Shown here: in pieces, positions 1 to 64,000 of the stretch
Layout of the letters: each line of letters begins with the position of its first letter
Position numbering within the stretch: position 1 is the stretch's first letter
Source: Candidatus Helarchaeota archaeon
GTDB taxonomy: Archaea > Asgardarchaeota > Lokiarchaeia > Helarchaeales > RDOG01
Assembly (NCBI GenBank): GCA_019058315.1
Contig: JAHPZH010000002.1
Location: 288,001 to 352,000 of the forward strand
Direction: 5' to 3'
DNA length: 64,000 bases
Notes under the pieces: generated by a model
Databases searched by the model: none
The model's input: the letters and a program-made list of their open reading frames with translations, nothing else
What the model was told of the DNA's origin: nothing
Translations under genes and position numbers: made by a program

Positions 1-447
1 TGCGCTTTCCACATTTTTATCAATCGTTAAACCGATTTCTTCGTTCCATATTTTTAATTCTCTTTTTGCAGTTTTAGCACTATCTGATGCATGTACTAAG
101 TTAACTCCTCCATAAATTCCTAAATCCCCACGAATACTCTGAGAATCGGCTTCTTGACACTTTGTAGCTCCTATCCAATCTCTAAATTTCTGAATATTAC
201 CTTCCACTATCATTGCTAGAACGGGACCGAGTTTGATAAATTTGAGTAACCAAGGAAAAAAATCCTTGCCTTCATGTTCTTGATAATGTCTTTTAGCATG
301 TTTATCGGTCATTGTAACTTCTTTAAAAGCTAAAATCTTATAATCCTTATTTCTGTGTATAATATCTAAGATTTTTGCTCCAACATATTTTCTTAAATAA
401 GCATCTGGTTTTAGAAACACTAAAAATCGTTCTTTCTCTGAATTCAT
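1..447 (-). CDS. ndk: Nucleoside diphosphate kinase (3' end runs off the window; not in the ORF track)
   Basis: Manual translation from ATG 447: MNSEKERFLVFLKPDA...HYQEHEGKDFF...IGAT...SIRGDLG...NLVHASDS, containing the KPD, IRGD and NxxHxSDS motifs. Confidence 0.93.
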   Translation of the reverse strand, partial: MNSEKERFLVFLKPDAYLRKYVGAKILDIIHRNKDYKILAFKEVTMTDKHAKRHYQEHEGKDFFPWLLKFIKLGPVLAMIVEGNIQKFRDWIGATKCQEADSQSIRGDLGIYGGVNLVHASDSAKTAKRELKIWNEEIGLTIDKNVESA

Positions 448-480
448 ATTTAAACACTATTTAAATTAGAAGTTCTAATA

Positions 481-1725
481 TTACATATTCTTAATAATTT
501 CATTACCATACTCTGAACATTTAATTGGCTTTATATTTTCCATTAATCTTGCTAAATCATATGTTACTTTTTTTTGCTTTATAGTCTTCTGGATTGCATT
601 AGTAATAATAACACCAGCTTTATCCCAACCCATATAATCTAACATCATCACACCAGATAAAATAAGACTAGAAGGGTTAACCTTGTCTTGTCCTGTGTAT
701 TTAGGTGCTGAACCATGTGTAGCTTCGAACAAACCAATAAAATCTCCGATATTGGCACCAGGAGCCATTCCCAAACCTCCAATTTGGGCAGCCGCCGCAT
801 CTGAAAGGTAATCACCATTTAAATTAGGAGTTGCAATAACTTGATATTCATTTGTTCTAGTTAATATCTGCTGAAACATACTATCTGCTATTCTATCATT
901 AATAAGTATCTTTCCTTCGGGAATATTTCCATTATATATCTCCCAGAGATCATCTTCAGTTATTATTTGATCTTTGAATTCTCTGTGAGCCAAATTATAT
1001 CCCCAATCTCTAAAAGAACCTTCAGTAAATTTCATAATATTTCCCTTATGAACAAGGGTTACTCGATTTAATTTTTTATTAATTGCATATTTTATTGCTG
1101 CTCTAACAAGCCTTTCGGTTCTTTTTATGCTAATTGGTTTAATTCCAATACCAGAATCGCTGGCGATGTCGATTTTATAGGTATTTTTTATAAAATCAAT
1201 GATTTTTTTGGCCTCCACGGTTCCTTCCTTCCATTCAATACCTGCATAAACATCCTCTGTATTCTCCCTGAAAATTACTACATTCATTTGTTCAGGGTGT
1301 TTTACAGGGCTAGGTACCCCATTGAAATACCTCACAGGTCGGATGCATGAATATAAATCAAATTTTTGTCTAAGAGTAACATTTAAGCTACGATAACCGC
1401 CTCCAACTGGAGTTGTTAGGGGTCCCTTGATTACGATTAAATAATTTTCTATAGCCTCGAATGTATCTTCTGGTAAGACAGTCCCATATATTTTTTGAGC
1501 TTTCTCCCCAGCAAAAATCTCAAACCAAATAATCTTTTTTTTCCCCTTATATGCTTTTTCAACAGCTGCGTCAATGACCTTCCTTGTAACTTTCATAATA
1601 TCGGGACCTATTCCATCTCCCTCAATAAAAGGGATAATAGGATTATCTGGAACAATTATTTTATCATCTTTGATTTCTACTTTCTGCCCAGTTTTAGGAA
1701 TTTTAATTTTTTCAAATTCTATCAT
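481..1725 (-). CDS. icd: NADP-dependent isocitrate dehydrogenase
   Basis: [35 protein letters not shown] and [10 protein letters not shown] motifs. Confidence 0.96.
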
Positions 1726-1771
1726 ATGGAGTCCTCTTATAATAAAAAAAACAAAGATAAAAAATAAAAAA

Positions 1772-2476
1772 TTATTGCTTAAGTTTATCTACAATCTGTT
1801 TAATCGTCGGAGAAAGCCATAACATTTCTAAAAAATAATCAACGTGAACTAATTCACGTACCTCGAGAAATCGCAAATATTTTTTAAGATCTACTTTCGT
1901 TACTCCTAAATCTTTTGCTAATTTATCAAAAGATTTCATCTGCCCATGATAATTATTTAATTTAGAAATCATAGGTAATATTTTATCTAAGCTTCTCTTT
2001 AATAATTCATGCATTGCCTGGTCTAAATGTTCTTTAGTTTTGGTACTAGTTTCTATAATTTTACAATTTTTTAAAAACTCAAAGGTTTTTTTTAATTCAG
2101 CAGTGGATCGTGAACTTGGAAGATCTTGCTTATTCGCAAGCACAACTATTGGAACTTTTGGTACGTATTTTCTAGCTTCAGCCCAAATTTCTCCAACTTC
2201 TTTATCTTTAGAAGAATCAGCAGCATCTATAATAAAAACTATTCCGTCTGCTCCATTAGATAAAATTTCACGAATGGTAGAAAAATGTGACATACCGGGT
2301 GTTCCAAAAACGAAAAGTTTAATATCTTCGAAATCTTTTACACCAAAATCCATTGCGACCGTTGTAGCCAGACCATCCCTTCCCATTTTATCTAAGCTCA
2401 TTGCGTTTTCACCACAAAATTGTTTAACAAAAGTAGATTTACCTGCATGAAATGGTCCGAGCACAACTATCTTCAT
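1772..2476 (-). CDS. MglA/Arf-like small GTPase with a C-terminal winged-helix-like extension
   Basis: [26 protein letters not shown]; about 65 extra C-terminal residues with an HTH pattern ([22 protein letters not shown]). Confidence 0.85.
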
Positions 2477-2642
2477 TTTATATTAACCTAATAATTTCTA
2501 TTGATTATTTTTCAATTTTAAATAACAAATATTATCTTATGAAGTATTTAACAATTATACTATAAGTAGTAAAAAGTTTTGTTTTCCTTAGTTTCAAAAT
2601 CATTTTTCTAGTTAATTAACTCATAAAAGGAGATGGTTTGGT

Positions 2643-3800
2643 TTATTTTTTCCAAATATAAGAAATATCCTCTAATTTATCAGATGTAACCCAAAATTTT
2701 TCTAATTTCCGTCTTGCTTCTTCACGCTTTTTTTGGTGATTTTGCAGAAATTGATTAATTCGATTTATTAAATCTTTTTTACAATCTCCGCAAATAATTC
2801 TTCCAGCTTTACAATCTTCGTAATTCTGCTTGTATTCTTTTTCATCCCACATAAATAAGCAGTAATAATATTTATGTACTGAGCAAATGTCGGGATTTCC
2901 GCCTTTTTCTCTTTGTTCTTTTACTGTTGCACGCCCACCCGTAAAAGCTCCGCTTATTTTCTTCTTTACATCTTCTGAGGAATCAGTTGTGTAAATGGCG
3001 CTTTCTTTGATCGAGGCACTCATTTTTTCAGTTTTTTTACCTAATCCTGGTAAAAATATACAGTGAATAGAAGATGGTTTTAAATATCCTAACTTTGGTG
3101 CAACGTCGCGAGTTACTCTAAAATGAGGATCTTGATCAATAGCGTGAGGAATTAAACATGGAATGTTTTTTTTCACCAAAATCGATGGTAAAACTGCAGG
3201 GACTGCTTGCATTGAAGTATAAAATATTTCTCCCAAATTATTTTGATGCTTAAAATCAAATACTGCTTTCGCAGTTGAAAAAGTAATTTTTTTAGCAAAT
3301 AAAGCAGCAACTGGATAGAGATGACTAGCAATTTCAATATTAGAAAATATATGAGTCTTTTTTTCGTCAAAGCCTAAAGCGATAACATCAAGTGCATTTT
3401 CATGTGCATAGAAGTTTGATTCTTTTAACTCAATATTTCTTTTAAAATAAAATTTTTCATCGTCCGTCATTTGGAACCATAAAGGGACATCGAATTTATC
3501 CTGTAACCATTTCGTGAAAATCCAAGGCATTAAATGTCCTAAATGAGTATCTCCAGAAGGACCTCTACCTGTATATAAAAAGAAATTTGGATCTTTTTCA
3601 TATTGGTCTAAAAGCCAATCAACATCTCTATGAGAGAAAAAAATCTGCCTTTTTAAAAGAGGATGAAGGTCTCCGGTGATTTCTTTTATTCTAAATATCA
3701 AATCTGGCGTAATTTTTTTAGTCCCAAAGTCTTCAATTAATTGATTATAATCTACTTCACCAGAAACTTCCCAAGGTGTGACTTTAAATGACAAATTCAT
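2643..3800 (-). CDS. trpS: Tryptophanyl-tRNA synthetase (archaeal/eukaryotic type)
   Basis: VTPWEV, YTGRGPS, HLGH, DQDPHFR, KMSAS, AFTGG. Confidence 0.96.
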   Translation of the reverse strand: MNLSFKVTPWEVSGEVDYNQLIEDFGTKKITPDLIFRIKEITGDLHPLLKRQIFFSHRDVDWLLDQYEKDPNFFLYTGRGPSGDTHLGHLMPWIFTKWLQDKFDVPLWFQMTDDEKFYFKRNIELKESNFYAHENALDVIALGFDEKKTHIFSNIEIASHLYPVAALFAKKITFSTAKAVFDFKHQNNLGEIFYTSMQAVPAVLPSILVKKNIPCLIPHAIDQDPHFRVTRDVAPKLGYLKPSSIHCIFLPGLGKKTEKMSASIKESAIYTTDSSEDVKKKISGAFTGGRATVKEQREKGGNPDICSVHKYYYCLFMWDEKEYKQNYEDCKAGRIICGDCKKDLINRINQFLQNHQKKREEARRKLEKFWVTSDKLEDISYIWKK

Positions 3801-3810
3801 CGCACTTCCT

Positions 3811-4704
3811 TTATTTGAAATGAATTTTTTGTGGGTAAAAATAATTTACAAACAATTCTTTTAATAATTCTGATAATTCTTGTGAAAAGTCTACTTTTTG
3901 AATATTCAAAACCGCGAAATAATAATTAGTATAAGGATCTTTTGAGACATTCGCTTCATAGCCAATATTTTGAAATCTTTTCTCAATTTTTCTACATTTT
4001 TCTTTAAAATATCCTTTAATTAAAAAGTCATTTCTTCGAAATCTGCCATAAGATTCTGTGAAAATATGTGCCCATATCTTTTTTGGGTTCAGTTGATAAT
4101 TTATTCGATAATTTGTTCCATAATAATTTGGAATAATATTTCCATCTAATTCTTTTTCAATAAAATTCTCAAAATCATTAAAAAAAGATTTCATACTTTG
4201 AGATATTATTTTTAAATGGTGATATATTCTCTTTAATCCATTTTTCAACTTTAATTTAATTGGATATTTTATATTTTGAAGTTTTTTCTCTTTAATATGA
4301 TAGATATGACAGTCAATGTCCTCATATTTTGATGAAATCGTGAATTTATATGGATCAATAACTAACCCAATTGCTTGTGGTAAAAATTTTTGATATCTAG
4401 TTTGAGTGTTTATATCAGTATGGGAAAAGAAATGAGCCCCCATCTTTGGGTGAGAGTGATACCATCCTAAAATAATTTGCTTACTCATCCTTTTTTCTAA
4501 TAGTTCTGTTACTTTTATTATTTCCAAATCATTCATTTTTACATGAGTAGAGGTAGCTTTTTGTTGAGTCGTGGCAGTATCAATAATCTTAATTATTCCT
4601 CTTTTTATCTTACCAATCAAATAGCCTGCGACTTCTTTATGTAGATCTTTGCTTGAATGTTCAATTATTTTATAAAATGCCATAGGGTGAATTAAAATAC
4701 GCAC
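3811..4704 (-). CDS. JAMM/MPN+ (Rpn11/JAB1-like) metalloprotease with C-terminal extension
   Basis: EVAGYLIG, GWYHSHP...FSHTD JAMM motif, GLVIDP. Confidence 0.88.
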   Translation of the reverse strand: MRILIHPMAFYKIIEHSSKDLHKEVAGYLIGKIKRGIIKIIDTATTQQKATSTHVKMNDLEIIKVTELLEKRMSKQIILGWYHSHPKMGAHFFSHTDINTQTRYQKFLPQAIGLVIDPYKFTISSKYEDIDCHIYHIKEKKLQNIKYPIKLKLKNGLKRIYHHLKIISQSMKSFFNDFENFIEKELDGNIIPNYYGTNYRINYQLNPKKIWAHIFTESYGRFRRNDFLIKGYFKEKCRKIEKRFQNIGYEANVSKDPYTNYYFAVLNIQKVDFSQELSELLKELFVNYFYPQKIHFK

Positions 4705-4736
4705 TTAAGCTGCTCCATTAATTAGGAATTTTATAT

Positions 4737-5681
4737 TTAATCTATTGTATCTTGTTCTAAAGCTTTTATAGCAATTTCCAGACACTCTACTCCAAATTTC
4801 AACGGTACTGGATTTTTTTCATCGTATAGGAATGAATGTAGTTCTCTTTTCAAAGGCTCTTCAAAAACATAAGGTTGAGAATGTGTTTCCATTCTATAAG
4901 AGCGTTCGTTAGGTTCTAAAGTCTCTTTAACTAATTTTAGCTCTTGTGAATTATAATCTACTTCGAGAACTCCTGTCTTTCCATATATAGTCATTTTACG
5001 ATATTTTGTAGGTGTTAACCAATTAACCTCAATTAGACTGTTGGTTCCATTTTTAAATTTTAAAAGAATAAACGCAGCATCTTCATAATTTTTTAATTCC
5101 CCTTTATGAAAATACCCAAGCATACTTTCAACTTTTTCAATTTCCCCTAAAAGGATCTTATGGATATATATTTCATGGATGCCTAAATCTAGAATTACTC
5201 CATGATTCCAATGTCTATGAGGAAATCGTCCAATTCGTCTTGAACTAATCATTAATATATCATCAATTTCTTTAATTTGGTCTTTTAGGCGATCAACAAC
5301 TGGATTAAATAGTTCTATGAAACCACATGTCATCCTGATTTGATTTTCAAATTTCAATAGTTTTTTTACTGAATTTAAATCGATCCCCATCGGTTTCTCT
5401 AAAAGAAGGTCAATATTATGTTTCGCTAGGTCTTCTGCAACAATAGGTATGTATTCTGGGGGTAGGACGATACTGACTGCATCTATTTCTTCATTTTCTA
5501 ACATATCTATATGGGTTGGATACGAATTCACTCCATATTTTTCTGCAATATTACGCCTAGTTATCTCATTGGAATCACAAATTGCTTTTAAATTAGATAT
5601 TTCGTTATAAACTCGGCAATGAGCTTGTCCAAACCAGCCTACACCAATAACCGCTGTATTTTTCAAAATTTTATCTCCCAC
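4737..5681 (-). CDS. Gfo/Idh/MocA family oxidoreductase
   Basis: GVGWFG Rossmann motif, EKPM, DLGIH. Confidence 0.9.
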   Translation of the reverse strand: MGDKILKNTAVIGVGWFGQAHCRVYNEISNLKAICDSNEITRRNIAEKYGVNSYPTHIDMLENEEIDAVSIVLPPEYIPIVAEDLAKHNIDLLLEKPMGIDLNSVKKLLKFENQIRMTCGFIELFNPVVDRLKDQIKEIDDILMISSRRIGRFPHRHWNHGVILDLGIHEIYIHKILLGEIEKVESMLGYFHKGELKNYEDAAFILLKFKNGTNSLIEVNWLTPTKYRKMTIYGKTGVLEVDYNSQELKLVKETLEPNERSYRMETHSQPYVFEEPLKRELHSFLYDEKNPVPLKFGVECLEIAIKALEQDTID

Positions 5682-5838
5682 AAATTTCTAATATATTGTT
5701 CTAAAAATACCTTGATATTTGTTATAACTCCTTGTATTCTAAAATAAATTATGATATTTTTGTTAACTTATGATTAAAGGAAAATTTTAAAGCAATTTAT
5801 TCCATATTTTGATTTTTACACTACGTGTTTTGAGAAAA

Positions 5839-6843
5839 ATGAAGCCATCGAAACAAGTTATTAGCGGTTCCGACTTTATTACAACACAAGAGTTGGAAAA
5901 AGAAAATCTTGAGTTGTTAATAGAAAAAGCGTTCGAACTAAAAAATGCAAAGGATCCCTCAAAATACAGCGAAATTTTAAAAAATAAAACTCTAATCATG
6001 CTTTTTTTCAACCCATCAACTCGAACACGTACCTCATTTGAAGTTGCTATGACTCAATTAGGAGGTCATGCAATTTTTATGAGTGGAAATGATATTTGGT
6101 TAGGAAAAAATTCCGAATCTGTCAAAGATACTGCTAAAGTCTTTTCTCGTTATGCAAATATAATAGCAATTCGTATGTTTCCTGATATTTCAAAAGGAAA
6201 TTATGGAACAATTAATAAAATTATGAGAGAATTCGCTGAATGGTCAGAAATACCTATTATTAATATGGAGGATGATTTATTTCATCCTTGTCAAGCACTT
6301 ACAGATATCATGACTATAAAAGAAAAACTAGGCAGCTTAAAGAATAAAAAAATTGTTATTAGCTGGGCATATCATCCAAAACCTCTCCCTGTAAGTGTAC
6401 CTAATTCCATAGTTTTGAACTCTACTCGTTTCGGTCTTGATGTAACACTATGTCATCCAAAAGGATTCGAGCTACAGCCATATATTTTAAAAACAGCAGA
6501 ACAAAACGCAAAAGATAATGGAGGATCATTTAGAATTGTAAACACAATGGAAGAAGGATACAAAGATACGGAAATTGTATATGTAAAATCTTGGGGTGCC
6601 CTACAATATTATGGTAATAATAAAGAGGAAAAAAAACTTAGACAACCATATAGGGGAAAATGGATATGCAATGAAGAAATTATGAAAAGAGCAGATAAAA
6701 ATTCTATTTTTATGCATTGCCTTCCTGTTTTAAGAAATGTGGTGGTTGAGGATGCCGTAATTGATGGTCCTCATTCTGTGGTTTATGATCAAGCAGAAAA
6801 TCGATTACATCTACAGAAAGCACTATTAAGCGAAATTGGATAA
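5839..6843 (+). CDS. N-acyl-ornithine carbamoyltransferase (ArgF'-type AOTCase/SOTCase family)
   Basis: FNPSTRT, HPCQ, SWAYHPKPLP proline loop, KSWG, HCLPVLRN; start moved from TTG 5809 to ATG 5839. Confidence 0.85.
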   Translation: MKPSKQVISGSDFITTQELEKENLELLIEKAFELKNAKDPSKYSEILKNKTLIMLFFNPSTRTRTSFEVAMTQLGGHAIFMSGNDIWLGKNSESVKDTAKVFSRYANIIAIRMFPDISKGNYGTINKIMREFAEWSEIPIINMEDDLFHPCQALTDIMTIKEKLGSLKNKKIVISWAYHPKPLPVSVPNSIVLNSTRFGLDVTLCHPKGFELQPYILKTAEQNAKDNGGSFRIVNTMEEGYKDTEIVYVKSWGALQYYGNNKEEKKLRQPYRGKWICNEEIMKRADKNSIFMHCLPVLRNVVVEDAVIDGPHSVVYDQAENRLHLQKALLSEIG

Positions 6844-6849
6844 TTAAAT

Positions 6850-7950
6850 TTATTTCTTAACCTCTAGGAGCAGTTCGATTATTTTCTTATAAACTTTTAT
6901 TGAATTTAGAAATTCTTGAATTTCTATATATTCATTATCAGTATGTTCAGCTTGAGGATCTCCGGGACCGTAGCTAATAATCGGAATTTGCATCTTTTGT
7001 CCAATAATATTCATAAAGCAAGTACCAGTTTTTCGAAGAACTTTAGATTTTTTATTTAAAACCTCAGTAATGGCATTAATTGTAGCTTGAACAATTTTAG
7101 ATTTCTTATCGGTTCTGTATCCCTCAATTCGATTTAGTATTTCATATGAAATTTCGATTTCTTTTTTTTTCGTGAATTCTTCTAATTTTAGATCTATTTC
7201 CTTAATCAATAATTCAGAGGAAACTCCGGGTGGAAATCTAATATCAATATTTATTGAGCAACTTTCAGGTACAACATTTACAGCAGTTCCACCTTGAATT
7301 ATGGTTAAATTAGGTATTACTGAGAAAAATGGAGATTTTCCCTTATATTTTTGTTCAAAATAGTTTTTCAATTTAGTCCATAATATAGATGCTTCCTCTA
7401 TTGCATTAATATAAAGCCAAGAACTAGCTACATGTCCCTGACCTTTTTTAGATTTTATTGTAAACTTTAATCCCAACCGACCTTTATAGGCAGCACCAAT
7501 TCTATCATCTCCCCCAGGTTCTCCAAAAATTGCATAATCCACATTAAATTGATTTTTAATTAGCTGTTCTACTCCTTTCAAGCTAATTTCTTCTTCTACA
7601 AGACCAGCAAATATGATCTTCCCTTTAATGTTTTTCTTTACAAAATTTGAAATCGCTAATATCATGGCAGCAATAGAACCTTTTGCATCAACGCTACCTC
7701 TACCATAAAGTTTTTCACCTTCTATTTTAACTGGAATTTCGCCGGGAACGGTATCCATATGTGAAGAAAATAAAATTACAGGCTTATCAGAACCTATTTC
7801 GCCTATTACATTTCCCACTGGATCATTCCAAACTTTAAAACCTAATTTTTTCATTTCTTTTTTCAAAAAATCTGCAATTTTTTCTTCTTTTCCAGATGGA
7901 CTGTAAATTTCCACTAGCTTTTTTAAAAAGGCAGTCTGTTCATTATTCAA
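6850..7950 (-). CDS. M20 amidohydrolase, LysK/ArgE type ([LysW]-lysine/ornithine hydrolase or acetylornithine deacetylase)
   Basis: SHMDTVPG, GRGSVDAKG, EEE, GEP, YGPGD...HTDNE. Confidence 0.85.
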   Translation of the reverse strand: MNNEQTAFLKKLVEIYSPSGKEEKIADFLKKEMKKLGFKVWNDPVGNVIGEIGSDKPVILFSSHMDTVPGEIPVKIEGEKLYGRGSVDAKGSIAAMILAISNFVKKNIKGKIIFAGLVEEEISLKGVEQLIKNQFNVDYAIFGEPGGDDRIGAAYKGRLGLKFTIKSKKGQGHVASSWLYINAIEEASILWTKLKNYFEQKYKGKSPFFSVIPNLTIIQGGTAVNVVPESCSINIDIRFPPGVSSELLIKEIDLKLEEFTKKKEIEISYEILNRIEGYRTDKKSKIVQATINAITEVLNKKSKVLRKTGTCFMNIIGQKMQIPIISYGPGDPQAEHTDNEYIEIQEFLNSIKVYKKIIELLLEVKK

Positions 7951-8386
7951 AGTAATACCACCCTAAAAGATAAGTAATGTAATTCAACAAAAAAAATAAT
8001 TATAAATTTTGTTTATTTTATTGCTTAAACCAAGAAAATTGTTATGTATCTAATAAATTTTCAATTTATTATAATTCAAATTCTTAAACCGTAATATAAA
8101 ATCCAAATATGAAATTACACAAATGAAATAATTTATCATGAGATTTACAATTTTTAGAGTATTTTATTATAAGAAATAAGATATTTACATTTTTTTTTGA
8201 GAAATCTATAATAATATTTGAAAAAAATTTCGAATTTCTATTCGTCTTAAAGAATTAGTTTATCTAAAAAATCTCTATTTTATTCTCTATCTAATTAAAT
8301 TTTTAATATAATACTTGTTAACTTCATTTTAACATATTCATCTCTAAAAAATCTTCTCATCTATACGATCTTTGTAGATGATAATG

Positions 8387-8400
8387 AAAAATTTTTAAAT
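8387..8400 (+). promoter_or_regulatory. Candidate BRE/TATA box for the actin gene
   Basis: A-rich stretch followed by TTTTTAAA, about 155 nt upstream of the actin ATG; the region is very AT-rich so specificity is low. Confidence 0.3.
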
Positions 8401-8555
8401 AGTAGGGGAAATTTAACTACTATAAGTGAATATTGCATAACAAATTCCAAATTTATAATAATTTGGGTTAAAACTTGGATTATAGAAGAAAACCGAAAGG
8501 TTCTATAATCTAAAATATTTGCTACAAAAATTTGAAAAAAAATTGGTGAAATTAT

Positions 8556-9692
8556 ATGGAAGAAGAAATATTAGGTAAACCGGTAGTAGTTGACAACGGA
8601 ACAGGTATTACCAAAAATGGTTATGCCGGTGAAGACCAACCAAGATCTGTTTTCCCAACGCTTATTGGATATCCCAAATATACATCAATTATGACCGATG
8701 TAGAGCATTACACACGTGAATACTATATTGGGGAAGAAGCATTACAACTCCGTGGTGTTTTAAGACTAAATTATCCTATTGGCCATGGTATAGTAGAAGA
8801 TTGGGGTGCTATGGAAAAAATTTGGCATTATACTTTCTACACTGATTTGAGAATTGACCCTGCAGAGCATCCAGTTCTTTTAACAGAGCCTCCCTTGAAT
8901 CCTAGACCCAATAGAGAAAAAATGTGTGAAATCATGTTTGAGACTTTTAACACTCCTGCCATCTATGTAGCAATGCAAGCAGTTTTATCATTATATGCCT
9001 CCGGTCGTACTACAGGACTTGTATGCGATTCCGGTACTGGTGTAACGCACGTTGTCCCTATTTATGAAGGATTTGCTCTTACACATGCTATCTCAAGATT
9101 GGACCTTGCAGGACGTGATATCACCGAATATTTAATGAGACTCTTGCGCCAAAGAGGTTATTCTTTAACAACTTCTGCTGAGAAAGAAATTGTTAGAGAT
9201 ATTAAAGAAAAACTTTGTTACGTAGCATTAGATCCTGAAAAAGAGCTAAAATTAGCAGAAAAAGTTTCTGGAATGGAAAAATCTTACATGCTTCCTGATG
9301 GTGAAACTCTAACTGTGGGAGTAGAAAGATTCCTTGCACCTGAAGTAGTCTTCAATCCTAGCGCAGTAGGAAAAGAAAGTCCTCCTATGGATGAAGTTAT
9401 CGTCGAAGCAGTTTCTAAATGCGATATCGATTTACGCCGAGACCTATATTCCAATATCGTCCTATCTGGCGGTTCAACTATGTTTCCAGGTCTTAAAGAA
9501 CGCTTAACAAGAGAAATAAGCGAAATGATCCCTGAAAACGTAGAGGTTAAAATTATCGCACCTCCTGAGCGAATGTATTCGGTCTGGATTGGTGGATCGA
9601 TTCTATCCTCGTTAAGAACCTTCCAGAAGATGTGGGTAACTCGTAAAGAATATAAAGAAATTGGTCCATCTGTAATACACAGATGTTTTTAA
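8556..9692 (+). CDS. Asgard actin (conserved Lokiactin type)
   Basis: [77 protein letters not shown]-terminal HRCF; SD-like GGTGA upstream. Confidence 0.97.
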
Positions 9693-9699
9693 TTCAAAA

Positions 9700-9772
9700 T
9701 TTAAAAAACTCTTTTTTTCTTTTTTTAATTTTAATAAAAATTCTTTAAAAAATAAGATTTATTTATAATTAA
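9700..9772. terminator. Oligo-T/A tract between the convergent actin and repeat-protein genes
   Basis: CTTTTTTTCTTTTTTTAA shortly after the actin stop; typical archaeal T-rich terminator. Confidence 0.45.
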
Positions 9773-9774
9773 TA

Positions 9775-12588
9775 TTATAGAAGTTGAGGTCCTTTCTTCT
9801 TTTTTTTCTCTTCCTCTTCAATCTGCTTTTCAACTTTTTTTAGTTTCTTTAAATCTTCTTCTGATAAATCTCGATCTATTTTCAAAAATGTAGGAGCTGC
9901 TTTGGCTTTTTTTAATTCTTCTTCCTTCTCTTTTATTATTAATTGATCTTCAGACAATACAGGACGAAACACAACATCTCCTAAAAGCATCAGAAATTCA
10001 TATAATTCGATTCTTTGCAATCTTTCCTTCTTATATTCTTCTAATTCCGCCTCTTTTTTACGTCCTTCATAAGGTCTTGATGCTAATAATCCCTCTTTTT
10101 GTTCTTCGTGTTTAAGTTTATAAGTTCGGGTCTCACCGGTCTCGTCCATGTATGTCACATAACTTGCTTTATCTTTTGCAGCTTTCTCTTGTAATTCGTC
10201 AAAATAGGACTTAGTTTTTTCTTTCTTAACTTCACCAACTACACCAGATTCCTCCCAATCTTTTTGACGTTCCGAATCCAAATCCTTAAATGAAGGTTCT
10301 TTAACTTTTTTATATTTTCTTTCTACTTTTTTAAATGGTTTATAATCTTCTGCTGCATATCTTGCAGTGTCCTTTAATTCAAGCTTTCTCTTACCTTTTA
10401 ACTCTTCCGGGATATAGTCTTTAGCTTTCTCTCTTGCATCATCCTTCAATTCTAGCTTTCTTTTTCCTTTTAATTCCTCTGGAATGTAATCCATAGCCTT
10501 ATAGCGAGCATCATCCTTTAATTCAAGCTTTCTCTTATAATCTTTATACTCTTCAGGGATGTAATCTTTTATTTCATCCTTATAATCATCAGTTAATTCT
10601 AATTTTCTCTTATATTTTAACTCCTCTGGAATATAATCTTCAGCCTTATAGCGGGCATCGTCCTTCAATTCAAGTTTTTTCTTATATTTTAACTCCTCCG
10701 GGACGTAATCTTCAGCCTTATAGCGAGCATCGTCCGTTAATTCAAGTTTTCTTTTATAATCTTTATATTCTTCAGGAATATAGTCAGTAATTTCTTCCTT
10801 ATAATCCTCCGATAGTTCTAGCTTTCTTTTGTATTTTAGCTCCTCCGGGACATAATCTTCAGCCTTATAGCGAGCATCATCCGTTAATTCAAGCTTTCTT
10901 TTATAATCTTTATATTCTTCAGGAATATAGTCAGTAATTTCTTCCTTATAATCCTCCGATAGTTCTAGCTTTCTTTTGTATTTTAACTCCTCCGGGACAT
11001 AATTCTTAGCTTGATAACGTGCATCATCCGTTAATTCAAGTTTCTTTTTATAATCCTTATATTCTTCAGGAATGTAGTCAGTAATCTCTTCCTTATAATC
11101 CTCAGATAGTTCTAGTTTCCTCTTATAATCTTTATATTCTTCAGGAATATAGTCTTTAATCTCTTCCTTATAATCCTCAGATATTTCCAGTTGTCTCTTA
11201 TACTTTAACTCCTCTGGAACATAATCTTTAGCTTTATAGCGAGCATCGTCTTTTAATTCTAGTTTTCTTTTATAATCTTTATACTCTTTGGGGATGAAAT
11301 CTTTAATTTCCTCTTTGTAATCTTCAGATAATTCAAGCTTTCTTTTATAATCTTTATATTCTTCTGGAATAAAATCCTTTATTTCCGCCTTATAATCCTC
11401 TGAAATCGCTTCTCTCTCTACTTTTTTATAAGGCATAAAATCTTTTATCTCTTTCTTATAATCATCTGTAATTTCTACTTTTTCCTTTTTTGGAACAGGT
11501 TTCCAATCCTTGGCAACAAATCTAGCTGTATCTTCAATTTCCAACTTTTTCTTTGGAACACCTTTTCCCGCTGCTGCATCAAGAATATCCTTACGTTGAG
11601 CATCAATTGTTTTAAAAGTTAAACCAGTTGGAACCTTAATTTTTCCCTTAATTGTTTGTGTTTTATCAGTAATTACTGTTTCATCTTGTTTCCATTGTTC
11701 AGCCATCGTCGCATCTATTTGTTTAAAAGTCGGTCCTGTATCATCCAGAAGTTGTTTCTTCATAGCAGGAGTTTCTTGGGTTGGTAATAGGTCAGATTGC
11801 ACTGTTTCTATTCGTTTATATGTACCTTCTGTATCCTCTAATAGTTCTTTTTTGTGAACAACAGGAGTGACTCCAGGCTGTAATAGAGATTCTTTAGTAC
11901 CAAATTGTTTAACCTCATCTTGAGGATAGGTAACTGGAGTCTGTTGAGCTTTTAATTTTGATTCTATTTCCTCTTCATATTGAAGGAAAGTTGGACTAGT
12001 AGTTTCTTCTATTTTTTGTTTTGGTTGTTCTGTGGGAATTTGATAGTCGATTTGTTTTTCTACTTGTTCATAAGTTGGTATGTATGTTTCAGGTATAGGT
12101 TGTTTTGTTATTTCTGGTTGTTCTATTTGGTTTTGATAACTTATTTGACCTTCTACTTGTTTATATGTTCCTTGATAGAGGGTTTCTTCAGAGGGAGTTT
12201 GACCATATTTGGGTGAAGGTTGGATGGTTTCTGGCATTTGTTCTTCAACAGTTTCATAAGTGGGTCTATAATATTCTTCTTGTTCCACATACGTTTCTGG
12301 AGGTTGAGTTGTTGGATAATCATAAGTTTTTTGTTCCTCTATGGGGGGTTGCTCAACAACAGGTTGCTGAACAGGAGGTTGAGGATAAGTAGCTGTTTCT
12401 TTTTGAGTAATAGCGGGGGGTATTGGTTCCGTCACTTGTGTTTTAGGAATACCTTGTCTACATTGAGGGGAACAAAAATCCCCTTCTATGAAGAAGCACT
12501 TTGAGCACATAAACCCTCCACAAACAGCACATTTATAATTATGTCGAGGGTTTTTTATATTTTTTCCACAACTTGAACAAATCGGCAA
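9775..12588 (-). CDS. 937-aa protein: N-terminal 8-Cys zinc finger, Pro/Gln/Glu-rich linker, tandem-repeat core, charged C-terminus; function unknown
   Basis: Long intact ORF (TTG start); CX2CX12CX2CX4CX2CX7CX3C; in-frame repeats with synonymous variation. Confidence 0.9.
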   Translation of the reverse strand: MPICSSCGKNIKNPRHNYKCAVCGGFMCSKCFFIEGDFCSPQCRQGIPKTQVTEPIPPAITQKETATYPQPPVQQPVVEQPPIEEQKTYDYPTTQPPETYVEQEEYYRPTYETVEEQMPETIQPSPKYGQTPSEETLYQGTYKQVEGQISYQNQIEQPEITKQPIPETYIPTYEQVEKQIDYQIPTEQPKQKIEETTSPTFLQYEEEIESKLKAQQTPVTYPQDEVKQFGTKESLLQPGVTPVVHKKELLEDTEGTYKRIETVQSDLLPTQETPAMKKQLLDDTGPTFKQIDATMAEQWKQDETVITDKTQTIKGKIKVPTGLTFKTIDAQRKDILDAAAGKGVPKKKLEIEDTARFVAKDWKPVPKKEKVEITDDYKKEIKDFMPYKKVEREAISEDYKAEIKDFIPEEYKDYKRKLELSEDYKEEIKDFIPKEYKDYKRKLELKDDARYKAKDYVPEELKYKRQLEISEDYKEEIKDYIPEEYKDYKRKLELSEDYKEEITDYIPEEYKDYKKKLELTDDARYQAKNYVPEELKYKRKLELSEDYKEEITDYIPEEYKDYKRKLELTDDARYKAEDYVPEELKYKRKLELSEDYKEEITDYIPEEYKDYKRKLELTDDARYKAEDYVPEELKYKKKLELKDDARYKAEDYIPEELKYKRKLELTDDYKDEIKDYIPEEYKDYKRKLELKDDARYKAMDYIPEELKGKRKLELKDDAREKAKDYIPEELKGKRKLELKDTARYAAEDYKPFKKVERKYKKVKEPSFKDLDSERQKDWEESGVVGEVKKEKTKSYFDELQEKAAKDKASYVTYMDETGETRTYKLKHEEQKEGLLASRPYEGRKKEAELEEYKKERLQRIELYEFLMLLGDVVFRPVLSEDQLIIKEKEEELKKAKAAPTFLKIDRDLSEEDLKKLKKVEKQIEEEEKKKKKGPQLL
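10333..11554 (-). repeat. Coding tandem repeat of about 17 units of 72/75 bp (24/25 aa), two types, partly arranged as a 147-bp super-repeat
   Basis: Type A KRKLELSEDYKEEITDYIPEEYKDY, type B KRKLELTDDARYKAEDYVPEELKY; near-identical 147-bp copies at about 10700-10990. Confidence 0.95.
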
Positions 12589-12978
12589 TAAAATTCCCTC
12601 TATGGGTTATTTTATTTTCAATATTTTATGATAAATAGTACATTTTATACTTTTTGATCATTTATATTAGAAATATTAACAAATTATAAAATATAATTCC
12701 TACATTTTAATTTAGAATAAAAATATCTTTTTTCTTAAATCATATATTCGTATGATTCATTAAATTTATTGGTTTTTATACTGAATTAATAATACCTAAT
12801 TACAAATTATATTAAATATGGAATTTCCTTAAAATCATAATCAATTATAGATATTGACTTTATTCGATAAAAATATTATAAACGATGAAATAAATAATAA
12901 TGATAGAACTACTATAATTGATTAAAAACTGTTTGCAATACACACCTAAAAAATTTAGAAAAAATATGGGATATAGAT

Positions 12979-13647
12979 ATGGAACGTGTGGATATAGAGA
13001 AAATCATTGCTGGAGTCGAAGCCCGGCGGATTATTCTAAATTGCTTATTAGATGGGCGAAAAACAGGGAGCGAAATAAGATGGGCTCTTGCAGACAGTTT
13101 CGATAGACGAATCGATGGTGTTTCTGACACTCTTTTATATTTTAATCTCCAACACCTCGAAAACTGTGAAATTATATCTCGGACAAAAGAATGGAAACTT
13201 AAATATTCTGAAATCCACCCAAGTAAAATTCAAAGTATTCGAAGATTTTTCCACAAGATTGTACCTATTACGATAATTGGAGGAATAGATGATGATATTA
13301 CTGTTATTCGAAGCCTCCGGAGTCGTTTACGTGTTGAAAAGTCAATGACCCCGCCAGAAAAATACTTTTTCATCGGACCGGAAACCCTAAGGAGAAAAAT
13401 TGCTGGTTTATTCCCTGATGTAAAACTTTTATATGCAAAAGAAGAAATATATAAAAATCCGGCCGAATTACGCGATTTTATCAAACTAGAAATGTTAGAT
13501 CCTGAGATAATGAACAATGAAGTTATAATTGATGTCTCTTCAGGATCTAGAGTTTGTTCATTAGCATTACTTAGCCTTGCTTATGAATATGGCCTAAGAT
13601 GCATTTATCTGGACGAAAATGAGAAGTTAACTTGGTTAATTGAATAA
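12979..13647 (+). CDS. Winged-helix (ArsR-like) plus CARF-like domain transcription regulator
   Basis: N-terminal RRIILNCL...GSEI...LLYFNLQHLENCEII wHTH; C-terminal VIIDVSSGSRVCSLALLSLA...CIYL resembles the CARF DxxxGxK/R helix motif. Confidence 0.65.
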   Translation: MERVDIEKIIAGVEARRIILNCLLDGRKTGSEIRWALADSFDRRIDGVSDTLLYFNLQHLENCEIISRTKEWKLKYSEIHPSKIQSIRRFFHKIVPITIIGGIDDDITVIRSLRSRLRVEKSMTPPEKYFFIGPETLRRKIAGLFPDVKLLYAKEEIYKNPAELRDFIKLEMLDPEIMNNEVIIDVSSGSRVCSLALLSLAYEYGLRCIYLDENEKLTWLIE

Positions 13648-13661
13648 ATAGCGTATTTTAA

Positions 13662-14177
13662 TTATTTTTCTAAAATCTTATCTGTAAGGAGTCTAAATGC
13701 TTCTTCTACGTTTTCTCCTGAGCTAGCTGAAGTTTCAAAAAAGGGGAGTTTTTTCTTTTCACCATATTCTTTGCCCATATCTTTTGTAACTTTCCGTTCT
13801 TTATCTGCCAAATCCGATTTATTACCTAATAAAACAACTGGAACATCGCCACAATAAGTCCGAAGATTTTCAAGCCAGTCATCTAATTCATTAAAAGTCT
13901 CCTTTCGGGTAATATCATAAACCAGAATTGCTCCTTGAGCTTCAGAGTAGTAGTCTGGACGTATCCATTTGAATTTTATATCCCCTGCAATATCCCAAAT
14001 TTGTAGTAAAACTCTAATATTCTTATCTGGATAGTCTAAATATTTAATAGTGAAGTCTGCACCAATAGTTTTTAAATAAGACTCACTAAATTTTCCAGTA
14101 GTAAAACGTCGAACTAAACTTGTTTTTCCTACTGCTGGTTCTCCAATTGTAACACATTTAAATCCCAAAGTTCTCAT
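13662..14177 (-). CDS. Rab-like small GTPase
   Basis: GEPAVGKTS, TIGADF, WDIAG, NKSD, ETSA; no C-terminal prenylation motif. Confidence 0.93.
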   Translation of the reverse strand: MRTLGFKCVTIGEPAVGKTSLVRRFTTGKFSESYLKTIGADFTIKYLDYPDKNIRVLLQIWDIAGDIKFKWIRPDYYSEAQGAILVYDITRKETFNELDDWLENLRTYCGDVPVVLLGNKSDLADKERKVTKDMGKEYGEKKKLPFFETSASSGENVEEAFRLLTDKILEK

Positions 14178-14404
14178 TTAATTCCACCATAAATATTTAT
14201 AATTTTGGATTTCCTAATTGAGCTCCCTCTTTCTTCAATTTTTATTTACAACCATAATAAAGGGACTTTTTAATTTTGTATAACTTTCATAGTATATAAT
14301 TATTTTTTTATATCAATAAAATGATCTTATTTTTTATTTCTGTCGATATAATATGACATATTTTATACTATTTATGAGATTTTTATAAAGTATGATAATT
14401 TTTG

Positions 14405-15064
14405 TCATCTCTCTAGACTAAAATTTCGTTCTTTTTTATTGATTTTTATTCCATAAGAAATAATTCGAAATAATGCAGTTAAATTTGAAAATATTGCTAA
14501 AAAAATTAGCCCAAAAATTGGTAATAATATCAATGAAGAAATAGTTAGCACTAGTAATCTTTCTGATCTGCCTAAAAGACCAATATCTGTATCTTCCATT
14601 CCAAATTTTTCAGCTAATGATCTAGAATAGCTTGTAAGTAAAATTCCTATTATTGTGATAATTACCCATATATAGAGAGGTAAATAGTAATTGTAATTAG
14701 CATCTGATATAAGATCGGGTTCATAAAAAACGATGAAACCAAAAATCAAAATAAAATCTGTGTAACGATCCATAGTTGAATCGAAGAATCCTCCAAAATT
14801 TGATTGACTTCCTGTTAATCGTGCTAAGGCTCCATCCACCCCATCAAATAACATAATAAAGAAGATTATAATACCAAATAAAATCGAACCTATTATCGTT
14901 CCTGCAAAATAAAATAATATTACAGCTATTATTGCAAATATTGGTCCAATTAATGTAACATGGTTAGGTTTAACATTAACAGTAGCGAATTTTTCAGCTA
15001 TAAAATTAACTAATTTTCCTTTGAATAATTTCCTTATCCGAAATTTTGAGGGCAATAAATTCAC
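14405..15064 (-). CDS. CDP-alcohol phosphatidyltransferase family protein
   Basis: PNHVT, DGVDGALAR...GGFFDSTMDRYTD, SYSRS, GRSERL; multiple TM segments. Confidence 0.92.
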   Translation of the reverse strand: MNLLPSKFRIRKLFKGKLVNFIAEKFATVNVKPNHVTLIGPIFAIIAVILFYFAGTIIGSILFGIIIFFIMLFDGVDGALARLTGSQSNFGGFFDSTMDRYTDFILIFGFIVFYEPDLISDANYNYYLPLYIWVIITIIGILLTSYSRSLAEKFGMEDTDIGLLGRSERLLVLTISSLILLPIFGLIFLAIFSNLTALFRIISYGIKINKKERNFSLER

Positions 15065-15083
15065 TCAAATAATTTAACTAAGA

Positions 15084-16139
15084 TTAACTCAAATTTACAT
15101 CAATTATATTGTTTTTATAAATAATTGTATTTTTTATTTTAGAATCTTCTAAAACTTGTGAGTTTCCAAATACAATTGAATTTTTAATTTCTGAATTTGC
15201 TTCTAATCCACAATTATCATATATTGAAACATATGGACCTATTTTAGATTTAATTTTCGAATAACAATTCTTCCCAATTATTATAGGGGGTATGATTTCA
15301 GTTGTTGGATGAAATAAATTTATTCCAGGCAATTTCATATCCTTTATTTTTCCTTCTCTTAAAGGGCTGATATGGTTAATTGGTGTGATATTATTTTTTA
15401 ATGCAAACTGATTTACAACCAAGAGATCATTTAAATTATCCATATCAAACCAATAATCATTAGGAAAGTCAAAATAATTTAGTGGTTTTAAATTTTTAAT
15501 ATAAATATTTAAAGCGGAGGTAACATTTTCCGCATTTTGTGCTATCGCATCTTCAACATAATCAAAGATATCAGGAGAACAAATAGTTAAAGGGATAGCA
15601 ACCCCAAAAGCGTCCGATTTATTCAAAACGCGATTATTAAAACCAGATACTTTTCCATACTTAACGAATTTATGCTGTGAATTAAGGCGCGATTGAGAAT
15701 AAGTAAATACCTTAGTGCCCTGTTTGTGTTGTTTAGAAGAGTCAATAGCTATAGAAATAGACCCTTTCTTATGATATTGTGTTAAAGATGAAATTATTTT
15801 TGGACTTACGAATAAATCGGATGGGCATAAAATGAAATCTTCTTCAATATCTTGGTTCTTAGCAGAATAAAATGTATAAATCGGTCCTTTTTCATAATTT
15901 TTAGCCTGGACTATCTTTATATCCATAGATGGTAAATTTATTGTTTTTAAAAATTCAATTATTTGATCTTTCAAATGACCAACTAATATAATAATCTCAG
16001 AAACATTAGCTTTCTGAAAATTAAGAATTAGATGTTCAATTATTGGTCGATTTGCAATTGGTATTAAAGATTTTGGCGTCATATCTGAAAGGGATTTCAT
16101 TCCACTCCCTAATCCTGCTGCCAAAATAACAACTTTCAA
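15084..16139 (-). CDS. Sugar-phosphate nucleotidyltransferase with C-terminal beta-helix
   Basis: ILAAGLGS, PKSLIPIANRPII, WFDMD, hexapeptide-like tail. Confidence 0.85.
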   Translation of the reverse strand: MKVVILAAGLGSGMKSLSDMTPKSLIPIANRPIIEHLILNFQKANVSEIIILVGHLKDQIIEFLKTINLPSMDIKIVQAKNYEKGPIYTFYSAKNQDIEEDFILCPSDLFVSPKIISSLTQYHKKGSISIAIDSSKQHKQGTKVFTYSQSRLNSQHKFVKYGKVSGFNNRVLNKSDAFGVAIPLTICSPDIFDYVEDAIAQNAENVTSALNIYIKNLKPLNYFDFPNDYWFDMDNLNDLLVVNQFALKNNITPINHISPLREGKIKDMKLPGINLFHPTTEIIPPIIIGKNCYSKIKSKIGPYVSIYDNCGLEANSEIKNSIVFGNSQVLEDSKIKNTIIYKNNIIDVNLS

Positions 16140-16149
16140 TAAAAATCTC

Positions 16150-16764
16150 CTAAAATGAAATTTTAATGGGTCCTTTACGAATTACTTTTGGAGGTCTTTT
16201 TGTTAAGTCTACAACTGTTGAAGATACTCCCAATTTTGAAGGTCCACCATCTAAGATTAAATCTACTAACTCACCAATTTGGCGGGTCGCTTCTTCAGCA
16301 TTGGTGGGGCTTTTCTGATTTGATATATTTGCACTTGTTCCAATCATTAGACCATTGCTTAAATGCGTAAGAAGCAAAGCAATCTTATTTTGAGGTATTC
16401 TAACAGCAACATTAGGCCGCCCTCCGGTAACAATTGATGGTAGACTGTCTAATTTGGGAATAATAATGGTTAATGGACCGGGCCAGTACGTATTTGCCAA
16501 GACCTCAACTTGCATATTAACCTTTGCAATACGTTTGATTGCATTTAAAGAAGATGCTAATATTGGTAATCCTTTTTTTTCATCTCTCCTTTTAATTATT
16601 AGAAGATTATTAACAGCCGTTACATTCATGGGATCTGTTCCTAGCCCATATACAGTATCGGTAGGATAGACCACTAATTTTCCTTGTTTGATAAATTCAG
16701 CTGCTTTATTTAAGACTTTTAGGTCTAATTTATTTGGATCGAGACTAATTATCTTATCATTCAA
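16150..16764 (-). CDS. tsaC: Threonylcarbamoyl-AMP synthase (single-domain TsaC/YrdC form)
   Basis: PTDTVYGL, KRR, WPGPLT, TSANIS, STVVD. Confidence 0.92.
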   Translation of the reverse strand: MNDKIISLDPNKLDLKVLNKAAEFIKQGKLVVYPTDTVYGLGTDPMNVTAVNNLLIIKRRDEKKGLPILASSLNAIKRIAKVNMQVEVLANTYWPGPLTIIIPKLDSLPSIVTGGRPNVAVRIPQNKIALLLTHLSNGLMIGTSANISNQKSPTNAEEATRQIGELVDLILDGGPSKLGVSSTVVDLTKRPPKVIRKGPIKISF

Positions 16765-16832
16765 AATTCTTCAACATATGATTTAATAAAGATCATTTAT
16801 TTTTTTAGCCAGTACTAAAGAATAGAAATGAA

Positions 16833-17366
16833 ATGATAAAAAAATTTAATTTTTTAATTTCTTGTCCAAGATTGCGTGAACGGGACGCTTGTGCAGAAAT
16901 GTGGTATTTTTTCTCCTTTATAGGGGATGAAGAGGCTAAATGTAGAAAATCCAAGTTTCCAGGCCTTTTATACGCAAAAACAACTTTGGATCCATTTAAT
17001 GCTATAAAAAAATTAAGAGAACTTGCTATGGATGATCCTTATTCCTTTAAATTGGTGTTAAAAATTCAGCCTATTGAAGATATAGTTCCTTCAGATATTG
17101 ATAAAATGATTGAATGGATTAAAAAAAAGGTTGGGAGTATCTTAAATTCTCAAACGTTTAAAATCAATGTAGAGAAAAGAATGACTGATTTAGATAGAGA
17201 TGAAATTATAAAGGCATTGGCAGAATATGTAGATAGAAAAGTTGATTTAACAAATCCAGATAAAATCATAATGGTTCAAATCTTGGGCGACTATACCGGA
17301 TTATCTATTATAGAACCAGAAGATATTATATCAATTCCTAAAATAATTGCTCAATCCCAAAAATAA
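16833..17366 (+). CDS. THUMP-domain RNA-binding protein (Tan1-like)
   Basis: FKINVEKR...IIKALA...KVDLTNPDKII THUMP signature. Confidence 0.88.
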   Translation: MIKKFNFLISCPRLRERDACAEMWYFFSFIGDEEAKCRKSKFPGLLYAKTTLDPFNAIKKLRELAMDDPYSFKLVLKIQPIEDIVPSDIDKMIEWIKKKVGSILNSQTFKINVEKRMTDLDRDEIIKALAEYVDRKVDLTNPDKIIMVQILGDYTGLSIIEPEDIISIPKIIAQSQK

Positions 17367-17368
17367 TC

Positions 17369-17965
17369 TCATTTTTCAAATACTAAAAATGCAATTCGAT
17401 TCAATATAATATCTTTCAGAGCCTCCATTTTATCATCCTGCTTACTAGAAACTGAAGTTGTTTCAATTTCTAATTGGGTGATATTAAAATTATTACATAT
17501 GGATTCGTATTTTTTTCCATCAATATTTAGAACTGATTCATTTTCAGTCCCATTTATCAATTCTGATATATTTAATTTTGAATTTTCAATTTCCTCCTTA
17601 GAATTTCCCAAAATAATCATAGCAATATTCTTTATTTCCTCATTTACACCAAATCTTTCAATTGCAACTTTTATTTGATGTTGCGCAGAAGTATATAATA
17701 AAATTTCAAGTTCTAATTTATTAGAGATATTCATTCCTTGTTTAAACGCTTTTAAAGAATGAATAACACTAAAAAATAAATGTTGCCAGCTCGCAATTAA
17801 CTTGGAATTAAAAAATTGAATAATAACTTTGTGATTATTTTGAATTTTACCAATTTCATCTTCTATTTCTCTATAACTAATCTTGATATTTGAAAATCCG
17901 GTTATATAAACCCATTTATAAGAAAATTCTTCATCTTTTAGTTCTTTGAACATTTTTTCTAACAC
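17369..17965 (-). CDS. cgi121: KEOPS complex subunit Cgi121
   Basis: QFFNSKLIASWQHL, ELEILLYTSAQHQIKVAIERFG. Confidence 0.85.
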   Translation of the reverse strand: MLEKMFKELKDEEFSYKWVYITGFSNIKISYREIEDEIGKIQNNHKVIIQFFNSKLIASWQHLFFSVIHSLKAFKQGMNISNKLELEILLYTSAQHQIKVAIERFGVNEEIKNIAMIILGNSKEEIENSKLNISELINGTENESVLNIDGKKYESICNNFNITQLEIETTSVSSKQDDKMEALKDIILNRIAFLVFEK

Positions 17966-17974
17966 TCTAACTTT

Positions 17975-18544
17975 CTACATAAAATCCAGTAATTTATCAA
18001 TGATTTCTTTTTCAACTTCGAGTTTAGATAGTTGATTTTTAATATTTGATATATCTTTTTTTGATTTTTGTAATGCATAAATAGTCTCGTTAATTTCCCA
18101 AGGATAAATTATCCAAGCATCTACTTCTTGAATATAAAAATCAGGGGTGAATTTAGAATGAGGTTTTTTATGTAGTGTAGCAGTTTTCATAACATCACAA
18201 CCTCTGCTTCTAATATAATTAGATATAAAATCCATAGTTTCCCCAGTATCCACCAAATCATCACAAATAAGAATTTTGCGATTTTTTATATTACAAGAAA
18301 AGTCGTTTATAAGTCTAGGTGATGATTTCTTTTGATTTATCGTTTTATAATATTCTAATTGTAATGTATCAATCTCTTTAACTTTAAGAAAATCAGAAAG
18401 TAATCTTGAAATTATAAGTCCTCCCCTTGCTAGACCTAATATTAAATCAGGAAAAAAGTCTTCTTTCTTAATTTTTTTTGCTAGTTCAAGACATTGAAAA
18501 TAGATTTTAGACCAATTGAAGTAGATATAATCCAATTTAATCAC
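17975..18544 (-). CDS. Purine phosphoribosyltransferase (Hpt/Gpt-like)
   Basis: GLARGG, ILICDDLVDTGET, WIIYPWE. Confidence 0.9.
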   Translation of the reverse strand: MIKLDYIYFNWSKIYFQCLELAKKIKKEDFFPDLILGLARGGLIISRLLSDFLKVKEIDTLQLEYYKTINQKKSSPRLINDFSCNIKNRKILICDDLVDTGETMDFISNYIRSRGCDVMKTATLHKKPHSKFTPDFYIQEVDAWIIYPWEINETIYALQKSKKDISNIKNQLSKLEVEKEIIDKLLDFM

Positions 18545-18630
18545 AAATTATACATTATATTGAAAGATTTAAAAGATTAGAAATTTAATTAAATTCGGTG
18601 AAACATAAGTAGATATCAAGGAGTAATATT

Positions 18631-19641
18631 TTGATCATTGCGCATAAAGATTTCGATGGATTCTGCGCAGCTGGAATTCTTATTTTAGCAGAATTAGATA
18701 AACTAAAAGATTTACACTATGCAACTGTTGGTTATATAAATAAATTTTTAAAAAAATTAGCAGTAAATGACAAACCAAAGGAAATATATTTAGTAGACAT
18801 TAATGCAGATAATAGTAATTTATATCTAAAAAGATTAACTGATTTAGCGGTTAAAGGATTCAAGATTAACCTAATAGATCACCATAGATTTCCATATGAT
18901 GCCCAATTGAAAGCAGCAGGGATAAATGTAATTCGAAACACAAATATTTGCTGCACTCAATTAGTTTATGAGAGGTATATTGAAAAAATAAATGAAAATA
19001 AAAAGCAGAAGGCAGATTTTCTCTTATGCCTTGGAGCTAATGATGATCGAATAATAACTCCCTTAGTCGAGAAAAGAATGACCAGAATGCGAACTGAAAC
19101 TTTATTTGATGTTTATGCATGTATCATGTCAGGATTACAAAATGGTAGAGAATTCCTTAGCAATCTATTCTATGAACGAGATAAAAATGGTGTCGGTTTT
19201 ACTAAAAAATTATTTGAAAATGCTACCAATCGGCGTTTTATTTTAGAAAAAATAAAAAAAGAGACATTAAATAAGCAAGAAGTTATAAAAAATGTTAGAA
19301 TAATTCATGCTTATACTAGTTATATAGGTATTGCGGCAAGTTATTTAATTGAGCAACCAAATACCGATTTTGCAATTGCGGTTGGGGATGGTCAAGCAAA
19401 TATTTCAATTCGCTTTAAAGATTTTATGAAAAATTTATTTCGACGAAATCTTCAAGCTTATACAAATATAAGAGTAAGTATTCGGTCTAGGAAGCCAATC
19501 AATGAAATAGTGTCCGGATTAGCTAAAAAATATAATGGTTATGGAGGAGGTCATGCGCTTGCTTGTGGTGCTACAATTCCTATAGAAAATATTAATGAAT
19601 TTTTATTGGATTTAACACAAAATTTTCTAAAATTAAGATAA
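18631..19641 (+). CDS. DHH/DHHA1 family phosphoesterase
   Basis: HKDFDG, LVD, IDHH, SIRS, GGGHALACG. Confidence 0.85.
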   Translation: MIIAHKDFDGFCAAGILILAELDKLKDLHYATVGYINKFLKKLAVNDKPKEIYLVDINADNSNLYLKRLTDLAVKGFKINLIDHHRFPYDAQLKAAGINVIRNTNICCTQLVYERYIEKINENKKQKADFLLCLGANDDRIITPLVEKRMTRMRTETLFDVYACIMSGLQNGREFLSNLFYERDKNGVGFTKKLFENATNRRFILEKIKKETLNKQEVIKNVRIIHAYTSYIGIAASYLIEQPNTDFAIAVGDGQANISIRFKDFMKNLFRRNLQAYTNIRVSIRSRKPINEIVSGLAKKYNGYGGGHALACGATIPIENINEFLLDLTQNFLKLR

Positions 19642-19723
19642 TTTTATGTAATAATTCTCCAAATAATGGATTACAGATGTTTAAAAATCGTTAGATATTT
19701 AGGGATCGATCTAACATGGAGGT

Positions 19724-20926
19724 ATGATTTTCACGACCCCCGATCAAGGACAAAGAATTTCACAGGGTGAACGAAAGGCTTTAAAGGATTTAGAAAAACT
19801 ATTTCTAGATGAAATTAGTTTAATTTCATTTGAAACTGAAAATGAGCATATCACGCGATTATGGATTTCGACAGAGGCAGATTTTGAACAAGAAATAACA
19901 ATAAATGAACTTCCAGAGTCGATAGGTAAGCTGAAGTGGCTTAAAGAATTGGAAGTAGTTGATAACGAATTGTGGGATCTCCCCGAGTCAATTGGTAATT
20001 TGGAATCACTCCAAGTATTAAAGTTAGATGATAACCCGATAACTAAATTCCCTGAATCGATTGGTAACCTCACTTCACTCCGAGAATTAAGTTTATATCA
20101 CGTCAGGGTATCGAAATTCATGAATTATCGATTAAACACACTTCCAGAGTCGTTTGGGAAACTGGGATTGCTTGAAAAGCTGGCTCTGTCAGATAATAAC
20201 TTAAACACACTCCCAGAGTCGTTTGGGAACCTGAAATCGCTCCGAAAACTAAATTTAAGTTATAACAAATTAAGGGCACTCCCAGATTCGTTTGGAAACC
20301 TAAAATCACTCCAAGAATTACAGTTGAGAGGGAACAAGTTAAGGACGCTCCCGGAGTCGATAGGTAACCTAGGGGTACTCCAGATATTAGATTTAAGTTA
20401 TAACAAATTAAGGATGCTCCCAGGATCGATTGGTAACCTAAACTCACTAAAAGAATTAAATTTAGAAGAGAACTTACTGAAGACGCTTCCTGATTCCTTA
20501 TTAAAACTGTTTAACCTAAAAAAAATAGCAACCATAGATAATCCATTGAGTAAAGATGCCCAAAGAATCCTGGAACACTTGATGTTTCACGCTTATGTTG
20601 ATGGTAATCAGACATTTTTCAATTATAAAGTAACTCTCCCAATACCCTTAATAGAACGCATTGACCAATATATCGCACACTACAAGGAAGAAAGATGCTC
20701 TTCCATCTCGGAATTAGCCAAGCAAGCGATTCAAGAAAAACTTAAAGAATCACGAGATATACCAGCTAGCTTTTCTCAAGAAGAAAACACTTTAATAGCA
20801 AAACTATCGACTTCTTTAACTGACAGCATTAAACAGTACATTGAAAACCATGAGGAAGAGGGATACTCCTACGTCCCAAGTTTTATTAAGCGAGCTATCC
20901 AAGAAAAACTTGAACGAACCGAATAA
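19724..20926 (+). CDS. Leucine-rich repeat protein with two C-terminal ribbon-helix-helix-like repeats
   Basis: About nine 23-aa LRRs (LPESIGNLxSLxxLxLxxNxL); duplicated C-terminal motif ending AIQEKL; GGAGGT SD upstream. Confidence 0.9.
   Translation: MIFTTPDQGQRISQGERKALKDLEKLFLDEISLISFETENEHITRLWISTEADFEQEITINELPESIGKLKWLKELEVVDNELWDLPESIGNLESLQVLKLDDNPITKFPESIGNLTSLRELSLYHVRVSKFMNYRLNTLPESFGKLGLLEKLALSDNNLNTLPESFGNLKSLRKLNLSYNKLRALPDSFGNLKSLQELQLRGNKLRTLPESIGNLGVLQILDLSYNKLRMLPGSIGNLNSLKELNLEENLLKTLPDSLLKLFNLKKIATIDNPLSKDAQRILEHLMFHAYVDGNQTFFNYKVTLPIPLIERIDQYIAHYKEERCSSISELAKQAIQEKLKESRDIPASFSQEENTLIAKLSTSLTDSIKQYIENHEEEGYSYVPSFIKRAIQEKLERTE
19905..20560 (+). repeat. 69-bp coding LRR tandem repeat
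   Basis: Recurring CTYCCNGARTCG..TGGNAAYCT every 69 bp (one unit longer). Confidence 0.85.
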
Positions 20927-20934
20927 TTTTCCAA

Positions 20935-21522
20935 TTATTTGGATAAATGTTCATAAACTATTTTAGGGAGTGGTTTATAAGTGATAGTTTTGGGATTTAA
21001 TTTTAATAATGAAATACTTTTTTGAAATTTCATGTAAATATCTTTAGTATTTTCACCCCAAAGTTCAATTTCGGCTGTATATCCTAGATTTTTTATTTTT
21101 TCCAAGGCAATTGTTAATTCAAATGGTTTTATAATCTTATATAAATATCCTTCTTCTTTTTCAATTAAAAACCACAATTCAAAATTCCAATCTTTTAGTA
21201 GTGTTTGAGCTTCTTGCAAAGTTCCTTCATAGAGAACTAATTTTCCTTCTGGAAAAAAGGATTGCTTAAATGAAATATCTTTGAATTTAATAATTTTCAT
21301 TCTTGTGAATAATAATTGGGATTTTTCTTCCCATTCTCTGATTCTCATTATCTTCTTTTCTAAATCCCAATCAATTCCTTTAGGTTTATAGCAATGGTCT
21401 TTAAAAGAGTAACTTTTAATGATTTTAGCATTGAATGAATTTAAAATTTTCTTAAATGGATTGACATCTTCAAATATTATTCTAATTTCGCTCTCAAATT
21501 TATCTTTAGTCATAAAAATCAT
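20935..21522 (-). CDS. CYTH-domain protein (CyaB/triphosphate tunnel family)
   Basis: ESEIR, DHCY, MRIRE, LGYTAEIE. Confidence 0.75.
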   Translation of the reverse strand: MIFMTKDKFESEIRIIFEDVNPFKKILNSFNAKIIKSYSFKDHCYKPKGIDWDLEKKIMRIREWEEKSQLLFTRMKIIKFKDISFKQSFFPEGKLVLYEGTLQEAQTLLKDWNFELWFLIEKEEGYLYKIIKPFELTIALEKIKNLGYTAEIELWGENTKDIYMKFQKSISLLKLNPKTITYKPLPKIVYEHLSK

Positions 21523-22520
21523 TATTGATTGTTATTATTAAGGTTCGAAAGTAGATTATTTAAAATCTTGATTATTTGTTCATTGGCTTCTTTTGCATTT
21601 TGAGTACCATTACAACCAGCTGCTGTAGAATGTCCTCCACCAACTCCATTTATAATTAAACCTATTTTTTCCATTATATTTTTTCCTAAATGAATTCTAG
21701 TTTGTTCGTAAAATTCAGTGGTACTCCTTGCACTTATTCTAACTTCATTTTTTTTCTCTGCGGTTACTATTACAACATCAGCACCTAAATTTAATAAAGC
21801 ACGACAAGCACTAGCTTCATACGAACTAACATGTGATGTCAATATTATCCAATCTTTGATTTCAAGTATTTCTAATCGCTGAGCTGCTTTGATTCGAGCA
21901 ATTTTTTCAGGTCTTTTCATGGGGATCTTTAACATAGATATTGCTCGAGAATAATCAGCCCCACTTTCTATTAATTTAGGAACAATTGAGAAGCTCTTTA
22001 AACTACCTAATATAAAATGTCTCGAATCATATAACATACCTAATAAAATAAGAAGTGCCTCTTCTGGGGTTAATTGAATATCTAATTGATCAAATTGATG
22101 AAAAATAATTTCTGTGGCAGAAACTGCACTATCATCGACAACAGATAATGGAGAAAAATCTTCAATATTAGGTGGAGGTGCGTGATGGTCTATTATTATA
22201 ATTGATTTTAAATCGAGTTTAATTTTTTCAGAAATGCTACCTATATGATTAAGATTATTGACATCAAATAAAATAACTAAATCGGGGGTATAATTTTGTA
22301 TTTTAGTTGATATTTCAATATTTAATTCGGTGGCAATTTGCTCAGATAGAGAGCTCAATCCCTCAGCGAAAAATTCAATTTCAAGATCGGAATTAATCCT
22401 ACTTAATATTAATTTTAATGCATATAAACCGCATAATGCATCTGGATCTGCGTTTGGGTGTGAGATTAATAAAATTGTTTTTATTTCTTGTGATTTAATA
22501 TGGGATATAAGCTGTTTCAT
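21522..22520 (-). CDS. DHH/DHHA1 phosphoesterase (NrnA/oligoribonuclease-like)
   Basis: HPNADPDA, IIDHH, GMLYDS, ISARS, GGGHSTAAG; stop overlaps the CYTH start. Confidence 0.9.
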   Translation of the reverse strand: MKQLISHIKSQEIKTILLISHPNADPDALCGLYALKLILSRINSDLEIEFFAEGLSSLSEQIATELNIEISTKIQNYTPDLVILFDVNNLNHIGSISEKIKLDLKSIIIIDHHAPPPNIEDFSPLSVVDDSAVSATEIIFHQFDQLDIQLTPEEALLILLGMLYDSRHFILGSLKSFSIVPKLIESGADYSRAISMLKIPMKRPEKIARIKAAQRLEILEIKDWIILTSHVSSYEASACRALLNLGADVVIVTAEKKNEVRISARSTTEFYEQTRIHLGKNIMEKIGLIINGVGGGHSTAAGCNGTQNAKEANEQIIKILNNLLSNLNNNNQ

Positions 22521-22552
22521 AATTAACTGCCCCTAAAAATAAGGAGAATCAA

Positions 22553-22678
22553 TGGTGCAGGGAGGGGGATTCGAACCCTCGAACTCCTTCGAGACTGGAT
22601 AACTTATTTTTTGATCTTGAGTCCAGCGCCTTTAGTCTTCCTTGACTAAAGCTAGTTGACCAGCTTGGCTATCCCTGC
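22553..22678 (-). tRNA. tRNA-Leu(CAA) with two introns (D-loop 22632-22655, 24 nt; canonical 37/38 22601-22615, 15 nt) and encoded CCA
   Basis: Spliced 87-nt sequence GCAGGGATAGCCAAGCTGGTCAAAGGCGCTGGACTCAAGATCCAGTCTCGAAGGAGTTCGAGGGTTCGAATCCCCCTCCCTGCACCA folds as a class II cloverleaf; both junctions fit bulge-helix-bulge geometry. Confidence 0.92.
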
Positions 22679-22860
22679 GACTTTATTCTTTAATTATTAA
22701 CGTAATCTTTGTTTCACTAGCTTGATTATTATTCTTTTATATTCCATTTTTTTAAATATTTTTATTTCTTATAGAATATAATAAGAGAAATAATATAAAA
22801 ATAACTGATTGAAACAATAAAATAAGTTGTTTTGTTTGAAAATATAAAATTTTGAGGTTA

Positions 22861-23973
22861 TTAAAGCCCTAATTCTTTTAATTTTTTCAAAGCCTCTTTT
22901 TGATCTTTATTAATATTGCCAGGAATGACGATATAGACCTGTACGAACTGATCTCCCCTCGCGTTCTCCTCAATATAGTCATTCCCTATTGTTATACTAA
23001 TTTTAGGCATACCTTTTCCTTTTATTTTAAAAATTTTACCATATTCTGTTCCTTTTGGTATTTTTAATTTAGTTTCTCCATCCAAAGTAGGGACGGTAAT
23101 TTCATCTCCTAAAACCATTTGAGAATATGTTAATGGCATTTTTATAGCTATATTATAACCATCTCTGATGAAAAGATCATGTTCTTTCACATATACTATG
23201 ATATAGAGATGTCCTGGATTTGCACCCCTAAGACCGGCATTTCCCTCTCCAGTCATCTTCAATTTTAAGCCAGTATATGCACCCTTAGGGATGTTCACCG
23301 TAATATGTTTAATTTTTTCAACTAGTCCTGTTCCTTTACAAGTCTTACATGGATCTTTTACAACCTCACCAGATCCATGACATTTATTACATGTAACAAT
23401 ATTAACCATTTGACCAAAAGCAATTTTTCTTACAATTCTTTTTTGACCTGTTCCATTACACTCAGGACAATTTATTGTTTTAGTACCAGCTTTTGAACCA
23501 GAACCTCCACAAACTGTACAAGCTTCCTTTCTTGGAATCTCAAGTTTCTTTTTTGTTCCAGAAAATGCTTCATCAAGTGTTATTTCTAAATCATATCTTA
23601 TACTTTCTCCTCGTTGAGGCTCTGGACGAGAAGGTCTTGCGTAATTTCTACGTCTTCCAAATACATCCCCGAATCCAAAATCACCAAATATATCTCCAAA
23701 TCCACCAAAACCCCTCCCAAATATCTCACTAATTATATCTCCAAATCCTCCAAGACCACCCCGATCGTAACGTCTCCGCTTTTGTTCATCTCCAAGAATT
23801 TCATAAGCTAAATTAATTTCCTTAAACTTTTCTTCTGCATCTTTACTTTTATTTATATCTGGATGGTATTTCCGAGCTAATTGTCTGTATGCTTTTTTTA
23901 TTTCATCTTGTGTTGCATTTTCATCAACACCTAATATTTTATACAAATCTTTTCCATAAATATCGCTTGACAT
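22861..23973 (-). CDS. dnaJ: Chaperone DnaJ
   Basis: J domain with HPD, G/F region, four CxxCxGxG repeats. Confidence 0.97.
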
Positions 23974-24011
23974 AAATAAATTACCATTTTATTTATTAAA
24001 AAAAGAGTAGA

Positions 24012-25916
24012 TTATTTTTTTTCTTCATCTTCGTCTTCGATAACATAATCTGCATCAACAACGTTTGCTTCGTCTTCTGTTTTTTCAGTCTTTGGAGGTG
24101 TCTGCTGACCGGGTTGTGGACCCGTTTGTTGGTAAGCCTGTTGTGCTGCTTGTTGTTGTGACGCAGCTTGATATATTATTGTTGACATTTCATGCAATGA
24201 CTTTTCCAATTCATCCATTTTAGATTTCATTTTTTTAGAATCATCTGTTTTGAGAGCTTCCTTTAATTCTTCAATTCCTTTTTCAATTTTTTTCTGGAGA
24301 TCTTCTGGAATTTTATCTTTATTTTCTTTCAAAAGTTTCTCGGTGTTATAAGCCATGGAATCAGCTTGATTTTTAATCTCTATTTTTTCTTTTATTTTTT
24401 GATCTTGATCTGCAAATTTTTCGGCTTCTTGTACTTTCTTCTTAATTTCCTCTTCAGATAATTTTGTAGTGGCTGTAATTGTTATTTGTTGGCTTTTTCC
24501 AGTTCCTAAATCTTTTGCAGAGACGTTTAAAATACCATTGGCGTCAATATCAAAAGTCACTTCAATTTGTGGTATTCCTCTTGGGGCAGGAGGAATCCCA
24601 ATAAGATGAAATTTACCTAATGATAAATTATCGGCTGCCATTTTACGCTCTCCTTGTAAAACATTGATTTCGACAGCAGGTTGATTATCAGCAGCGGTAG
24701 AAAATATTTGACTCTTTTTAGTTGGAATTGTTGTATTTCGCTCTATTAAGGGTGTAGATACTCCACCTAGCGTCTCAACTCCTAAAGTTAATGGAGTAAC
24801 GTCTAATAGTAATAATTCCTTTGTTTCTCCTTCCATCACAGCTGCTTGAATAGCAGCTCCCATCGCAACACACTCCATTGGATCTATTCCTCTTTCGGGC
24901 TCTCTACCAAAAATCTCTTTAAATTTTTCCCTCACACAAGGCATACGTGTAGGTCCACCAACAAGAATTATTTTATCTATTTGTGATGGTCCCATTTGTG
25001 CATCTTCTAATGCACGTCTAATTGGTTGGTCTAACCTTCTCAGAACAGGATCAATAATTTCTTCCAATTTTGCTCTAGTTAAATTTAAACTTAAATGTTT
25101 TGGACCAGCACTATCAGCTGTTATGTAGGGTAAGTTTATATTGGTTTGCATTGTAGTAGATAATTCAATTTTTGCTTTTTCTGCAGCTTCCCTAACTCTC
25201 ATCATAGCCATAGAATCTCCTCTTAAGTCTAATCCTTGTTCTTTTTGAAATTCTGCAACTATCCAATCAACGAGCAATTTGTCCATATCCGTTCCGCCTA
25301 ATGCAGTATCACCACTTGTAGCTTCTACTTTAAATACACCGTCTCCCATATCCATTATTGTGACATCAAATGTACCTCCACCAAAATCTAGAACACAAAT
25401 TTTCAATTCTTGTTTCTCTTTATCAATACCAAAAGCTAAACATGCAGCTGTAGGTTCATTAATTAATCGTTTTACTTCTAACCCTGCAATTCTTCCAGCA
25501 TCTTTAGTTGCTTGTCTTTGATTATCGTTAAAAAATGCAGGAACGGTAATAATAGCTTCTTCAACTTCCGCATCAAGAAATGCTTCAGCATCTCGTTTTA
25601 TTTTTTGTAAAATCATTGCTGAAATGTCTTGAGGTGTAAACTCTTTATCGTCAATTTTTATTTTATAATCTGTTCCCATTTTCCTCTTGATTGCAGTTAT
25701 AGTTCTATCAGGATTTGAAACCATTTGTCTTCTCGCAGGTTCTCCAATTAAGCGGCTTCCATCTTTTAAAAATGCAACGACAGATGGAAACATCTTTCCT
25801 CCTAGACTTGTTCCTTCAGCACTAGGTATAATTGTAGAACGACCTCCTATAAATGCTGCTGCAGCTGAATTGCTTGTACCCAAATCAATACCTATGACTT
25901 TTTTCTTTTTTGGCAT
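24012..25916 (-). CDS. dnaK: Chaperone DnaK (Hsp70)
   Basis: [31 protein letters not shown]; start set at ATG 25916, just after the grpE stop. Confidence 0.97.
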
Positions 25917-25920
25917 TTTA

Positions 25921-26526
25921 TCACTTCCTTTCTTTATTTTTGGCAATTTTAACTAATGCCGGACGTAAAACTTTATCTTTAAAATAATAACCTTTTTTAA
26001 TTTCTTCCAAAACAGTATCTTCTGGACATTCATCTGTAATTTCATTTAATAAACATTCATGGATAAAAGGATCAAAAGATTCACCTACACTTTTGATAGG
26101 TTTTACTCCTTCCTTTTGTAACATTTCAATAAATTTATTATAAATAATCTCAATACCTTCAATTTTTTTCCCTTCCCCAAATTGTTTTTTTAGAGCATTT
26201 AAAGCTATTTCATATTCATCAATTATATCTAATATTTTTAATAATATTCCCTTTTCAGCATAATTTAAATATTCTATCTTTTGTTTATCTAAAATCTTTT
26301 TATAATTATCAAAATCAGCTTGTGCACGTTTTAATTTATTTAAATTTTCATCTGCTAATTCTTTGTATTTTTTGATTTCTTCTTTTAATTTTAAATATTC
26401 AGATTCTGAAATTTCTATAATTTTATCTTCTTTATTATTTTCTTCAACCTCTAAATCAACAAAATCCTGATCATTTGTTGAATCAGAGTTATTTCCACTA
26501 GATTTCGAATCTTTTTCTTTATCCAT
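25921..26526 (-). CDS. grpE: Nucleotide exchange factor GrpE
   Basis: [21 protein letters not shown]...VLRPALV. Confidence 0.95.
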
Positions 26527-26553
26527 ATTACTCCTCCACTATATTGAAAAGAA

Positions 26554-27120
26554 TCATTCAATATTGATTGTTGTTTCATCGGCTTTACCGATTTTCTTTT
26601 TTAGAAGTCGAATCTCTAATAAGCCATTATTATAATTAGCTTTAGATTCACTTGGAATGATTATTTCGGGTAATGAAATTGTTTTTTTAAATTTTGTTCC
26701 TGCTTTTATAGTAATTTCGGTCTCAGTGGATTTTAATTTTATATCTTCTTTTTGTACACCAGGAGTTTCTGCAATAATTACAATCTCATTGTCTTGATTT
26801 AAAATGTCAATAATGGGTTCTCTATTCTCCTCAACAGTTTCTTCTTTTTCTTGTTTTTTTGGAGAATGACCAAATTTTCTAATAACAGGTTTACCATCCG
26901 GTCCGATATGGACTGACCATCCCATAATTAATGGTCGAAAAATTTCATCACCAGAAGGAGTTTTAAATTTTGGAAAATTTTTTTCATCAAGTATTTCATC
27001 AAAAATACTATGATCTGAAACAACATCCTCCATCATATCTCTAATTTGGTCAAATATATCATCAAATGACCTTTTACGTTTTTTTTTCTTCTTATATTTA
27101 TCTTCCTCATCATCAAACAT
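26554..27120 (-). CDS. Archaeal small heat shock protein (Hsp20)
   Basis: GWSVHIGPDGKP, REPIIDI, AETPGV, ANYNNGLLEI alpha-crystallin domain. Confidence 0.93.
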   Translation of the reverse strand: MFDDEEDKYKKKKKRKRSFDDIFDQIRDMMEDVVSDHSIFDEILDEKNFPKFKTPSGDEIFRPLIMGWSVHIGPDGKPVIRKFGHSPKKQEKEETVEENREPIIDILNQDNEIVIIAETPGVQKEDIKLKSTETEITIKAGTKFKKTISLPEIIIPSESKANYNNGLLEIRLLKKKIGKADETTINIE

Positions 27121-27220
27121 TAAAAAAACTCCCTATAATTTTTCAGAGAGTTATAAACTAAATTTTAAATAAGCTCTTATTTATATACTAAAAAAAAAGA
27201 TAAAAAGTTGTGGGATTGTA

Positions 27221-28864
27221 TTAATCCTCGTCGCCGCCACCTGGCATACCACCTGGAGGCATACCGGGAGGTCCGCCTGCAGATTTGGATGATGCAATTA
27301 CGTCATCAATCCTAAGAATCAATTGGGCGCTTTCTGAAGCGGATTTAATAGCTTGTTTCTTGACCACAACGCCTTCATATACGTTCTTCTCTGCCATATT
27401 TCCGACTTTTCCTTCGAGAACATCTACACCGAAATTAATTTTTCCTTCCTTATGCGCAGCTCTCAGTTCAACCAAAATGTCCATAGTTTCTAAACCACCA
27501 TTTTCAGCTAATGTTATAGGAATTATCTCCATTGCATCAGCAAAGGTTTTGATGGCCATTTGGACACGTCCTGAGAATTTATTAGCGTAGTCTTGAAGTT
27601 GCTTTGCGACCTCAATTTCTGAGGCACCACCTCCAACAACAACTTTGGGTTCTTGGACTGCATTTCTCACAACACATAACGCATCATGTAGGGCACGGTC
27701 CGCCTCATCTACTATCATTTTAGTTCCTCCTCTAATAAGGATACTGATCGCATGAGGATTTGTACATTTTTCAACAAATATCATTTCGTCATTTCCGATT
27801 TTTCGTTGTTCAACAAGACCAGCTTTACCGAGATCACCTTCAGTTAAATCATCAATATTTGTTATTACTGATCCACCTGTAGCTTTAGCTAATTTTTCCA
27901 TATCACTTTTCTTAATTCTTCGAGCAGCTGTAATACCAGCCTTCGATAAGAAATGTTGGACCATGTCATCTATGCCTTTTTGACATAGGACAACGTTTGC
28001 TCCACTTGCTTTTATCTTGTCTACCATCTTTCTTAGCATTTGCTCCTCTTGATTTAAGAAAGCTTGCATCTGTGTTACTTCTGTTATATTAATTTTTGCA
28101 TCGAATTCCGTTTTTTCAATTTCTAATGCAGTTTCTAAAAGTGCAACTTTAGCATCGCTTACTGTCTTTGACATACCCGGATGAACTACTTCTTTATCTA
28201 GAATAAGACCGCTAATTATTTTAGAGTCGTCTATGCTGCCTCCTTCCTTCTTTTGGATACTAATATTATCTAGATCTGCAATTAATTTATCATCACGTTT
28301 TTCTACAATAGCTTTAATTCCTTTTACAGCAATATCAGACATAAGATCACTAGATGTCCCAATGACTTTGCTTATCATTGATGTATTTGCAATATTTTTT
28401 AGCATTGCTTCATCGTCGACACTAATTGGAATTGCGATATTATCTAATATTTCAATTGCCTTCTCTGAAGCTAGCCTATATCCTTCAATTATAATTGCTG
28501 GATGAATTTTTTGTTCTAATAAATTTTCAGCACTCTTCAAAAATTCTCCTGCTAAAATTACAGCTGTTGTAGTACCGTCTCCTACTTCATCGTCTTGTGT
28601 TTTTGCAATCTCTACCATCATTTTTGCTGCTGGTTGTTGTACGTCAATTTCTTTTAATATTGTCGCACCATCATTTGTGATAGTTACATCACCAAAAGAA
28701 TCAACAAGCATTTTGTCAAGACCTTTTGGACCAAGAGAAGTTCTAACATTTTCTGCTATAACTTTTGCAGCCATAATATTCGTATTTTGAGCATCACTAC
28801 CTCTAGTTCGTTCTGCTCCTTCTTTTAGAATCAAAACTGGGGTTCCACTTAATTGTGCACACAT
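27221..28864 (-). CDS. Thermosome (group II chaperonin) subunit
   Basis: [28 protein letters not shown]. Confidence 0.97.
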
Positions 28865-28880
28865 ATCATTTCACCTCTTA

Positions 28881-30542
28881 TTACATCATTCCTGGTGGCA
28901 TACCCATACCACCCATGCCACCCATACCTGGAGGCATTCCACCTGGAGGCATTGGGGGTCCTGCGGATGCTTTTGCAGCAATAACATCATCAATTCTTAA
29001 AATCATATTTACTGCTTCCACTGCTGATTTAATTGCTTGTAACTTTACTACCATAGGTTCTAATACTCCTGCCTGAAACATGTCTTCAACTTTTCCCGAA
29101 ATTACGTTAATTCCATAATTCTTCCCATCTGATTCATGTTTAGCTCGTAATTCTGCTAAAATATCGATAGGATCTAACCCTGCATTTTCAGCTAGAGTTT
29201 TTGGGACAATCTCCAGTGTCTCAGCTAGAGAATCGATAGCAAATTGTTCTCTACCACCAATTGATTTTGCATATCCTTTCAATTGTTTTGCGAGCTCAAC
29301 TTCAATTGCACCACCGCCAGCAACGACATAATTGTCTTTGATTATATCAGCTGCCACACAAAGAGCATCATGCATGGATCTATCCGCCTCATCTACAACG
29401 TGTTCAACGCCGCCACGAATTAAGATACTAACTGATTTTAAATCTTTAGTACCAGTTACAAAGATCATTTTATCATCACCAATTTTTTTCTCTTCGATTA
29501 ATCCAGCAGTTCCAAGATCTGTAGGAGTTAGGTCATCAAGGTTCATTATTACTTTAGCACCAGTGCTTCTGGAAATTTTTTCCATGTCAGATTTCTTCAC
29601 TCTTCGAACTGCGGCTACACCAGCCTTGGAAAGGAAGTGCTGAGCCACATCATCAATTCCCTTTTGGCATGCAATAAAATTAGCACCCGAATTCTTTACT
29701 TTATCTACCATACTACGTAATAATTTTTCCTCTTCATCAAGAAATGCTTGAACTTGCGTTGGATCACTAATTCTAATTTCAGAATCAAATTCTGTCTTTT
29801 TAATTTCTAATGCAACATTAAGTAGTGCAACTTTTGCATCATGGACTTGTTTTGGCATACCTGCATGAACAATTTCCTTGTCAATTATAATACCATCAAT
29901 TAATTCGGTATCTAATAAGCTTTTACCTTTCTTTTTGATGATTTGAATTTGTTCAATATCTACGTAAGGCTTGCCCTCACGAGTTTCCCTAACTTTTTTA
30001 GTAGCACTAACTGCAATTTCTGCAAATGTACCTCTTACACCAGAGACGTTTTTGGAGTTCATACTTGTAATAGTAGCTTTAGTAATTTCTGAGCCTTCAA
30101 TATCAACTTGAGTTGCAATATTTTTTAGAATTTCACGAGCTTTATCAGCCCCTTTCTTCAATCCTGAAACTAAAGTTGTGGGATGAATTTTTTGATTAAT
30201 TAATTTTTCCGCTCTTTTAAGTAATTCTCCAGCAAGAACTACTGCCGTTGTGGTTCCATCTCCAACTTCATCATCTTGTGTTTTAGCTACTTCGACAAGC
30301 ATTTTTGCAGCTGGATGTTGTACGTCTATTTCATCAAGTATTGTAGCACCGTCGTTTGTAATCGTAACATCGCCAAGGCTGTCCACAAGCATTTTATCCA
30401 TACCTCTAGGTCCAAGAGTCGTTCGCACAGTCTCAGCAATTATTTTGGATGCCGTAATATTATTTTTTAAGGCATCCTTGCCTTTTCTTTGCTCAGTTCC
30501 TTCTTTTAGGATAAGAACTGGCGCTCCACTTAAATAAGCCAT
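28881..30542 (-). CDS. Thermosome (group II chaperonin) subunit, second paralogue
   Basis: [18 protein letters not shown]-rich tail. Confidence 0.97.
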
Positions 30543-30665
30543 ATATTTTCACCTTTGATTTTTGTTTATTATTAAAAATATATCAGATTTTTGTTTTATA
30601 CTAGAATTTTATGGGTTTTATCCCTAATTCTTGATAAATCTAGTTTTTGTCGTATTTTGAAAATC

Positions 30666-30689
30666 TTTTAATCACATATTGTGATAAAA
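30666..30689. promoter_or_regulatory. Inverted repeat upstream of the chaperone cluster (candidate operator)
   Basis: TTTT(A)ATCACA-TAT-TGTGAT-AAAA, adjacent to TTTAAA and TATATA tracts. Confidence 0.4.
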
Positions 30690-30872
30690 TGTTTAAAAAG
30701 TTTACTTATATATACGTCCAAAGGTAAAATTTTAAATCTTCTTATATAACTAAAAACAAATCGAATACTATAAAATATCAGAATTAATTTTAAAATAAAA
30801 GAAAAATCTGGAACTTTATTTATAAACATTGTAAATTATTAAGAAATTGATGATTAAAAAGATGATAAAGAT

Positions 30873-31664
30873 ATGAAAGAGTCCAAATCTGCTCAATATC
30901 ACTCAAAAATTTCAAAAGATTATGATGTTATGTTTCAAGACAAATATTGGGATATCCATACAGCAGTTGAGTCATCAAAACTTAACAAATATCTTCCAAA
31001 ACAAAAATCTCTAATTTTAGATGCAGGAGGTGGCACAGGAAATTTCTCTATAGAATGCGCAAAAAAGGGACATGAAGTTGTTTTAACTGATATTTCATCT
31101 GGAATGCTTGAGGAGGCTAAAAAGAAAATCAAGAAATTAGGATTGGAAGAAAAAATTACAATTTTAAATCAAGATATTATAAATATGAATGATCTAAAAT
31201 CTAATCATTTTGATTTTGTAGTTTCGTTAGGAGATCCTGTTTCATATTGTCAGAAAGAAGAAGATGCTATTAAAGAATTAGCAAGAGTTGCAAAATCGGG
31301 GTCATTTGTTTTTATTACGGGTGATTCTTTCTTTGGTAGGATGTTTAAACTGATAACAGATATGAATTATAAAGAGCTTGAAAATTTAGAAAAATCAAGT
31401 AAAATACAAAACCAATTTGATTTCATTGAACATGATTTCAAGGTAGAGGAGCTCAAAAACTTGTTTGAGAAATATAATCTCCAAGTAATAGAGGTTTTTG
31501 GATTATTAAGCTTTATTAATAAAATTGTAAAAGAAAAACTAGAAAAAATTCTTTCTAATGAAAAAAATTTCAAAATTATTAAAGAATTAGAGTTAAAATT
31601 TTGTAATGAACCCTCAATAATTGGTACAGCTGGTCATTTAGGTATTATTGGCAAGAAAAAATGA
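30873..31664 (+). CDS. Class I SAM-dependent methyltransferase
   Basis: ILDAGGGTG, DISSGML, FDFVVS, ELARV. Confidence 0.92.
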   Translation: MKESKSAQYHSKISKDYDVMFQDKYWDIHTAVESSKLNKYLPKQKSLILDAGGGTGNFSIECAKKGHEVVLTDISSGMLEEAKKKIKKLGLEEKITILNQDIINMNDLKSNHFDFVVSLGDPVSYCQKEEDAIKELARVAKSGSFVFITGDSFFGRMFKLITDMNYKELENLEKSSKIQNQFDFIEHDFKVEELKNLFEKYNLQVIEVFGLLSFINKIVKEKLEKILSNEKNFKIIKELELKFCNEPSIIGTAGHLGIIGKKK

Positions 31665-31691
31665 GAACATAAAAATTTATATAATGAATAG

Positions 31692-32129
31692 TTGGAAATT
31701 GATTTAATGAAAGATACAGACGATAATGAAGAAGAAGAAGAAGTTTTTTGGTTAGTTTCACCAGAAAATACCGAAGCAAGACAATGGTTACATAAATTAG
31801 ATAAATTAAAACGGATAAATACAAAAGACATCAAATTCACTAGAGTAGATGATTATTGGGATGGACCTTTAGCAGGTATTGTCGAATATAACGGTAAAGA
31901 GTATTATTCTGTAGCTATCTTTGATGAAGAAGCTCCTTCCTTAAATATCAACGTCGGGCGGTGTTATTTATTATTAGAAATTAGTGATAGATTAAAAGCA
32001 AAGGGATTTGGAAATGGCGAAATATATTCATATACCGGACCAGATCTTGATTATTCCAACCCAATTGGCTATTTTGGGGGTTCTTTAGCGTATTTTATGA
32101 CACATCCCGAAAAGATAAACGAAAAATAG
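31692..32129 (+). CDS. Hypothetical protein
   Basis: Intact ORF with protein-like composition (DDYWDGPLAG); start may be ATG 31707. Confidence 0.65.
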   Translation: MEIDLMKDTDDNEEEEEVFWLVSPENTEARQWLHKLDKLKRINTKDIKFTRVDDYWDGPLAGIVEYNGKEYYSVAIFDEEAPSLNINVGRCYLLLEISDRLKAKGFGNGEIYSYTGPDLDYSNPIGYFGGSLAYFMTHPEKINEK

Positions 32130-32201
32130 AAGGACTATTAAAATACACAAAATAGTATTTTTATTTTTAAGGGAATAGTAAAATATAGTGGATGATAAAT
32201 T

Positions 32202-33341
32202 TTGAACATATTGATTGTAGGTTTGGTTTTTCTTGTATTGATATTTTATAGTTCAACCTTTCTCATCTCAATAGTAGAAAATATAAAGCATTCAACCCAG
32301 CTTAATCAATTTATAATGATTTTTATTTCATTGTTAGGATATGGAATTATTTTTGACTGTTATAGGGTTATAACGATCAGTATTATTGGGTTTGTTCCCG
32401 AATTCATTGATAAATTTAATTATATTGTAAAAACCATCACTATTTTTTTAAGTATAATTATGGCAGTTCAGATTGCGGTTATTATGGGTGAACAAAGTGG
32501 TCATAAAATAAAAAATAAATTACTTTTAAGGATTATGATAAGTTTTTATATTGTGTTATCTTGTTTCATTTCCATTTTAAATTTATTTACTCTCTCTAAA
32601 ACCGAGACTAATGAAATGGGGTTTTATACTTATCAAATTAACTTCAATTTATATCTTATTATCTTTATATTTGCATTTATTTTTGCTATTTTTACATCAA
32701 ATCAGACTATTATTTTTTTAAAAGGGGTCAGAAATGAAAAGTTATTAATTCGAATGATACTTTTTGCATTAATCTATGTCTCTCTCTTAATTGAGAGATT
32801 TGCAAATATTGGTATTTACTTTGTTTTCGGGAACACTCCTGAAATATTCATAATAGGGATATTTTTGTTAACTTTAATTGTTGCATTTGCCTTCTTTTTT
32901 ACAATTAGATACCCAGATTATTTAGAATCCCTCAGTGCCTATTTTAGTGTAAAATCAATCTATTTAATTAATAATAATGGGCTATTATTATATGAATTCG
33001 ATTTACAAAAGGAGTTTTATTTAAGTCCACTGGCATCCAAAAAAATTTTAGTAGGAGGATTTATCTATGGTTTAGCAAGAGGATTACCAGAAGTTTTGAA
33101 ATTAGGAAGAGATGTTAATTCTATAAACTTTGGGGATCTTAACTTATTATTTAAACATGGGAAATATGTAATTGGATTATTATTTATTACGGATTATACA
33201 CCCATTATTTCTGTAAAATTGAATAAATTTATTGAGATTTTTGAAGATAAATTTAATGTTCAACTTGAGAATTGGGATGGACGTATTGATATTTTTGATT
33301 CTAAAATAGTTGAAGATTTGATATTTAAGATATTTAGATAG
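32202..33341 (+). CDS. Multi-pass membrane protein with a C-terminal longin/roadblock-like domain
   Basis: About 7 hydrophobic segments, then IYLINNNGLLLY...LVGGFIYGL...INFGDLNLLF...FEDKF...WDG, a pattern common in Asgard longin-like domains. Confidence 0.7.
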   Translation: MNILIVGLVFLVLIFYSSTFLISIVENIKHSTQLNQFIMIFISLLGYGIIFDCYRVITISIIGFVPEFIDKFNYIVKTITIFLSIIMAVQIAVIMGEQSGHKIKNKLLLRIMISFYIVLSCFISILNLFTLSKTETNEMGFYTYQINFNLYLIIFIFAFIFAIFTSNQTIIFLKGVRNEKLLIRMILFALIYVSLLIERFANIGIYFVFGNTPEIFIIGIFLLTLIVAFAFFFTIRYPDYLESLSAYFSVKSIYLINNNGLLLYEFDLQKEFYLSPLASKKILVGGFIYGLARGLPEVLKLGRDVNSINFGDLNLLFKHGKYVIGLLFITDYTPIISVKLNKFIEIFEDKFNVQLENWDGRIDIFDSKIVEDLIFKIFR

Positions 33342-33491
33342 ATAGAGCTGTTCATCATCTTTGTTTAAAGGAAATAATTAATTAAAAATCTATATTCTTT
33401 AAAATGCTAGATCATAACTTGTTATAATCTATAAAAAAAGCTAGTATATTTTAAAAAAGCTTATAATAAAAAAGATAAAGAAAAATTTAGA

Positions 33492-34646
33492 TTAATATTC
33501 ATGTTGAGCATGGAGAAGTCTATCTGGTATTTTCTTTTCGCCGCGGATTTCAAGCTCAAAACCCGCACCGAATCTAGCATTTTCAACAGCAAAACCAGAC
33601 TTAGCTATACTACGTGCAATTCGTTCAGCACTCTTTCGATCTATAAAAGTTGATGTTTCATCCCAGGTCAGTAGCCATTTGCTTTCTTGCGCGTCAATTG
33701 TTAACACTATTCCTGCTTGTGGGACCTTATCTTGTCTAACAAAATCTTTTCCCTCGTATATTAGATATATTTTAGGAATTTTGCCTGCATCTTTTTTCAC
33801 AAAGCTCGCTACTTCTGTTGCTTTATCGGTTACAGCGACATGTTCTTTAGGAGTCATATCCTCGATTGTTTGATCTAATTCTGCAATTTTTTCCTCATGT
33901 GTAGATTTTAAATCTTTAACTTTTGAGTCATATTCTTCTTTTATTTTAGAGATTTCATTTTGATGAGAATCTTTAAGTTGGGTAATTTCATTAGCATGAT
34001 TTCCCTTGATTTGGTTAATTTCGTTTTTTAATTGTTCTATCTCGTTAATTTTGGCCTCTACAGCGTTTGCAGCAGCTTCTTCTTTCTCAGTTTTTAAAAT
34101 CTCAATTTGATTTTCCAATTCATTTACTTTCTGACCAATTTCGTTTTTATCTCTTGCAATATTTTCCATTTCAAGGTCTTTTTCGTTTAATTTTTTTTCC
34201 AATTCTCCGATTTTTTCTTTAGTATCGTTCAATTGAGTTTCGATATCGCTTATTTCAGAATTTTTTACCTCAACTTGTAAGCTTAACTCAGCTTTTTCAT
34301 TATTTACAGCCTCTATTTGAGAATCGAAATTTGCGACTTTTGATTCATTTTCGGCTATTTTATTTTCTAGCTGAACTATTTGTTGAGATAATTCTTGTAA
34401 TTTATTCTCTTTATTTCCAATTTGAGCTTTTAAATCTTCTTTTTCATCATTATATGACGTAATCGTATCTTCTAATGTAGATTTTGCTTTAGCTAGTTGT
34501 TCAATCATTTTCTTTAATTCGCCTTCAAGTGATTCTATTGTTTTTGTTTGTTCTTCAATTTTTTTGCGTTGATCTAAGAGAAATTTTCCTGGCACTTTAT
34601 GATCTTTATCGGGTTTGGATTGTATTTCATACCATTTAATTGACAA
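33492..34646 (-). CDS. Long coiled-coil protein with a C-terminal globular (possibly gelsolin-like) domain
   Basis: About 240 aa of heptad-rich sequence, then IVLTID...WLLTW...DRKSAERIARSI; SD GAGGCGA before TTG. Confidence 0.8.
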   Translation of the reverse strand: MSIKWYEIQSKPDKDHKVPGKFLLDQRKKIEEQTKTIESLEGELKKMIEQLAKAKSTLEDTITSYNDEKEDLKAQIGNKENKLQELSQQIVQLENKIAENESKVANFDSQIEAVNNEKAELSLQVEVKNSEISDIETQLNDTKEKIGELEKKLNEKDLEMENIARDKNEIGQKVNELENQIEILKTEKEEAAANAVEAKINEIEQLKNEINQIKGNHANEITQLKDSHQNEISKIKEEYDSKVKDLKSTHEEKIAELDQTIEDMTPKEHVAVTDKATEVASFVKKDAGKIPKIYLIYEGKDFVRQDKVPQAGIVLTIDAQESKWLLTWDETSTFIDRKSAERIARSIAKSGFAVENARFGAGFELEIRGEKKIPDRLLHAQHEY

Positions 34647-34874
34647 AGGCTCGCCTCATATATTTCATAGTTTTTTTTATGAAAATTACTTAATTTTTTA
34701 TTTTTTAGGAATTTCTGATTTTAAAACGTACTGAATTTTAAATTAATACCTTTATTTCAGTCTTTTGATTCAATAAATATTTTTGTTATCAATAAAATTT
34801 CATCATCAATAAATATTTCGAAAATTATATTTCCATTTGTTTTTCTAAATTCAATATAGCAATTAAAAATTAGA

Positions 34875-35324
34875 TTATGTATAATAATTTGAATTTCTTT
34901 GTTGTTGTAGCCGTTTTTTCAAACATTTTTCCAAATTTTCTTTGACTTTTCCAATTGTTTCAACTTCTTTTTCGGCTTGGGCTGTGTAGTAATTTTCTAT
35001 TAAATCATTTTTTTGTTCAATAATTTTTTTAGTTCTTTCAAATTGTTCTTCCGAGACATCGTCTGTAGTTACCATTACCATTAATTCTTGAAAGAATTGA
35101 CGATAAAATATAACATAGGGTTTTAATTTCTTTTGTAATTCTTTATTTTTATGATAACTAGATAATAGTGAATTTAATTCTCGATTATAGCTTGCAACTA
35201 ATTTTGAAAAATGTTCTATATCAAAAGTATTTAATGCATCAGAGATTTCTTCAAAAAGTCTATCCATTTGCTCAAGGTACTTTTTAATTTCAAGATCTTT
35301 TTCTTCCATTTTGAACCAAATCAT
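34875..35324 (-). CDS. Hypothetical helical protein
   Basis: Intact ORF of charged amphipathic helices. Confidence 0.7.
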   Translation of the reverse strand: MIWFKMEEKDLEIKKYLEQMDRLFEEISDALNTFDIEHFSKLVASYNRELNSLLSSYHKNKELQKKLKPYVIFYRQFFQELMVMVTTDDVSEEQFERTKKIIEQKNDLIENYYTAQAEKEVETIGKVKENLEKCLKKRLQQQRNSNYYT

Positions 35325-35493
35325 CTATTTTATTTTTAAAATATTCTTGATTTCTTCACTTAAACTTTTTAAAGTATGTATGATTTAATAAGGTGATGAT
35401 CGCTTTGAATTCAAATTCAGATAATTGACGAAATTCCGAGAGGTCGTCCTGCTAATTTTTATTTTATTAATAACTAATTATAAGGTTTTATTA

Positions 35494-36759
35494 TTGAGTG
35501 ATCTTACACCAAAAGGTTCTTTTGAAAGGTATAAATTAAGAAGAATGTTAAAAATATTGAAGTCTAAAAAAGGCTATCATACGGAACTTACATCTTTATA
35601 TATACCAGCTGATAAGCCAATTAGTGATACTACCAATTATTTGAAACAAGAACAAGGACAAGCTGCAAATATTAAATCTAAAACGACTCGTAAGGTTGTC
35701 CTTGATTCGATAACGAAGCTTATTCAAGTTCTAATAAAATACGGAAGAGAAGTACCACCAACTGGATTAGCTTTATTTAGTGGAGCTATTCCTCAAAATG
35801 GACCTGGCTCTGAAAAAATGGAAATGTACACTGTTATTCCACCTGAAAAAATAGAAACAAGGCAATATTATTGCGCTTCAGAATTTTATATCGAACCTCT
35901 TGAAGATATGCTAATTGAGAAAGATGTCTATGGTTTAATTGTAATTGATAGATCTGGACTTACTTTAGCTACACTTTCAGGAAACAAAAAAAATATTATA
36001 GAAAATATGGGTGCAAATATCCCCAGCAAACATCATGCTGGAGGTCAATCCCAACGACGTTACGAACGACTTATTGAGCAAGCTGCTCATGAGTTCTATG
36101 TTCGTGCAGGAGAACATATTAATAACCAATTTTTAGATCTTCCCATACAAGGAATAATTATTGGTGGAGGAGGTCCAACTAAAGAGTATTTTGCCAATGG
36201 TGATTATTTAGATTATCGGCTGAAAGAAAAAATTATAGGTATTATCGATATAGGCTATTCGGATGAGCAGGGAATAAATGATTTAATAAGAAAATCGCAA
36301 GATCTACTCCATAATGTTCAATTAATAAAAGAAAAACAAATTATCCAAAAATTTCTAAGCCATTTGGCAAGAGATACAGGACTTGTTACTTATGGAGAAA
36401 AAGAAGTAAGAAGAGCTTTACAAATGGGTGCTGTTGATATTCTTTTACTTTCGGATAAAGTGGACATTGTTCGTGTTTCAGTTAAATGTAGCAATTGTGG
36501 AAATATAGAAGAAAAAACGATTAAAAATGAGGACCTAGAGGCTTACGAGAAAATGGTTTCAAACATGACTTGTGAAAAATGTAACAGCTCTAATATGTAT
36601 TTTGAAGATACTATAGACCTAGTTGAAGAATTAGGAGAACTAGCAAGAGTATCCGGAGCAGATGTTGAAGTTTTTTCAACAGATTCAGAAGAAGGTGCAC
36701 AATTTTGGAGTGCATTTAAGGGCATAGGAGCAATTTTAAGGTATAAATTTGATAACTAA
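35494..36759 (+). CDS. prf1: Peptide chain release factor aRF1
   Basis: TELTSLYIP, NIKS, YYC, GGQS, zinc-ribbon insert, FKGIGAILRY; start moved to TTG 35494. Confidence 0.96.
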   Translation: MSDLTPKGSFERYKLRRMLKILKSKKGYHTELTSLYIPADKPISDTTNYLKQEQGQAANIKSKTTRKVVLDSITKLIQVLIKYGREVPPTGLALFSGAIPQNGPGSEKMEMYTVIPPEKIETRQYYCASEFYIEPLEDMLIEKDVYGLIVIDRSGLTLATLSGNKKNIIENMGANIPSKHHAGGQSQRRYERLIEQAAHEFYVRAGEHINNQFLDLPIQGIIIGGGGPTKEYFANGDYLDYRLKEKIIGIIDIGYSDEQGINDLIRKSQDLLHNVQLIKEKQIIQKFLSHLARDTGLVTYGEKEVRRALQMGAVDILLLSDKVDIVRVSVKCSNCGNIEEKTIKNEDLEAYEKMVSNMTCEKCNSSNMYFEDTIDLVEELGELARVSGADVEVFSTDSEEGAQFWSAFKGIGAILRYKFDN

Positions 36760-36880
36760 TAATTAATTAAACGTATTCATTTAATTAAAAGAAAATAAGG
36801 AAAATTTTACTTTTTTTGTCGGGTAGAATGGTTAAATAAAAATCTAATTTTGAATATTTAATTAATAGTTTATTTTTTGT

Positions 36881-38914
36881 ATGATTGAGAATATATCGAA
36901 GGTATTTTTAATGGCATTTACAAAGGGTCAACTAGAACTGCTTAAATCTATTTTTCCTTATGACCCTTATCCTCCACAAACTGAATATATGAAAGATGTA
37001 TTTTCAATTATTAAGAACAACAAAATTGGTTTATTAGAAGCACCATCCGGATTTGGAAAAACAAGTGCTTTGCTAACAGCTGCATTAAGCGGTTTTCCTT
37101 ATCAAACTTATTATTATTCTAGAACTCATGCTCAAATGAAACAAGTAGCTCAGGAATTGGACAGAATTAATAAAAAATCAGGAAATTCTTTTTCCTGCGT
37201 TGTAAGAGGGTCTCGAAATCAATTATGCCTTGATAATGATCTGAAGAAAATAAGAGATTATAGGATAATAGCTGAAATTTGTTATTCTAGGATTAAATAT
37301 ACTAGAAATAACAAAGATTTTTTTGAAGAATTTTACTCAAAGGCAGAAAACACGCTTAATGAAAATGAAGAGCTGTTTTTGGGAAGAAACTTATATTGTG
37401 ATTCAAAATTCGGTAAAATAAATATTCCTTCCTCAATTCCTGATGATGTACCTTTAGTATCAGATATAGAAAGTCTTAAAAAATTTGGCCTAAAACACAA
37501 AATCTGCCCATATTTTTTATCCCGTCTTTTAGCTCAATCGTTTGATGTAGTTGTGGGGTCTTATAAGTACTTATTTTTTGATAATTTTTATCAAGATCAA
37601 ATTATGGTTTTGGACGAGGCACACAATATCGAACAAATTTGCAAAGATGGAGTTTCTTTTACCTTATCCCAATCCACAGTAAATCAAGCATTAGACGAAA
37701 TAAATGAAATAGAAAGTTCATGGGCTTCAGAATTACAAGATTTATTAGTTAATCTTCTTATGTTTTTTAAACATACAGAATTTAAAGATGGAGAGCTTTT
37801 ATCAAGTTCCCAATTTCTTACAGAGCTAGATAAATTTGGGGTTTATCTTGAACATTTAAGGGATTTTTTAAACGATTGGCAGATAATACAGAATTGCTGG
37901 AGCGAATTAAAAAAAATACGTAAAAAATTTATTCTATTAGAAAATTTAAAGATTGTTTGGGTATACAGGTTTCTTTATAATTTTGTATATTCTGCCGAGG
38001 AATCCTATAGAGGTATTTGGAGTATTAGAGGTAAAAATAATCCAACCATTGCTTGGTTTTGTCTTGACTCTCAAGTTGCTTTTGATCAAATAAGAGCCAG
38101 GACACCCAAAGCAATTATTTTAACAAGTGGCACTCTATCTCCTCAAGAGAGAATTGCTCAAAGGTTAGGTGTTGAAGCATCTTTTATTAAAAGCTATCCT
38201 GCAATATTTCCCGAAGAAAATATACAAATTTTGGTGCTAACTAAAGGTCTAAAAGGAAACACCCTCACAACATCATATAGAGAGAGAAGTAACCAAGATA
38301 TAATAATAGATTATGGAAAAACTGTTGTCAAAATTATCAATAATGTCCCTAATGGATCTGTAGTCTTTTTTCCATCATATTTTCTTATGGATAATATGCT
38401 AGGGTTATGGAATAAGAAAGAAATCTTAAATGATTTAGAAGCTGAGATTTTTATTGAATCAAAAGGTAGTGGTTCTAATATACTAGAATTATATAATGAG
38501 GCAGCTACAAAAAAAAGAGCTGCTCTCTTTGCTGTAATCCGAGGGAAACTTAGCGAAGGTCAAAATTTTCCTGATGAAATAGGGCGAGCAGTTATAATAG
38601 TTGGAATTCCTTATCCCAATATACAAGATCCTAAATTACAAGCTCAAAGAGAATATTATGAAAGAAAAAAGAAGGGAATGGGAAGTAATTGGTATTACGA
38701 CGAGACTTTTAATGCTGTTAATCAAGCAATAGGAAGGGCATGGAGACATAAAGATGATTATGCAATGGGTTTTTTATTAGATTATAGATATAGATCAAAT
38801 CTTAATAAACTGCCCTTTTGGAGCACTAAAAAAACATCAGTAATTGAGCCATATACCCCATTTTCAACAATAGAAAAAATAATTCAAAATTTCTTTGAAA
38901 AAAGAGAAAACTAA
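36881..38914 (+). CDS. XPD/Rad3/DinG family FeS helicase
   Basis: APSGFGKT, RTHAQ, SRNQLC, CPY, DEAHN, TSGTL, FFPSY, QAIGRAWRH. Confidence 0.92.
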   Translation: MIENISKVFLMAFTKGQLELLKSIFPYDPYPPQTEYMKDVFSIIKNNKIGLLEAPSGFGKTSALLTAALSGFPYQTYYYSRTHAQMKQVAQELDRINKKSGNSFSCVVRGSRNQLCLDNDLKKIRDYRIIAEICYSRIKYTRNNKDFFEEFYSKAENTLNENEELFLGRNLYCDSKFGKINIPSSIPDDVPLVSDIESLKKFGLKHKICPYFLSRLLAQSFDVVVGSYKYLFFDNFYQDQIMVLDEAHNIEQICKDGVSFTLSQSTVNQALDEINEIESSWASELQDLLVNLLMFFKHTEFKDGELLSSSQFLTELDKFGVYLEHLRDFLNDWQIIQNCWSELKKIRKKFILLENLKIVWVYRFLYNFVYSAEESYRGIWSIRGKNNPTIAWFCLDSQVAFDQIRARTPKAIILTSGTLSPQERIAQRLGVEASFIKSYPAIFPEENIQILVLTKGLKGNTLTTSYRERSNQDIIIDYGKTVVKIINNVPNGSVVFFPSYFLMDNMLGLWNKKEILNDLEAEIFIESKGSGSNILELYNEAATKKRAALFAVIRGKLSEGQNFPDEIGRAVIIVGIPYPNIQDPKLQAQREYYERKKKGMGSNWYYDETFNAVNQAIGRAWRHKDDYAMGFLLDYRYRSNLNKLPFWSTKKTSVIEPYTPFSTIEKIIQNFFEKREN

Positions 38915-38972
38915 TTCTAATTTAAAGTGAAGTTTATTAAAGAAATATTATATAAGAAAAAAGAATCTAAAG

Positions 38973-39536
38973 TTATGTTCGGAATACAAATTTCCGAGGT
39001 TCGTTTGTTATCTCAAGATTCTCTGATTTACATTGATCACATGCCTTTGCATCATACTGATTTATACGTCCACAATCCTTGCAAGTTTTTCTTAGGACAA
39101 CTGGGCACGTACCAGTTTCTAAAAGCACACATTCTTCACAACCTATACAAACTTCCTCTGTAGTGCCCATTCCGTATACAATTCCCATAAATTTTGTGTT
39201 ATTTCCCGGGATGACTTTCTTTCCGGTTAATCTGGCTATACTTTGAGCTCCAAGTCCACAAGTCATTACTAATAATGCGTCTGCAGCATCAATATCTTCC
39301 TTAACTCTCTGTAAATCTCTTTTTGATACTCTCTGGTCGCAAGGGGCTTGGATTACTATTGATTTATCTATATTAATCCCATCTTCCTTAAATTTTTCAA
39401 TAAGAGCTTTAACTTCTTCAGTTCCTCCAGTTTTACAAACGGCACAACAGTCACCGCAACCTATAACAAACACATTCTTATATTTTTTTACGTTCTCTTC
39501 AATCTCTTGAACGGGTTTTTGCTCTGTTATTATCAA
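38973..39536 (-). CDS. MTHFR C-terminal-domain (MetV-like) Cys-rich protein
   Basis: MIITEQKP, GCGDCCAVCKTGG, CGLGAQ, CIGCEEC...CPV. Confidence 0.82.
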   Translation of the reverse strand: MIITEQKPVQEIEENVKKYKNVFVIGCGDCCAVCKTGGTEEVKALIEKFKEDGINIDKSIVIQAPCDQRVSKRDLQRVKEDIDAADALLVMTCGLGAQSIARLTGKKVIPGNNTKFMGIVYGMGTTEEVCIGCEECVLLETGTCPVVLRKTCKDCGRINQYDAKACDQCKSENLEITNEPRKFVFRT

Positions 39537-39665
39537 AAAACCACTCTCATAAATAAATTTGTTAATCTTGACAACATTATTTAAAAAATTAATATAAATT
39601 TTCTCATGAATTAAGATAAAAAATTAGTCCACTTCGAATACGATTAAAAATAAAAATAAAAAAGA

Positions 39666-40841
39666 TTAAAAATCTATGTCTTTACCATCCCACATGTATT
39701 GAATTATTTTAGCCAAGTCTTCTGTTTCAGGTATTGGTTTATTGGTAGTACTACATGGATCATCATCTGCAAATTTTACAAATTTATCAAAATTAGCTTT
39801 AAAATCTTGTTCACTAATTCCCAAATCTTTAAATGTCATAGGAGCTCCAATTCGTTGATATAAATCTTTAATAGCATTAAGCAATCCTCTATATGCTTTG
39901 TCATCATCTGGTTCCCAAATATCCAGAGCTCGTTGTGCAATTTCTGCCAACCATTTTTTAGCATCAGGTTCCCTATTTGCATTAAATTGAATTATGTAGC
40001 GAAGTGCTAAGCCAACACATTGTCCATGAGGTTTATGAAAGACCGCTCCACACGCATGCCCTATTGAATGCCCAATCCCTGCTTGAGAATTTCCAAATCC
40101 TAATCCCGCAACTGTGGCTGCAATATGAACTTTATTTCGAGCTTTCATATCGTCCCCATTTTTCACAGCTTGTTCTAAATTCTCAAAAATTAATCGAATC
40201 GCATTCAGACAGTGTCCATCTGAAATTTCATTTTTAAAACTCGAAATATAAGCCTCAACTGCATGGGTTAATACATCTAGACCAGTTCCCATAGTGAGTC
40301 TTTGAGGCATATTTTTTGGAAAGACTGGATCTAAAAGTGCTACTATAGGTACTAGGTCTCTAGAACCATATGCAGTTTTTACACCATCCGCATTGGTATC
40401 TGTATAAACAACAGCCCATGTAACATCAGAACCAGTTCCACTTGTAGTAGGAATACAAATATATTCTGCTTTTTTCATATTTAATTTTGCTGTAAAACTA
40501 ATATTTCTTATATCTTTGTCGGGAAATTCGTACAAAAACCAAATACCCTTCCCAGCATCCATAACACTGCCGCCACCTAGCCCAATTATCAAATCAGGTT
40601 CAAATTCTTGGCATATTTTCCCACCTTCCTCTACAACTTTCATAGTGGGATCAGGCATAATTTTATTGAATATTTGAATCTCAGGCTTTGATCTTAAATT
40701 CTTTACGACTAAATCTATAAATCCGAGTTCCTGACAGACTTGATCTGTAACTATTAAGACTTTTTTCGGTTTAATTTGTCCTAAATATTTTAAGGAATTT
40801 GGTCCAAAAACAATTTTCCTAGGTGAAGAATAAAACCACAT
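39666..40841 (-). CDS. Iron-containing alcohol dehydrogenase
   Basis: GGGSVMDAGK, PTTSGTGSD, DVLTHAVE, HSIGH, HG. Confidence 0.93.
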   Translation of the reverse strand: MWFYSSPRKIVFGPNSLKYLGQIKPKKVLIVTDQVCQELGFIDLVVKNLRSKPEIQIFNKIMPDPTMKVVEEGGKICQEFEPDLIIGLGGGSVMDAGKGIWFLYEFPDKDIRNISFTAKLNMKKAEYICIPTTSGTGSDVTWAVVYTDTNADGVKTAYGSRDLVPIVALLDPVFPKNMPQRLTMGTGLDVLTHAVEAYISSFKNEISDGHCLNAIRLIFENLEQAVKNGDDMKARNKVHIAATVAGLGFGNSQAGIGHSIGHACGAVFHKPHGQCVGLALRYIIQFNANREPDAKKWLAEIAQRALDIWEPDDDKAYRGLLNAIKDLYQRIGAPMTFKDLGISEQDFKANFDKFVKFADDDPCSTTNKPIPETEDLAKIIQYMWDGKDIDF

Positions 40842-40876
40842 ATTATCATCTCAAAAAGAAAAAAATAAATATATAT

Positions 40877-41275
40877 TTAAAATTCTACGCCTTCGACTAA
40901 AGTTATCGTATTTACTAATTCTAAAGCAGCTTTAGTTGCTCTCATAATCTTTGACATGTCACCATCAAGCATTAATTCGCCTTCCATCAATGCTCTAATG
41001 GGATCTAGTTCTTTTTTGGCTATTTTTACATAAGTCTCATATGTACCTTCAATTTTAAATTCAGCTTCTTTATTTTCATCTGCTTCTTCTACTCCACGGC
41101 AATTTCCGTGCCAAAGATCAATATACATAAAAAATTTATCGTCACCCATGTCGCATATAAATAGAAAATCGCCTTCCCATGTTGAAGACACCTTTGCATA
41201 TTCTGGATTATTATTTAAAGCAGCACAAAAGGCGTTAGCCCACTCGGGCGTCATATATTTCATTACTATCACCAT
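40877..41275 (-). CDS. SCP2 sterol/lipid-binding domain protein
   Basis: TPEW, LDPIRALMEGELMLDGDM. Confidence 0.88.
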   Translation of the reverse strand: MVIVMKYMTPEWANAFCAALNNNPEYAKVSSTWEGDFLFICDMGDDKFFMYIDLWHGNCRGVEEADENKEAEFKIEGTYETYVKIAKKELDPIRALMEGELMLDGDMSKIMRATKAALELVNTITLVEGVEF

Positions 41276-41387
41276 CTATTAGTTTAATTTCTTTTTATTT
41301 TTTAACAATAAAAAGTTTCTTTAAAAAGACAAATCATTCGATTTAAAAAAATTAGAATTAGAAAAATGAAAAGAGATTGAAAAAGTT

Positions 41388-41876
41388 TTATTTTTCATAA
41401 GCTAGTACAGCAAACTCGCCTACAAATTTCTTCTTTTTCTGGTATGCTTCTTCATCTGGTGAGACCACCTTTAATGCTTCATGAGGACACACTTTTACAC
41501 ACTGAGGTTCTTTATAACCTATATCAGTACACATCTCACATTTATGGATATAACCTTGGTCACCTACTCCAATAGCACCAAAAGGACAAACTTTCACGCA
41601 TGTACGGCAGTGAAAACATTTATTGTAATCTATTTTTATAATATGAGTTTTTGGATCTCGAGATATTGCTTCAACAGGACAAGCAGAAATCGGTAAGCAG
41701 TCTTCACACTGCATACAAAAAACTGGATAATTATATTTCCAGCTAAAGTCAATAACTTCAATCCTAGAATTTATCATATTTACGTCCCCTGAATTTACTA
41801 TACTACATGCTAACATACAAAGTTTGCAATCTGTACACTTTTCGGGATCCGCCCAAATTATATTCTTTTCTGCCAT
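41388..41876 (-). CDS. 4x[4Fe-4S] ferredoxin-like subunit (partner of AOR)
   Basis: CTDCKLCMLAC, CMQC...CPV, CFHCRTCVKVCP, KCEMC...CVKVCP; ATG 41876 directly follows the AOR stop. Confidence 0.9.
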   Translation of the reverse strand: MAEKNIIWADPEKCTDCKLCMLACSIVNSGDVNMINSRIEVIDFSWKYNYPVFCMQCEDCLPISACPVEAISRDPKTHIIKIDYNKCFHCRTCVKVCPFGAIGVGDQGYIHKCEMCTDIGYKEPQCVKVCPHEALKVVSPDEEAYQKKKKFVGEFAVLAYEK

Positions 41877-41878
41877 TT

Positions 41879-43723
41879 TTATCCTCCCCAAATATCCTTT
41901 ATTACAAATTCTAAATTTAATTCTTTCAATAATTCCTTTGTTGGTCTCCCTGTTGCTTCATCCCATTTGCGATATTGGTAATATTCTTTTAGATGTCTCG
42001 GAAAATCTGGAACATTTCCTTCAGTTCCTCCTTCTAGAGGTGTTAGGAACATTTTAGGTAGATAATCATCTTCATTTGTGATTCCCATTTTATTATTAAA
42101 AGCACGTTTTAAATTGAAGCTGCGTTTACCAATTAATCTCAAAGTCTCAATTGGAAAATCAATACCTGTTCCATATTTGAGCAGTTTAGAAATATGTTCT
42201 CCTGTTGGATGGGCAAAGTTGCAGAATATTAATGAGCTATATATTGTACGGAAATCTTGTTCATTTGCTATAATTTCACCAATTTTATTATCATCAAATC
42301 TTTCATGGAATGGCACTCCAAATTCAGGTGCTGCATTTCCATAACAAACTTCATAATCATCTTGTGCCATATGGCAAGCACCGCGGGTCGCAGTGGCATA
42401 GCCTATACCCATTCCAAAAAATGCTCTTGGATCATGCATAGGAATTTCCAATCCTTTTATTACAGCCATTTCATCACGAGGAACTTTGAACTTTTCTCCA
42501 GCTCTCAATGTTCCCTCTGCCAATATATTTCCAAATCCTTTTCTTTTAGCAATTAAGTCTACTAATTGAACTATCATATCTGCATCTCCCCATTTAATCT
42601 CCAGACCTTCTGTTTCGACTTTTGTTATATATTCTTTTTCATACATATACATGGCAAATGCAATAGTTGAACCCCCTGTGATTGTATCTATTCCATGGAG
42701 ATTACATAATTCATTACTTTTTAATATTGATTCGAGATTATCATTTAAAGTAAGTGCTCCAAAGGTGCCTAGAGTCTCATATTCTGCACATTCATGAACA
42801 GGTGTTTTAAATTTGCCCTCTTTAACTTCAATAAGTTTCCTACAACGAATTGCACAGCTAAAACATGCATCATGTTTTATTACATATCTGTCATGTTGTT
42901 CGCTACCACTAATTTTTTGGGCTCCGTCCCATTCCCCTTGTGAATAATATTTTGACACTAAATCACCGAATGCATAACCTGTATCTAGATATCCAGCAGT
43001 TCCCAATTCTTTGAACATCTTAGAAGTAAATTTCTTCATTTGATGTTCATTAGCTTCATTACAAACTTTTAAAAATTCTAGAGAATCAGCCAATTCAACT
43101 TTTCCTCTTGCTTTAATAGCAATAGCCTTTAGATTTTTACTACCCATAACTGCCCCCATACCAGTTCTTCCAGCAGCTCGAATGTTATCATTCATTATAG
43201 CAGCAAATCTAACTTGATTGACTCCGCCAAGCCCAATAGAGGCGACTCTAAATCGATTATCCTCTAATTCTTTTCGGACTTGCTGAAGTGTCTGTTCTGT
43301 ATTTTTTTTCCAAATTTTTTTTGCAGGACGTAATTCTGTGTCAGGACCGGATATTACTAAATAAACAGGTTTTTCAGCTTTTCCAGTAAATAATATCCCG
43401 TCATATCCTGCGTGTTTAAGTTCTGCACCCCAAACTCCAGAAGATGTAGACTCACCCCAAATTCCCGTTAACGGTGATTTTGCACAAACGACATATCTTC
43501 CACTTGTAGGTGCTGGGGTACCCGTTAAGGGACCTACCATGAATAAGAGCGGATTTTCAGGACCTAAAGGATCAGTATCTTTGTTAATCATGTCATAAAG
43601 TAATCGAGAGGCATAACCAGACCCACCTAAATATTCTTTAGCCCATTCTAGATTTAATGAATCAGTTGAAATCTTTTGAGATGCTAAATCAACTTTAAGA
43701 ATCTGACCTTGATAACCAAACAA
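41879..43723 (-). CDS. Tungsten aldehyde:ferredoxin oxidoreductase family protein
   Basis: KSPLTG, AAGRTGMGAVMGSKNLKAI, CFSCAIRC, EYET, HDPR, RGACH. Confidence 0.95.
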   Translation of the reverse strand: MFGYQGQILKVDLASQKISTDSLNLEWAKEYLGGSGYASRLLYDMINKDTDPLGPENPLLFMVGPLTGTPAPTSGRYVVCAKSPLTGIWGESTSSGVWGAELKHAGYDGILFTGKAEKPVYLVISGPDTELRPAKKIWKKNTEQTLQQVRKELEDNRFRVASIGLGGVNQVRFAAIMNDNIRAAGRTGMGAVMGSKNLKAIAIKARGKVELADSLEFLKVCNEANEHQMKKFTSKMFKELGTAGYLDTGYAFGDLVSKYYSQGEWDGAQKISGSEQHDRYVIKHDACFSCAIRCRKLIEVKEGKFKTPVHECAEYETLGTFGALTLNDNLESILKSNELCNLHGIDTITGGSTIAFAMYMYEKEYITKVETEGLEIKWGDADMIVQLVDLIAKRKGFGNILAEGTLRAGEKFKVPRDEMAVIKGLEIPMHDPRAFFGMGIGYATATRGACHMAQDDYEVCYGNAAPEFGVPFHERFDDNKIGEIIANEQDFRTIYSSLIFCNFAHPTGEHISKLLKYGTGIDFPIETLRLIGKRSFNLKRAFNNKMGITNEDDYLPKMFLTPLEGGTEGNVPDFPRHLKEYYQYRKWDEATGRPTKELLKELNLEFVIKDIWGG

Positions 43724-44363
43724 ATTAATTCTTCCTTATTTCTTAATTTTCAATAATTTTTTCAATAATAACAAAAAAGATACCAAATTAATTAAGTTTT
43801 TTTTAATAAAGGTCTGTATTTTTAAGTTTATAAACCATCATTTAGGAATAATTTCCCTTGATGGAAATGTTAAATTCAATAATTGATAAAGATACAGGCA
43901 AAATTACATTTGATAGAATAGTCTACATTGGAATAGGAAATTATACTGAATTTCTTAAATAAAAAAAAGAAATTAATTTATTTTAATTATCAATAAATTA
44001 ACATAATAATTCGAGAAATGTTTTATTCCCTTTTATATTATTTTTTAGGAATTATTTCTTATCTACTTTTATCTCTTTAGACTTTTTTATCACTGCTTGA
44101 TATATTTGTCTAGAGATTGTCGATTTATATCTTTTCGATCTTTCTACTTTCATTGTCTCTACCTTCAAAGATTATGATGATTTCTAAGCACAATCACTTC
44201 TGTAATTAGTCCTTTGGGAATCACTTTTTCTCTTTTGATATCATTTTATTTTTTAATAATAAAACGAGCATTGGACTTTTTAAAATCCAAAGAATGAATT
44301 CAATAAGAGAATGATAATTACTGTTTTTAAATGTTTCAAAGATATTTAAAAACTTTGAAAATA

Positions 44364-45044
44364 TTAAATTATTTTTCTCGCCAAATTATGAATTATTTTT
44401 TCCTTATCTTTTACACATAATATTAAATCTTTATCTTTTTTTTTGAATATTACACCTTCCATAAATTCAGGCCATTTAAAGTCTTCAGAGAATACATCAA
44501 ATAACACTGCTTTGAAAAGAATAATATTCAAATCGTGAGAAACATGTAAATCGATCTCTTTTGAATTATTTTGGTTACATTGAATTAACGAATTTATCAT
44601 ATCATTCCTTGCCCTTTTTGGAGGATGTAATATAGTCTTATCAAATCCTCCTCTAAACCACTTTTCAACAAATCCCGAAACTCCATGATCAGTAAAAAGA
44701 TCAAAAATTAAGTGACCTTTTAGGATATATGTGCCCCCTAAGAAATCCCTTTCACCAATCATTAATCCAGAACCATGACTATCTCGAATCCCTTGATATA
44801 TTAATTCTGCTGTATCCTTACATCTAGATATTGGACTATGAAATATACGGATTAATCTATCCTTTGGAAGTAGTTTTCCAAATTCATAAGCTAATTTTTC
44901 TCCTTCGGGTGTTAGCTGGGCATTTCGTAGTGAGTCTCTATTAATTATATTTTCACGAATAGAATGACGAAGGAGGACTGAAATTATATTACTCCTACTG
45001 TACTCATAAATTCTATCTGCGAATTCGTTTATATCCAATTTCAT
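44364..45044 (-). CDS. Histidine phosphatase family protein
   Basis: LRHS, LTPEG, SPISRCKDTA, VSHD. Confidence 0.85.
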   Translation of the reverse strand: MKLDINEFADRIYEYSRSNIISVLLRHSIRENIINRDSLRNAQLTPEGEKLAYEFGKLLPKDRLIRIFHSPISRCKDTAELIYQGIRDSHGSGLMIGERDFLGGTYILKGHLIFDLFTDHGVSGFVEKWFRGGFDKTILHPPKRARNDMINSLIQCNQNNSKEIDLHVSHDLNIILFKAVLFDVFSEDFKWPEFMEGVIFKKKDKDLILCVKDKEKIIHNLARKII

Positions 45045-45164
45045 TATTTTCAGATCTAAAATAAATTTATTAGACGATTATAAAAATCCAATATTAAATT
45101 TACCTAAAGTCTTGCAGAATACTCCCAATTAAGAACTGCTTACATTATAACAACTTTGTAAAAG

Positions 45165-45830
45165 CTAAGTATTTTCTAAAACTTCATATAATTTATTTAA
45201 TTTTTCTTTAAGATATTGATAATCTGCCAATTTTAATCCATTTTGATTAAGTAATTTCTCTATTCTCTTTATCTTATTAACAAGTTCATCGATCTTGGCT
45301 TTTCCAGGAAATAGGACTTCCCAAATCATAGAATTAAAAGTTTCCGTAACGTTATGTTTTGTTTTTGCTGAAGTTTCAATGTATGCATATTTAATTTTAT
45401 CTGCATATTCTTGCCCTTCTTTGGTTGATACCACTCTCTGGTCCACGAGATCTATTTTAGTCCCAACTAAAATCCCAGGAACAACCTTTTTGACCTGCTT
45501 TTTGATTTCATCGTGTAAATAAGCGAGGTCATCAAATGTTTTCCTTCTTGTAGTATCAAAAATTAGCATGACTCCACTCGTGCCCTTGAAATGGATCTTG
45601 TTATACCACCCGTTTATCCCTAAAAATGCTCTATAAACTATTTCCCAGAAAAAAAATCGAGCCTCATCATTTGTTCCTGGAATTTTAACCCTCTTATCAT
45701 ACATTTTTATCGCTAGTCGTGTAGGGGGAGGGTCAAAATTTCCGTAAATATATCTATTAAGGAGGTTACTCATTCCTACTTGAGGCTCTCCGACCAAAGT
45801 TATTTTATATATTAAGGTCTTTTCACTCAT
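45165..45830 (-). CDS. Degenerate Rab-like GTPase with helical C-terminal tail
   Basis: Rab fold, but G1 GEPQVGMS, G3 WEIV and G4 GTKID deviate; G5 ETSAK intact. Confidence 0.85.
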   Translation of the reverse strand: MSEKTLIYKITLVGEPQVGMSNLLNRYIYGNFDPPPTRLAIKMYDKRVKIPGTNDEARFFFWEIVYRAFLGINGWYNKIHFKGTSGVMLIFDTTRRKTFDDLAYLHDEIKKQVKKVVPGILVGTKIDLVDQRVVSTKEGQEYADKIKYAYIETSAKTKHNVTETFNSMIWEVLFPGKAKIDELVNKIKRIEKLLNQNGLKLADYQYLKEKLNKLYEVLENT

Positions 45831-45851
45831 CTTATTTTCCTTTACCTTTTT

Positions 45852-45938
45852 CTAAACAAATTTGAATTTCTCGTTTAAATTATCCAGTTCTTCATTTAAG
45901 TATTTATAATCCTTGAATAATCCCTTTAAATAATATTT
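45852..45938 (-). pseudogene. Possible remnant 3' end of a paralogue of the adjacent GTPase
   Basis: Translates GLFKDYKYLNEELDNLNEKFKFV*, similar to the GTPase tail GLKLADYQYLKEKLNKLYE; no start codon. Confidence 0.4.
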
Positions 45939-46040
45939 TCATTTCATATTTCCTAATTTTTAATATAGAAAAGATGGAGTATAAATAGGACTGGTAGAAA
46001 ATAATAGACCTAGACTATAAATAGCGCATATTAAAAGATA

Positions 46041-48749
46041 TTAGAAGCTTTCGAACTGATATCTATCTATAATATCGTCTTGTACTGGTTTTCCTAGGTC
46101 AATGAAGTAAGCATTATAACCAGACACTCTTACAACTAAGTCTCGATGGTTTTCGGGATGCTTTTGTGCATCAATTAAATCTTCTTGATTTACAACATTA
46201 AATTGAACTTGTTGTCCACCAATCTTTAGATAAGTCAATAAAAGATCTGCAAATTTTTCTCTATCTTCTGGATTTTGTATTAATGAGGGTAATAATCTCA
46301 TATTCAAAGCTAAACCATTACTTATTTTAGTGGTATCAATCTTTGCTAAACTCTTGAATACTGCTGTCGGACCGTTTCTTTCTGTATTATTTGATGGAGA
46401 GAGTGAATTAGAAACTGGCACACCTGCGTTTCGACCATCTGGAGTAGCTCCCAAGAAGTAACCATCAACAATATACATACCATAGGAAAAGAATCCTGGC
46501 CGAAATATTCCAGAATTCCTTATACAAGGATGGCTCATTACTTCATCACAAAATATATTTACAATATCCTTAGCTATAGAATCTACATAATCATTGTCAT
46601 TTCCAAATTTAGGCAATTTATTTTTTAGTTTAATTTGGAATAGTTCTTCCCCTTTGAAATTACTGTTTATGATTTTAATGAATTCTTCCAAAGTGAGTTC
46701 TTTATCTTCAAATACTAATTTTTTTAATGCACAAAGAGAATTTGCCGCAGTTGCCAACCCTCGACCAGAAATTGAATCGAAATCATATTTTGCTCCTCCT
46801 TGGGTCATATCAAGTGCATTTTCTATACATCCGTCTAGGGTCATCGAAATGAATGGATTAGGATAATATTCAGCATATAATACGTTTTTAACATTTACAC
46901 ATTTGGCAATATGATTGATCATATGTTTTAATTGTCTTACATATGCATCCCATACTTCATCGTAGGATTTGAACTTATTTGGGTCACCAGTGTTTACACC
47001 ATATGGTTTTCCCATGAGTTTTATCATTCCATTAGTCAAAACCATCTCAAGTAAACCAACCAGTGAAATATCGTTTCCACTTGTACAACTAAATGTATTT
47101 CCTTGAGATGATGGTTCAACACATCCAATAATTCCATAATCTCTCGCATCTTCTAATAAAACTCCAGTTTTTTGGATAGCTGGTATTACAATGTCATCAT
47201 TATATACAGCAGGTCCACTAGTTTTGGAAAAAATTTCGATAGTCCTTTCAACCCATTTTTTAGGATTTTTTTCAGGTGCAATACGAATAGAAAAGGAATT
47301 TGTCATTGATTTAATATTTTGTATGGCATCCATAAATAAAAAAGACAATTCATTAACTGCATCATTTCCATCTTTATCTACACCACCAACAGTAATTGCC
47401 GCATTATCTGCACCCAGTTCAGAGGCTGTGTCCTTACCGTAGGTGGGTATCATTAAAAGATTGTAACTTAATTTAATTAGTAAATCTTCTAAAAGCTCAG
47501 TCACTTCATTAGGAGTAATTACGCCTTTTTCTATATCAGACTTAAAAAAGGGATAAAGATATTGATCCGCTCTACCAACTGCTAACACTCCAGCCAAACC
47601 ATGAGAAATTGTTGCGATAACGTGATTAAACCAAACTAATTGTATAGCTTCTCTAAAATTCCGAGGTTTATTGGCTGAAATCCAACTACAATTTTCTGAT
47701 ATTTGTTCAAGTTCAGCAGCTCTTTTTGGATTATCTTCTTTAATTGCTTTTTCTTTTGCTAATTTGGCAAATCGTTTTATAAATCTAATACTTGAATCGC
47801 AACTTATTATAGCAGCTTCTAAAAAAGCCTTGTTATCAATGGTAAAACCATTTTTGGAAAATCTATCTTGAAAATAATTGGTCGGATCTGAATATTTTTG
47901 AATGATATGATTGATATCTCTTGAACCTGATAAGTTTCCGTCATGAATTTCAATTGAATTAGATAATTCTTTATTAACTTCATTCAATTTCTCAGTTGCA
48001 AGTTTTTTTATACCCTCATAACCCCATTTTAAAATATTTTTATGCCCTAAAATTAAATGGCCTTGAACATCAAATACGTTATTAACAAAGTTTGGGTTAT
48101 TCGCCATCAACGCGTCAAACCCTCTAGAAATTACATTTTCTAGTGCTGAAAGAGTAGGCAATAAGGTTTCTTCGAGTTGTGAATAATCTTTATTTTGTTT
48201 CTCTAGGATTTCCTTAAGAGTTGGAGCTCCAGCTCCTCTAACTAATCTATCATAAAATTGTTCTATCCATTCATTTCCAAATTGCTTAAAACGCTTTTTC
48301 CAACTTTCTAAATCCCAATTACCCCTCCAAAATAAGCCATTTTCTTTCCAATATTTTACTTTCATTTCTCTAATTGTCTTACCTTTCCAATAAGGCAGAA
48401 TCTCTTTTTTTAATAACTTTTCATCGGATTTTTCTATCTTATAAGGCTGAAATTTTCGTTTTTTAAGTCTTTTTAGATCTGCCTTAATAACCATATTCAA
48501 ATCCCCTCTTTCAACGGGAATAAATGCCCCTACTAGTTTACTAGACCTATTTCCAACAATTTGTTCATGCTCTAATATATAAATTGTCATATTTTCTAGA
48601 GTTTTTTTAAGTGCTCTAGCAGCACGAATTGCAGGATGTTGGCCTTCTGTTTCCTTATAAGATTCTGTATAATATTTTGCCCTCTCAATACAAATCTCGT
48701 AAGGAGCCTCATAGATCATTTTTCGATAGGAATCCGTATGATCAGACAT
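46041..48749 (-). CDS. Glycyl radical enzyme (eliminase/PFL2-like class), substrate unknown
   Basis: GIIGCVEP single-Cys loop, RVSGY glycyl motif, GRADQYLYP, ATPDGR. Confidence 0.93.
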   Translation of the reverse strand: MSDHTDSYRKMIYEAPYEICIERAKYYTESYKETEGQHPAIRAARALKKTLENMTIYILEHEQIVGNRSSKLVGAFIPVERGDLNMVIKADLKRLKKRKFQPYKIEKSDEKLLKKEILPYWKGKTIREMKVKYWKENGLFWRGNWDLESWKKRFKQFGNEWIEQFYDRLVRGAGAPTLKEILEKQNKDYSQLEETLLPTLSALENVISRGFDALMANNPNFVNNVFDVQGHLILGHKNILKWGYEGIKKLATEKLNEVNKELSNSIEIHDGNLSGSRDINHIIQKYSDPTNYFQDRFSKNGFTIDNKAFLEAAIISCDSSIRFIKRFAKLAKEKAIKEDNPKRAAELEQISENCSWISANKPRNFREAIQLVWFNHVIATISHGLAGVLAVGRADQYLYPFFKSDIEKGVITPNEVTELLEDLLIKLSYNLLMIPTYGKDTASELGADNAAITVGGVDKDGNDAVNELSFLFMDAIQNIKSMTNSFSIRIAPEKNPKKWVERTIEIFSKTSGPAVYNDDIVIPAIQKTGVLLEDARDYGIIGCVEPSSQGNTFSCTSGNDISLVGLLEMVLTNGMIKLMGKPYGVNTGDPNKFKSYDEVWDAYVRQLKHMINHIAKCVNVKNVLYAEYYPNPFISMTLDGCIENALDMTQGGAKYDFDSISGRGLATAANSLCALKKLVFEDKELTLEEFIKIINSNFKGEELFQIKLKNKLPKFGNDNDYVDSIAKDIVNIFCDEVMSHPCIRNSGIFRPGFFSYGMYIVDGYFLGATPDGRNAGVPVSNSLSPSNNTERNGPTAVFKSLAKIDTTKISNGLALNMRLLPSLIQNPEDREKFADLLLTYLKIGGQQVQFNVVNQEDLIDAQKHPENHRDLVVRVSGYNAYFIDLGKPVQDDIIDRYQFESF

Positions 48750-48860
48750 TTAAGTTCCTCAAAAATATGTTTTATTTGTATAAAATAAAATAAAAGAAAT
48801 TAATTAATCTGACTTTTTAGTCATTTTTCTAATCAACATTAGATTTTCTTTTGAACAAAT

Positions 48861-49913
48861 TTAATCAATTGGATATTTACCGTATTTTTTTGGGGCGTTG
48901 ATTAATGCTTGAATATTCTCAACTGGGGTTCCTACCCCTATATCACAACCCGAACTTAAAATATACTTTCCATCTCTTGCAGCTTGCTCTATACAATGTT
49001 TTGCTTCAAGTTCTACTTCTTTAGGAGTTCCCCTCATCAATAATTGGGTGGGTACATTTCCTAATGTGATAATAAATTTCTTTCCAATCGCTTCCTTTAT
49101 TTTTTTAAGATCTACACGGTCACAGCTGAAGATAAATAATCTCGGTAATTTTACGATTTGGTCTACAATTTCTTCAGACTCACCACAGACGTGGAGTAAC
49201 CAGGCAGGAATATTGACTTTCCTTACGATTTTTTTTATATAAGGAACCACAAATTCTTTAAAATGTTCAGGTGAAATACAAGATACCGAAGCAGTTGGTT
49301 CAGTAATTCCGAATATATTAGGTAATCCTTGTTCTATCAATGCTTTATAATATTCAATAATTGTATCTGTACAAATATCAATGACCTTATGGACTAATTC
49401 TGGATTCCTTATTATATTTCTCATTAAATTCTCAGCTCCCATGACGGCTCCAGCAGCTGTAAAGGGTCCTTCTGAACCACCAAATGCAAAAATTTTTTCC
49501 TCATCAAATTTTTTAGAACAGATGTTTGCTGCTTCTAAATTAATAGGCATTCTTCCTTCTTTATAGGGATCTAAAACTTCCAGATTTTCCAATTTTTCAA
49601 TATCAGTAATACCTTTCTCAAGCATTGGAACGGAATCTATTGGATAACTTAATTCAGTTCCATATGCTTCACCAATTACATTCAAATCTAGACAGCTTAT
49701 CAAAAATTTTATCCCTAACTTTTTAGCTATGAATAATTGTGCTTGGGCTATCTTTTTACCATCTCGCATAATTTCAGGAGCTTTTATTCCACTCTTTTTG
49801 TAAAATTCATTCACAGAATAACCCAAAACTATTGGAACACTAGGCACATAAGCTCCTTCTTTTGCTAGCAATCCATCTGCAAGATCTTGTGAAAGCTGGA
49901 GGATTTCCATCAT
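48861..49913 (-). CDS. UROD/MtaA-family methylcobamide:thiol methyltransferase (MT2)
   Basis: EAYG, GRMP, GPFTAA, EPTAS, HVCG and SGCD zinc ligands. Confidence 0.85.
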   Translation of the reverse strand: MMEILQLSQDLADGLLAKEGAYVPSVPIVLGYSVNEFYKKSGIKAPEIMRDGKKIAQAQLFIAKKLGIKFLISCLDLNVIGEAYGTELSYPIDSVPMLEKGITDIEKLENLEVLDPYKEGRMPINLEAANICSKKFDEEKIFAFGGSEGPFTAAGAVMGAENLMRNIIRNPELVHKVIDICTDTIIEYYKALIEQGLPNIFGITEPTASVSCISPEHFKEFVVPYIKKIVRKVNIPAWLLHVCGESEEIVDQIVKLPRLFIFSCDRVDLKKIKEAIGKKFIITLGNVPTQLLMRGTPKEVELEAKHCIEQAARDGKYILSSGCDIGVGTPVENIQALINAPKKYGKYPID

Positions 49914-50551
49914 TTCGTTTTTACCTCCAAAATATGACGATTGAGAGTTTCAACTGCTGCATTTGCATCAGCTGCATACCAATCTGCTCCTATTTGAGCA
50001 GCAAATTTGTCATCAGGAGCAGCACCCCCTAATATAATTTTTACTTGGTCACGTAGCCCCTCTTTTTTGATCAATTTTACAAGATCACTCATACTATTTA
50101 ACGTTGAAGTCATCATAGTTGAAAGGGCAACTATATCTGCATTGTTATTTTTAATGCTTTCTATAAATTTTTCAGCTGGAACATTTCTTCCCAAATCAAT
50201 TACTTTAAAACCTGCTGCTTCTATAAAGCATTTCACGATATTTTTTCCTATATCATGAACATCGCCTCTAATAACACCTATAACGACCGTTGCTTTAGTT
50301 TCCATGCCTTTTAAATGTGGTTGGAGTACTTGGAATGCCGAATAGAACGCATCACTGCTTACTACAATTTCAGGTAGGAAATATTCTTTTTTTTCGTATT
50401 TTTCACTGACTTTTTTCATCCCTAGATTCAGACCATTTATAATAGCATCTTTAATGTCTATTTTTTGTTCTATAACCTTTTGTGCTAATTGAACGGCTTT
50501 CTCATCATCGCCTTCAATTACTGCTTCAGCTAATTCATCAATTATTGTCAT
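49910..50551 (-). CDS. Methyltransferase cognate corrinoid protein
   Basis: Helical cap, GDVHDIGKN, STMMTST, ILGGA; ATGA overlap with the MT2 gene. Confidence 0.93.
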   Translation of the reverse strand: MTIIDELAEAVIEGDDEKAVQLAQKVIEQKIDIKDAIINGLNLGMKKVSEKYEKKEYFLPEIVVSSDAFYSAFQVLQPHLKGMETKATVVIGVIRGDVHDIGKNIVKCFIEAAGFKVIDLGRNVPAEKFIESIKNNNADIVALSTMMTSTLNSMSDLVKLIKKEGLRDQVKIILGGAAPDDKFAAQIGADWYAADANAAVETLNRHILEVKTK

Positions 50552-50678
50552 TTGAACTACTCAAAATTATTCATTTCAATAATAAACCTTGACTAAAAAA
50601 TTACATAATTTTGTTAAATTAAGTTTATTTACGTCATGAACCTAATATAAAAAAACTAATTATATTGGACGTGATTTA

Positions 50679-52289
50679 TTGGCACAAACACTACAAATTA
50701 AAACTGACCTTAAAAATGTAAATGAAGCAATCGATAAAGCAGTTTCACAATATCCTAATAATATTGCAATTCGTTTTGGAGGAGAAGAAATTACATACAA
50801 GGCTTTCTCAGAAACTGTAATGCAGGTCGCTAGTGCTTTGAAAAAACTAGGTGTTAAAAAAGGAGATAAAGTTGCGGTAGTCTTGGCTAATGTTCCAGAA
50901 TATATTTATTCCTTCTATGGAGCATTAAGAATTGGGGCTGTCCTTGCTCCAATGATTAGAATGCTGAAACCTGATGAAATAGCATCTAATTGTACAGAAG
51001 CAGAATGTAAAGTGTTAATTATTTCTGATGACGGTAAAAGAACGGTGAAGAAAACAAGAAAACAAGATAAGCAATTAGAACATGTAATAATCGTTGGAGA
51101 TAAAGAAATAGAAGAAACAATAAATTGGAAAGATTTCATTGCAACGGGGACAAAGGATTATATTTCTCCTGGTGACATTGGTCTTGATGATTGGGCAACA
51201 ATTAATTTCACTAGTGGAACTACTGGAAAGCCTAAGGGAACAATTCATAGCCATAAGAATTATGTATATGCTGCCATAGGGCAACGCTTGGCTACAAAAG
51301 GAAGTCCTGAAGATTCTGCTGTTCTTGTCTTACCAATGTATCATATCTTTGGATTATCTGTTATGAATGCCAGTCTTAATATTGGTTCCATGTTAAATAT
51401 GCTTCCTGGATTTCTTGTTCAAGATGCGCTTAAAGAGCTTTGTCATCCTCGAACATCAACTTTTTACGCAGTTCCAGCAATGTATGCCATAATATTGGCG
51501 CAGGAGAATATTAATGAATTTGTTGGGAAGTTTAGTCCCAATTTAAAATTTGTTTTAAGTGGTGCTGCACCTTTACCAATGGGACTTATTAAGAGAATGG
51601 AAAAAATATTTATTGATACAAATGGTAGACAAATACCAATAGTAGAAGGTTGGGGCACAACGGAAGACGCAGTTTATGGTACTGTAAACCCGTGGGATGA
51701 GCCAGACAAAATTAAATATGGTTCAATTGGAAAACCATTCCCTGATTGCAAAATTTTAATAGTTGATGATGATGGAAAACCAGTTCCGAAAGGAGAACGT
51801 GGTGAAATGGCAGTACAAAATCCTGGAGTGATGCTTGGCTACTTAAATATGCCTAAAAAAACAAAAGAAGTATTAAAACCAGTGAAAGGAGAAGAAGGAA
51901 TCTGGTATTATACTGGAGATATTGGTATTATAGATGATGATGGTTATTATTACATTGTTGACCGTAAGAAAGATCTCATAATCGTCGGTGGAAGAAATGT
52001 AATTCCGAGGGATGTTGAGGAAGTTCTCTTTAAGCATCCAAAAATTCATGAAGCTACCGTTGTTGGAGCACCACACGAAAAGATGGGTGAAACAGTTCGG
52101 GCTATTATTGTTCTTAAAAAGGATGAGGAAATGACAGAACAAGAAGTTATGGATTATTGTAAGGAGAACTTAGCAGATTATAAATGTCCCAGGATAGTGG
52201 AATTCGAAAAAATGTTAAAGAAAACTTCAACTGGAAAAATCTTGAAGAAGGATTATCGAGCAAGCTTCAAGGAAATTAGAGGAGATTAA
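50679..52289 (+). CDS. Long-chain fatty acid--CoA ligase family (AMP-binding)
   Basis: FTSGTTGKPKG, EGWGTTE, TGDIG, DRKKD, TGKILK. Confidence 0.92.
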   Translation: MAQTLQIKTDLKNVNEAIDKAVSQYPNNIAIRFGGEEITYKAFSETVMQVASALKKLGVKKGDKVAVVLANVPEYIYSFYGALRIGAVLAPMIRMLKPDEIASNCTEAECKVLIISDDGKRTVKKTRKQDKQLEHVIIVGDKEIEETINWKDFIATGTKDYISPGDIGLDDWATINFTSGTTGKPKGTIHSHKNYVYAAIGQRLATKGSPEDSAVLVLPMYHIFGLSVMNASLNIGSMLNMLPGFLVQDALKELCHPRTSTFYAVPAMYAIILAQENINEFVGKFSPNLKFVLSGAAPLPMGLIKRMEKIFIDTNGRQIPIVEGWGTTEDAVYGTVNPWDEPDKIKYGSIGKPFPDCKILIVDDDGKPVPKGERGEMAVQNPGVMLGYLNMPKKTKEVLKPVKGEEGIWYYTGDIGIIDDDGYYYIVDRKKDLIIVGGRNVIPRDVEEVLFKHPKIHEATVVGAPHEKMGETVRAIIVLKKDEEMTEQEVMDYCKENLADYKCPRIVEFEKMLKKTSTGKILKKDYRASFKEIRGD

Positions 52290-52340
52290 CAACTTCTTTT
52301 TCTTTTTATTATTTTTCTTTTAAAAAGTTTCTTTTTTTTA

Positions 52341-52979
52341 TTATGGATTTTCAAATTTATTAATAATTAAATAGCTTATTCCAAGACTTAATGTTATTGT
52401 TCCCATAATTATCAATCCGGTCTCTATGTTAGGACCAGACTCCATTAGTAATGAAGCAATAACCACAAAATAAAATATTTCTCTTGAAGCTCCAGTCATC
52501 ATCCAATAAATAACTGCGCCAAATTTTAAAGATTCGTCAGAACGATGAGGTATTACGAATATTGCTACAAAAAATCCAATCCCAAGAATTATCAACATGA
52601 CCCCATTTACCTTTGTTTGTCTCTTCATATCCATTCTCATTAATCTTAAATGTGGTTTAGATGTTGGTTTTCTGAATATCCTAAAAATTAGACCTATGAC
52701 GATTATTAAAACTCCTAAAATTAATAAAAGAACTCCCATCTCAGCTAAATCACGAACAGCTGCTACAAAAGTTACAGTAAACCCCATCATACATATAGCA
52801 AAACCTATAAGAGGACACGCTGGTAAAAGAAAATCTCTTAAAACTTCAATCTTCATGTTATCTATTTCTTTAATATAATCCCTCTCAGGAAGATCTTCTT
52901 GACAATTCTCGCAAAATCCATTAAAATGCTCATTTTGACGTTCTGAAATTTCCTTTCCACATTTTCTGCAATATGGCAA
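52341..52979 (-). CDS. Zinc-ribbon membrane protein
   Basis: YCRKCG...FCENC followed by about 5 TM segments; SD GGTGGAG before TTG. Confidence 0.8.
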   Translation of the reverse strand: MPYCRKCGKEISERQNEHFNGFCENCQEDLPERDYIKEIDNMKIEVLRDFLLPACPLIGFAICMMGFTVTFVAAVRDLAEMGVLLLILGVLIIVIGLIFRIFRKPTSKPHLRLMRMDMKRQTKVNGVMLIILGIGFFVAIFVIPHRSDESLKFGAVIYWMMTGASREIFYFVVIASLLMESGPNIETGLIIMGTITLSLGISYLIINKFENP

Positions 52980-53104
52980 ATATCTCCACCTAATTTACCT
53001 TTATTTTATATTTTTTTATTTTTTTCTTTTGAGGCAATAAATACCTAATTCCTAGCTCTTACTATAATGCTTAAATAAAAATAAAAGATTTAGTAAATTT
53101 AATT

Positions 53105-53222
53105 GAGTATAGATGTCCACGAATTGTGGAATTCGAAAAAAATGCTAAAAAAGACATCCACTAGAAAAATCTTGAAGAAAGATTATAGGGCTAGCTTTAA
53201 AGCGATTAGAGGTGAAGAATAA
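53105..53222 (+). pseudogene. Diverged, frameshifted copy of the 3' end of the acyl-CoA ligase gene
   Basis: YRCPRIVEFEK(+1 A)MLKKTSTRKILKKDYRASFKAIRGEE* versus YKCPRIVEFEKMLKKTSTGKILKKDYRASFKEIRGD* at 52179-52289. Confidence 0.88.
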
Positions 53223-53288
53223 CGCATTTTTTAATTTAAAATAAATTTTTTATTTCCTTTTTTTCTTTATTATAATGGAAGTATTTTA

Positions 53289-53438
53289 ATGCTTAGACCA
53301 TTACCTGGTGGACCTAAAGAATGTATTTGCCCAATGTGCGGGGAAAGAGTTTTAGAAGCAAGAGGAATTCCTTGTAGATCCAAAAAATGTCCTAAATGTG
53401 GTTCTTACTTGATAAAATCTCCTCTAAAACGATTTTAA
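53289..53438 (+). CDS. 49-aa Cys-rich metal-binding microprotein (below the ORF-track cutoff)
   Basis: MLRPLPGGPKECICPMCGERVLEARGIPCRSKKCPKCGSYLIKSPLKRF; CxCPxCG...GxPCxxxxCPxCG motif. Confidence 0.8.
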   Translation: MLRPLPGGPKECICPMCGERVLEARGIPCRSKKCPKCGSYLIKSPLKRF

Positions 53439-53484
53439 TAAATTCATTGGGTCAATTTTTCCAATTTTATTGAGAAAAAATAGT

Positions 53485-54294
53485 TTATAAATTAATTATA
53501 TCAGGGGAGAGTCCAGTTCTAAAAAAAATTATTTTTTCATAAATTCTCTGAAACCAATTTATAGGTCTCCCTTCTAATAAATGAGCAAGAAAAGATTGAG
53601 GAGGATCTTTAGGTTTTGCTCCACCAACAAAATCTGCACCAGCTTTAAAAAATGGATCTGGAAACATAGTACAAGAAGGACCAATAATACCTCGCAATTT
53701 TGCATTTTTACAAGTATCTAACAACTCTTCTGTTGAATGATATAATAGACTAGCCCCAGTTGCAATAAGAATATCCGCTTCTGCCAGATCCTTAATTGAC
53801 TCCGCTATTGTTATCCTTTTATCATAGTCATCTTTTAAATTCTTTTCTAATACAATAACTTTTCCTGCATTTTCAACCCAATATTTTATATATGGTGTAA
53901 TATATCCGACTTGCGCTACAATATCCTTATCTTTTGGCTTAATTATCGCCATTGGGTCGTATTCTTCTCCAAAATAAATTTGTTTATTTTTCCAGAAATC
54001 AGTTTTATCAAACCACCACAATGAATACGCGTTGATTAGAGCTATCCCTAAAGAACGTTCTGCGTTTAGTGCCATGTTTGCTGCTTTTATTGCATTTAAT
54101 ATTTCGTTTTTATTATGTGGGACTTTAATATCACCTTCCATTTCTGGATCTATAAAACAAGCTCCACTATTTCCAGTTTCTAGTAAAACTGTAACAAAAT
54201 GACCGGTTTTTCCTACCGCAACAACATTTGGTGGTTCATTTTCCTTAAAAATCTTCGATATTAAATTAATTTCATTTTTTAAAATTTCAGACAT
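53485..54294 (-). CDS. DUF364-type Rossmann-like protein
   Basis: ERSLGIALINA, VAQVGY, VLEK, ILIATGASL, IGPS, VGG. Confidence 0.8.
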   Translation of the reverse strand: MSEILKNEINLISKIFKENEPPNVVAVGKTGHFVTVLLETGNSGACFIDPEMEGDIKVPHNKNEILNAIKAANMALNAERSLGIALINAYSLWWFDKTDFWKNKQIYFGEEYDPMAIIKPKDKDIVAQVGYITPYIKYWVENAGKVIVLEKNLKDDYDKRITIAESIKDLAEADILIATGASLLYHSTEELLDTCKNAKLRGIIGPSCTMFPDPFFKAGADFVGGAKPKDPPQSFLAHLLEGRPINWFQRIYEKIIFFRTGLSPDIINL

Positions 54295-54309
54295 AAATAA
54301 AACTCCATT

Positions 54310-55191
54310 TCAAATTATTTTTATAAAAAATATTTCTAATTGACAACTTCCATTAAGTTTAAAAAGCCAATAATCAAAGATTGAAATACCATAGCCCCAA
54401 AAATTATAATCTCGTATATATGGGCAACACATCACGAAAAACACGGAAATACTAAATAATATAGTTAAAATTAGAACCAGCACATCTAAAATAGAGATTG
54501 AGATTTCATGAAAATAGGTTCTTTCGCCTTTAATACGAAATCCTCTTGCTTGAAGGGCCATCGCCATATTATTAGTATTTAAGATGAAATTAAATAATAT
54601 AGTAGTTAATAAAACTTTCAAATTTGATAATCTGGTTCTGATACCACCATGTGTAATACTAATTCCCTTTGCCTCCATAGCCATTTGAATTTCATCACTT
54701 TCCATTAGAATCAGTGGTAAAAAATAAAGCGCAAGACTAACCATAAAAGAAATTACATACGGAATTTTCATTTTTGTTAATGCTAAAAGAAAATCCTTAC
54801 GATTAGTAGTCATAGCAAATATAGAACCTGCAAAAATGAGAATCATAAATCTAAAACTAATCAAAAGACCATAAAAAATACCATCCCAACTTAGAAGTAT
54901 CCAACCTCCAAAAATCGGGATATTTTGGGGTATTATGTAAATCGGGAAAAGAGGATTATAATATAATATAGTTTGAAAAAAAATAATTGGAATAATCATT
55001 GAAATAAGCTTTCTTAAATACATAAATGGGCTGAATTTTTTGGATTTTAAAAAGATGAAAAAAAGAAATTCAGAAATAAAAATTACAAATAAGATAATAA
55101 GATTCTGTACTAAAACAGAAATTGTCGAAACACAAAGTAAAATAATGAACTTAACTCGTGGATCCGTACTTTTTTCTGAATTAGTTTGCAT
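54310..55191 (-). CDS. ecfT: ECF transporter T component
   Basis: DPRVK, AMEAKG and ALQARG coupling motifs. Confidence 0.92.
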   Translation of the reverse strand: MQTNSEKSTDPRVKFIILLCVSTISVLVQNLIILFVIFISEFLFFIFLKSKKFSPFMYLRKLISMIIPIIFFQTILYYNPLFPIYIIPQNIPIFGGWILLSWDGIFYGLLISFRFMILIFAGSIFAMTTNRKDFLLALTKMKIPYVISFMVSLALYFLPLILMESDEIQMAMEAKGISITHGGIRTRLSNLKVLLTTILFNFILNTNNMAMALQARGFRIKGERTYFHEISISILDVLVLILTILFSISVFFVMCCPYIRDYNFWGYGISIFDYWLFKLNGSCQLEIFFIKII

Positions 55192-56005
55192 TTTTGAGTT
55201 TTTCCTCTAAATAATCAATTAAATTTTCATAATTAGTTAAAGATGGAAAATTTTTGAATTTTTTAAGTTGGTCAAATAATTTTAGCATGAATGGTAATCT
55301 CAAACCCACTTCAAGAAGTCTCTTAGGATCTTCTCTCAATTTAGTTATAGAATCATCAAAAATTTTTCTTCCTTTATCTAATATTATTATTCTATTACAA
55401 AAATTAAGAATTGAGTCAATATCATGTGAGATCAAAATTAAAATGTGGTCTTTTTTTAATTTGATTAGAAATGATAATAAATTTTCTTTTCTATTGTAAT
55501 CTAAACCAGCAAATGGTTCATCTAATATTATGACCTTTGGTCTGCTAGCTAAAATAAAACCTAAATTTACTCTTTTTTTTTCTCCTTGGCTTAATCTTCT
55601 TGGATGAAACTTTTGAATTGTATATAACCCTAAAAATCTTAAAATATTCTTTGTAATTCGTTCAAGGTTTTCTAAAGACACTTTTTTTCGTTTTAAACCA
55701 ATAGAAACCTCATCATAAATACTACTAGTGCAAAGCATTACATCTGGGTTCTGAAATAAATAACCAACTTGTTCAGAAATATTAAAAATGGATAATTTTT
55801 TATAATCTATTTCATTTAATAGCATTTTACCGGAATTAGGTTTGATAAATCCTGCAATTATTTTTGCTAAAGTTGACTTTCCTGCTCCATTTGGACCAAT
55901 TAACCCAATAACTTCATTTTTTTCAATATCTAAATTTAAATCCTGAATTGCGGGAATTTTACCACGATATTTAAAATTAATATTTTCAATTTTTATTATC
56001 GACAT
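55181..56005 (-). CDS. ecfA2: ECF transporter ATPase
   Basis: GPNGAGKST, FQNPD, LSQGEKKR, LDEP, SHD. Confidence 0.92.
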   Translation of the reverse strand: MSIIKIENINFKYRGKIPAIQDLNLDIEKNEVIGLIGPNGAGKSTLAKIIAGFIKPNSGKMLLNEIDYKKLSIFNISEQVGYLFQNPDVMLCTSSIYDEVSIGLKRKKVSLENLERITKNILRFLGLYTIQKFHPRRLSQGEKKRVNLGFILASRPKVIILDEPFAGLDYNRKENLLSFLIKLKKDHILILISHDIDSILNFCNRIIILDKGRKIFDDSITKLREDPKRLLEVGLRLPFMLKLFDQLKKFKNFPSLTNYENLIDYLEEKLKNAN

Positions 56006-56847
56006 ATAATATCACTTAAAATACTGATTCCATCAGAAAATTTTACTGGAATCTCAAAATCAAAATCAATTCTTTTCTTCAAATCTAAAAATAATTTCGT
56101 TATAGGTGGAGGGATTAATTTATATTTATTTAAAAATTCAATATTTGAAAAAATCATATTTGGTTTATCGTTACCGATGATTTGTCCTTTATCTAAAACG
56201 ATGATACGTTCTGCTAATTCGCCTAAAATTTCTGCATTATGTGAGACTAAAATTATTGTAGTTCCTGATTGATGAATTTTTTTTAAGATATTGAAAATCC
56301 GGTTTGAATAAATAGGATCAAGATATGAAGTAGGTTCATCTAAAACTAATATTTGTGGTTTCATTATTAATATGGAAGCTAAAGATACTAATTGTTTTTG
56401 CCCACCTGATAGTGCTGTAGTATCTCTATTAATTAATTCAGTAATGCCAATTTCTTCTAGAATTATATTTAACCTTGTAGACATTTCTTTTTTAGGAATA
56501 GCTAAATTTTCCAACCCAAAAACAATCTCACTTTCTACATCAGGAGAAAAGATTTGGAAGTCTGGATTTTGAAAGAGAAATCCTACTTTGTCTGCAAAAT
56601 CTTGAATTTCATAATCAAGTGTATTATTACTAAGAACTTCTACTGATCCCTCGAAATCTCCTTTAAAAAAATGAGGAACTAATCCATTTAATAAATATAT
56701 TAATGTAGATTTTCCAGAACCAGATTCTCCCATAACTCCAATAAATTCCCCTTCATTAATTTCAAGATTAATATTTACTAAATTCAAAATTGGTGATGTT
56801 GCATATCTAAAATTGACATTTTTTAATTTTATTATTTTATATACCAT
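55996..56847 (-). CDS. ecfA1: ECF transporter ATPase
   Basis: GESGSGKST, FQNPDFQ, FGLEN, LSGGQKQ, LDEPT. Confidence 0.92.
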   Translation of the reverse strand: MVYKIIKLKNVNFRYATSPILNLVNINLEINEGEFIGVMGESGSGKSTLIYLLNGLVPHFFKGDFEGSVEVLSNNTLDYEIQDFADKVGFLFQNPDFQIFSPDVESEIVFGLENLAIPKKEMSTRLNIILEEIGITELINRDTTALSGGQKQLVSLASILIMKPQILVLDEPTSYLDPIYSNRIFNILKKIHQSGTTIILVSHNAEILGELAERIIVLDKGQIIGNDKPNMIFSNIEFLNKYKLIPPPITKLFLDLKKRIDFDFEIPVKFSDGISILSDIICR

Positions 56848-56867
56848 GGTAATCGAAAAAAACTGTT

Positions 56868-57452
56868 TTATATATTAATTTCAACACTAATTACATACTT
56901 TGCACAAAGTCTGCCGTTATAATCATCTCCAAATTTAAATATACAATATGCTTGACTTGTAATAGTCCGAACTGGTCCTTCTCCACCTAACTCTTTTTTT
57001 AATATTGGCAGACCATCTTCTAAATAGACTAATAGAATTTCTTCGTTCCAAGTATCAATATCAGCTTTTGGATAACTTATTGCCCAACCATCTTGTGCTT
57101 TTATTGAAACTTCAGAATATGTTGACACGTTCATTATATCATAGACTAAATGTTTCAAAGAAAAGCCCTTATAAGCATGTGTCGATTCACCTGTACTTGT
57201 CTTATAAACAAAGGCTTTTGTTACATTCGAATGACGATCGAATTCTTGAATTGTAAAAGTTCTAGAACTATTAACTGCAGATCCTCCAATTTTAACCGTC
57301 CATAAAAAAGGTAATAATAATAAATTACGTTGTGTGCTCTGGGTTTGATTTTTTTGATATTGATAATAATAAAAATAATAGATTAATGAAGGAACCAAAA
57401 TTAAAATTAGAACAATATTAATTATTAAAAAAATTTTTACATCTCTCTTCAA
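56868..57452 (-). CDS. Membrane-anchored molybdopterin-oxidoreductase-fold protein (paralogue 3)
   Basis: N-terminal TM; YKGFSL, AQDGW, LVYLEDG...GPVR...CAKYVISVEI. Confidence 0.75.
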   Translation of the reverse strand: MKRDVKIFLIINIVLILILVPSLIYYFYYYQYQKNQTQSTQRNLLLLPFLWTVKIGGSAVNSSRTFTIQEFDRHSNVTKAFVYKTSTGESTHAYKGFSLKHLVYDIMNVSTYSEVSIKAQDGWAISYPKADIDTWNEEILLVYLEDGLPILKKELGGEGPVRTITSQAYCIFKFGDDYNGRLCAKYVISVEINI

Positions 57453-57477
57453 TTCTATCTTGCCTTTATCGTTTAAT

Positions 57478-58095
57478 TTAAGAATTTATTTGAAAAGCTA
57501 TAACATGCCTTACACACCATATGCCATTAAATTGACCCAAATTCCCATATTTTGTAATAGTATAATTCTGGGTAACAACATTATATACGGGTTTATAATA
57601 ATCAGTTAAATTTTGCCCCTCTCTTTTATATGCTAAGAAAAGATCATCCCAAAATACTGGATTATCAATGTCAGTTTGTTGAAAAGTCATAGAATATCCA
57701 TCAGAGGCTATGATATTTACGCTAGAATATGAACTTACATTCATTATATCATAAATTAAACGTCTAAATGGAATTCCCGTATAATTGACAATATCACTAA
57801 CTAAAACACTTCCCTCTTTTCGTGTTATATTAACATATCTAGTTAAATTTGACCATGTAACAAAATCTGAGTAATTCAATTTTAGAATATCTACTGCAGA
57901 TCCATTTACTGTTAAAGGGAAATCTGGTATATTCTCATAAGTACCTGAATTTTGCTTCAAAGTTATAAGTAATAATTCATATGGTTGATTATTTGGATTT
58001 ACTAATATGTACCCAATTGGTATAACTATTCCAATTCCTATTATTATTGAAATTATTGATATTTTAATTGAATTTTTCAATTTTCTTCTTCTCAT
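57478..58095 (-). CDS. Membrane-anchored molybdopterin-oxidoreductase-fold protein (paralogue 2)
   Basis: N-terminal TM; VNGSAV, YTGIPF, ASDGY, LAYKREG, CVRHVIAFQI. Confidence 0.75.
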   Translation of the reverse strand: MRRRKLKNSIKISIISIIIGIGIVIPIGYILVNPNNQPYELLLITLKQNSGTYENIPDFPLTVNGSAVDILKLNYSDFVTWSNLTRYVNITRKEGSVLVSDIVNYTGIPFRRLIYDIMNVSSYSSVNIIASDGYSMTFQQTDIDNPVFWDDLFLAYKREGQNLTDYYKPVYNVVTQNYTITKYGNLGQFNGIWCVRHVIAFQINS

Positions 58096-58125
58096 TAATT
58101 AAAAAAATTTAAAAAAAATAAAAAA

Positions 58126-58734
58126 TTAAGTTATTTCAATAGTTTCTACCAGTCTTACAGTGTTAAAACCATTAAAGTTAGTACCAAAAACTGCAAGGCT
58201 GAATTCCTTAGTAAACACTGATCTTACAATTTCTTGACTTGTTAGATAATGACCATCCCTTTTATATGCTAACATAATATCATCTGCAAAGGTGGCATTA
58301 TCGATATCTGTTTGATTATATGTCTTAGCCCAAATGGGATTGTCTGATGGAATTAATGTAATGTTTGTATAAGAAGTTACATTAGCAATATCGTAGATCA
58401 AGTGAGTAAAAGGAATTCCAACCCAAAATTCTGTATAATTCAGCAGATCTGCAGCTCCACCCCACCTTTTTTCCATGACAACAATATATCTAGCAAGATA
58501 TGAGTGTTGTTCGAAATCTTCTAAAGTCAAATTAAACTCAACCGGAACTGCTGAACCATTAACTTTAATATTAATTAACGGTGGTGAAGGTGTTTCTTGC
58601 ATCATTGCAAGAGCAATGACAATTGGTCCAGTATCAACTCGACTTTGTATATTCAGAAAATAAAAAGTTGGAACTATTATTCCTGTTGCAACAACAAAAC
58701 CCAAGATAAAACTTATTCCAATATTCTTATCCAT
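58126..58734 (-). CDS. Membrane-anchored molybdopterin-oxidoreductase-fold protein (paralogue 1)
   Basis: N-terminal TM; VNGSAV, WVGIPF, LAYKRDG, VRLVETIEI. Confidence 0.75.
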   Translation of the reverse strand: MDKNIGISFILGFVVATGIIVPTFYFLNIQSRVDTGPIVIALAMMQETPSPPLINIKVNGSAVPVEFNLTLEDFEQHSYLARYIVVMEKRWGGAADLLNYTEFWVGIPFTHLIYDIANVTSYTNITLIPSDNPIWAKTYNQTDIDNATFADDIMLAYKRDGHYLTSQEIVRSVFTKEFSLAVFGTNFNGFNTVRLVETIEIT

Positions 58735-58747
58735 TCATTTTCACCTC

Positions 58748-59365
58748 CTATTCCAATATTTCGTAATATTTATCTGTTTTAGCACAAACAGGGCATAACT
58801 TCTTCCCATCTATCTCCTCAACTGCGTAATCTAATATACTTTCGCCACAATTTTCACATAAAAATTCATTATGCTTAATTGATGCATTTTCAATTAATGA
58901 ATTATCCGTAATTTTTACCTTTTTAACAATACAAATCTCCTGCATCTTCATATCTAAAATTTCTTTTCCAAAATTTTTAGTTATTTCCAAAATCTTTTTT
59001 CTATCATTTATTTCAAATAATTCTCTGATTTTATTGGATATTTCAGTCATTCTTTCTTGAAAATTCGATTTTACTGTAACCCTAACTGCATTTCCTGTTT
59101 TTTTATCTAGCATTGTTAGAGCTAATTTACCATAATTCTTTATTATTAAATCTCCACAGCCATATGTAGCTTTTGAGACTACTTGAATACCGTCCATAAA
59201 ACAATGTCTTGTTTCTGATATAACAAATAAATCCTTAATTTTTGGATTTTTAATACCAAGTTTATCTAATGCTGCTAAAGTTAATTTAATTCCAAGAGCA
59301 TAAGGAGCACTTATTACTCCATCATGAAAATATCTTGCAAATTCTAACATTTTGTTCTCGTTCAT
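58748..59365 (-). CDS. FmdE family protein with C-terminal zinc finger
   Basis: FHDG, ETRHCFMDGIQV, YGKLA, CENCGE...CPVCA. Confidence 0.85.
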   Translation of the reverse strand: MNENKMLEFARYFHDGVISAPYALGIKLTLAALDKLGIKNPKIKDLFVISETRHCFMDGIQVVSKATYGCGDLIIKNYGKLALTMLDKKTGNAVRVTVKSNFQERMTEISNKIRELFEINDRKKILEITKNFGKEILDMKMQEICIVKKVKITDNSLIENASIKHNEFLCENCGESILDYAVEEIDGKKLCPVCAKTDKYYEILE

Positions 59366-59383
59366 AGCGATAACTCGCGAACT

Positions 59384-60103
59384 TTATAATAGATTTTCTT
59401 TAATTTCTTCCTCACTATCTAGATGTAAGTCATACCATTTATCATCTTTATCTAATGTTAATATTTGAACTTGGGATAGTTTATCATATTCAATAACTAT
59501 TCCTCGAGCGATTAACCCTCCTAAACCTCCTGATATAAATGCAATAATAATAACAATTATTAAAAGAATCATTGGAAGATCTAAAATAACAATATTTACT
59601 AAATAAGTGCCAACAACATTTGCCGCTGCCCCCTCAAAATAGTAGCCAATGTAATTTCCTTCGCCTAATTTATGCATAATAAATGCAACTATATCAACTG
59701 CTATTCCTGGGGCTGAATATGTTAGGAATGAAAAAATTCCATGAGATCCGAATGGCATCAATAAAATCATAAATGTTTGAATAACTGCTGCGATAGTTGC
59801 TGCTCCATTTTTTTTAGTTAATTCCCTTGCTAATATTAACCACATCATATATAATCCACCTGCAACCGAACCTCCTGGTATATTTACAGGTCGTAATATA
59901 AAGGATAAAGCAGGTAGAATTAATTGTTTTGAGCCTATTCCCAAAGCTGCCATTAGAGGGATAATGATAAAATCTTTAATTTCAAATTTTGATTTCTTTT
60001 TCTTTATTTTTTTATCAATTTTTTCTTCATTATTTCCATTTTGTTCATTAATTCTGTCTTTTTCATTAATTTGGCTCTTTTCATTAATTCGACTTTCTTC
60101 CAA
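59384..60103 (-). CDS. ECF transporter S (substrate-capture) component
   Basis: About 6 TM segments, PGGSVAGGLYMMW, GSHG, SGGLGG; first gene of the operon containing ecfAAT. Confidence 0.85.
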   Translation of the reverse strand: MEESRINEKSQINEKDRINEQNGNNEEKIDKKIKKKKSKFEIKDFIIIPLMAALGIGSKQLILPALSFILRPVNIPGGSVAGGLYMMWLILARELTKKNGAATIAAVIQTFMILLMPFGSHGIFSFLTYSAPGIAVDIVAFIMHKLGEGNYIGYYFEGAAANVVGTYLVNIVILDLPMILLIIVIIIAFISGGLGGLIARGIVIEYDKLSQVQILTLDKDDKWYDLHLDSEEEIKENLL

Positions 60104-60140
60104 TTTTTATCAAATCCAAAAATGAATGCGAATAAGATTT

Positions 60141-60178
60141 TTTAAACCGATATGAATAATTATACATATCAGTTTAAA
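60141..60178. promoter_or_regulatory. 38-bp palindrome between the divergent ECF operon and mobB; ModE-box-like operator bounded by TTTAAA boxes
   Basis: TTTAAACCGATATGAATAATTATACATATCAGTTTAAA; 17 of 19 symmetric positions pair. Confidence 0.7.
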
Positions 60179-60231
60179 TTCTTTACTCTAAATGTAAAAA
60201 TTAAAAATATGATAAGGTGAAATGATCTATC

Positions 60232-60972
60232 ATGTTAACGAAATATTTTTCAATTGTAGGTTATTCAGATTCTGGAAAAACTTTTGTAATTGAGAAAATA
60301 ATTAAACATCTAGTTAAAAAAGGATATAAAGTAGGAGTATGTAAATATATCCATCATTCAGGATTTGGCATTGATATTCCAGACAAGGATACAACAAAAT
60401 TTTATGAAAATGGAGCTAAAATCATTTCATATGTTTCTCCAGATGCAAATGGTATAATAAATATTGAAAAAGAAGGCACAAGTTCAACTTTAAGAAATAT
60501 TGAGAATAAAGTTGATTATTTAATCCTAGAAGGATTTAGAAATTTAACTGGAGTGCCTAGAATGGCAATTATTAAGGAGGAATCAGACCTAAAAAGCCTT
60601 TTAGACGAATTTACTATAGGAATAACCAGTCATCTAATAGATCTATCCAAACATAATTTATTTATCAAGGATGAGAATATCCCATCTTTTGTTGAGAAAA
60701 GAGCTCTTCCACCTATGACTTCATTAAATTGTCAAAAATGTGGCTATGATTCATGCAAGGCATTCTACAAAGCTTTACTAATGGAAAAAGAAGATAGATC
60801 TAAATGTGTTCTTCAAATTAGAAATATAAAATTATTTGTTAATAAAAAATTACTCCTAATTAACCCATTTGTAGAAGATGTGTTTAGAAATGTAATATCG
60901 GGTATTGTTGAGACCTTACAAAGACCAGATGAAAAAATTAATTCAATTGATATCAATATTAAAATTGAATAA
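60232..60972 (+). CDS. mobB: Molybdopterin-guanine dinucleotide biosynthesis protein MobB with FeS domain
   Basis: GYSDSGKT, KYIHH, DKDT, ILEGF, LNCQKCGYDSC...C, NPFV tail. Confidence 0.88.
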   Translation: MLTKYFSIVGYSDSGKTFVIEKIIKHLVKKGYKVGVCKYIHHSGFGIDIPDKDTTKFYENGAKIISYVSPDANGIINIEKEGTSSTLRNIENKVDYLILEGFRNLTGVPRMAIIKEESDLKSLLDEFTIGITSHLIDLSKHNLFIKDENIPSFVEKRALPPMTSLNCQKCGYDSCKAFYKALLMEKEDRSKCVLQIRNIKLFVNKKLLLINPFVEDVFRNVISGIVETLQRPDEKINSIDINIKIE

Positions 60973-61051
60973 AAATTAAAATTTTGTAATAATATTGAAT
61001 TAATATTATATTTTTTACTAAATTTTTAAAAATAAATGGAAGATCCATAAA

Positions 61052-62182
61052 ATGCCCAAAGGAATTTTTATATTTAGTAATGGTGCTCAAGATATTACAA
61101 AAGTTGAAGCTAAATATCCCGAAGATTTAATAATATCAGATAAAATTCTTAATATAATAAAATTATCTCATGAAATTAAAGAAGGTTATAGTTTTTCAAC
61201 CATAATTATTGGTAAATCTAAATTTGCATCTCTTTATACAGGTCCGGAATTTAATCATTTTATTAATTTATATTTGACCGATGAGGATGATTCTGTAATT
61301 TTTGAAAATGCACTCTCATATTATAGTAATAAAATAATGAAGAACATCTCAACTGATAAATTTGAAGAAGTTCTTCCAGGAATTTACGAAGAAATTTCAT
61401 TATATCCAACTTTTGATGAAGAACAAAAATTAGCAATTGCTTATAATAATGAAATTAAACGTTTAATTATGCAAAAATTAATTGTAAATGCATTTATTTC
61501 AAAAAAAGATTTATTAGATTGGTTAAAAGAAGAATTACAAATAAAAGGGCTCAATATAGATCCTATTCTTGATTCCTTAATGAAACTTGATTTAGTAAAA
61601 AAATCGGGTATTAAAGACATATCAGATGAATATGTATTTTGTACAGGGGATTTTTTTATAACCCGTTTACCACCGTCAGAAATAGTTGAATTAGTTGATA
61701 AAAAAAAGATACCTGAATCAATAGCTTCGGAATTTTTTTCTAAAGTAAAGGATTTTTTTCAAAATTATTCACCTACATCAGAAGATGCAGAAATAATAGC
61801 AGAAATAATTAGTGATTTAGATTGTTACAATACTTTAAAATTATTAAGATTATCTCCAGCAACTAAGAAAGGGTTTTCAAGTGTAGGAAATAAAATAAAA
61901 GATTTGGATTTAACTCTACAGAAATTTCAATCAAACAAAATTTCAGATATAATAAAGGATGAAAAGGGTCGTGAATATCATTTCTTAATAACTGATATTC
62001 GTATAAAAAAATTCTTTCCAGAATATTTACTGAAAATAATATTAAAAAGTTATAATGAGAAATCTGTTCCTAATTCCGTTGTATTGGATAATTTGGAACT
62101 TTTAATAAATACATATGATGATGAAATGGAACGTATTAAAGAAGAAGAGAAAAGGAAAGAAATGGAAGGAGAAAATGAATAA
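61052..62182 (+). CDS. Asgard-type hypothetical protein (possible N-terminal longin/uDENN-like domain plus winged helices)
   Basis: MPKGIFIF...EAKYP start and later wHTH-like segments; family assignment is tentative. Confidence 0.7.
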   Translation: MPKGIFIFSNGAQDITKVEAKYPEDLIISDKILNIIKLSHEIKEGYSFSTIIIGKSKFASLYTGPEFNHFINLYLTDEDDSVIFENALSYYSNKIMKNISTDKFEEVLPGIYEEISLYPTFDEEQKLAIAYNNEIKRLIMQKLIVNAFISKKDLLDWLKEELQIKGLNIDPILDSLMKLDLVKKSGIKDISDEYVFCTGDFFITRLPPSEIVELVDKKKIPESIASEFFSKVKDFFQNYSPTSEDAEIIAEIISDLDCYNTLKLLRLSPATKKGFSSVGNKIKDLDLTLQKFQSNKISDIIKDEKGREYHFLITDIRIKKFFPEYLLKIILKSYNEKSVPNSVVLDNLELLINTYDDEMERIKEEEKRKEMEGENE

Positions 62183-63266
62183 TGAGAGGACGTTTAAATT
62201 GAGAAGAAAAACCAAAATATTATTCATCGCAAATCTTTTAATCATTTTTATGATTTTTTCAATTCAAAACTCATCTAATACTTGCACTTTGGAGAATTTT
62301 CAGAAGCAATATGCTTATAATGGTATAGATAAGTCAAAAGAAGTAAAATTAATCTATAATGCTGATAATGCGACTCTTATAAACGGAAGTTTAGTCAGTC
62401 TTTATGAGATCGATTTATATAGATTTGAAAGCTGCAATATCACTTTCAATTATACTGATGCAATAAATAATAAGACCATTGATGGTGCAGATGCAAATTT
62501 TACGTGGTATAAAAAAAATGATCCATCTGTTATATACAATGGGACTTTAATAAATAGTAGCAGTGGGATTTACATTCTAGATTTTAATACTTCATCAAGA
62601 GAAATTGGAGATTATATTATTGATGTTTATATTAAAATTACTAATTATACAAAACCGACTTTAATTGTTAAATTGTCGATCAACCGTAGATCCACTAAGT
62701 TATTAACTCTAACAGGTACAACCCTTAAAATCGAAAGAGGGACCATATTCCCTATTCTATTTTTCTTAGAGGATTCTATAAATGGAACAAATTTGGAGGA
62801 TTTTCCTCTTAAATGGATTATGGGCTATTTTTCAGGTGAATTGATTTCTTTAAAAGATGGGTTATATATGTTTCCTATTCCTACTTCATTATTTGAAATA
62901 GGCTCTAATATTTTTATTTTAGACTCATCATCCGTCAATGACTATAATATAGAAAGTTCAACTGTAATACTTGATATAACATGGGAAAAAATATTGGGAA
63001 TAGATGCTCCAATATTTTACGCAATTTTAATTATATCTATAATAGTTTGTGTTTGTATTTTGTTATATATTTTTATAAAAAGATTATCTAAGCCAAAAGC
63101 TATTAGAAAAATTCATGATAGCATTAAAAAGATTGAAAAAGATATAAGACCAATATCCATTACTGAAATAAGGAGTCGTGAGGAGATCTATAACAGTTTA
63201 TTCAAAAAAGACTGGGAAAAAATTAATAAACACCCCAAAATTACTCCTAAAAAACCAGTTGATTAA
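62175..63266 (+). CDS. Surface protein with Ig-like beta repeats and C-terminal TM anchor
   Basis: N-terminal hydrophobic segment, N/T-rich beta domains (GIYILDFNT, GLYMFPIPT), many NxS/T sequons, TM near the C-terminus; start moved to ATG 62175. Confidence 0.8.
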   Translation: MNNERTFKLRRKTKILFIANLLIIFMIFSIQNSSNTCTLENFQKQYAYNGIDKSKEVKLIYNADNATLINGSLVSLYEIDLYRFESCNITFNYTDAINNKTIDGADANFTWYKKNDPSVIYNGTLINSSSGIYILDFNTSSREIGDYIIDVYIKITNYTKPTLIVKLSINRRSTKLLTLTGTTLKIERGTIFPILFFLEDSINGTNLEDFPLKWIMGYFSGELISLKDGLYMFPIPTSLFEIGSNIFILDSSSVNDYNIESSTVILDITWEKILGIDAPIFYAILIISIIVCVCILLYIFIKRLSKPKAIRKIHDSIKKIEKDIRPISITEIRSREEIYNSLFKKDWEKINKHPKITPKKPVD

Positions 63267-63313
63267 AGATATTAAATATTAAAAAAAAATTACTTAATTT
63301 ATTGTGATTATAA

Positions 63314-63721
63314 TTGTCAAAATGGTACGAGGAAGAAGCAATAAAAGAATGGATTGAAATTGCAATAAAACTTCACAGAAATTTTATCAATATCGGACTT
63401 GCACTTGGTATTAGGGCTTCCGTTGTTGGGATGAAAGCGTTAGGGGTCGATAGGAGTAAAATTGAGAAGGCAGAAGTGTGGGGAGTAAAGTGTTTTGGTG
63501 AAGCTGTTGAAGTAATGACTGGTTGTAAACTAATTAGGGAAAAATTAGTTTTTCATGAAATATATGAACCACCACTTAAACCAAAATTAATTTTATGGAC
63601 AATTAATAATAAAGCTATATTAGAATTACTAGCAAGAGAATTTAAGAACGAAGATGAAGTTTTTAACGCTCCTGAAGAAGAAGTTTTTGAAAATGTGACA
63701 ATATCAAATATAAATTTGTAA
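63314..63721 (+). CDS. Short FmdE-like protein
   Basis: KLH...GLALGIRA...KCFGEAVEVMTGC. Confidence 0.75.
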   Translation: MSKWYEEEAIKEWIEIAIKLHRNFINIGLALGIRASVVGMKALGVDRSKIEKAEVWGVKCFGEAVEVMTGCKLIREKLVFHEIYEPPLKPKLILWTINNKAILELLAREFKNEDEVFNAPEEEVFENVTISNINL

Positions 63722-63916
63722 GTCCAGTCATAAGAAAATTCCAAATAAACATCTTAGTCTCTAATGATTTCAATTACTTTATCAATACCAAAAGCTTTAA
63801 TTGAAATTTAAATTTGTTTTTTAGTAAAAAAAATATGAAAATTTTTTGATTTGGTGAACTTTGGCTAAGTTTAAAGAATAAAATTTTCCTTTTTTATTTT
63901 ATTCCATACCAAATCT

Positions 63917-64000
63917 TTAATTTTGAAGTTTTTCAAGCTCTTCGAATAATTTTATATTTTTAGGAATGTCTTTCATTGAATTACCATAATAGGCATACTG
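63917..64000 (-). CDS. Possible 3' end of a gene entering from beyond the window
   Basis: Open frame QYAYYGNSMKDIPKNIKLFEELEKLQN*. Confidence 0.4.
   Translation of the reverse strand, partial: QYAYYGNSMKDIPKNIKLFEELEKLQN

Follow-up and report, generated by a model that had tools for sequence, protein, structure and literature searches.

Nebulin repeats are modules of about 35 aa with a central SDxxYK, and WH2/thymosin beta motifs consist of an amphipathic helix followed by a conserved LKK[TV] at a fixed spacing. LIM domains are built of two zinc fingers (C-x2-C-x16-23-H-x2-C / C-x2-C-x16-21-C-x2-(C/H/D)), and FYVE fingers (PF01363) carry the signatures WxxD, R(R/K)HHCR, and RVC. In Asgard archaea, Lokiactin is regulated mainly by profilins and gelsolins, according to papers of 2022 and 2026 (PMC9834061, PMC13716822), and the sole WH2-like element described there is a linker inside gelsolins (PMC9433394). 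Herein, we analyzed a 64,000-nucleotide stretch (the window) from a Candidatus Helarchaeota archaeon (genome G000), in which a Lokiactin-type actin gene faces the gene of a large zinc-finger protein, P0001 (Table 1). An earlier note had suggested that P0001 may be a multivalent filament-binding protein with a layout similar to those of nebulin/LIM and WH2/FYVE-like proteins, and all the elements that it described for this gene pair were recovered in the sequence at their positions.

Table 1. Features of the actin/P0001 locus, with positions in the window and residues of P0001.
Feature	Position	Strand	Evidence
Lokiactin-type actin gene, 378 aa	8556..9692	+	Pfam Actin match
AT-rich spacer, 82 bp, between convergent stop codons	9693..9774	.	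sequence read
P0001 gene, 937-aa zinc-finger/motif/repeat protein, TTG start, stop included	9775..12588	-	ORF
C-terminal motif PTFLKID...LSEEDLKKLKKVE...EEEE.KKKKKGPQLL, residues 898-937	9778..9897	-	tail profile
Trp-type motif (SFKDLD...W.ESGVV), SYFDEL, beta-hairpin (810-824), two helices (844-897), residues 764-897	9898..10299	-	
17 tandem repeats, 24/25 aa, A and B types, residues 349-763	10300..11544	-	
Two T-F-K-x-I-D motifs, residues 276-348	11545..11763	-	Arp-tail alignment, tail profile
Acidic P/Q/E-rich linker, predicted disordered, residues 47-275	11764..12450	-	pLDDT about 30
8-Cys two-zinc finger, basic (pI 8.7), residues 1-46	12451..12588	-	AF2 pLDDT 79-88
wHTH-like gene, 222 aa, divergent from P0001	12979..13647	+	conserved neighbour
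Ras-family small GTPase, beside wHTH gene	13662..14177	-	Pfam Ras 1.5e-50

The actin (8556-9692) matched Pfam Actin with an E of 8.8e-135. Its best solved match was the PDB entry 'HC1 actin' (9e-192), with eukaryotic actins at about 1e-163, and it was 100% identical to the actin of a related metagenome contig despite a dS of 1.8. The P0001 ORF is convergent with the actin gene and separated from its stop codon by 82 bp, a spacer that was bridged by contigs of three other runs. Its TTG start and the N-terminus MP.C..CG were kept in four lineages. Compared with an orthologue, at a saturated dS, P0001 was under purifying selection: dN/dS was lowest in the finger (0.04), followed by the C-terminus (0.08) and the Trp-motif region (0.17), and highest in the linker (0.37). 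The low dN/dS of its parts indicates that the gene is real, beyond chance. It is also fast-evolving, since P0001 was 47% identical to its counterpart on the related contig, compared with 69-85% for the flanking proteins. P0001 is a selected gene of four parts, namely the finger, about nine motif copies, the repeat array, and a small, family-specific C-terminal module, with the 415-residue array of 17 repeats inserted between two motif clusters. It had no Pfam Actin match, that is, no actin fold was found.

The eight cysteines of the finger (residues 4, 7, 20, 23, 28, 31, 39, and 43) follow the spacing CxxC-12-CxxC-4-CxxC-7-CxxxC. Eight Cys within 43 residues and the CxxC-12-CxxC-4-CxxC pattern liken it to the cross-brace fingers of the FYVE, ZZ, PHD, B-box, and C1 types. 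Its Pfam matches were all sub-threshold (C1_2, 0.007; FYVE, E 0.056-0.08), and Foldseek returned no significant structural match, with weak rows to FYVE-type, ZZ, and PHD fingers at E>0.5 throughout (for the FYVE-type domain 1y02, probability 0.80, E 0.57). The FYVE-like finger suggested earlier was not borne out: the score of 13.5-14 bits was below the Pfam cut-off of 27.8 bits for PF01363 and covered profile positions 10-39 of 67, and the signature R(R/K)HHCR reads KNPRHNYKC. Nor did the finger prove to be LIM-like, as its ligands are all Cys with a spacing of 2-12-2-4-2-7-3, and residues 1-50 gave no Pfam LIM match at E<=10.

P0001 has in common with nebulin, LASP, and N-RAP a zinc-binding N-terminus and a long array of short Tyr/Lys repeats. 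However, its units are of 24/25 aa instead of about 35 aa and have a conserved Pro each in an acidic array, and neither the entire protein (searched at E<=1) nor a stretch of four repeats (E<=10) gave a Nebulin (PF00880) match. The earlier idea of nebulin-like repeats gives way to a resemblance to DUF4116, described below. The C-terminal LKKV, taken earlier as WH2-like, lies in EEDLKKLKKVE (residues 912-922), 15 residues before the protein end (...GPQLL). LKKV occurs once in P0001, and at this place the orthologue reads LKEIE and the tails of the Arp-like proteins discussed below read IKEFE/IKEIE. There was no WH2/thymosin match in residues 276-345 and 760-937 at E<=10 and no RPEL match to P0001 at E<=10, and WH2 has no counterpart of the P0001 motif core or its invariant Trp. 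By sequence comparison, P0001 belongs to none of the nebulin, LIM, and WH2 families.

The pattern D-[YFW]-x-P serves as the anchor of the repeat units, each of which is kinked at D-[YF]-[IV]-P. Two unit types, of 24 aa (LELKDDARYKAEDYIPEELKYKRK) and 25 aa (LELSEDYKEEITDYIPEEYKDYKRK), form an A/B super-repeat of 49 aa in a region with 12% Tyr. Tandem Repeats Finder detected periods of 72/75 nt and 147 nt at 10370-11400. Within the gene, A-type repeats compared with each other had a dN/dS of about 0.06. AF2 predicted helices of ~20 residues broken at each Pro (pLDDT 40-60). The array has a net charge of -13 and a pI of 5.2; actin is likewise net acidic, which counts against actin docking. P0025, the orthologue of the G001 lineage, had no more than about 6 units, all short, alongside a long repeat of another kind.

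DUF4116 (PF13475) repeats are predicted to form an alpha-solenoid (PMC8078820), and the domain is present on unrelated bacterial proteins. P0001 repeats and DUF4116 have in common the 24-aa unit, the 49-aa double unit, and the core Y-[IV]-P-E-E-L-K-x-K. The P0001 repeats matched DUF4116 proteins at 5e-16 with phmmer and at 4e-19 with BLASTP, in register over about 12 units, E-values that overstate the evidence because repeat units are not independent; hhalign of the two unit profiles gave 90.8% and an E of 1.2e-6. However, the Pfam DUF4116 model (cut-off 24.9 bits) matched none of P0001, P0025, and P0027, even at E<=10, whereas P0028 was matched at 7e-72. Moreover, charged residues in P0001 replace the hydrophobic core of DUF4116 (LC..AV..NG.AL), and AF2 yielded no confident solenoid for P0001. 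The P0001 repeats resemble DUF4116 in period and unit core.

Outside the repeats, P0001 carries copies of a core motif, P-[TS]-[FY]-x-x-[ILV]-[DE], some of which extend into a Trp-bearing F/I/M/W amphipathic helix. Eight copies were observed, compared with 0.03 expected; none of 5000 shuffles had >2 copies, and none of the other ORFs of the genome had >3. The linker (13.5% P, 14% Q, and 17% D+E) contains five motif copies of the form P/G-T-[YF]-x-x-[VIY]-E, at residues 110, 141, 172, 200, and 256. An amphipathic helix whose Trp is invariant (TFKQIDATMAEQWKQDETVI) extends the first T-F-K-x-I-D motif, and ...AGK..PKKK follows the second; AF2 placed helices at 288-304 and 325-339. Behind the array, AF2 pLDDT reached up to 85 in residues 764-897, where W778, G782, D815, G818, F865, L866, L869, F874, and P876 were invariant in four family members.

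These non-repeat motifs share both homology and order with the C-terminal tails of a protein family with the architecture Arp-like domain, winged helix, and tail. When P0001 was used as the query, matches were found at the loci of only two relatives; in genome G005, a 775-aa protein was hit in its C-terminal tail, its N-terminus matching Pfam Actin at 3.7e-54. The tail was common to 16 Arp-like proteins, all of which (16/16) carry Pfam Actin (PF00022), and occurred in 7/7 genomes of the order but in 0/54 searched genomes from the other families of the class. A tail profile built from these 16 proteins and searched exhaustively against 1.84e9 representatives gave only 9 matches, including P0025 at 4.4e-18. 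In G000, the profile matched P0001 alone, at 4.6e-8 and in three collinear pieces (profile segments 29-150, 54-171, and 201-245, in this order), of which positions 54-171 fell on residues 764-897 and positions 201-245 on residues 898-937. Both G000 and G001 contain Arp + winged-helix proteins without the tail, a complementary distribution. The tail-bearing proteins of Helarchaeota/'Promethearchaeota' MAGs (P0003, P0005-P0020) are annotated as 'hypothetical proteins'.

Four classes of motif were alike in the Arp tails and P0001, namely copies of Y-x-P-[ST]-F-x-x-[LY]-[DE], the element [YF]-T-F-x-K-I-D...W.KD.T[IV], the element P-S-F...E.W.ESG.V...K[GS][FY]F, and the C-terminal P-T-F-L...L[ST]EE.L..[IL]K..E.EEE...KK...LL. 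In the Arp tails, the counterparts of the linker motif copies read Y-[VI]-P-[ST]-F-x-R-[LY]-[DE]. When residues 276-348 were aligned to the Arp-tail motifs, T12 and W24 were invariant, and the Glu/Lys positions and terminal LL of the C-terminal motif were invariant in the 16 Arp-tail proteins; P0025 was without this C-terminal motif. The two architectures differ otherwise. Arp-tail proteins have an N-terminal actin-fold domain and a winged helix, whereas P0001 has no actin fold, and they lack the zinc finger, the 24/25-aa repeats, and the beta-hairpin/ELYEFL module of P0001. The tail motif module of Helarchaeota Arp proteins is previously undescribed.

Convergent genes are not co-transcribed. 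Adjacency of a family member to actin was found in G000, the related JGI contig (with the 69-85% identical flanking proteins), and near-identical strains in three other runs, which amounts to 2/4 lineages, the two being close relatives. No family member was beside actin in the G001 lineage or the EAX96 genome, and the actin genes of G002-G006 are followed downstream by other genes. The proposed linkage of homologues to Lokiactin in other genomes was thus confined to close relatives and absent in two more distant lineages. In contrast, orthologues of the wHTH gene, which is single copy in G000, were divergent from the P0001-family member in 4/4 lineages, and in G003 and G006 it is the gene immediately upstream of actin. 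In G001, the JGI contig, and L062, the Ras-family GTPase was found at the corresponding place.

When actin was modeled with residues 276-345 of P0001, the predicted complex scored 0.40 (runs of 0.38, 0.40, and 0.51), weak support of a class in which passes are mostly wrong unless the pairing was already likely a priori. The controls (two partners and one receptor) all scored 0.00. The pass mark was reached by 58/80 solved complexes and 2/110 mismatched pairs; passing scores of <=0.60 came from 7 of those 80 solved complexes and from both passing mismatches. The runs had at least 36% of contacts in common, with a partner pLDDT of at least 48. Amphipathic helices dock readily on actin in models. 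AF2 models of both proteins were poor (mean pLDDT 46-47), and no docking was seen in them.

Through the tail homology with Arp-like proteins, P0001 is linked to the actin family by domain fusion. Judged from sequence, a common tail points to a common partner, without showing that this partner is actin. The reading that we prefer, with a probability of about 0.4, is that P0001 is a lineage-specific (Helarchaeota-type), multivalent, mostly non-globular adaptor that docks actin-fold proteins. As a new type of cytoskeleton adaptor in archaea, it is a plausible, as yet unproven candidate. The motifs would be docking sites for an actin-fold protein, which we infer to be either Lokiactin or the Arp + winged-helix protein that G000 encodes without a tail. 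A single P0001 molecule would then bind more than one actin-family subunit at a time or serve to tether a filament. Through its finger, P0001 would also attach to a protein or membrane, and the repeat array would act as a spacer or offer another surface for protein binding. Such docking would follow the logic of tandem-WH2 proteins with an unrelated motif; as proposed for P0001, tandem-WH2 proteins (Spire, Cobl) and thymosin beta-4 set out short amphipathic-helix motifs in a disordered chain, with one actin held per motif, and Spire has a zinc finger within the same protein. The earlier suggestion of a multivalent actin-linked protein thus keeps indirect backing from the Arp-tail homology and the weakly predicted complex, and the nebulin, LIM, WH2, and FYVE arguments for it fall away.

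A bolder version, which we regard as improbable, takes P-[TS]-F-x-x-[IL]-[DE], together with the Trp helix, as a new Asgard actin-monomer-binding peptide. Arp-tail proteins would then be single-chain nucleators, in which an Arp seed with its own monomer-delivering motifs corresponds functionally to Arp2/3 plus WASP-VCA, and P0001, with its motifs in tandem, would act as a nucleator or crosslinker like Spire or Cobl. Possible, though somewhat unlikely, is that the tail motifs dock a non-actin hub (e.g., a membrane-associated, GTPase, or ESCRT-type factor), to which some lineages would recruit Arp + winged-helix proteins and others a P0001-type protein, the position of actin being an accident of local synteny. 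The wHTH gene as the conserved neighbour, with actin beside the P0001-type gene only in close relatives, fits such a hub, as do the Ras-family GTPase adjoining the pair in three lineages, the invariant C-terminal ...KEKEEKLL, which resembles a recognition tag, and the fact that no known actin-binding motif was detected. However, every other tail carrier has an actin-fold domain, the complex with actin passed, if weakly, while the control partners and receptor did not score, and no candidate hub was found.

The two remaining explanations start from the repeats. A nebulin-like ruler or stabilizer along the filament, with the finger acting as LIM/FYVE and LKKV as WH2, would account for the regular array of 17 units with its 49-aa super-repeat, the purifying selection on the units, and the position beside actin in G000. 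It is very unlikely, given the missing Pfam Nebulin, LIM, and WH2 matches, the deviating period and Pro kink per unit, the DUF4116 relation as the best for the repeats, the acidity of the array, and the loss of LKKV in the orthologue and Arp tails; moreover, the member of the G001 lineage has few, short units and is not beside actin. There is also a small chance that P0001 is a structural or regulatory protein unrelated to the cytoskeleton, controlled by or acting with the wHTH protein, with repeats forming a DUF4116-type solenoid and a tail likeness due to shared low-complexity SLiMs that have no function in common. The divergent wHTH pairing, strict in all family members, the DUF4116-like repeats, of a kind found on unrelated bacterial proteins, and the fast evolution of P0001 agree with this. 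But the tail match is collinear over four motif classes and statistically supported through P0025, the wHTH gene itself adjoins actin in G003 and G006, and the Pfam DUF4116 model matches no family member.

The locus and the family of Arp + winged-helix + tail proteins provide a concrete, cheap test set of a few peptides, the repeat array, and the Arp fusion. If there is no binding, P0001 would be an orphan repeat protein adjoining actin by chance. If the nucleator reading is true, these proteins would be the first regulators of this kind known outside eukaryotes, apart from profilins and gelsolins. Binding of the motifs to actin-fold proteins would reveal a layer of actin regulation that is specific to the lineage and evolved independently in the closest relatives of eukaryotes.

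The actin gene of the source genome (5.8 Mb, 12 contigs) lies 82 bases from the oppositely oriented ORF of P0001, a zinc-finger, motif and repeat protein. In a PDB sequence search, the actin was closest to 'HC1 actin' (9e-192), with eukaryotic actins at about 1e-163. The finger, P/Q/E-rich linker, approximately 17 repeats and C-terminal string that the earlier note had described are all present in the P0001 sequence. The repeats are units of 24 aa (LELKDDARYKAEDYIPEELKYKRK) and 25 aa (LELSEDYKEEITDYIPEEYKDYKRK) with DNA-level periods of 72/75 nt and 147 nt, and Tyr makes up 12% of the array. NCBIfam and PDB sequence searches with P0001 returned chance-level rows only, and AF2 modeling of the whole protein (mean pLDDT 47.0) was confident in the finger and some C-terminal helices only.

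Features of the actin/P0001 locus and of the motif-rich tails of Arp-like fusion proteins
Feature	Position	Strand	Details
Lokiactin-type actin	8556-9692	+	378 aa; Pfam Actin 8.8e-135
P0001 ORF	9775-12588	-	937 residues; TTG start; convergent with actin
P0001 zinc finger	Cys residues 4, 7, 20, 23, 28, 31, 39, 43		8 Cys
P0001 linker	residues 47-275		13.5% P, 14% Q, 17% D+E
P0001 motif P/G-T-[YF]-x-x-[VIY]-E	residues 110-256		five copies
P0001 motif TFKQIDATMAEQWKQDETVI	residue 287		
P0001 repeat array	residues 349-763		17 units anchored on D-[YFW]-x-P
P0001 motif SFKDLD...W.ESGVV...SYFDEL	residue 766		
P0001 motif PTFLKID...LSEEDLKKLKKVE...LL	C-terminal end		
P0001 C-terminus	15 residues from end		EEDLKKLKKVE string
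wHTH-like gene	12979-13647	+	222 aa
Ras-family small GTPase	13662-14177	-	Pfam Ras 1.5e-50
Arp tail class 1			Y-[VI]-P-[ST]-F-x-R-[LY]-[DE]; one to eight copies
Arp tail class 2			[YF]-T-F-x-K-I-D-x-E-x(4)-W-x-K-D-x-T-[IV]; two to four copies
Arp tail class 3			P-S-F...E.W.ESG.V...PKGFF element
Arp tail class 4			P-T-F-L-x-I-K...DLLKPK element
Arp tail end			P-T-F-L-Q...L[TS]EEQL.QIKEFEEEERKKKEKEEKLL; almost invariant

A JGI metagenome contig carries a P0001 orthologue in the same gene order as the source genome (Ras-type GTPase, wHTH, P0001 orthologue, convergent actin, M20 peptidase, OTCase). Between the two, P0001 is only 47% identical and the flanking proteins are 69-85% identical, indicating that P0001 is fast-evolving. 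With synonymous sites saturated in this comparison, dN/dS was 0.04 in the finger, 0.17 in residues 276-348, 0.08 in the C-terminus and 0.37 in the linker; A-type repeats compared with one another inside the gene gave approximately 0.06. The TTG start and an N-terminal MP.C..CG were kept in four lineages. P0001 is a real gene under selective constraint, with the described architecture and a narrow taxonomic range. The actin at 8556-9692 and that at L061:12577-13713 were 100% identical as proteins despite a synonymous divergence of about 1.8 and neighbors at 69-85%, indicating extreme constraint on Lokiactin.

The count of 17 units is that of the source assembly alone, and no listed contig of the public run that covers the locus best spans 10777-11335. 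None of the public runs listed as containing the locus is an RNA run. Three copies of a 147-bp super-repeat (A+B unit) at 10685-11119 are 93% identical, the mark of a recent local duplication in an array that is otherwise old, with synonymous sites saturated between units. In the lineage of G001, the same-family relative, the orthologue was called as two ORFs with a 4-nt overlap in two separate assemblies (L006:1-2645, L062:6843-10118; 363/368 aa and 519+/705 aa), reflecting either a genuine split or frameshift in the gene or an assembly error common to both. Upstream of its motifs, this orthologue carries another kind of long-period repeat (FSPRD..DYIPE plus YRSTAEWLD), and its C-terminus is without the ...LL.

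If P0001 and actin worked as a conserved gene pair, homologues would be expected beside Lokiactin in other Asgard genomes. This expectation failed beyond close relatives: adjacency was confined to the source genome, the JGI contig and approximately 95%-identical contigs from three runs of another study, which bridge the 3' ends of both genes. In G001, the orthologue adjoins the wHTH and GTPase genes, with actin on a separate contig among other neighbors; in a longer assembly of this lineage, what follows the orthologue is a 147-aa ORF and an Arf-like GTPase gene, not actin. No actin occurs within 8 kb of the gene for P0027, a 987-aa family member from 'Lokiarchaeota archaeon' GCA_011365055.1, and in five further genomes (G002-G006) other genes follow actin. 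Scanning with the P0001-family alignment gave no relative on metagenome contigs and the G001 contig as the sole match on genome contigs.

The conserved neighbor of P0001 is instead the wHTH-like gene (4/4 lineages, 49-77% identity), which in every case is transcribed divergently from the P0001-family member. It is single-copy in the source genome and has one match in each of the order's seven genomes. In both G003 and G006 it is the gene immediately upstream of actin, an arrangement that the contig ends of G005 would allow. Its product, which has no Pfam match, is a candidate regulator of the neighborhood. The Ras-family GTPase gene stays next to the wHTH gene in the source genome, G001, the JGI contig and L062. 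Since the wHTH gene is kept and actin adjacency is seen only in close relatives, this is a loose wHTH/actin/P0001 neighborhood without a conserved actin-P0001 pair.

A link to the actin family independent of gene position came from the motifs. Among 40 relatives, P0001 as the query gave two matches, namely the G001 orthologue and the last 270 residues of a G005 protein of 775 aa, whose first 380 residues form an actin fold (Pfam Actin 3.7e-54, 31.6% identity to the window actin). Sixteen proteins in a collection of 5.8e9 combine an Arp-like domain (PF00022 in 16/16), a winged helix and this tail; all come from Helarchaeota or Promethearchaeota MAGs and are annotated 'hypothetical protein'. The tails hold their motif classes in a fixed order (n=16), and P0001 matches them class by class in that order, its series interrupted by the repeat array. 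A profile of the 16 tails retrieved P0001 alone (4.6e-8, three collinear pieces) from all six-frame ORFs of the source genome, and nine proteins from 1.84e9 representatives, including P0025, the G001-lineage orthologue, at 4.4e-18. The tail was found in 7/7 genomes of the order versus 0/54 searched from other families of the class. Outside the repeats, the core [PGL]-[TS]-[FY]-x-x-[ILV]-[DE] occurs 8 times in P0001, compared with 0.03 expected from shuffling; elsewhere in the source genome an ORF has at most three copies. The ORF with three (C1:482645-490114) was rejected as a motif carrier, being a PAS histidine kinase with a chance match inside the PAS fold. Judged by sequence, the P0001 motifs are homologous to the Arp tails, and their recurrence as the tail of actin-fold proteins constitutes a domain-fusion (Rosetta-stone) link to the actin family.

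The fusion family (approximately 770-940 aa, tail ending in invariant ...KEKEEKLL) occurs across the order, for example at L005:8580-10907 (G005:C172), L053:16-2325 and L054:1498-3843. In the source genome and G001 it is the zinc-finger protein that bears the tail, and their Arp-like + winged-helix proteins are tail-less, with 27% identity to the fusion proteins and uncertain orthology. The former (570 aa; G000:C5:147755-149467, L063:1256-2968, minus strand) ends in a different coiled-coil-like segment; the latter (483 aa) lies at L065:544-1995. Arp-like proteins of approximately 510-535 aa from genomes of the class's larger sister family were dismissed as relatives of the module, since they are tail-less and contain a zinc-ribbon insertion. 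One of 520 aa from that sister family (L064:215-1777, G032:C10) has two CxxC...CxxC zinc-ribbon-like segments inserted inside the actin fold.

Searching with the repeat array (residues 349-763) returned P0004, P0027 and six Pfam DUF4116 (PF13475) proteins at E-values of 5e-16 to 8e-5, and in composition-adjusted BLASTP P0001 ran in register with one DUF4116 protein over about 12 units (4e-19) and P0027 aligned to another (2e-17); since the units of a repeat array are not independent of one another, these pairwise values are too favorable. Comparison of unit profiles by hhalign gave 90.8% probability (E 1.2e-6), and the Pfam DUF4116 model did not match P0001, P0025 or P0027. The P0001 repeats are DUF4116-like, being probably distant relatives or at least sharing the unit design. 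The 24-aa consensus reads YIPEELKyKRKLELdDDaRy.AkD in P0001 and YVPEELKTkELCllAV.nNGnALr in DUF4116, whose hydrophobic core positions are replaced by charged residues in P0001. DUF4116, which has no known function, has an alpha-solenoid model (PMC8078820), and sequence searching matched it to no solved structure. AF2 predicted the P0001 array, at low confidence, as helices of approximately 20 residues broken at each Pro. An all-helical unit of 24.5 aa shows no simple integer fit to an actin subunit spacing of 5.5 nm or 2.75 nm. An ESM Atlas feature search with the repeat region gave no usable match.

How P0001 might act was weighed against these results. Its motifs would be docking sites for an actin-fold protein, either Lokiactin or the tail-less Arp, and P0001 would therefore be a multivalent adaptor, in which the zinc finger may supply a second attachment and the repeat array may keep two motif clusters apart or add binding surface. 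We give this whole reading a probability of about 0.4. For complex prediction, actin (18-row alignment) was paired with P0001 residues 276-345 (17-row alignment of motif instances), the element common to all P0001-family members and Arp tails. The score was 0.40 (runs 0.38, 0.40 and 0.51) versus 0.00 for the best control, giving weak support, with runs agreeing in at least 36% of contacts and a partner pLDDT of at least 48. Of 80 solved complexes, 58 reach the score mark, as do 2 of 110 mismatched pairs; those that reach it at 0.60 or less comprise only 7 of the 80 and both passing mismatches. The prediction modestly raises the odds of actin binding and says nothing about affinity. The main rival, to which we allow an appreciable though minor chance, has the tail binding a different hub, which would make the actin link indirect. 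A poor AF2 model of an Arp-tail protein (17-row alignment, mean pLDDT 45.9) resolved only the winged helix (residues 410-470; pLDDT about 80, H-S-H-H-S-S order), which lies between actin fold and tail, and the Trp motifs as helices. No docking between tail and Arp domain could be made out in it.

A nebulin-like ruler, which the Tyr-rich repeats had called to mind, is very improbable. The earlier note had likened P0001 to LIM plus nebulin-like and WH2 layouts, a comparison that found no backing in Pfam: Nebulin, LIM, WH2, thymosin and RPEL were without a match in whole P0001 at E<=1, and relaxing the cut-off to E<=10 for the finger, for four repeats and for residues 276-345 and 760-937 brought none either. 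Like actin, the array has a net negative charge (-13, pI 5.2). The LKKV position is LKEIE in the orthologue and IKEFE or IKEIE at the homologous site of related proteins, and so is not conserved; by eye, the hydrophobic spacing of the C-terminal helix fits neither MIM1 (Vps4 MIT-binding) nor WH2. Nor did a FYVE-like finger hold up, its score of 13.5-14 bits falling below the 27.8-bit cut-off. A Foldseek search of the PDB with the P0001 model found nothing at E<=0.001, its non-significant rows all falling on the finger (FYVE-type domain, ZZ and PHD fingers). The finger, folded by AF2 at pLDDT 79-88, is best described as a predicted cross-brace-like two-zinc module outside assigned families. A role unrelated to the cytoskeleton and tied to the wHTH gene would agree with the conservation of that neighbor and leaves the Arp-tail homology aside; we consider it improbable.

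Recent papers name profilins and gelsolins as the main known regulators of Asgard actin (PMC9834061; PMC13716822), and the only WH2-like element described in Asgard lies inside gelsolins (PMC9433394). Full-text literature searches found no paper on the Arp + winged-helix fusion or the P0001/Arp-tail motif. The locus thus represents an undescribed family, for which a cytoskeletal role is plausible and testable, if unproven, and the Arp-like + winged-helix + tail family may be more interesting than P0001 itself.

Follow-up and report, generated by a model that had tools for sequence, protein, structure and literature searches.

What does an energy-coupling factor (ECF) importer with three extracellular partner proteins carry into an archaeal cell? 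The question is raised by a locus in the window, the whole 64,000 nt stretch of Candidatus Helarchaeota DNA that was analysed, for which a sequence-only reading had proposed scavenging of a molybdenum or tungsten (Mo/W) pterin cofactor. It is assumed that cells must make this cofactor themselves, and no published description of such an importer was found in the literature. Set against about 90 related loci, the system emerges as the best candidate for uptake of the ready-made cofactor. With a probability of roughly 0.6, the locus serves to salvage a molybdopterin-type W/Mo cofactor by import, as a supplement to synthesis in the window's genome. The cargo, drawn from the anoxic community, is most likely the W/Mo pterin cofactor itself or a metal-free or dephosphorylated form of the pterin.

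Nine tightly packed genes, spaced by -11 to +30 nt, occupy the minus strand from 60103 to 53485; mobB diverges from them across a 128 nt spacer. ORFs, domains and gaps all agree with the single operon described earlier. The first gene (59384..60103) encodes the ECF S component (239 aa; PF09819, 30.7 bits, cut-off 25.2), which carries a Lys/Glu/Asn-rich N-terminal extension ahead of its membrane core and is single-copy in the genome. Next comes an FmdE-family protein ending in a C4 zinc ribbon (58748..59365; PF02663, E 8.8e-26; zf-dskA_traR, E 3e-4; Cys at 170, 173, 191 and 194), which is cytoplasmic and has no transmembrane (TM) segment. Three paralogous ectoproteins follow at 58126..58734 (paralogue 1, 202 aa), 57478..58095 (paralogue 2, 205 aa) and 56868..57452 (paralogue 3, 194 aa). 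The two ATPases, EcfA1 (55996..56847; PF00005; TIGR04520 and TIGR04521, E 1e-68 to 1e-69) and EcfA2 (55181..56005; PF00005; TIGR04520, E 6e-58), overlap by 10 nt and were assigned by TIGR04520/TIGR04521 as their best NCBIfam matches. They precede the transmembrane coupling component EcfT (54310..55191; PF02361 CbiQ, E 8.6e-26) and the last gene, a DUF364/DUF4213 protein with enolase-N-like and Rossmann-like parts (53485..54294; PF04016, E 3.6e-22; PF13938). The presence of S, an EcfT of the CbiQ family and two ECF-type ATPases in one operon identifies a group I (dedicated) ECF transporter.

The divergent gene (60232..60972, plus strand) is the genome's sole mobB, and encodes a MobB P-loop GTPase (PF03205, E 3.5e-21, 75.9 bits; TIGR00176, 77.7 bits, cut-off 76.2) fused to a Cys-rich FeS domain (PF04060, E 1e-7). 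An aldehyde:ferredoxin oxidoreductase (AOR) gene (41879..43723, minus strand; AFOR_N, E 1e-76; AFOR_C, E 1e-114), previously placed about 10 kb away, lies 9.8 kb from the operon's 3′ end, with a ferredoxin beside it (41388-41891). It is one of 15 AFOR_N matches in the window's genome, and AOR, a tungstopterin enzyme family, is a likely consumer of the cofactor.

All 95 homologues of the S component belong to PF09819, and the S profile matches the thiamine-type YkoE structure 5edl with E 0.33 (13.8 bits), suggesting that the two are only remotely related. The S component did not group with a characterised vitamin family. A YkoE-type thiamine/HMP S component was rejected on this E-value and on neighbours that are SUOX-like and MobB genes rather than thiamine genes.

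Each of the three paralogues, which are 30-39% identical among themselves, has a single N-terminal TM segment serving as a membrane anchor. They carry seven, eight and four N-glycosylation sequons (paralogues 1 to 3), or 2.1-3.9 N-X-S/T sites per 100 aa where the locus's cytoplasmic proteins have 0-0.5, and are probably N-glycosylated; some bacterial homologues have lipobox-like N-termini. The sulfite-oxidase (SUOX)-type molybdopterin-binding pattern seen earlier is weak by sequence, as PF00174 gave E 0.03, E 0.1 and no match, all below the Pfam cut-off, which many orthologues pass. Structure and family comparison nevertheless show it to be genuine. An AlphaFold2 (AF2) model of paralogue 2 (pLDDT 72.9) matched PruR (7kom, 7kp2, 7kos, 7rkb) best in Foldseek, then SorA, SoxC, YedY and sulfite oxidase; matches to PruR and SUOX Moco domains had E 1e-4 to 1e-3 and probability 1.00, and one matched PruR structure was solved with neopterin. 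A 52-sequence family profile, which scores paralogue 1 at 103 bits, found SorA (3e-9) and PruR 7kom (1.3e-8). Profile and model place the paralogues with the PruR pterin-binding proteins and sulfite oxidases in the Moco-binding domain of the SUOX fold superfamily, and both this fold and their extracellular location are supported.

The pterin-stacking Tyr is kept in all three paralogues, and the GGEGP motif of paralogue 3 is the equivalent of the hG.PlR motif in SUOX enzymes. Paralogue 2 combines the conserved Tyr, part of its LAY motif, with the pterin-stacking Trp near the C-terminus; this Trp is kept in paralogue 2 only, which counts against cofactor import. The reported absence of the Mo-ligating Cys was borne out: paralogue 1 is entirely free of Cys, the Cys residues of paralogues 2 and 3 all lie close to the C-terminus, 52 of 120 small family members lack Cys beyond residue 35, and the family alignment contains no conserved Cys column. 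In the same alignment, polar residues fill the region of the PruR Pro-Trp motif, which occupies the place of the sulfite oxidase Cys (PMC11194511). Identity as a catalytic SUOX-family molybdoenzyme was ruled out by the missing ligand. Since the ectoproteins also lack a Tat signal and the dimerisation and haem domains, and are anchored outside the cell, they appear to be binders rather than enzymes.

A survey of 87 loci, collected via the S component alone from Asgard archaea, Bathyarchaeia, Clostridia and Dehalococcoidia, found SUOX-like genes beside S in 83, EcfA in 77, EcfT in 76, MobB(+FeS) in 60 and a surface NPP-type phosphodiesterase in 52. The number of SUOX-like domains per system ranges from one to more than ten. 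Large surface proteins, too, can contain such domains, strung together in long tandem arrays, and some bacterial loci are accompanied by FMN-binding surface proteins. Covalent fusions of S to SUOX-like domains occur in four Asgard families and on a metagenome contig, where a MobB fusion is the neighbour. The archaeal locus does not have the NPP enzyme, small kinase and riboswitch of the bacterial versions, a point against cofactor import. FmdE lies within the operon only in this locus and in L010/L011, while FmdE together with DUF364 is restricted to this locus and one close relative, and absent from 85 of the 87 loci. The DUF364 family has been linked to Mo/W transporters (PMC2954201) and shows cofitness with modABC in M. 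maripaludis (bioRxiv 10.1101/2024.03.05.583561). The ties of both families to Mo/W handling elsewhere favour cofactor import; that they accompany metal transporters elsewhere counts against it.

Of 18 bacterial loci scanned, 15 have a Moco riboswitch (RF01055) upstream of the operon and on its strand; the scan reported no TPP riboswitch in any of the 18. The gap to the first gene is 42-45 nt in the two loci where it was mapped (L042, L060). Both printed alignments lack stem P3, and the P3-less class has been proposed to sense the tungsten cofactor (PMC2408646). Three riboswitch loci belong to genomes without MoaA, MoaC and MoeA. A search of window positions 52000-64000 gave no RF01055 match, although hits with E as high as 1 were allowed. 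Molybdate and tungstate transporters (mod and tup operons) are also commonly under Moco riboswitches (PMC2408646), so the riboswitch alone cannot separate cofactor from metal.

Among 30 carrier genomes, 13 lack MoaA, MoaC and MoeA together, and MoaE was not detectable in these 13. Two isolates are among them, as is Ca. Bathyarchaeum tardum, whose genome is complete. AOR is nonetheless encoded in 12 of the 13, and the remaining one has Mo/W-bisPGD enzymes of the formate-dehydrogenase type. A sample of 151 Asgard genomes, picked independently of importer presence, contained the S type in 30, MoaC in 68 and AOR in 147, and S and MoaC co-occur only in the window's genome. The two are disjoint even inside single families (S versus MoaC: 9 versus 9 in f8, 13 versus 1 in f13, 5 versus 1 in f22). 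Against cofactor import, 54 of the 151 have neither MoaC nor the S type, and in many members of the class to which the window belongs a different SUOX-membrane fusion is present instead. Also against it, the carriers are mostly MAGs, and genomes that are related do not count as independent observations.

The idea that the window's genome might lack moaA and moaC did not hold: it encodes MoaA, MoaC, MoaE and two MoeA, on contigs sharing the composition of the window's contig, as well as two ModB/WtpB-like ABC loci. Salvage is therefore not needed there, a point against cofactor import, and the importer would supplement synthesis rather than replace it. The wider proposal, that non-catalytic pterin-fold ectoproteins feed a Mo/W-pterin ECF importer, is partly supported; its core is backed by the riboswitches of bacterial operons, the S-SUOX fusions, the MobB-FeS linkage, the pathway-less carriers that keep AOR, and the mutual exclusion with MoaC across Asgard archaea outside the window's genome.

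For such an importer, the three membrane-anchored ectoproteins would capture the pterin outside the cell and hand it to the S component, a transfer that the natural S-SUOX fusions support. EcfT and EcfA1/A2 would then power import by ATP hydrolysis, as follows from homology to solved ECF transporters. Gene context points to MobB-FeS as the protein that may receive the cofactor in the cytoplasm and chaperone it towards apo-enzymes, e.g., the 15 AOR paralogues, and to FmdE-Zn and DUF364 as possible partners in cofactor handling in this lineage. Two properties of the proposed cargo argue against import: in its free form the cofactor is highly labile, and we know of no demonstrated extracellular pool. 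PruR proteins, the closest relatives with solved structures, moreover bind small pterins in a cleft described as too short for Moco (PMC11194511).

Uptake of tungstate, molybdate or a metal chelate, with the SUOX-like proteins binding the oxyanion and FmdE, DUF364 and MobB handling the metal, is unlikely. It would suit the riboswitches of mod and tup operons, the Mo/W (and other metal) transporters that DUF364 and FmdE adjoin elsewhere, and the membership of MobB in a GTPase class that includes metallochaperones. The 13 carriers that lack MoaA, MoaC and MoeA, however, could make no use of bare metal, and the window's genome already has its two ModB/WtpB-type loci. The SUOX fold binds pterin, its metal-ligand Cys is precisely what is missing, and the putative metal handlers FmdE and DUF364 are absent from nearly all loci.

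The importer might also take up cyclic pyranopterin monophosphate (cPMP) or a pterin breakdown product, from which the cell would complete the cofactor. No intermediate of the Moco pathway is more stable than cPMP, a Moco riboswitch would fit its import equally well, and the enzymes that make it, MoaA and MoaC, are those missing from pathway-less genomes. The same 13 genomes, however, also lack MoeA (metal insertion) and detectable MoaE, so the cofactor could not be completed from cPMP by the known route, and the SUOX fold of the enzyme relatives binds mature Mo-MPT; this explanation is rather improbable.

Similarly improbable is a non-Moco pterin as cargo (neopterin, monapterin, or a folate or methanopterin precursor), with ectoproteins acting on small pterins as PruR does. 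PruR gives the best structural matches, including the neopterin structure, and likewise lacks the Cys, but the Pro-Trp motif and the DcpA partner of PruR are absent here. The riboswitch class is Moco/Tuco, not THF or another, the partner is MobB rather than folate or pterin enzymes, and the system complements MoaC in its distribution and occurs in genomes without the Moco pathway. That the paralogues are surface redox enzymes or adhesins unconnected with transport, placed in the ECF operon by coincidence, is hardly credible despite the tandem arrays and FMN-binding proteins mentioned above, given the missing Mo-ligating Cys, the SUOX-like genes adjoining S in 83 of 87 loci and the covalent S fusions.

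The locus shares with the group I ECF importers YkoEDC (thiamine/HMP), BioMNY and CbiMNQO the same four parts (S, T and two A) in one operon, and with YkoE (5edl) the Pfam family of its S component. Like many vitamin ECF systems, the bacterial orthologues are controlled by a cofactor riboswitch, of the Moco/Tuco type here and of the TPP type for YkoEDC. Classical ECF transporters have no extracytoplasmic accessory proteins, whereas here SUOX-like ones are obligatory and sometimes fused to S, and only the present system has a conserved MobB-FeS partner.

The periplasmic pterin-binding protein PruR (Agrobacterium Atu3496) is likewise a small, exported, single SUOX-fold domain without the Mo-ligating Cys, and has the pterin-stacking Tyr in common with the ectoproteins, at a sequence identity of just 14-18%. 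PruR signals to the diguanylate cyclase-phosphodiesterase DcpA, whereas the ectoproteins partner a transporter, and no GGDEF/EAL gene is present in the locus. PruR also has a cleaved signal in place of the TM-helix anchor, the Pro-Trp motif where polar residues stand here, and a truncated beta-hairpin that appears long in the AF2 model of paralogue 2. The sulfite oxidase family (SorA 2blf, chicken SO 1sox, YedY/MsrP 1xdq) has a homologous Moco-binding domain and shares the motifs G-V-P-L, A-x-D-G-Y, L-A-Y-x-x-D-G and G-G-x-G-P-x-R, and differs in the catalytic, dimerisation, haem and Tat features that the ectoproteins lack.

ModABC, TupABC and WtpABC serve the same Mo/W enzyme economy, are under Moco riboswitches in bacteria and in some cases have DUF364 beside them. 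They are, however, type I ABC transporters with a periplasmic-binding-protein-fold receptor that import the bare oxyanion, and cannot account for carriers without the pterin pathway. ECF-CbrT (cobalamin) and BtuCDF differ in cargo and S family and have no SUOX-like accessory proteins, but they bring a complete metal-organic cofactor of about 1 kDa into cells that do not make it, and so offer a precedent for whole-cofactor import.

Open reading frame listing together with Pfam and NCBIfam scans shows a row of nine genes, all read from the minus strand of the window (60103–53485), with intergenic gaps of −11 to +30 nt. The first encodes an S component (PF09819, 30.7 bits), and it is accompanied by genes for an FmdE-family protein that carries a C4 zinc ribbon, three paralogues of 194–205 aa (58126–58734, 57478–58095 and 56868–57452), two ECF-type ATPases, an EcfT of the CbiQ family and a DUF364/DUF4213 protein. 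A MobB GTPase fused to a cysteine-rich FeS domain (60232–60972) is divergently transcribed 128 nt from the operon, and an aldehyde:ferredoxin oxidoreductase (AOR), of the tungstopterin enzyme family, is encoded with its ferredoxin at a distance of 9.8 kb from the 3′ end of the operon. These scans confirm the layout described in the sequence-only reading, a packed operon divergent from mobB with an AOR about 10 kb away. An Rfam scan of the locus gave no match, and a promoter and terminator scan of the window showed no enrichment over shuffled sequences, the sigma-70 model used being inapplicable to an archaeon. A single sequencing run covers the full stretch, from a sediment metagenome in which this DNA may have originated; no RNA run containing it was listed.

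Downstream of mobB on the plus strand (61052–63266) are two ORFs without an assigned family, one soluble (376 aa), the other (383 aa; N- and C-terminal transmembrane segments, 12 N-glycosylation sequons) probably a surface glycoprotein. The gene row that begins with mobB ends in a short FmdE-like ORF (63314–63721; 135 aa; PF02663 at 24.4 bits, barely over the cut-off), so that FmdE-type genes lie on both flanks of the system. Genes for a URO-D-like methyltransferase, a B12-binding corrinoid protein and an AMP-binding ligase adjoin the ECF operon both in the window (48861–52289) and in L010 (4777–9185), the locus of a near relative. In L010 the DUF364 gene is upstream of the S gene, whereas in the window it follows EcfT, and two genes similar to sulfite oxidases (SUOX-like) lie within the operon and one on the opposite strand. 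At 45165–45830 (minus strand) a small GTPase of the Ras/Roc family is encoded, a type of gene typical of Asgard archaeal genomes.

The three paralogues are 30–39% identical to each other and fall under every Pfam cut-off (PF00174 at E 0.03, 0.1 and no match). A near homologue of the middle one comes from an organism named in its source as a Promethearchaeota (Asgard) archaeon. When the middle paralogue was modelled with AF2 (pLDDT 72.9), the best solved structural matches to the model were the PruR pterin-binding proteins 7kom, 7kp2, 7kos and 7rkb (neopterin-bound). Moco domains came next (SorA, SoxC, YedY and sulfite oxidase), and every one of these matches had a probability of 1.00. Searches of PDB sequences with single sequences or a 7-sequence profile returned chance matches only; a 52-sequence family profile was needed, and matched SorA (3e-9) and PruR (1.3e-8). 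Among the SUOX motifs, G-V-P-L, A-x-D-G-Y, L-A-Y-x-x-D-G and G-G-x-G-P are found in the family, but the Mo-ligating cysteine of sulfite oxidases is absent from its usual place, paralogue 1 having no cysteine at all. Each protein has one N-terminal membrane anchor and 2.1–3.9 N-glycosylation sequons per 100 residues, versus 0–0.5 in the cytoplasmic proteins of the locus. Taken together, the missing cysteine, anchor, sequon density, and Foldseek and profile matches show that the paralogues are non-catalytic, surface-exposed, pterin-fold proteins, as had been proposed from the sequence. A complex prediction for the S component and paralogue 2 scored 0.00 and weighs neither for nor against binding. 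Elsewhere in the genome, a genuine small Oxidored_molyb protein (contig C1, 441156–441746, also retrieved as L106:4154–4723; 189 aa; PF00174, 140 bits) has no transporter alongside and is a separate protein from the Cys-less trio of the operon.

Homologues of the S component were surveyed, and 80 genomic loci were retrieved via this gene alone; HMMs were built from the sequences gathered here, and neighbour counts cover 87 loci. The survey of this family's gene neighbourhoods suggested by the sequence-only reading places SUOX-like genes beside the S gene in 83 of the 87 loci and MobB (~250 aa, usually with an FeS domain) in 60. EcfA is adjacent in 77 and EcfT in 76, and other neighbours are a surface NPP-type phosphodiesterase (52 loci), a small kinase-like protein (34) and a surface FMN-binding protein (23). 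The system is carried by Heimdall- and other Asgard archaea, by Bathyarchaeia and Dehalococcoidia, and by many Clostridia, cultured ones among them. FmdE and DUF364 are both restricted, among the surveyed loci, to the window and its near relative (L010/L011). Natural fusions of the S component to a SUOX-like domain occur in two settings. One is on a contig from a metagenome, with a MobB-methyltransferase fusion as its neighbour; the others belong to four Asgard families, in which the fusion comes after a SUOX-like protein of two domains and before a fused EcfAA′ and an EcfT. The MobB gene in one of the bacterial clusters is immediately followed by a group II intron domain (RF02001; L026:10753–10876).

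Rfam scans of the bacterial loci place a Moco riboswitch (RF01055) upstream of the operon and on its strand in 15 of 18 cases, with a gap to the first gene of 42–45 nt where mapped (L042 and L060). Both printed alignments lack stem P3, and variants without this stem were proposed by Regulski et al. to be sensors of the tungsten cofactor (PMC2408646). The same study left as unexplained exceptions the P3-less RNAs ahead of 'sulphite oxidase' genes in Syntrophomonas wolfei (PMC2408646), which probably represent the operon described here. The first gene past the riboswitch in some bacterial operons encodes a surface protein with an FMN-binding domain (PF04205; L042:6734–7300, L012:2681–3187), which hints at an extracellular redox step, such as keeping the pterin reduced.

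Whole genomes behind 30 loci were searched for AOR and for MoaA, MoaC and MoeA, markers of de novo pterin cofactor synthesis. Each of the three markers was found in 16 genomes and AOR in 29. All three are jointly missing from 13 carriers, among them two isolates and Ca. Bathyarchaeum tardum, whose genome is complete (CP122380). AOR is encoded by twelve of these 13, and the thirteenth has formate-dehydrogenase-type enzymes, one of the genes lying directly after the operon. Three genomes (G006, G007 and G027) are without MoaA, MoaC and MoeA yet carry a Moco riboswitch ahead of the operon. Anaerosalibacter sp. ND1 has none of the three markers; its molybdopterin oxidoreductase gene (PF00384 with Fe4S4 and dinucleotide-binding domains; L060:13974–16058) is right behind the operon's EcfT. 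MoaE (PF02391) was undetectable or marginal in 25 of the 30 carriers, pointing to an MPT synthase that has diverged or to a true gap in the pathway, and since this included Clostridia with MoaA, MoaC and MoeA, it was left out of the argument.

At the level of the family, sequence and genome comparison best supports a molybdopterin-type cofactor as the importer's cargo (probability roughly 0.6). A metal or metal chelate is an unlikely cargo: DUF364 has been linked in publications to Mo/W transporters and, in Methanococcus, to cofitness with modABC, which fits a role in Mo/W handling and does not separate metal from cofactor, but bare metal has no known use to the 13 carriers without MoaA, MoaC and MoeA. 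Import of cPMP is improbable for a related reason, as MoeA is missing too from the pathway-less carriers, leaving no known route onward from this precursor. A small pterin other than Moco is likewise improbable. That the paralogues are surface proteins unrelated to the transporter is very hard to credit.

If uptake of the cofactor replaces its synthesis, then the S component and MoaC might be expected to be complementary among related genomes. In a sample selected without regard to the system, 151 Asgard genomes at least 80% complete, this type of S component was found without MoaC in 29, MoaC without the S type in 67, neither in 54 and both in one, that of the window. The two are disjoint even within single families (S type versus MoaC: f8, 9 versus 9; f13, 13 versus 1; f22, 5 versus 1), the pattern expected under replacement, although relatives do not count as independent observations. 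AOR occurs in 147 genomes of the sample, in up to 16 copies and in all 29 S-type genomes without MoaC, while MoaC is found in just 68 and not in 83, making apparent inability to produce the pterin cofactor the majority state of the sample. Among the genomes with neither gene, 27 of 35 sampled from family f2, which belongs to the window's class, encode a protein in which a SUOX-like ectodomain is joined to a membrane domain of four helices. Five fetched loci of this third architecture (L108–L112), from genomes with neither MoaC nor a PF09819-type S component, encode proteins of ~350–360 aa with an N-terminal anchor, the ectodomain and the C-terminal membrane domain; EcfA and/or EcfT adjoin two of them (L110 and L112).

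Absence of moaA and moaC from the window's own genome (5.8 Mb, 12 contigs) had been raised as a check, and both are present. MoaA, MoaC and two MoeA are on contig C7 and MoaE is on C1, and both contigs match the base composition of the window's contig, C5 (tetranucleotide correlation 0.999). Moco auxotrophy is thereby ruled out for this organism. The genome also carries two loci with an SBP and ModB/WtpB-like ABC components and 15 AOR matches. The importer, the three paralogues and mobB each occur at a single locus, and second copies of FmdE and DUF364 are not beside transporters. Given the de novo pathway and the 15 AOR matches, salvage would supplement a large demand from tungsten enzymes rather than cover for auxotrophy. 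The proposal of a cofactor importer stands as the best-supported one for the family, with a supplementary role in this genome.

A broader reading, to which we would give even odds as a whole, is that intact W/Mo-pterin cofactor is a public good traded in anoxic sediments, with the ECF system as its importer. Sulfite-oxidase-fold receptors would have been recruited as extracytoplasmic binding proteins, and Asgard genomes with several AOR but no MoaC (83 of 151) would live on imported cofactor. The window's organism, having both pathway and importer, would be producer and scavenger, and FmdE, DUF364 and MobB-FeS could form an undescribed cytoplasmic line for its receipt and insertion. If so, there would be an explanation for the tungsten enzymes of many anaerobes that lack the biosynthetic pathway, among them a cultured Bathyarchaeon and the majority of the Asgard archaea sampled. 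The Mo/W cofactor would be counted with the vitamins whose exchange shapes syntrophic communities and limits cultivation, and a functional context would emerge for four families that are poorly understood (Cys-less SUOX domains, MobB-FeS, FmdE and DUF364).

In the textbook view, each cell with Mo/W enzymes must make the labile pterin cofactor itself, and we know of no prokaryotic importer for it. No published description of such a system was found in the literature searched, the coverage of which is incomplete. On the broader reading, the system would be the first dedicated prokaryotic importer of intact W/Mo-pterin cofactor, and a new ECF transporter design with extracytoplasmic receptor proteins. 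Compared with PruR, the stretch aligned to the Pro-Trp motif is polar in the paralogue family. As for PruR's pterin-stacking tyrosine (PMC11194511), each of the three paralogues retains it; the partner tryptophan is retained only in the middle one.
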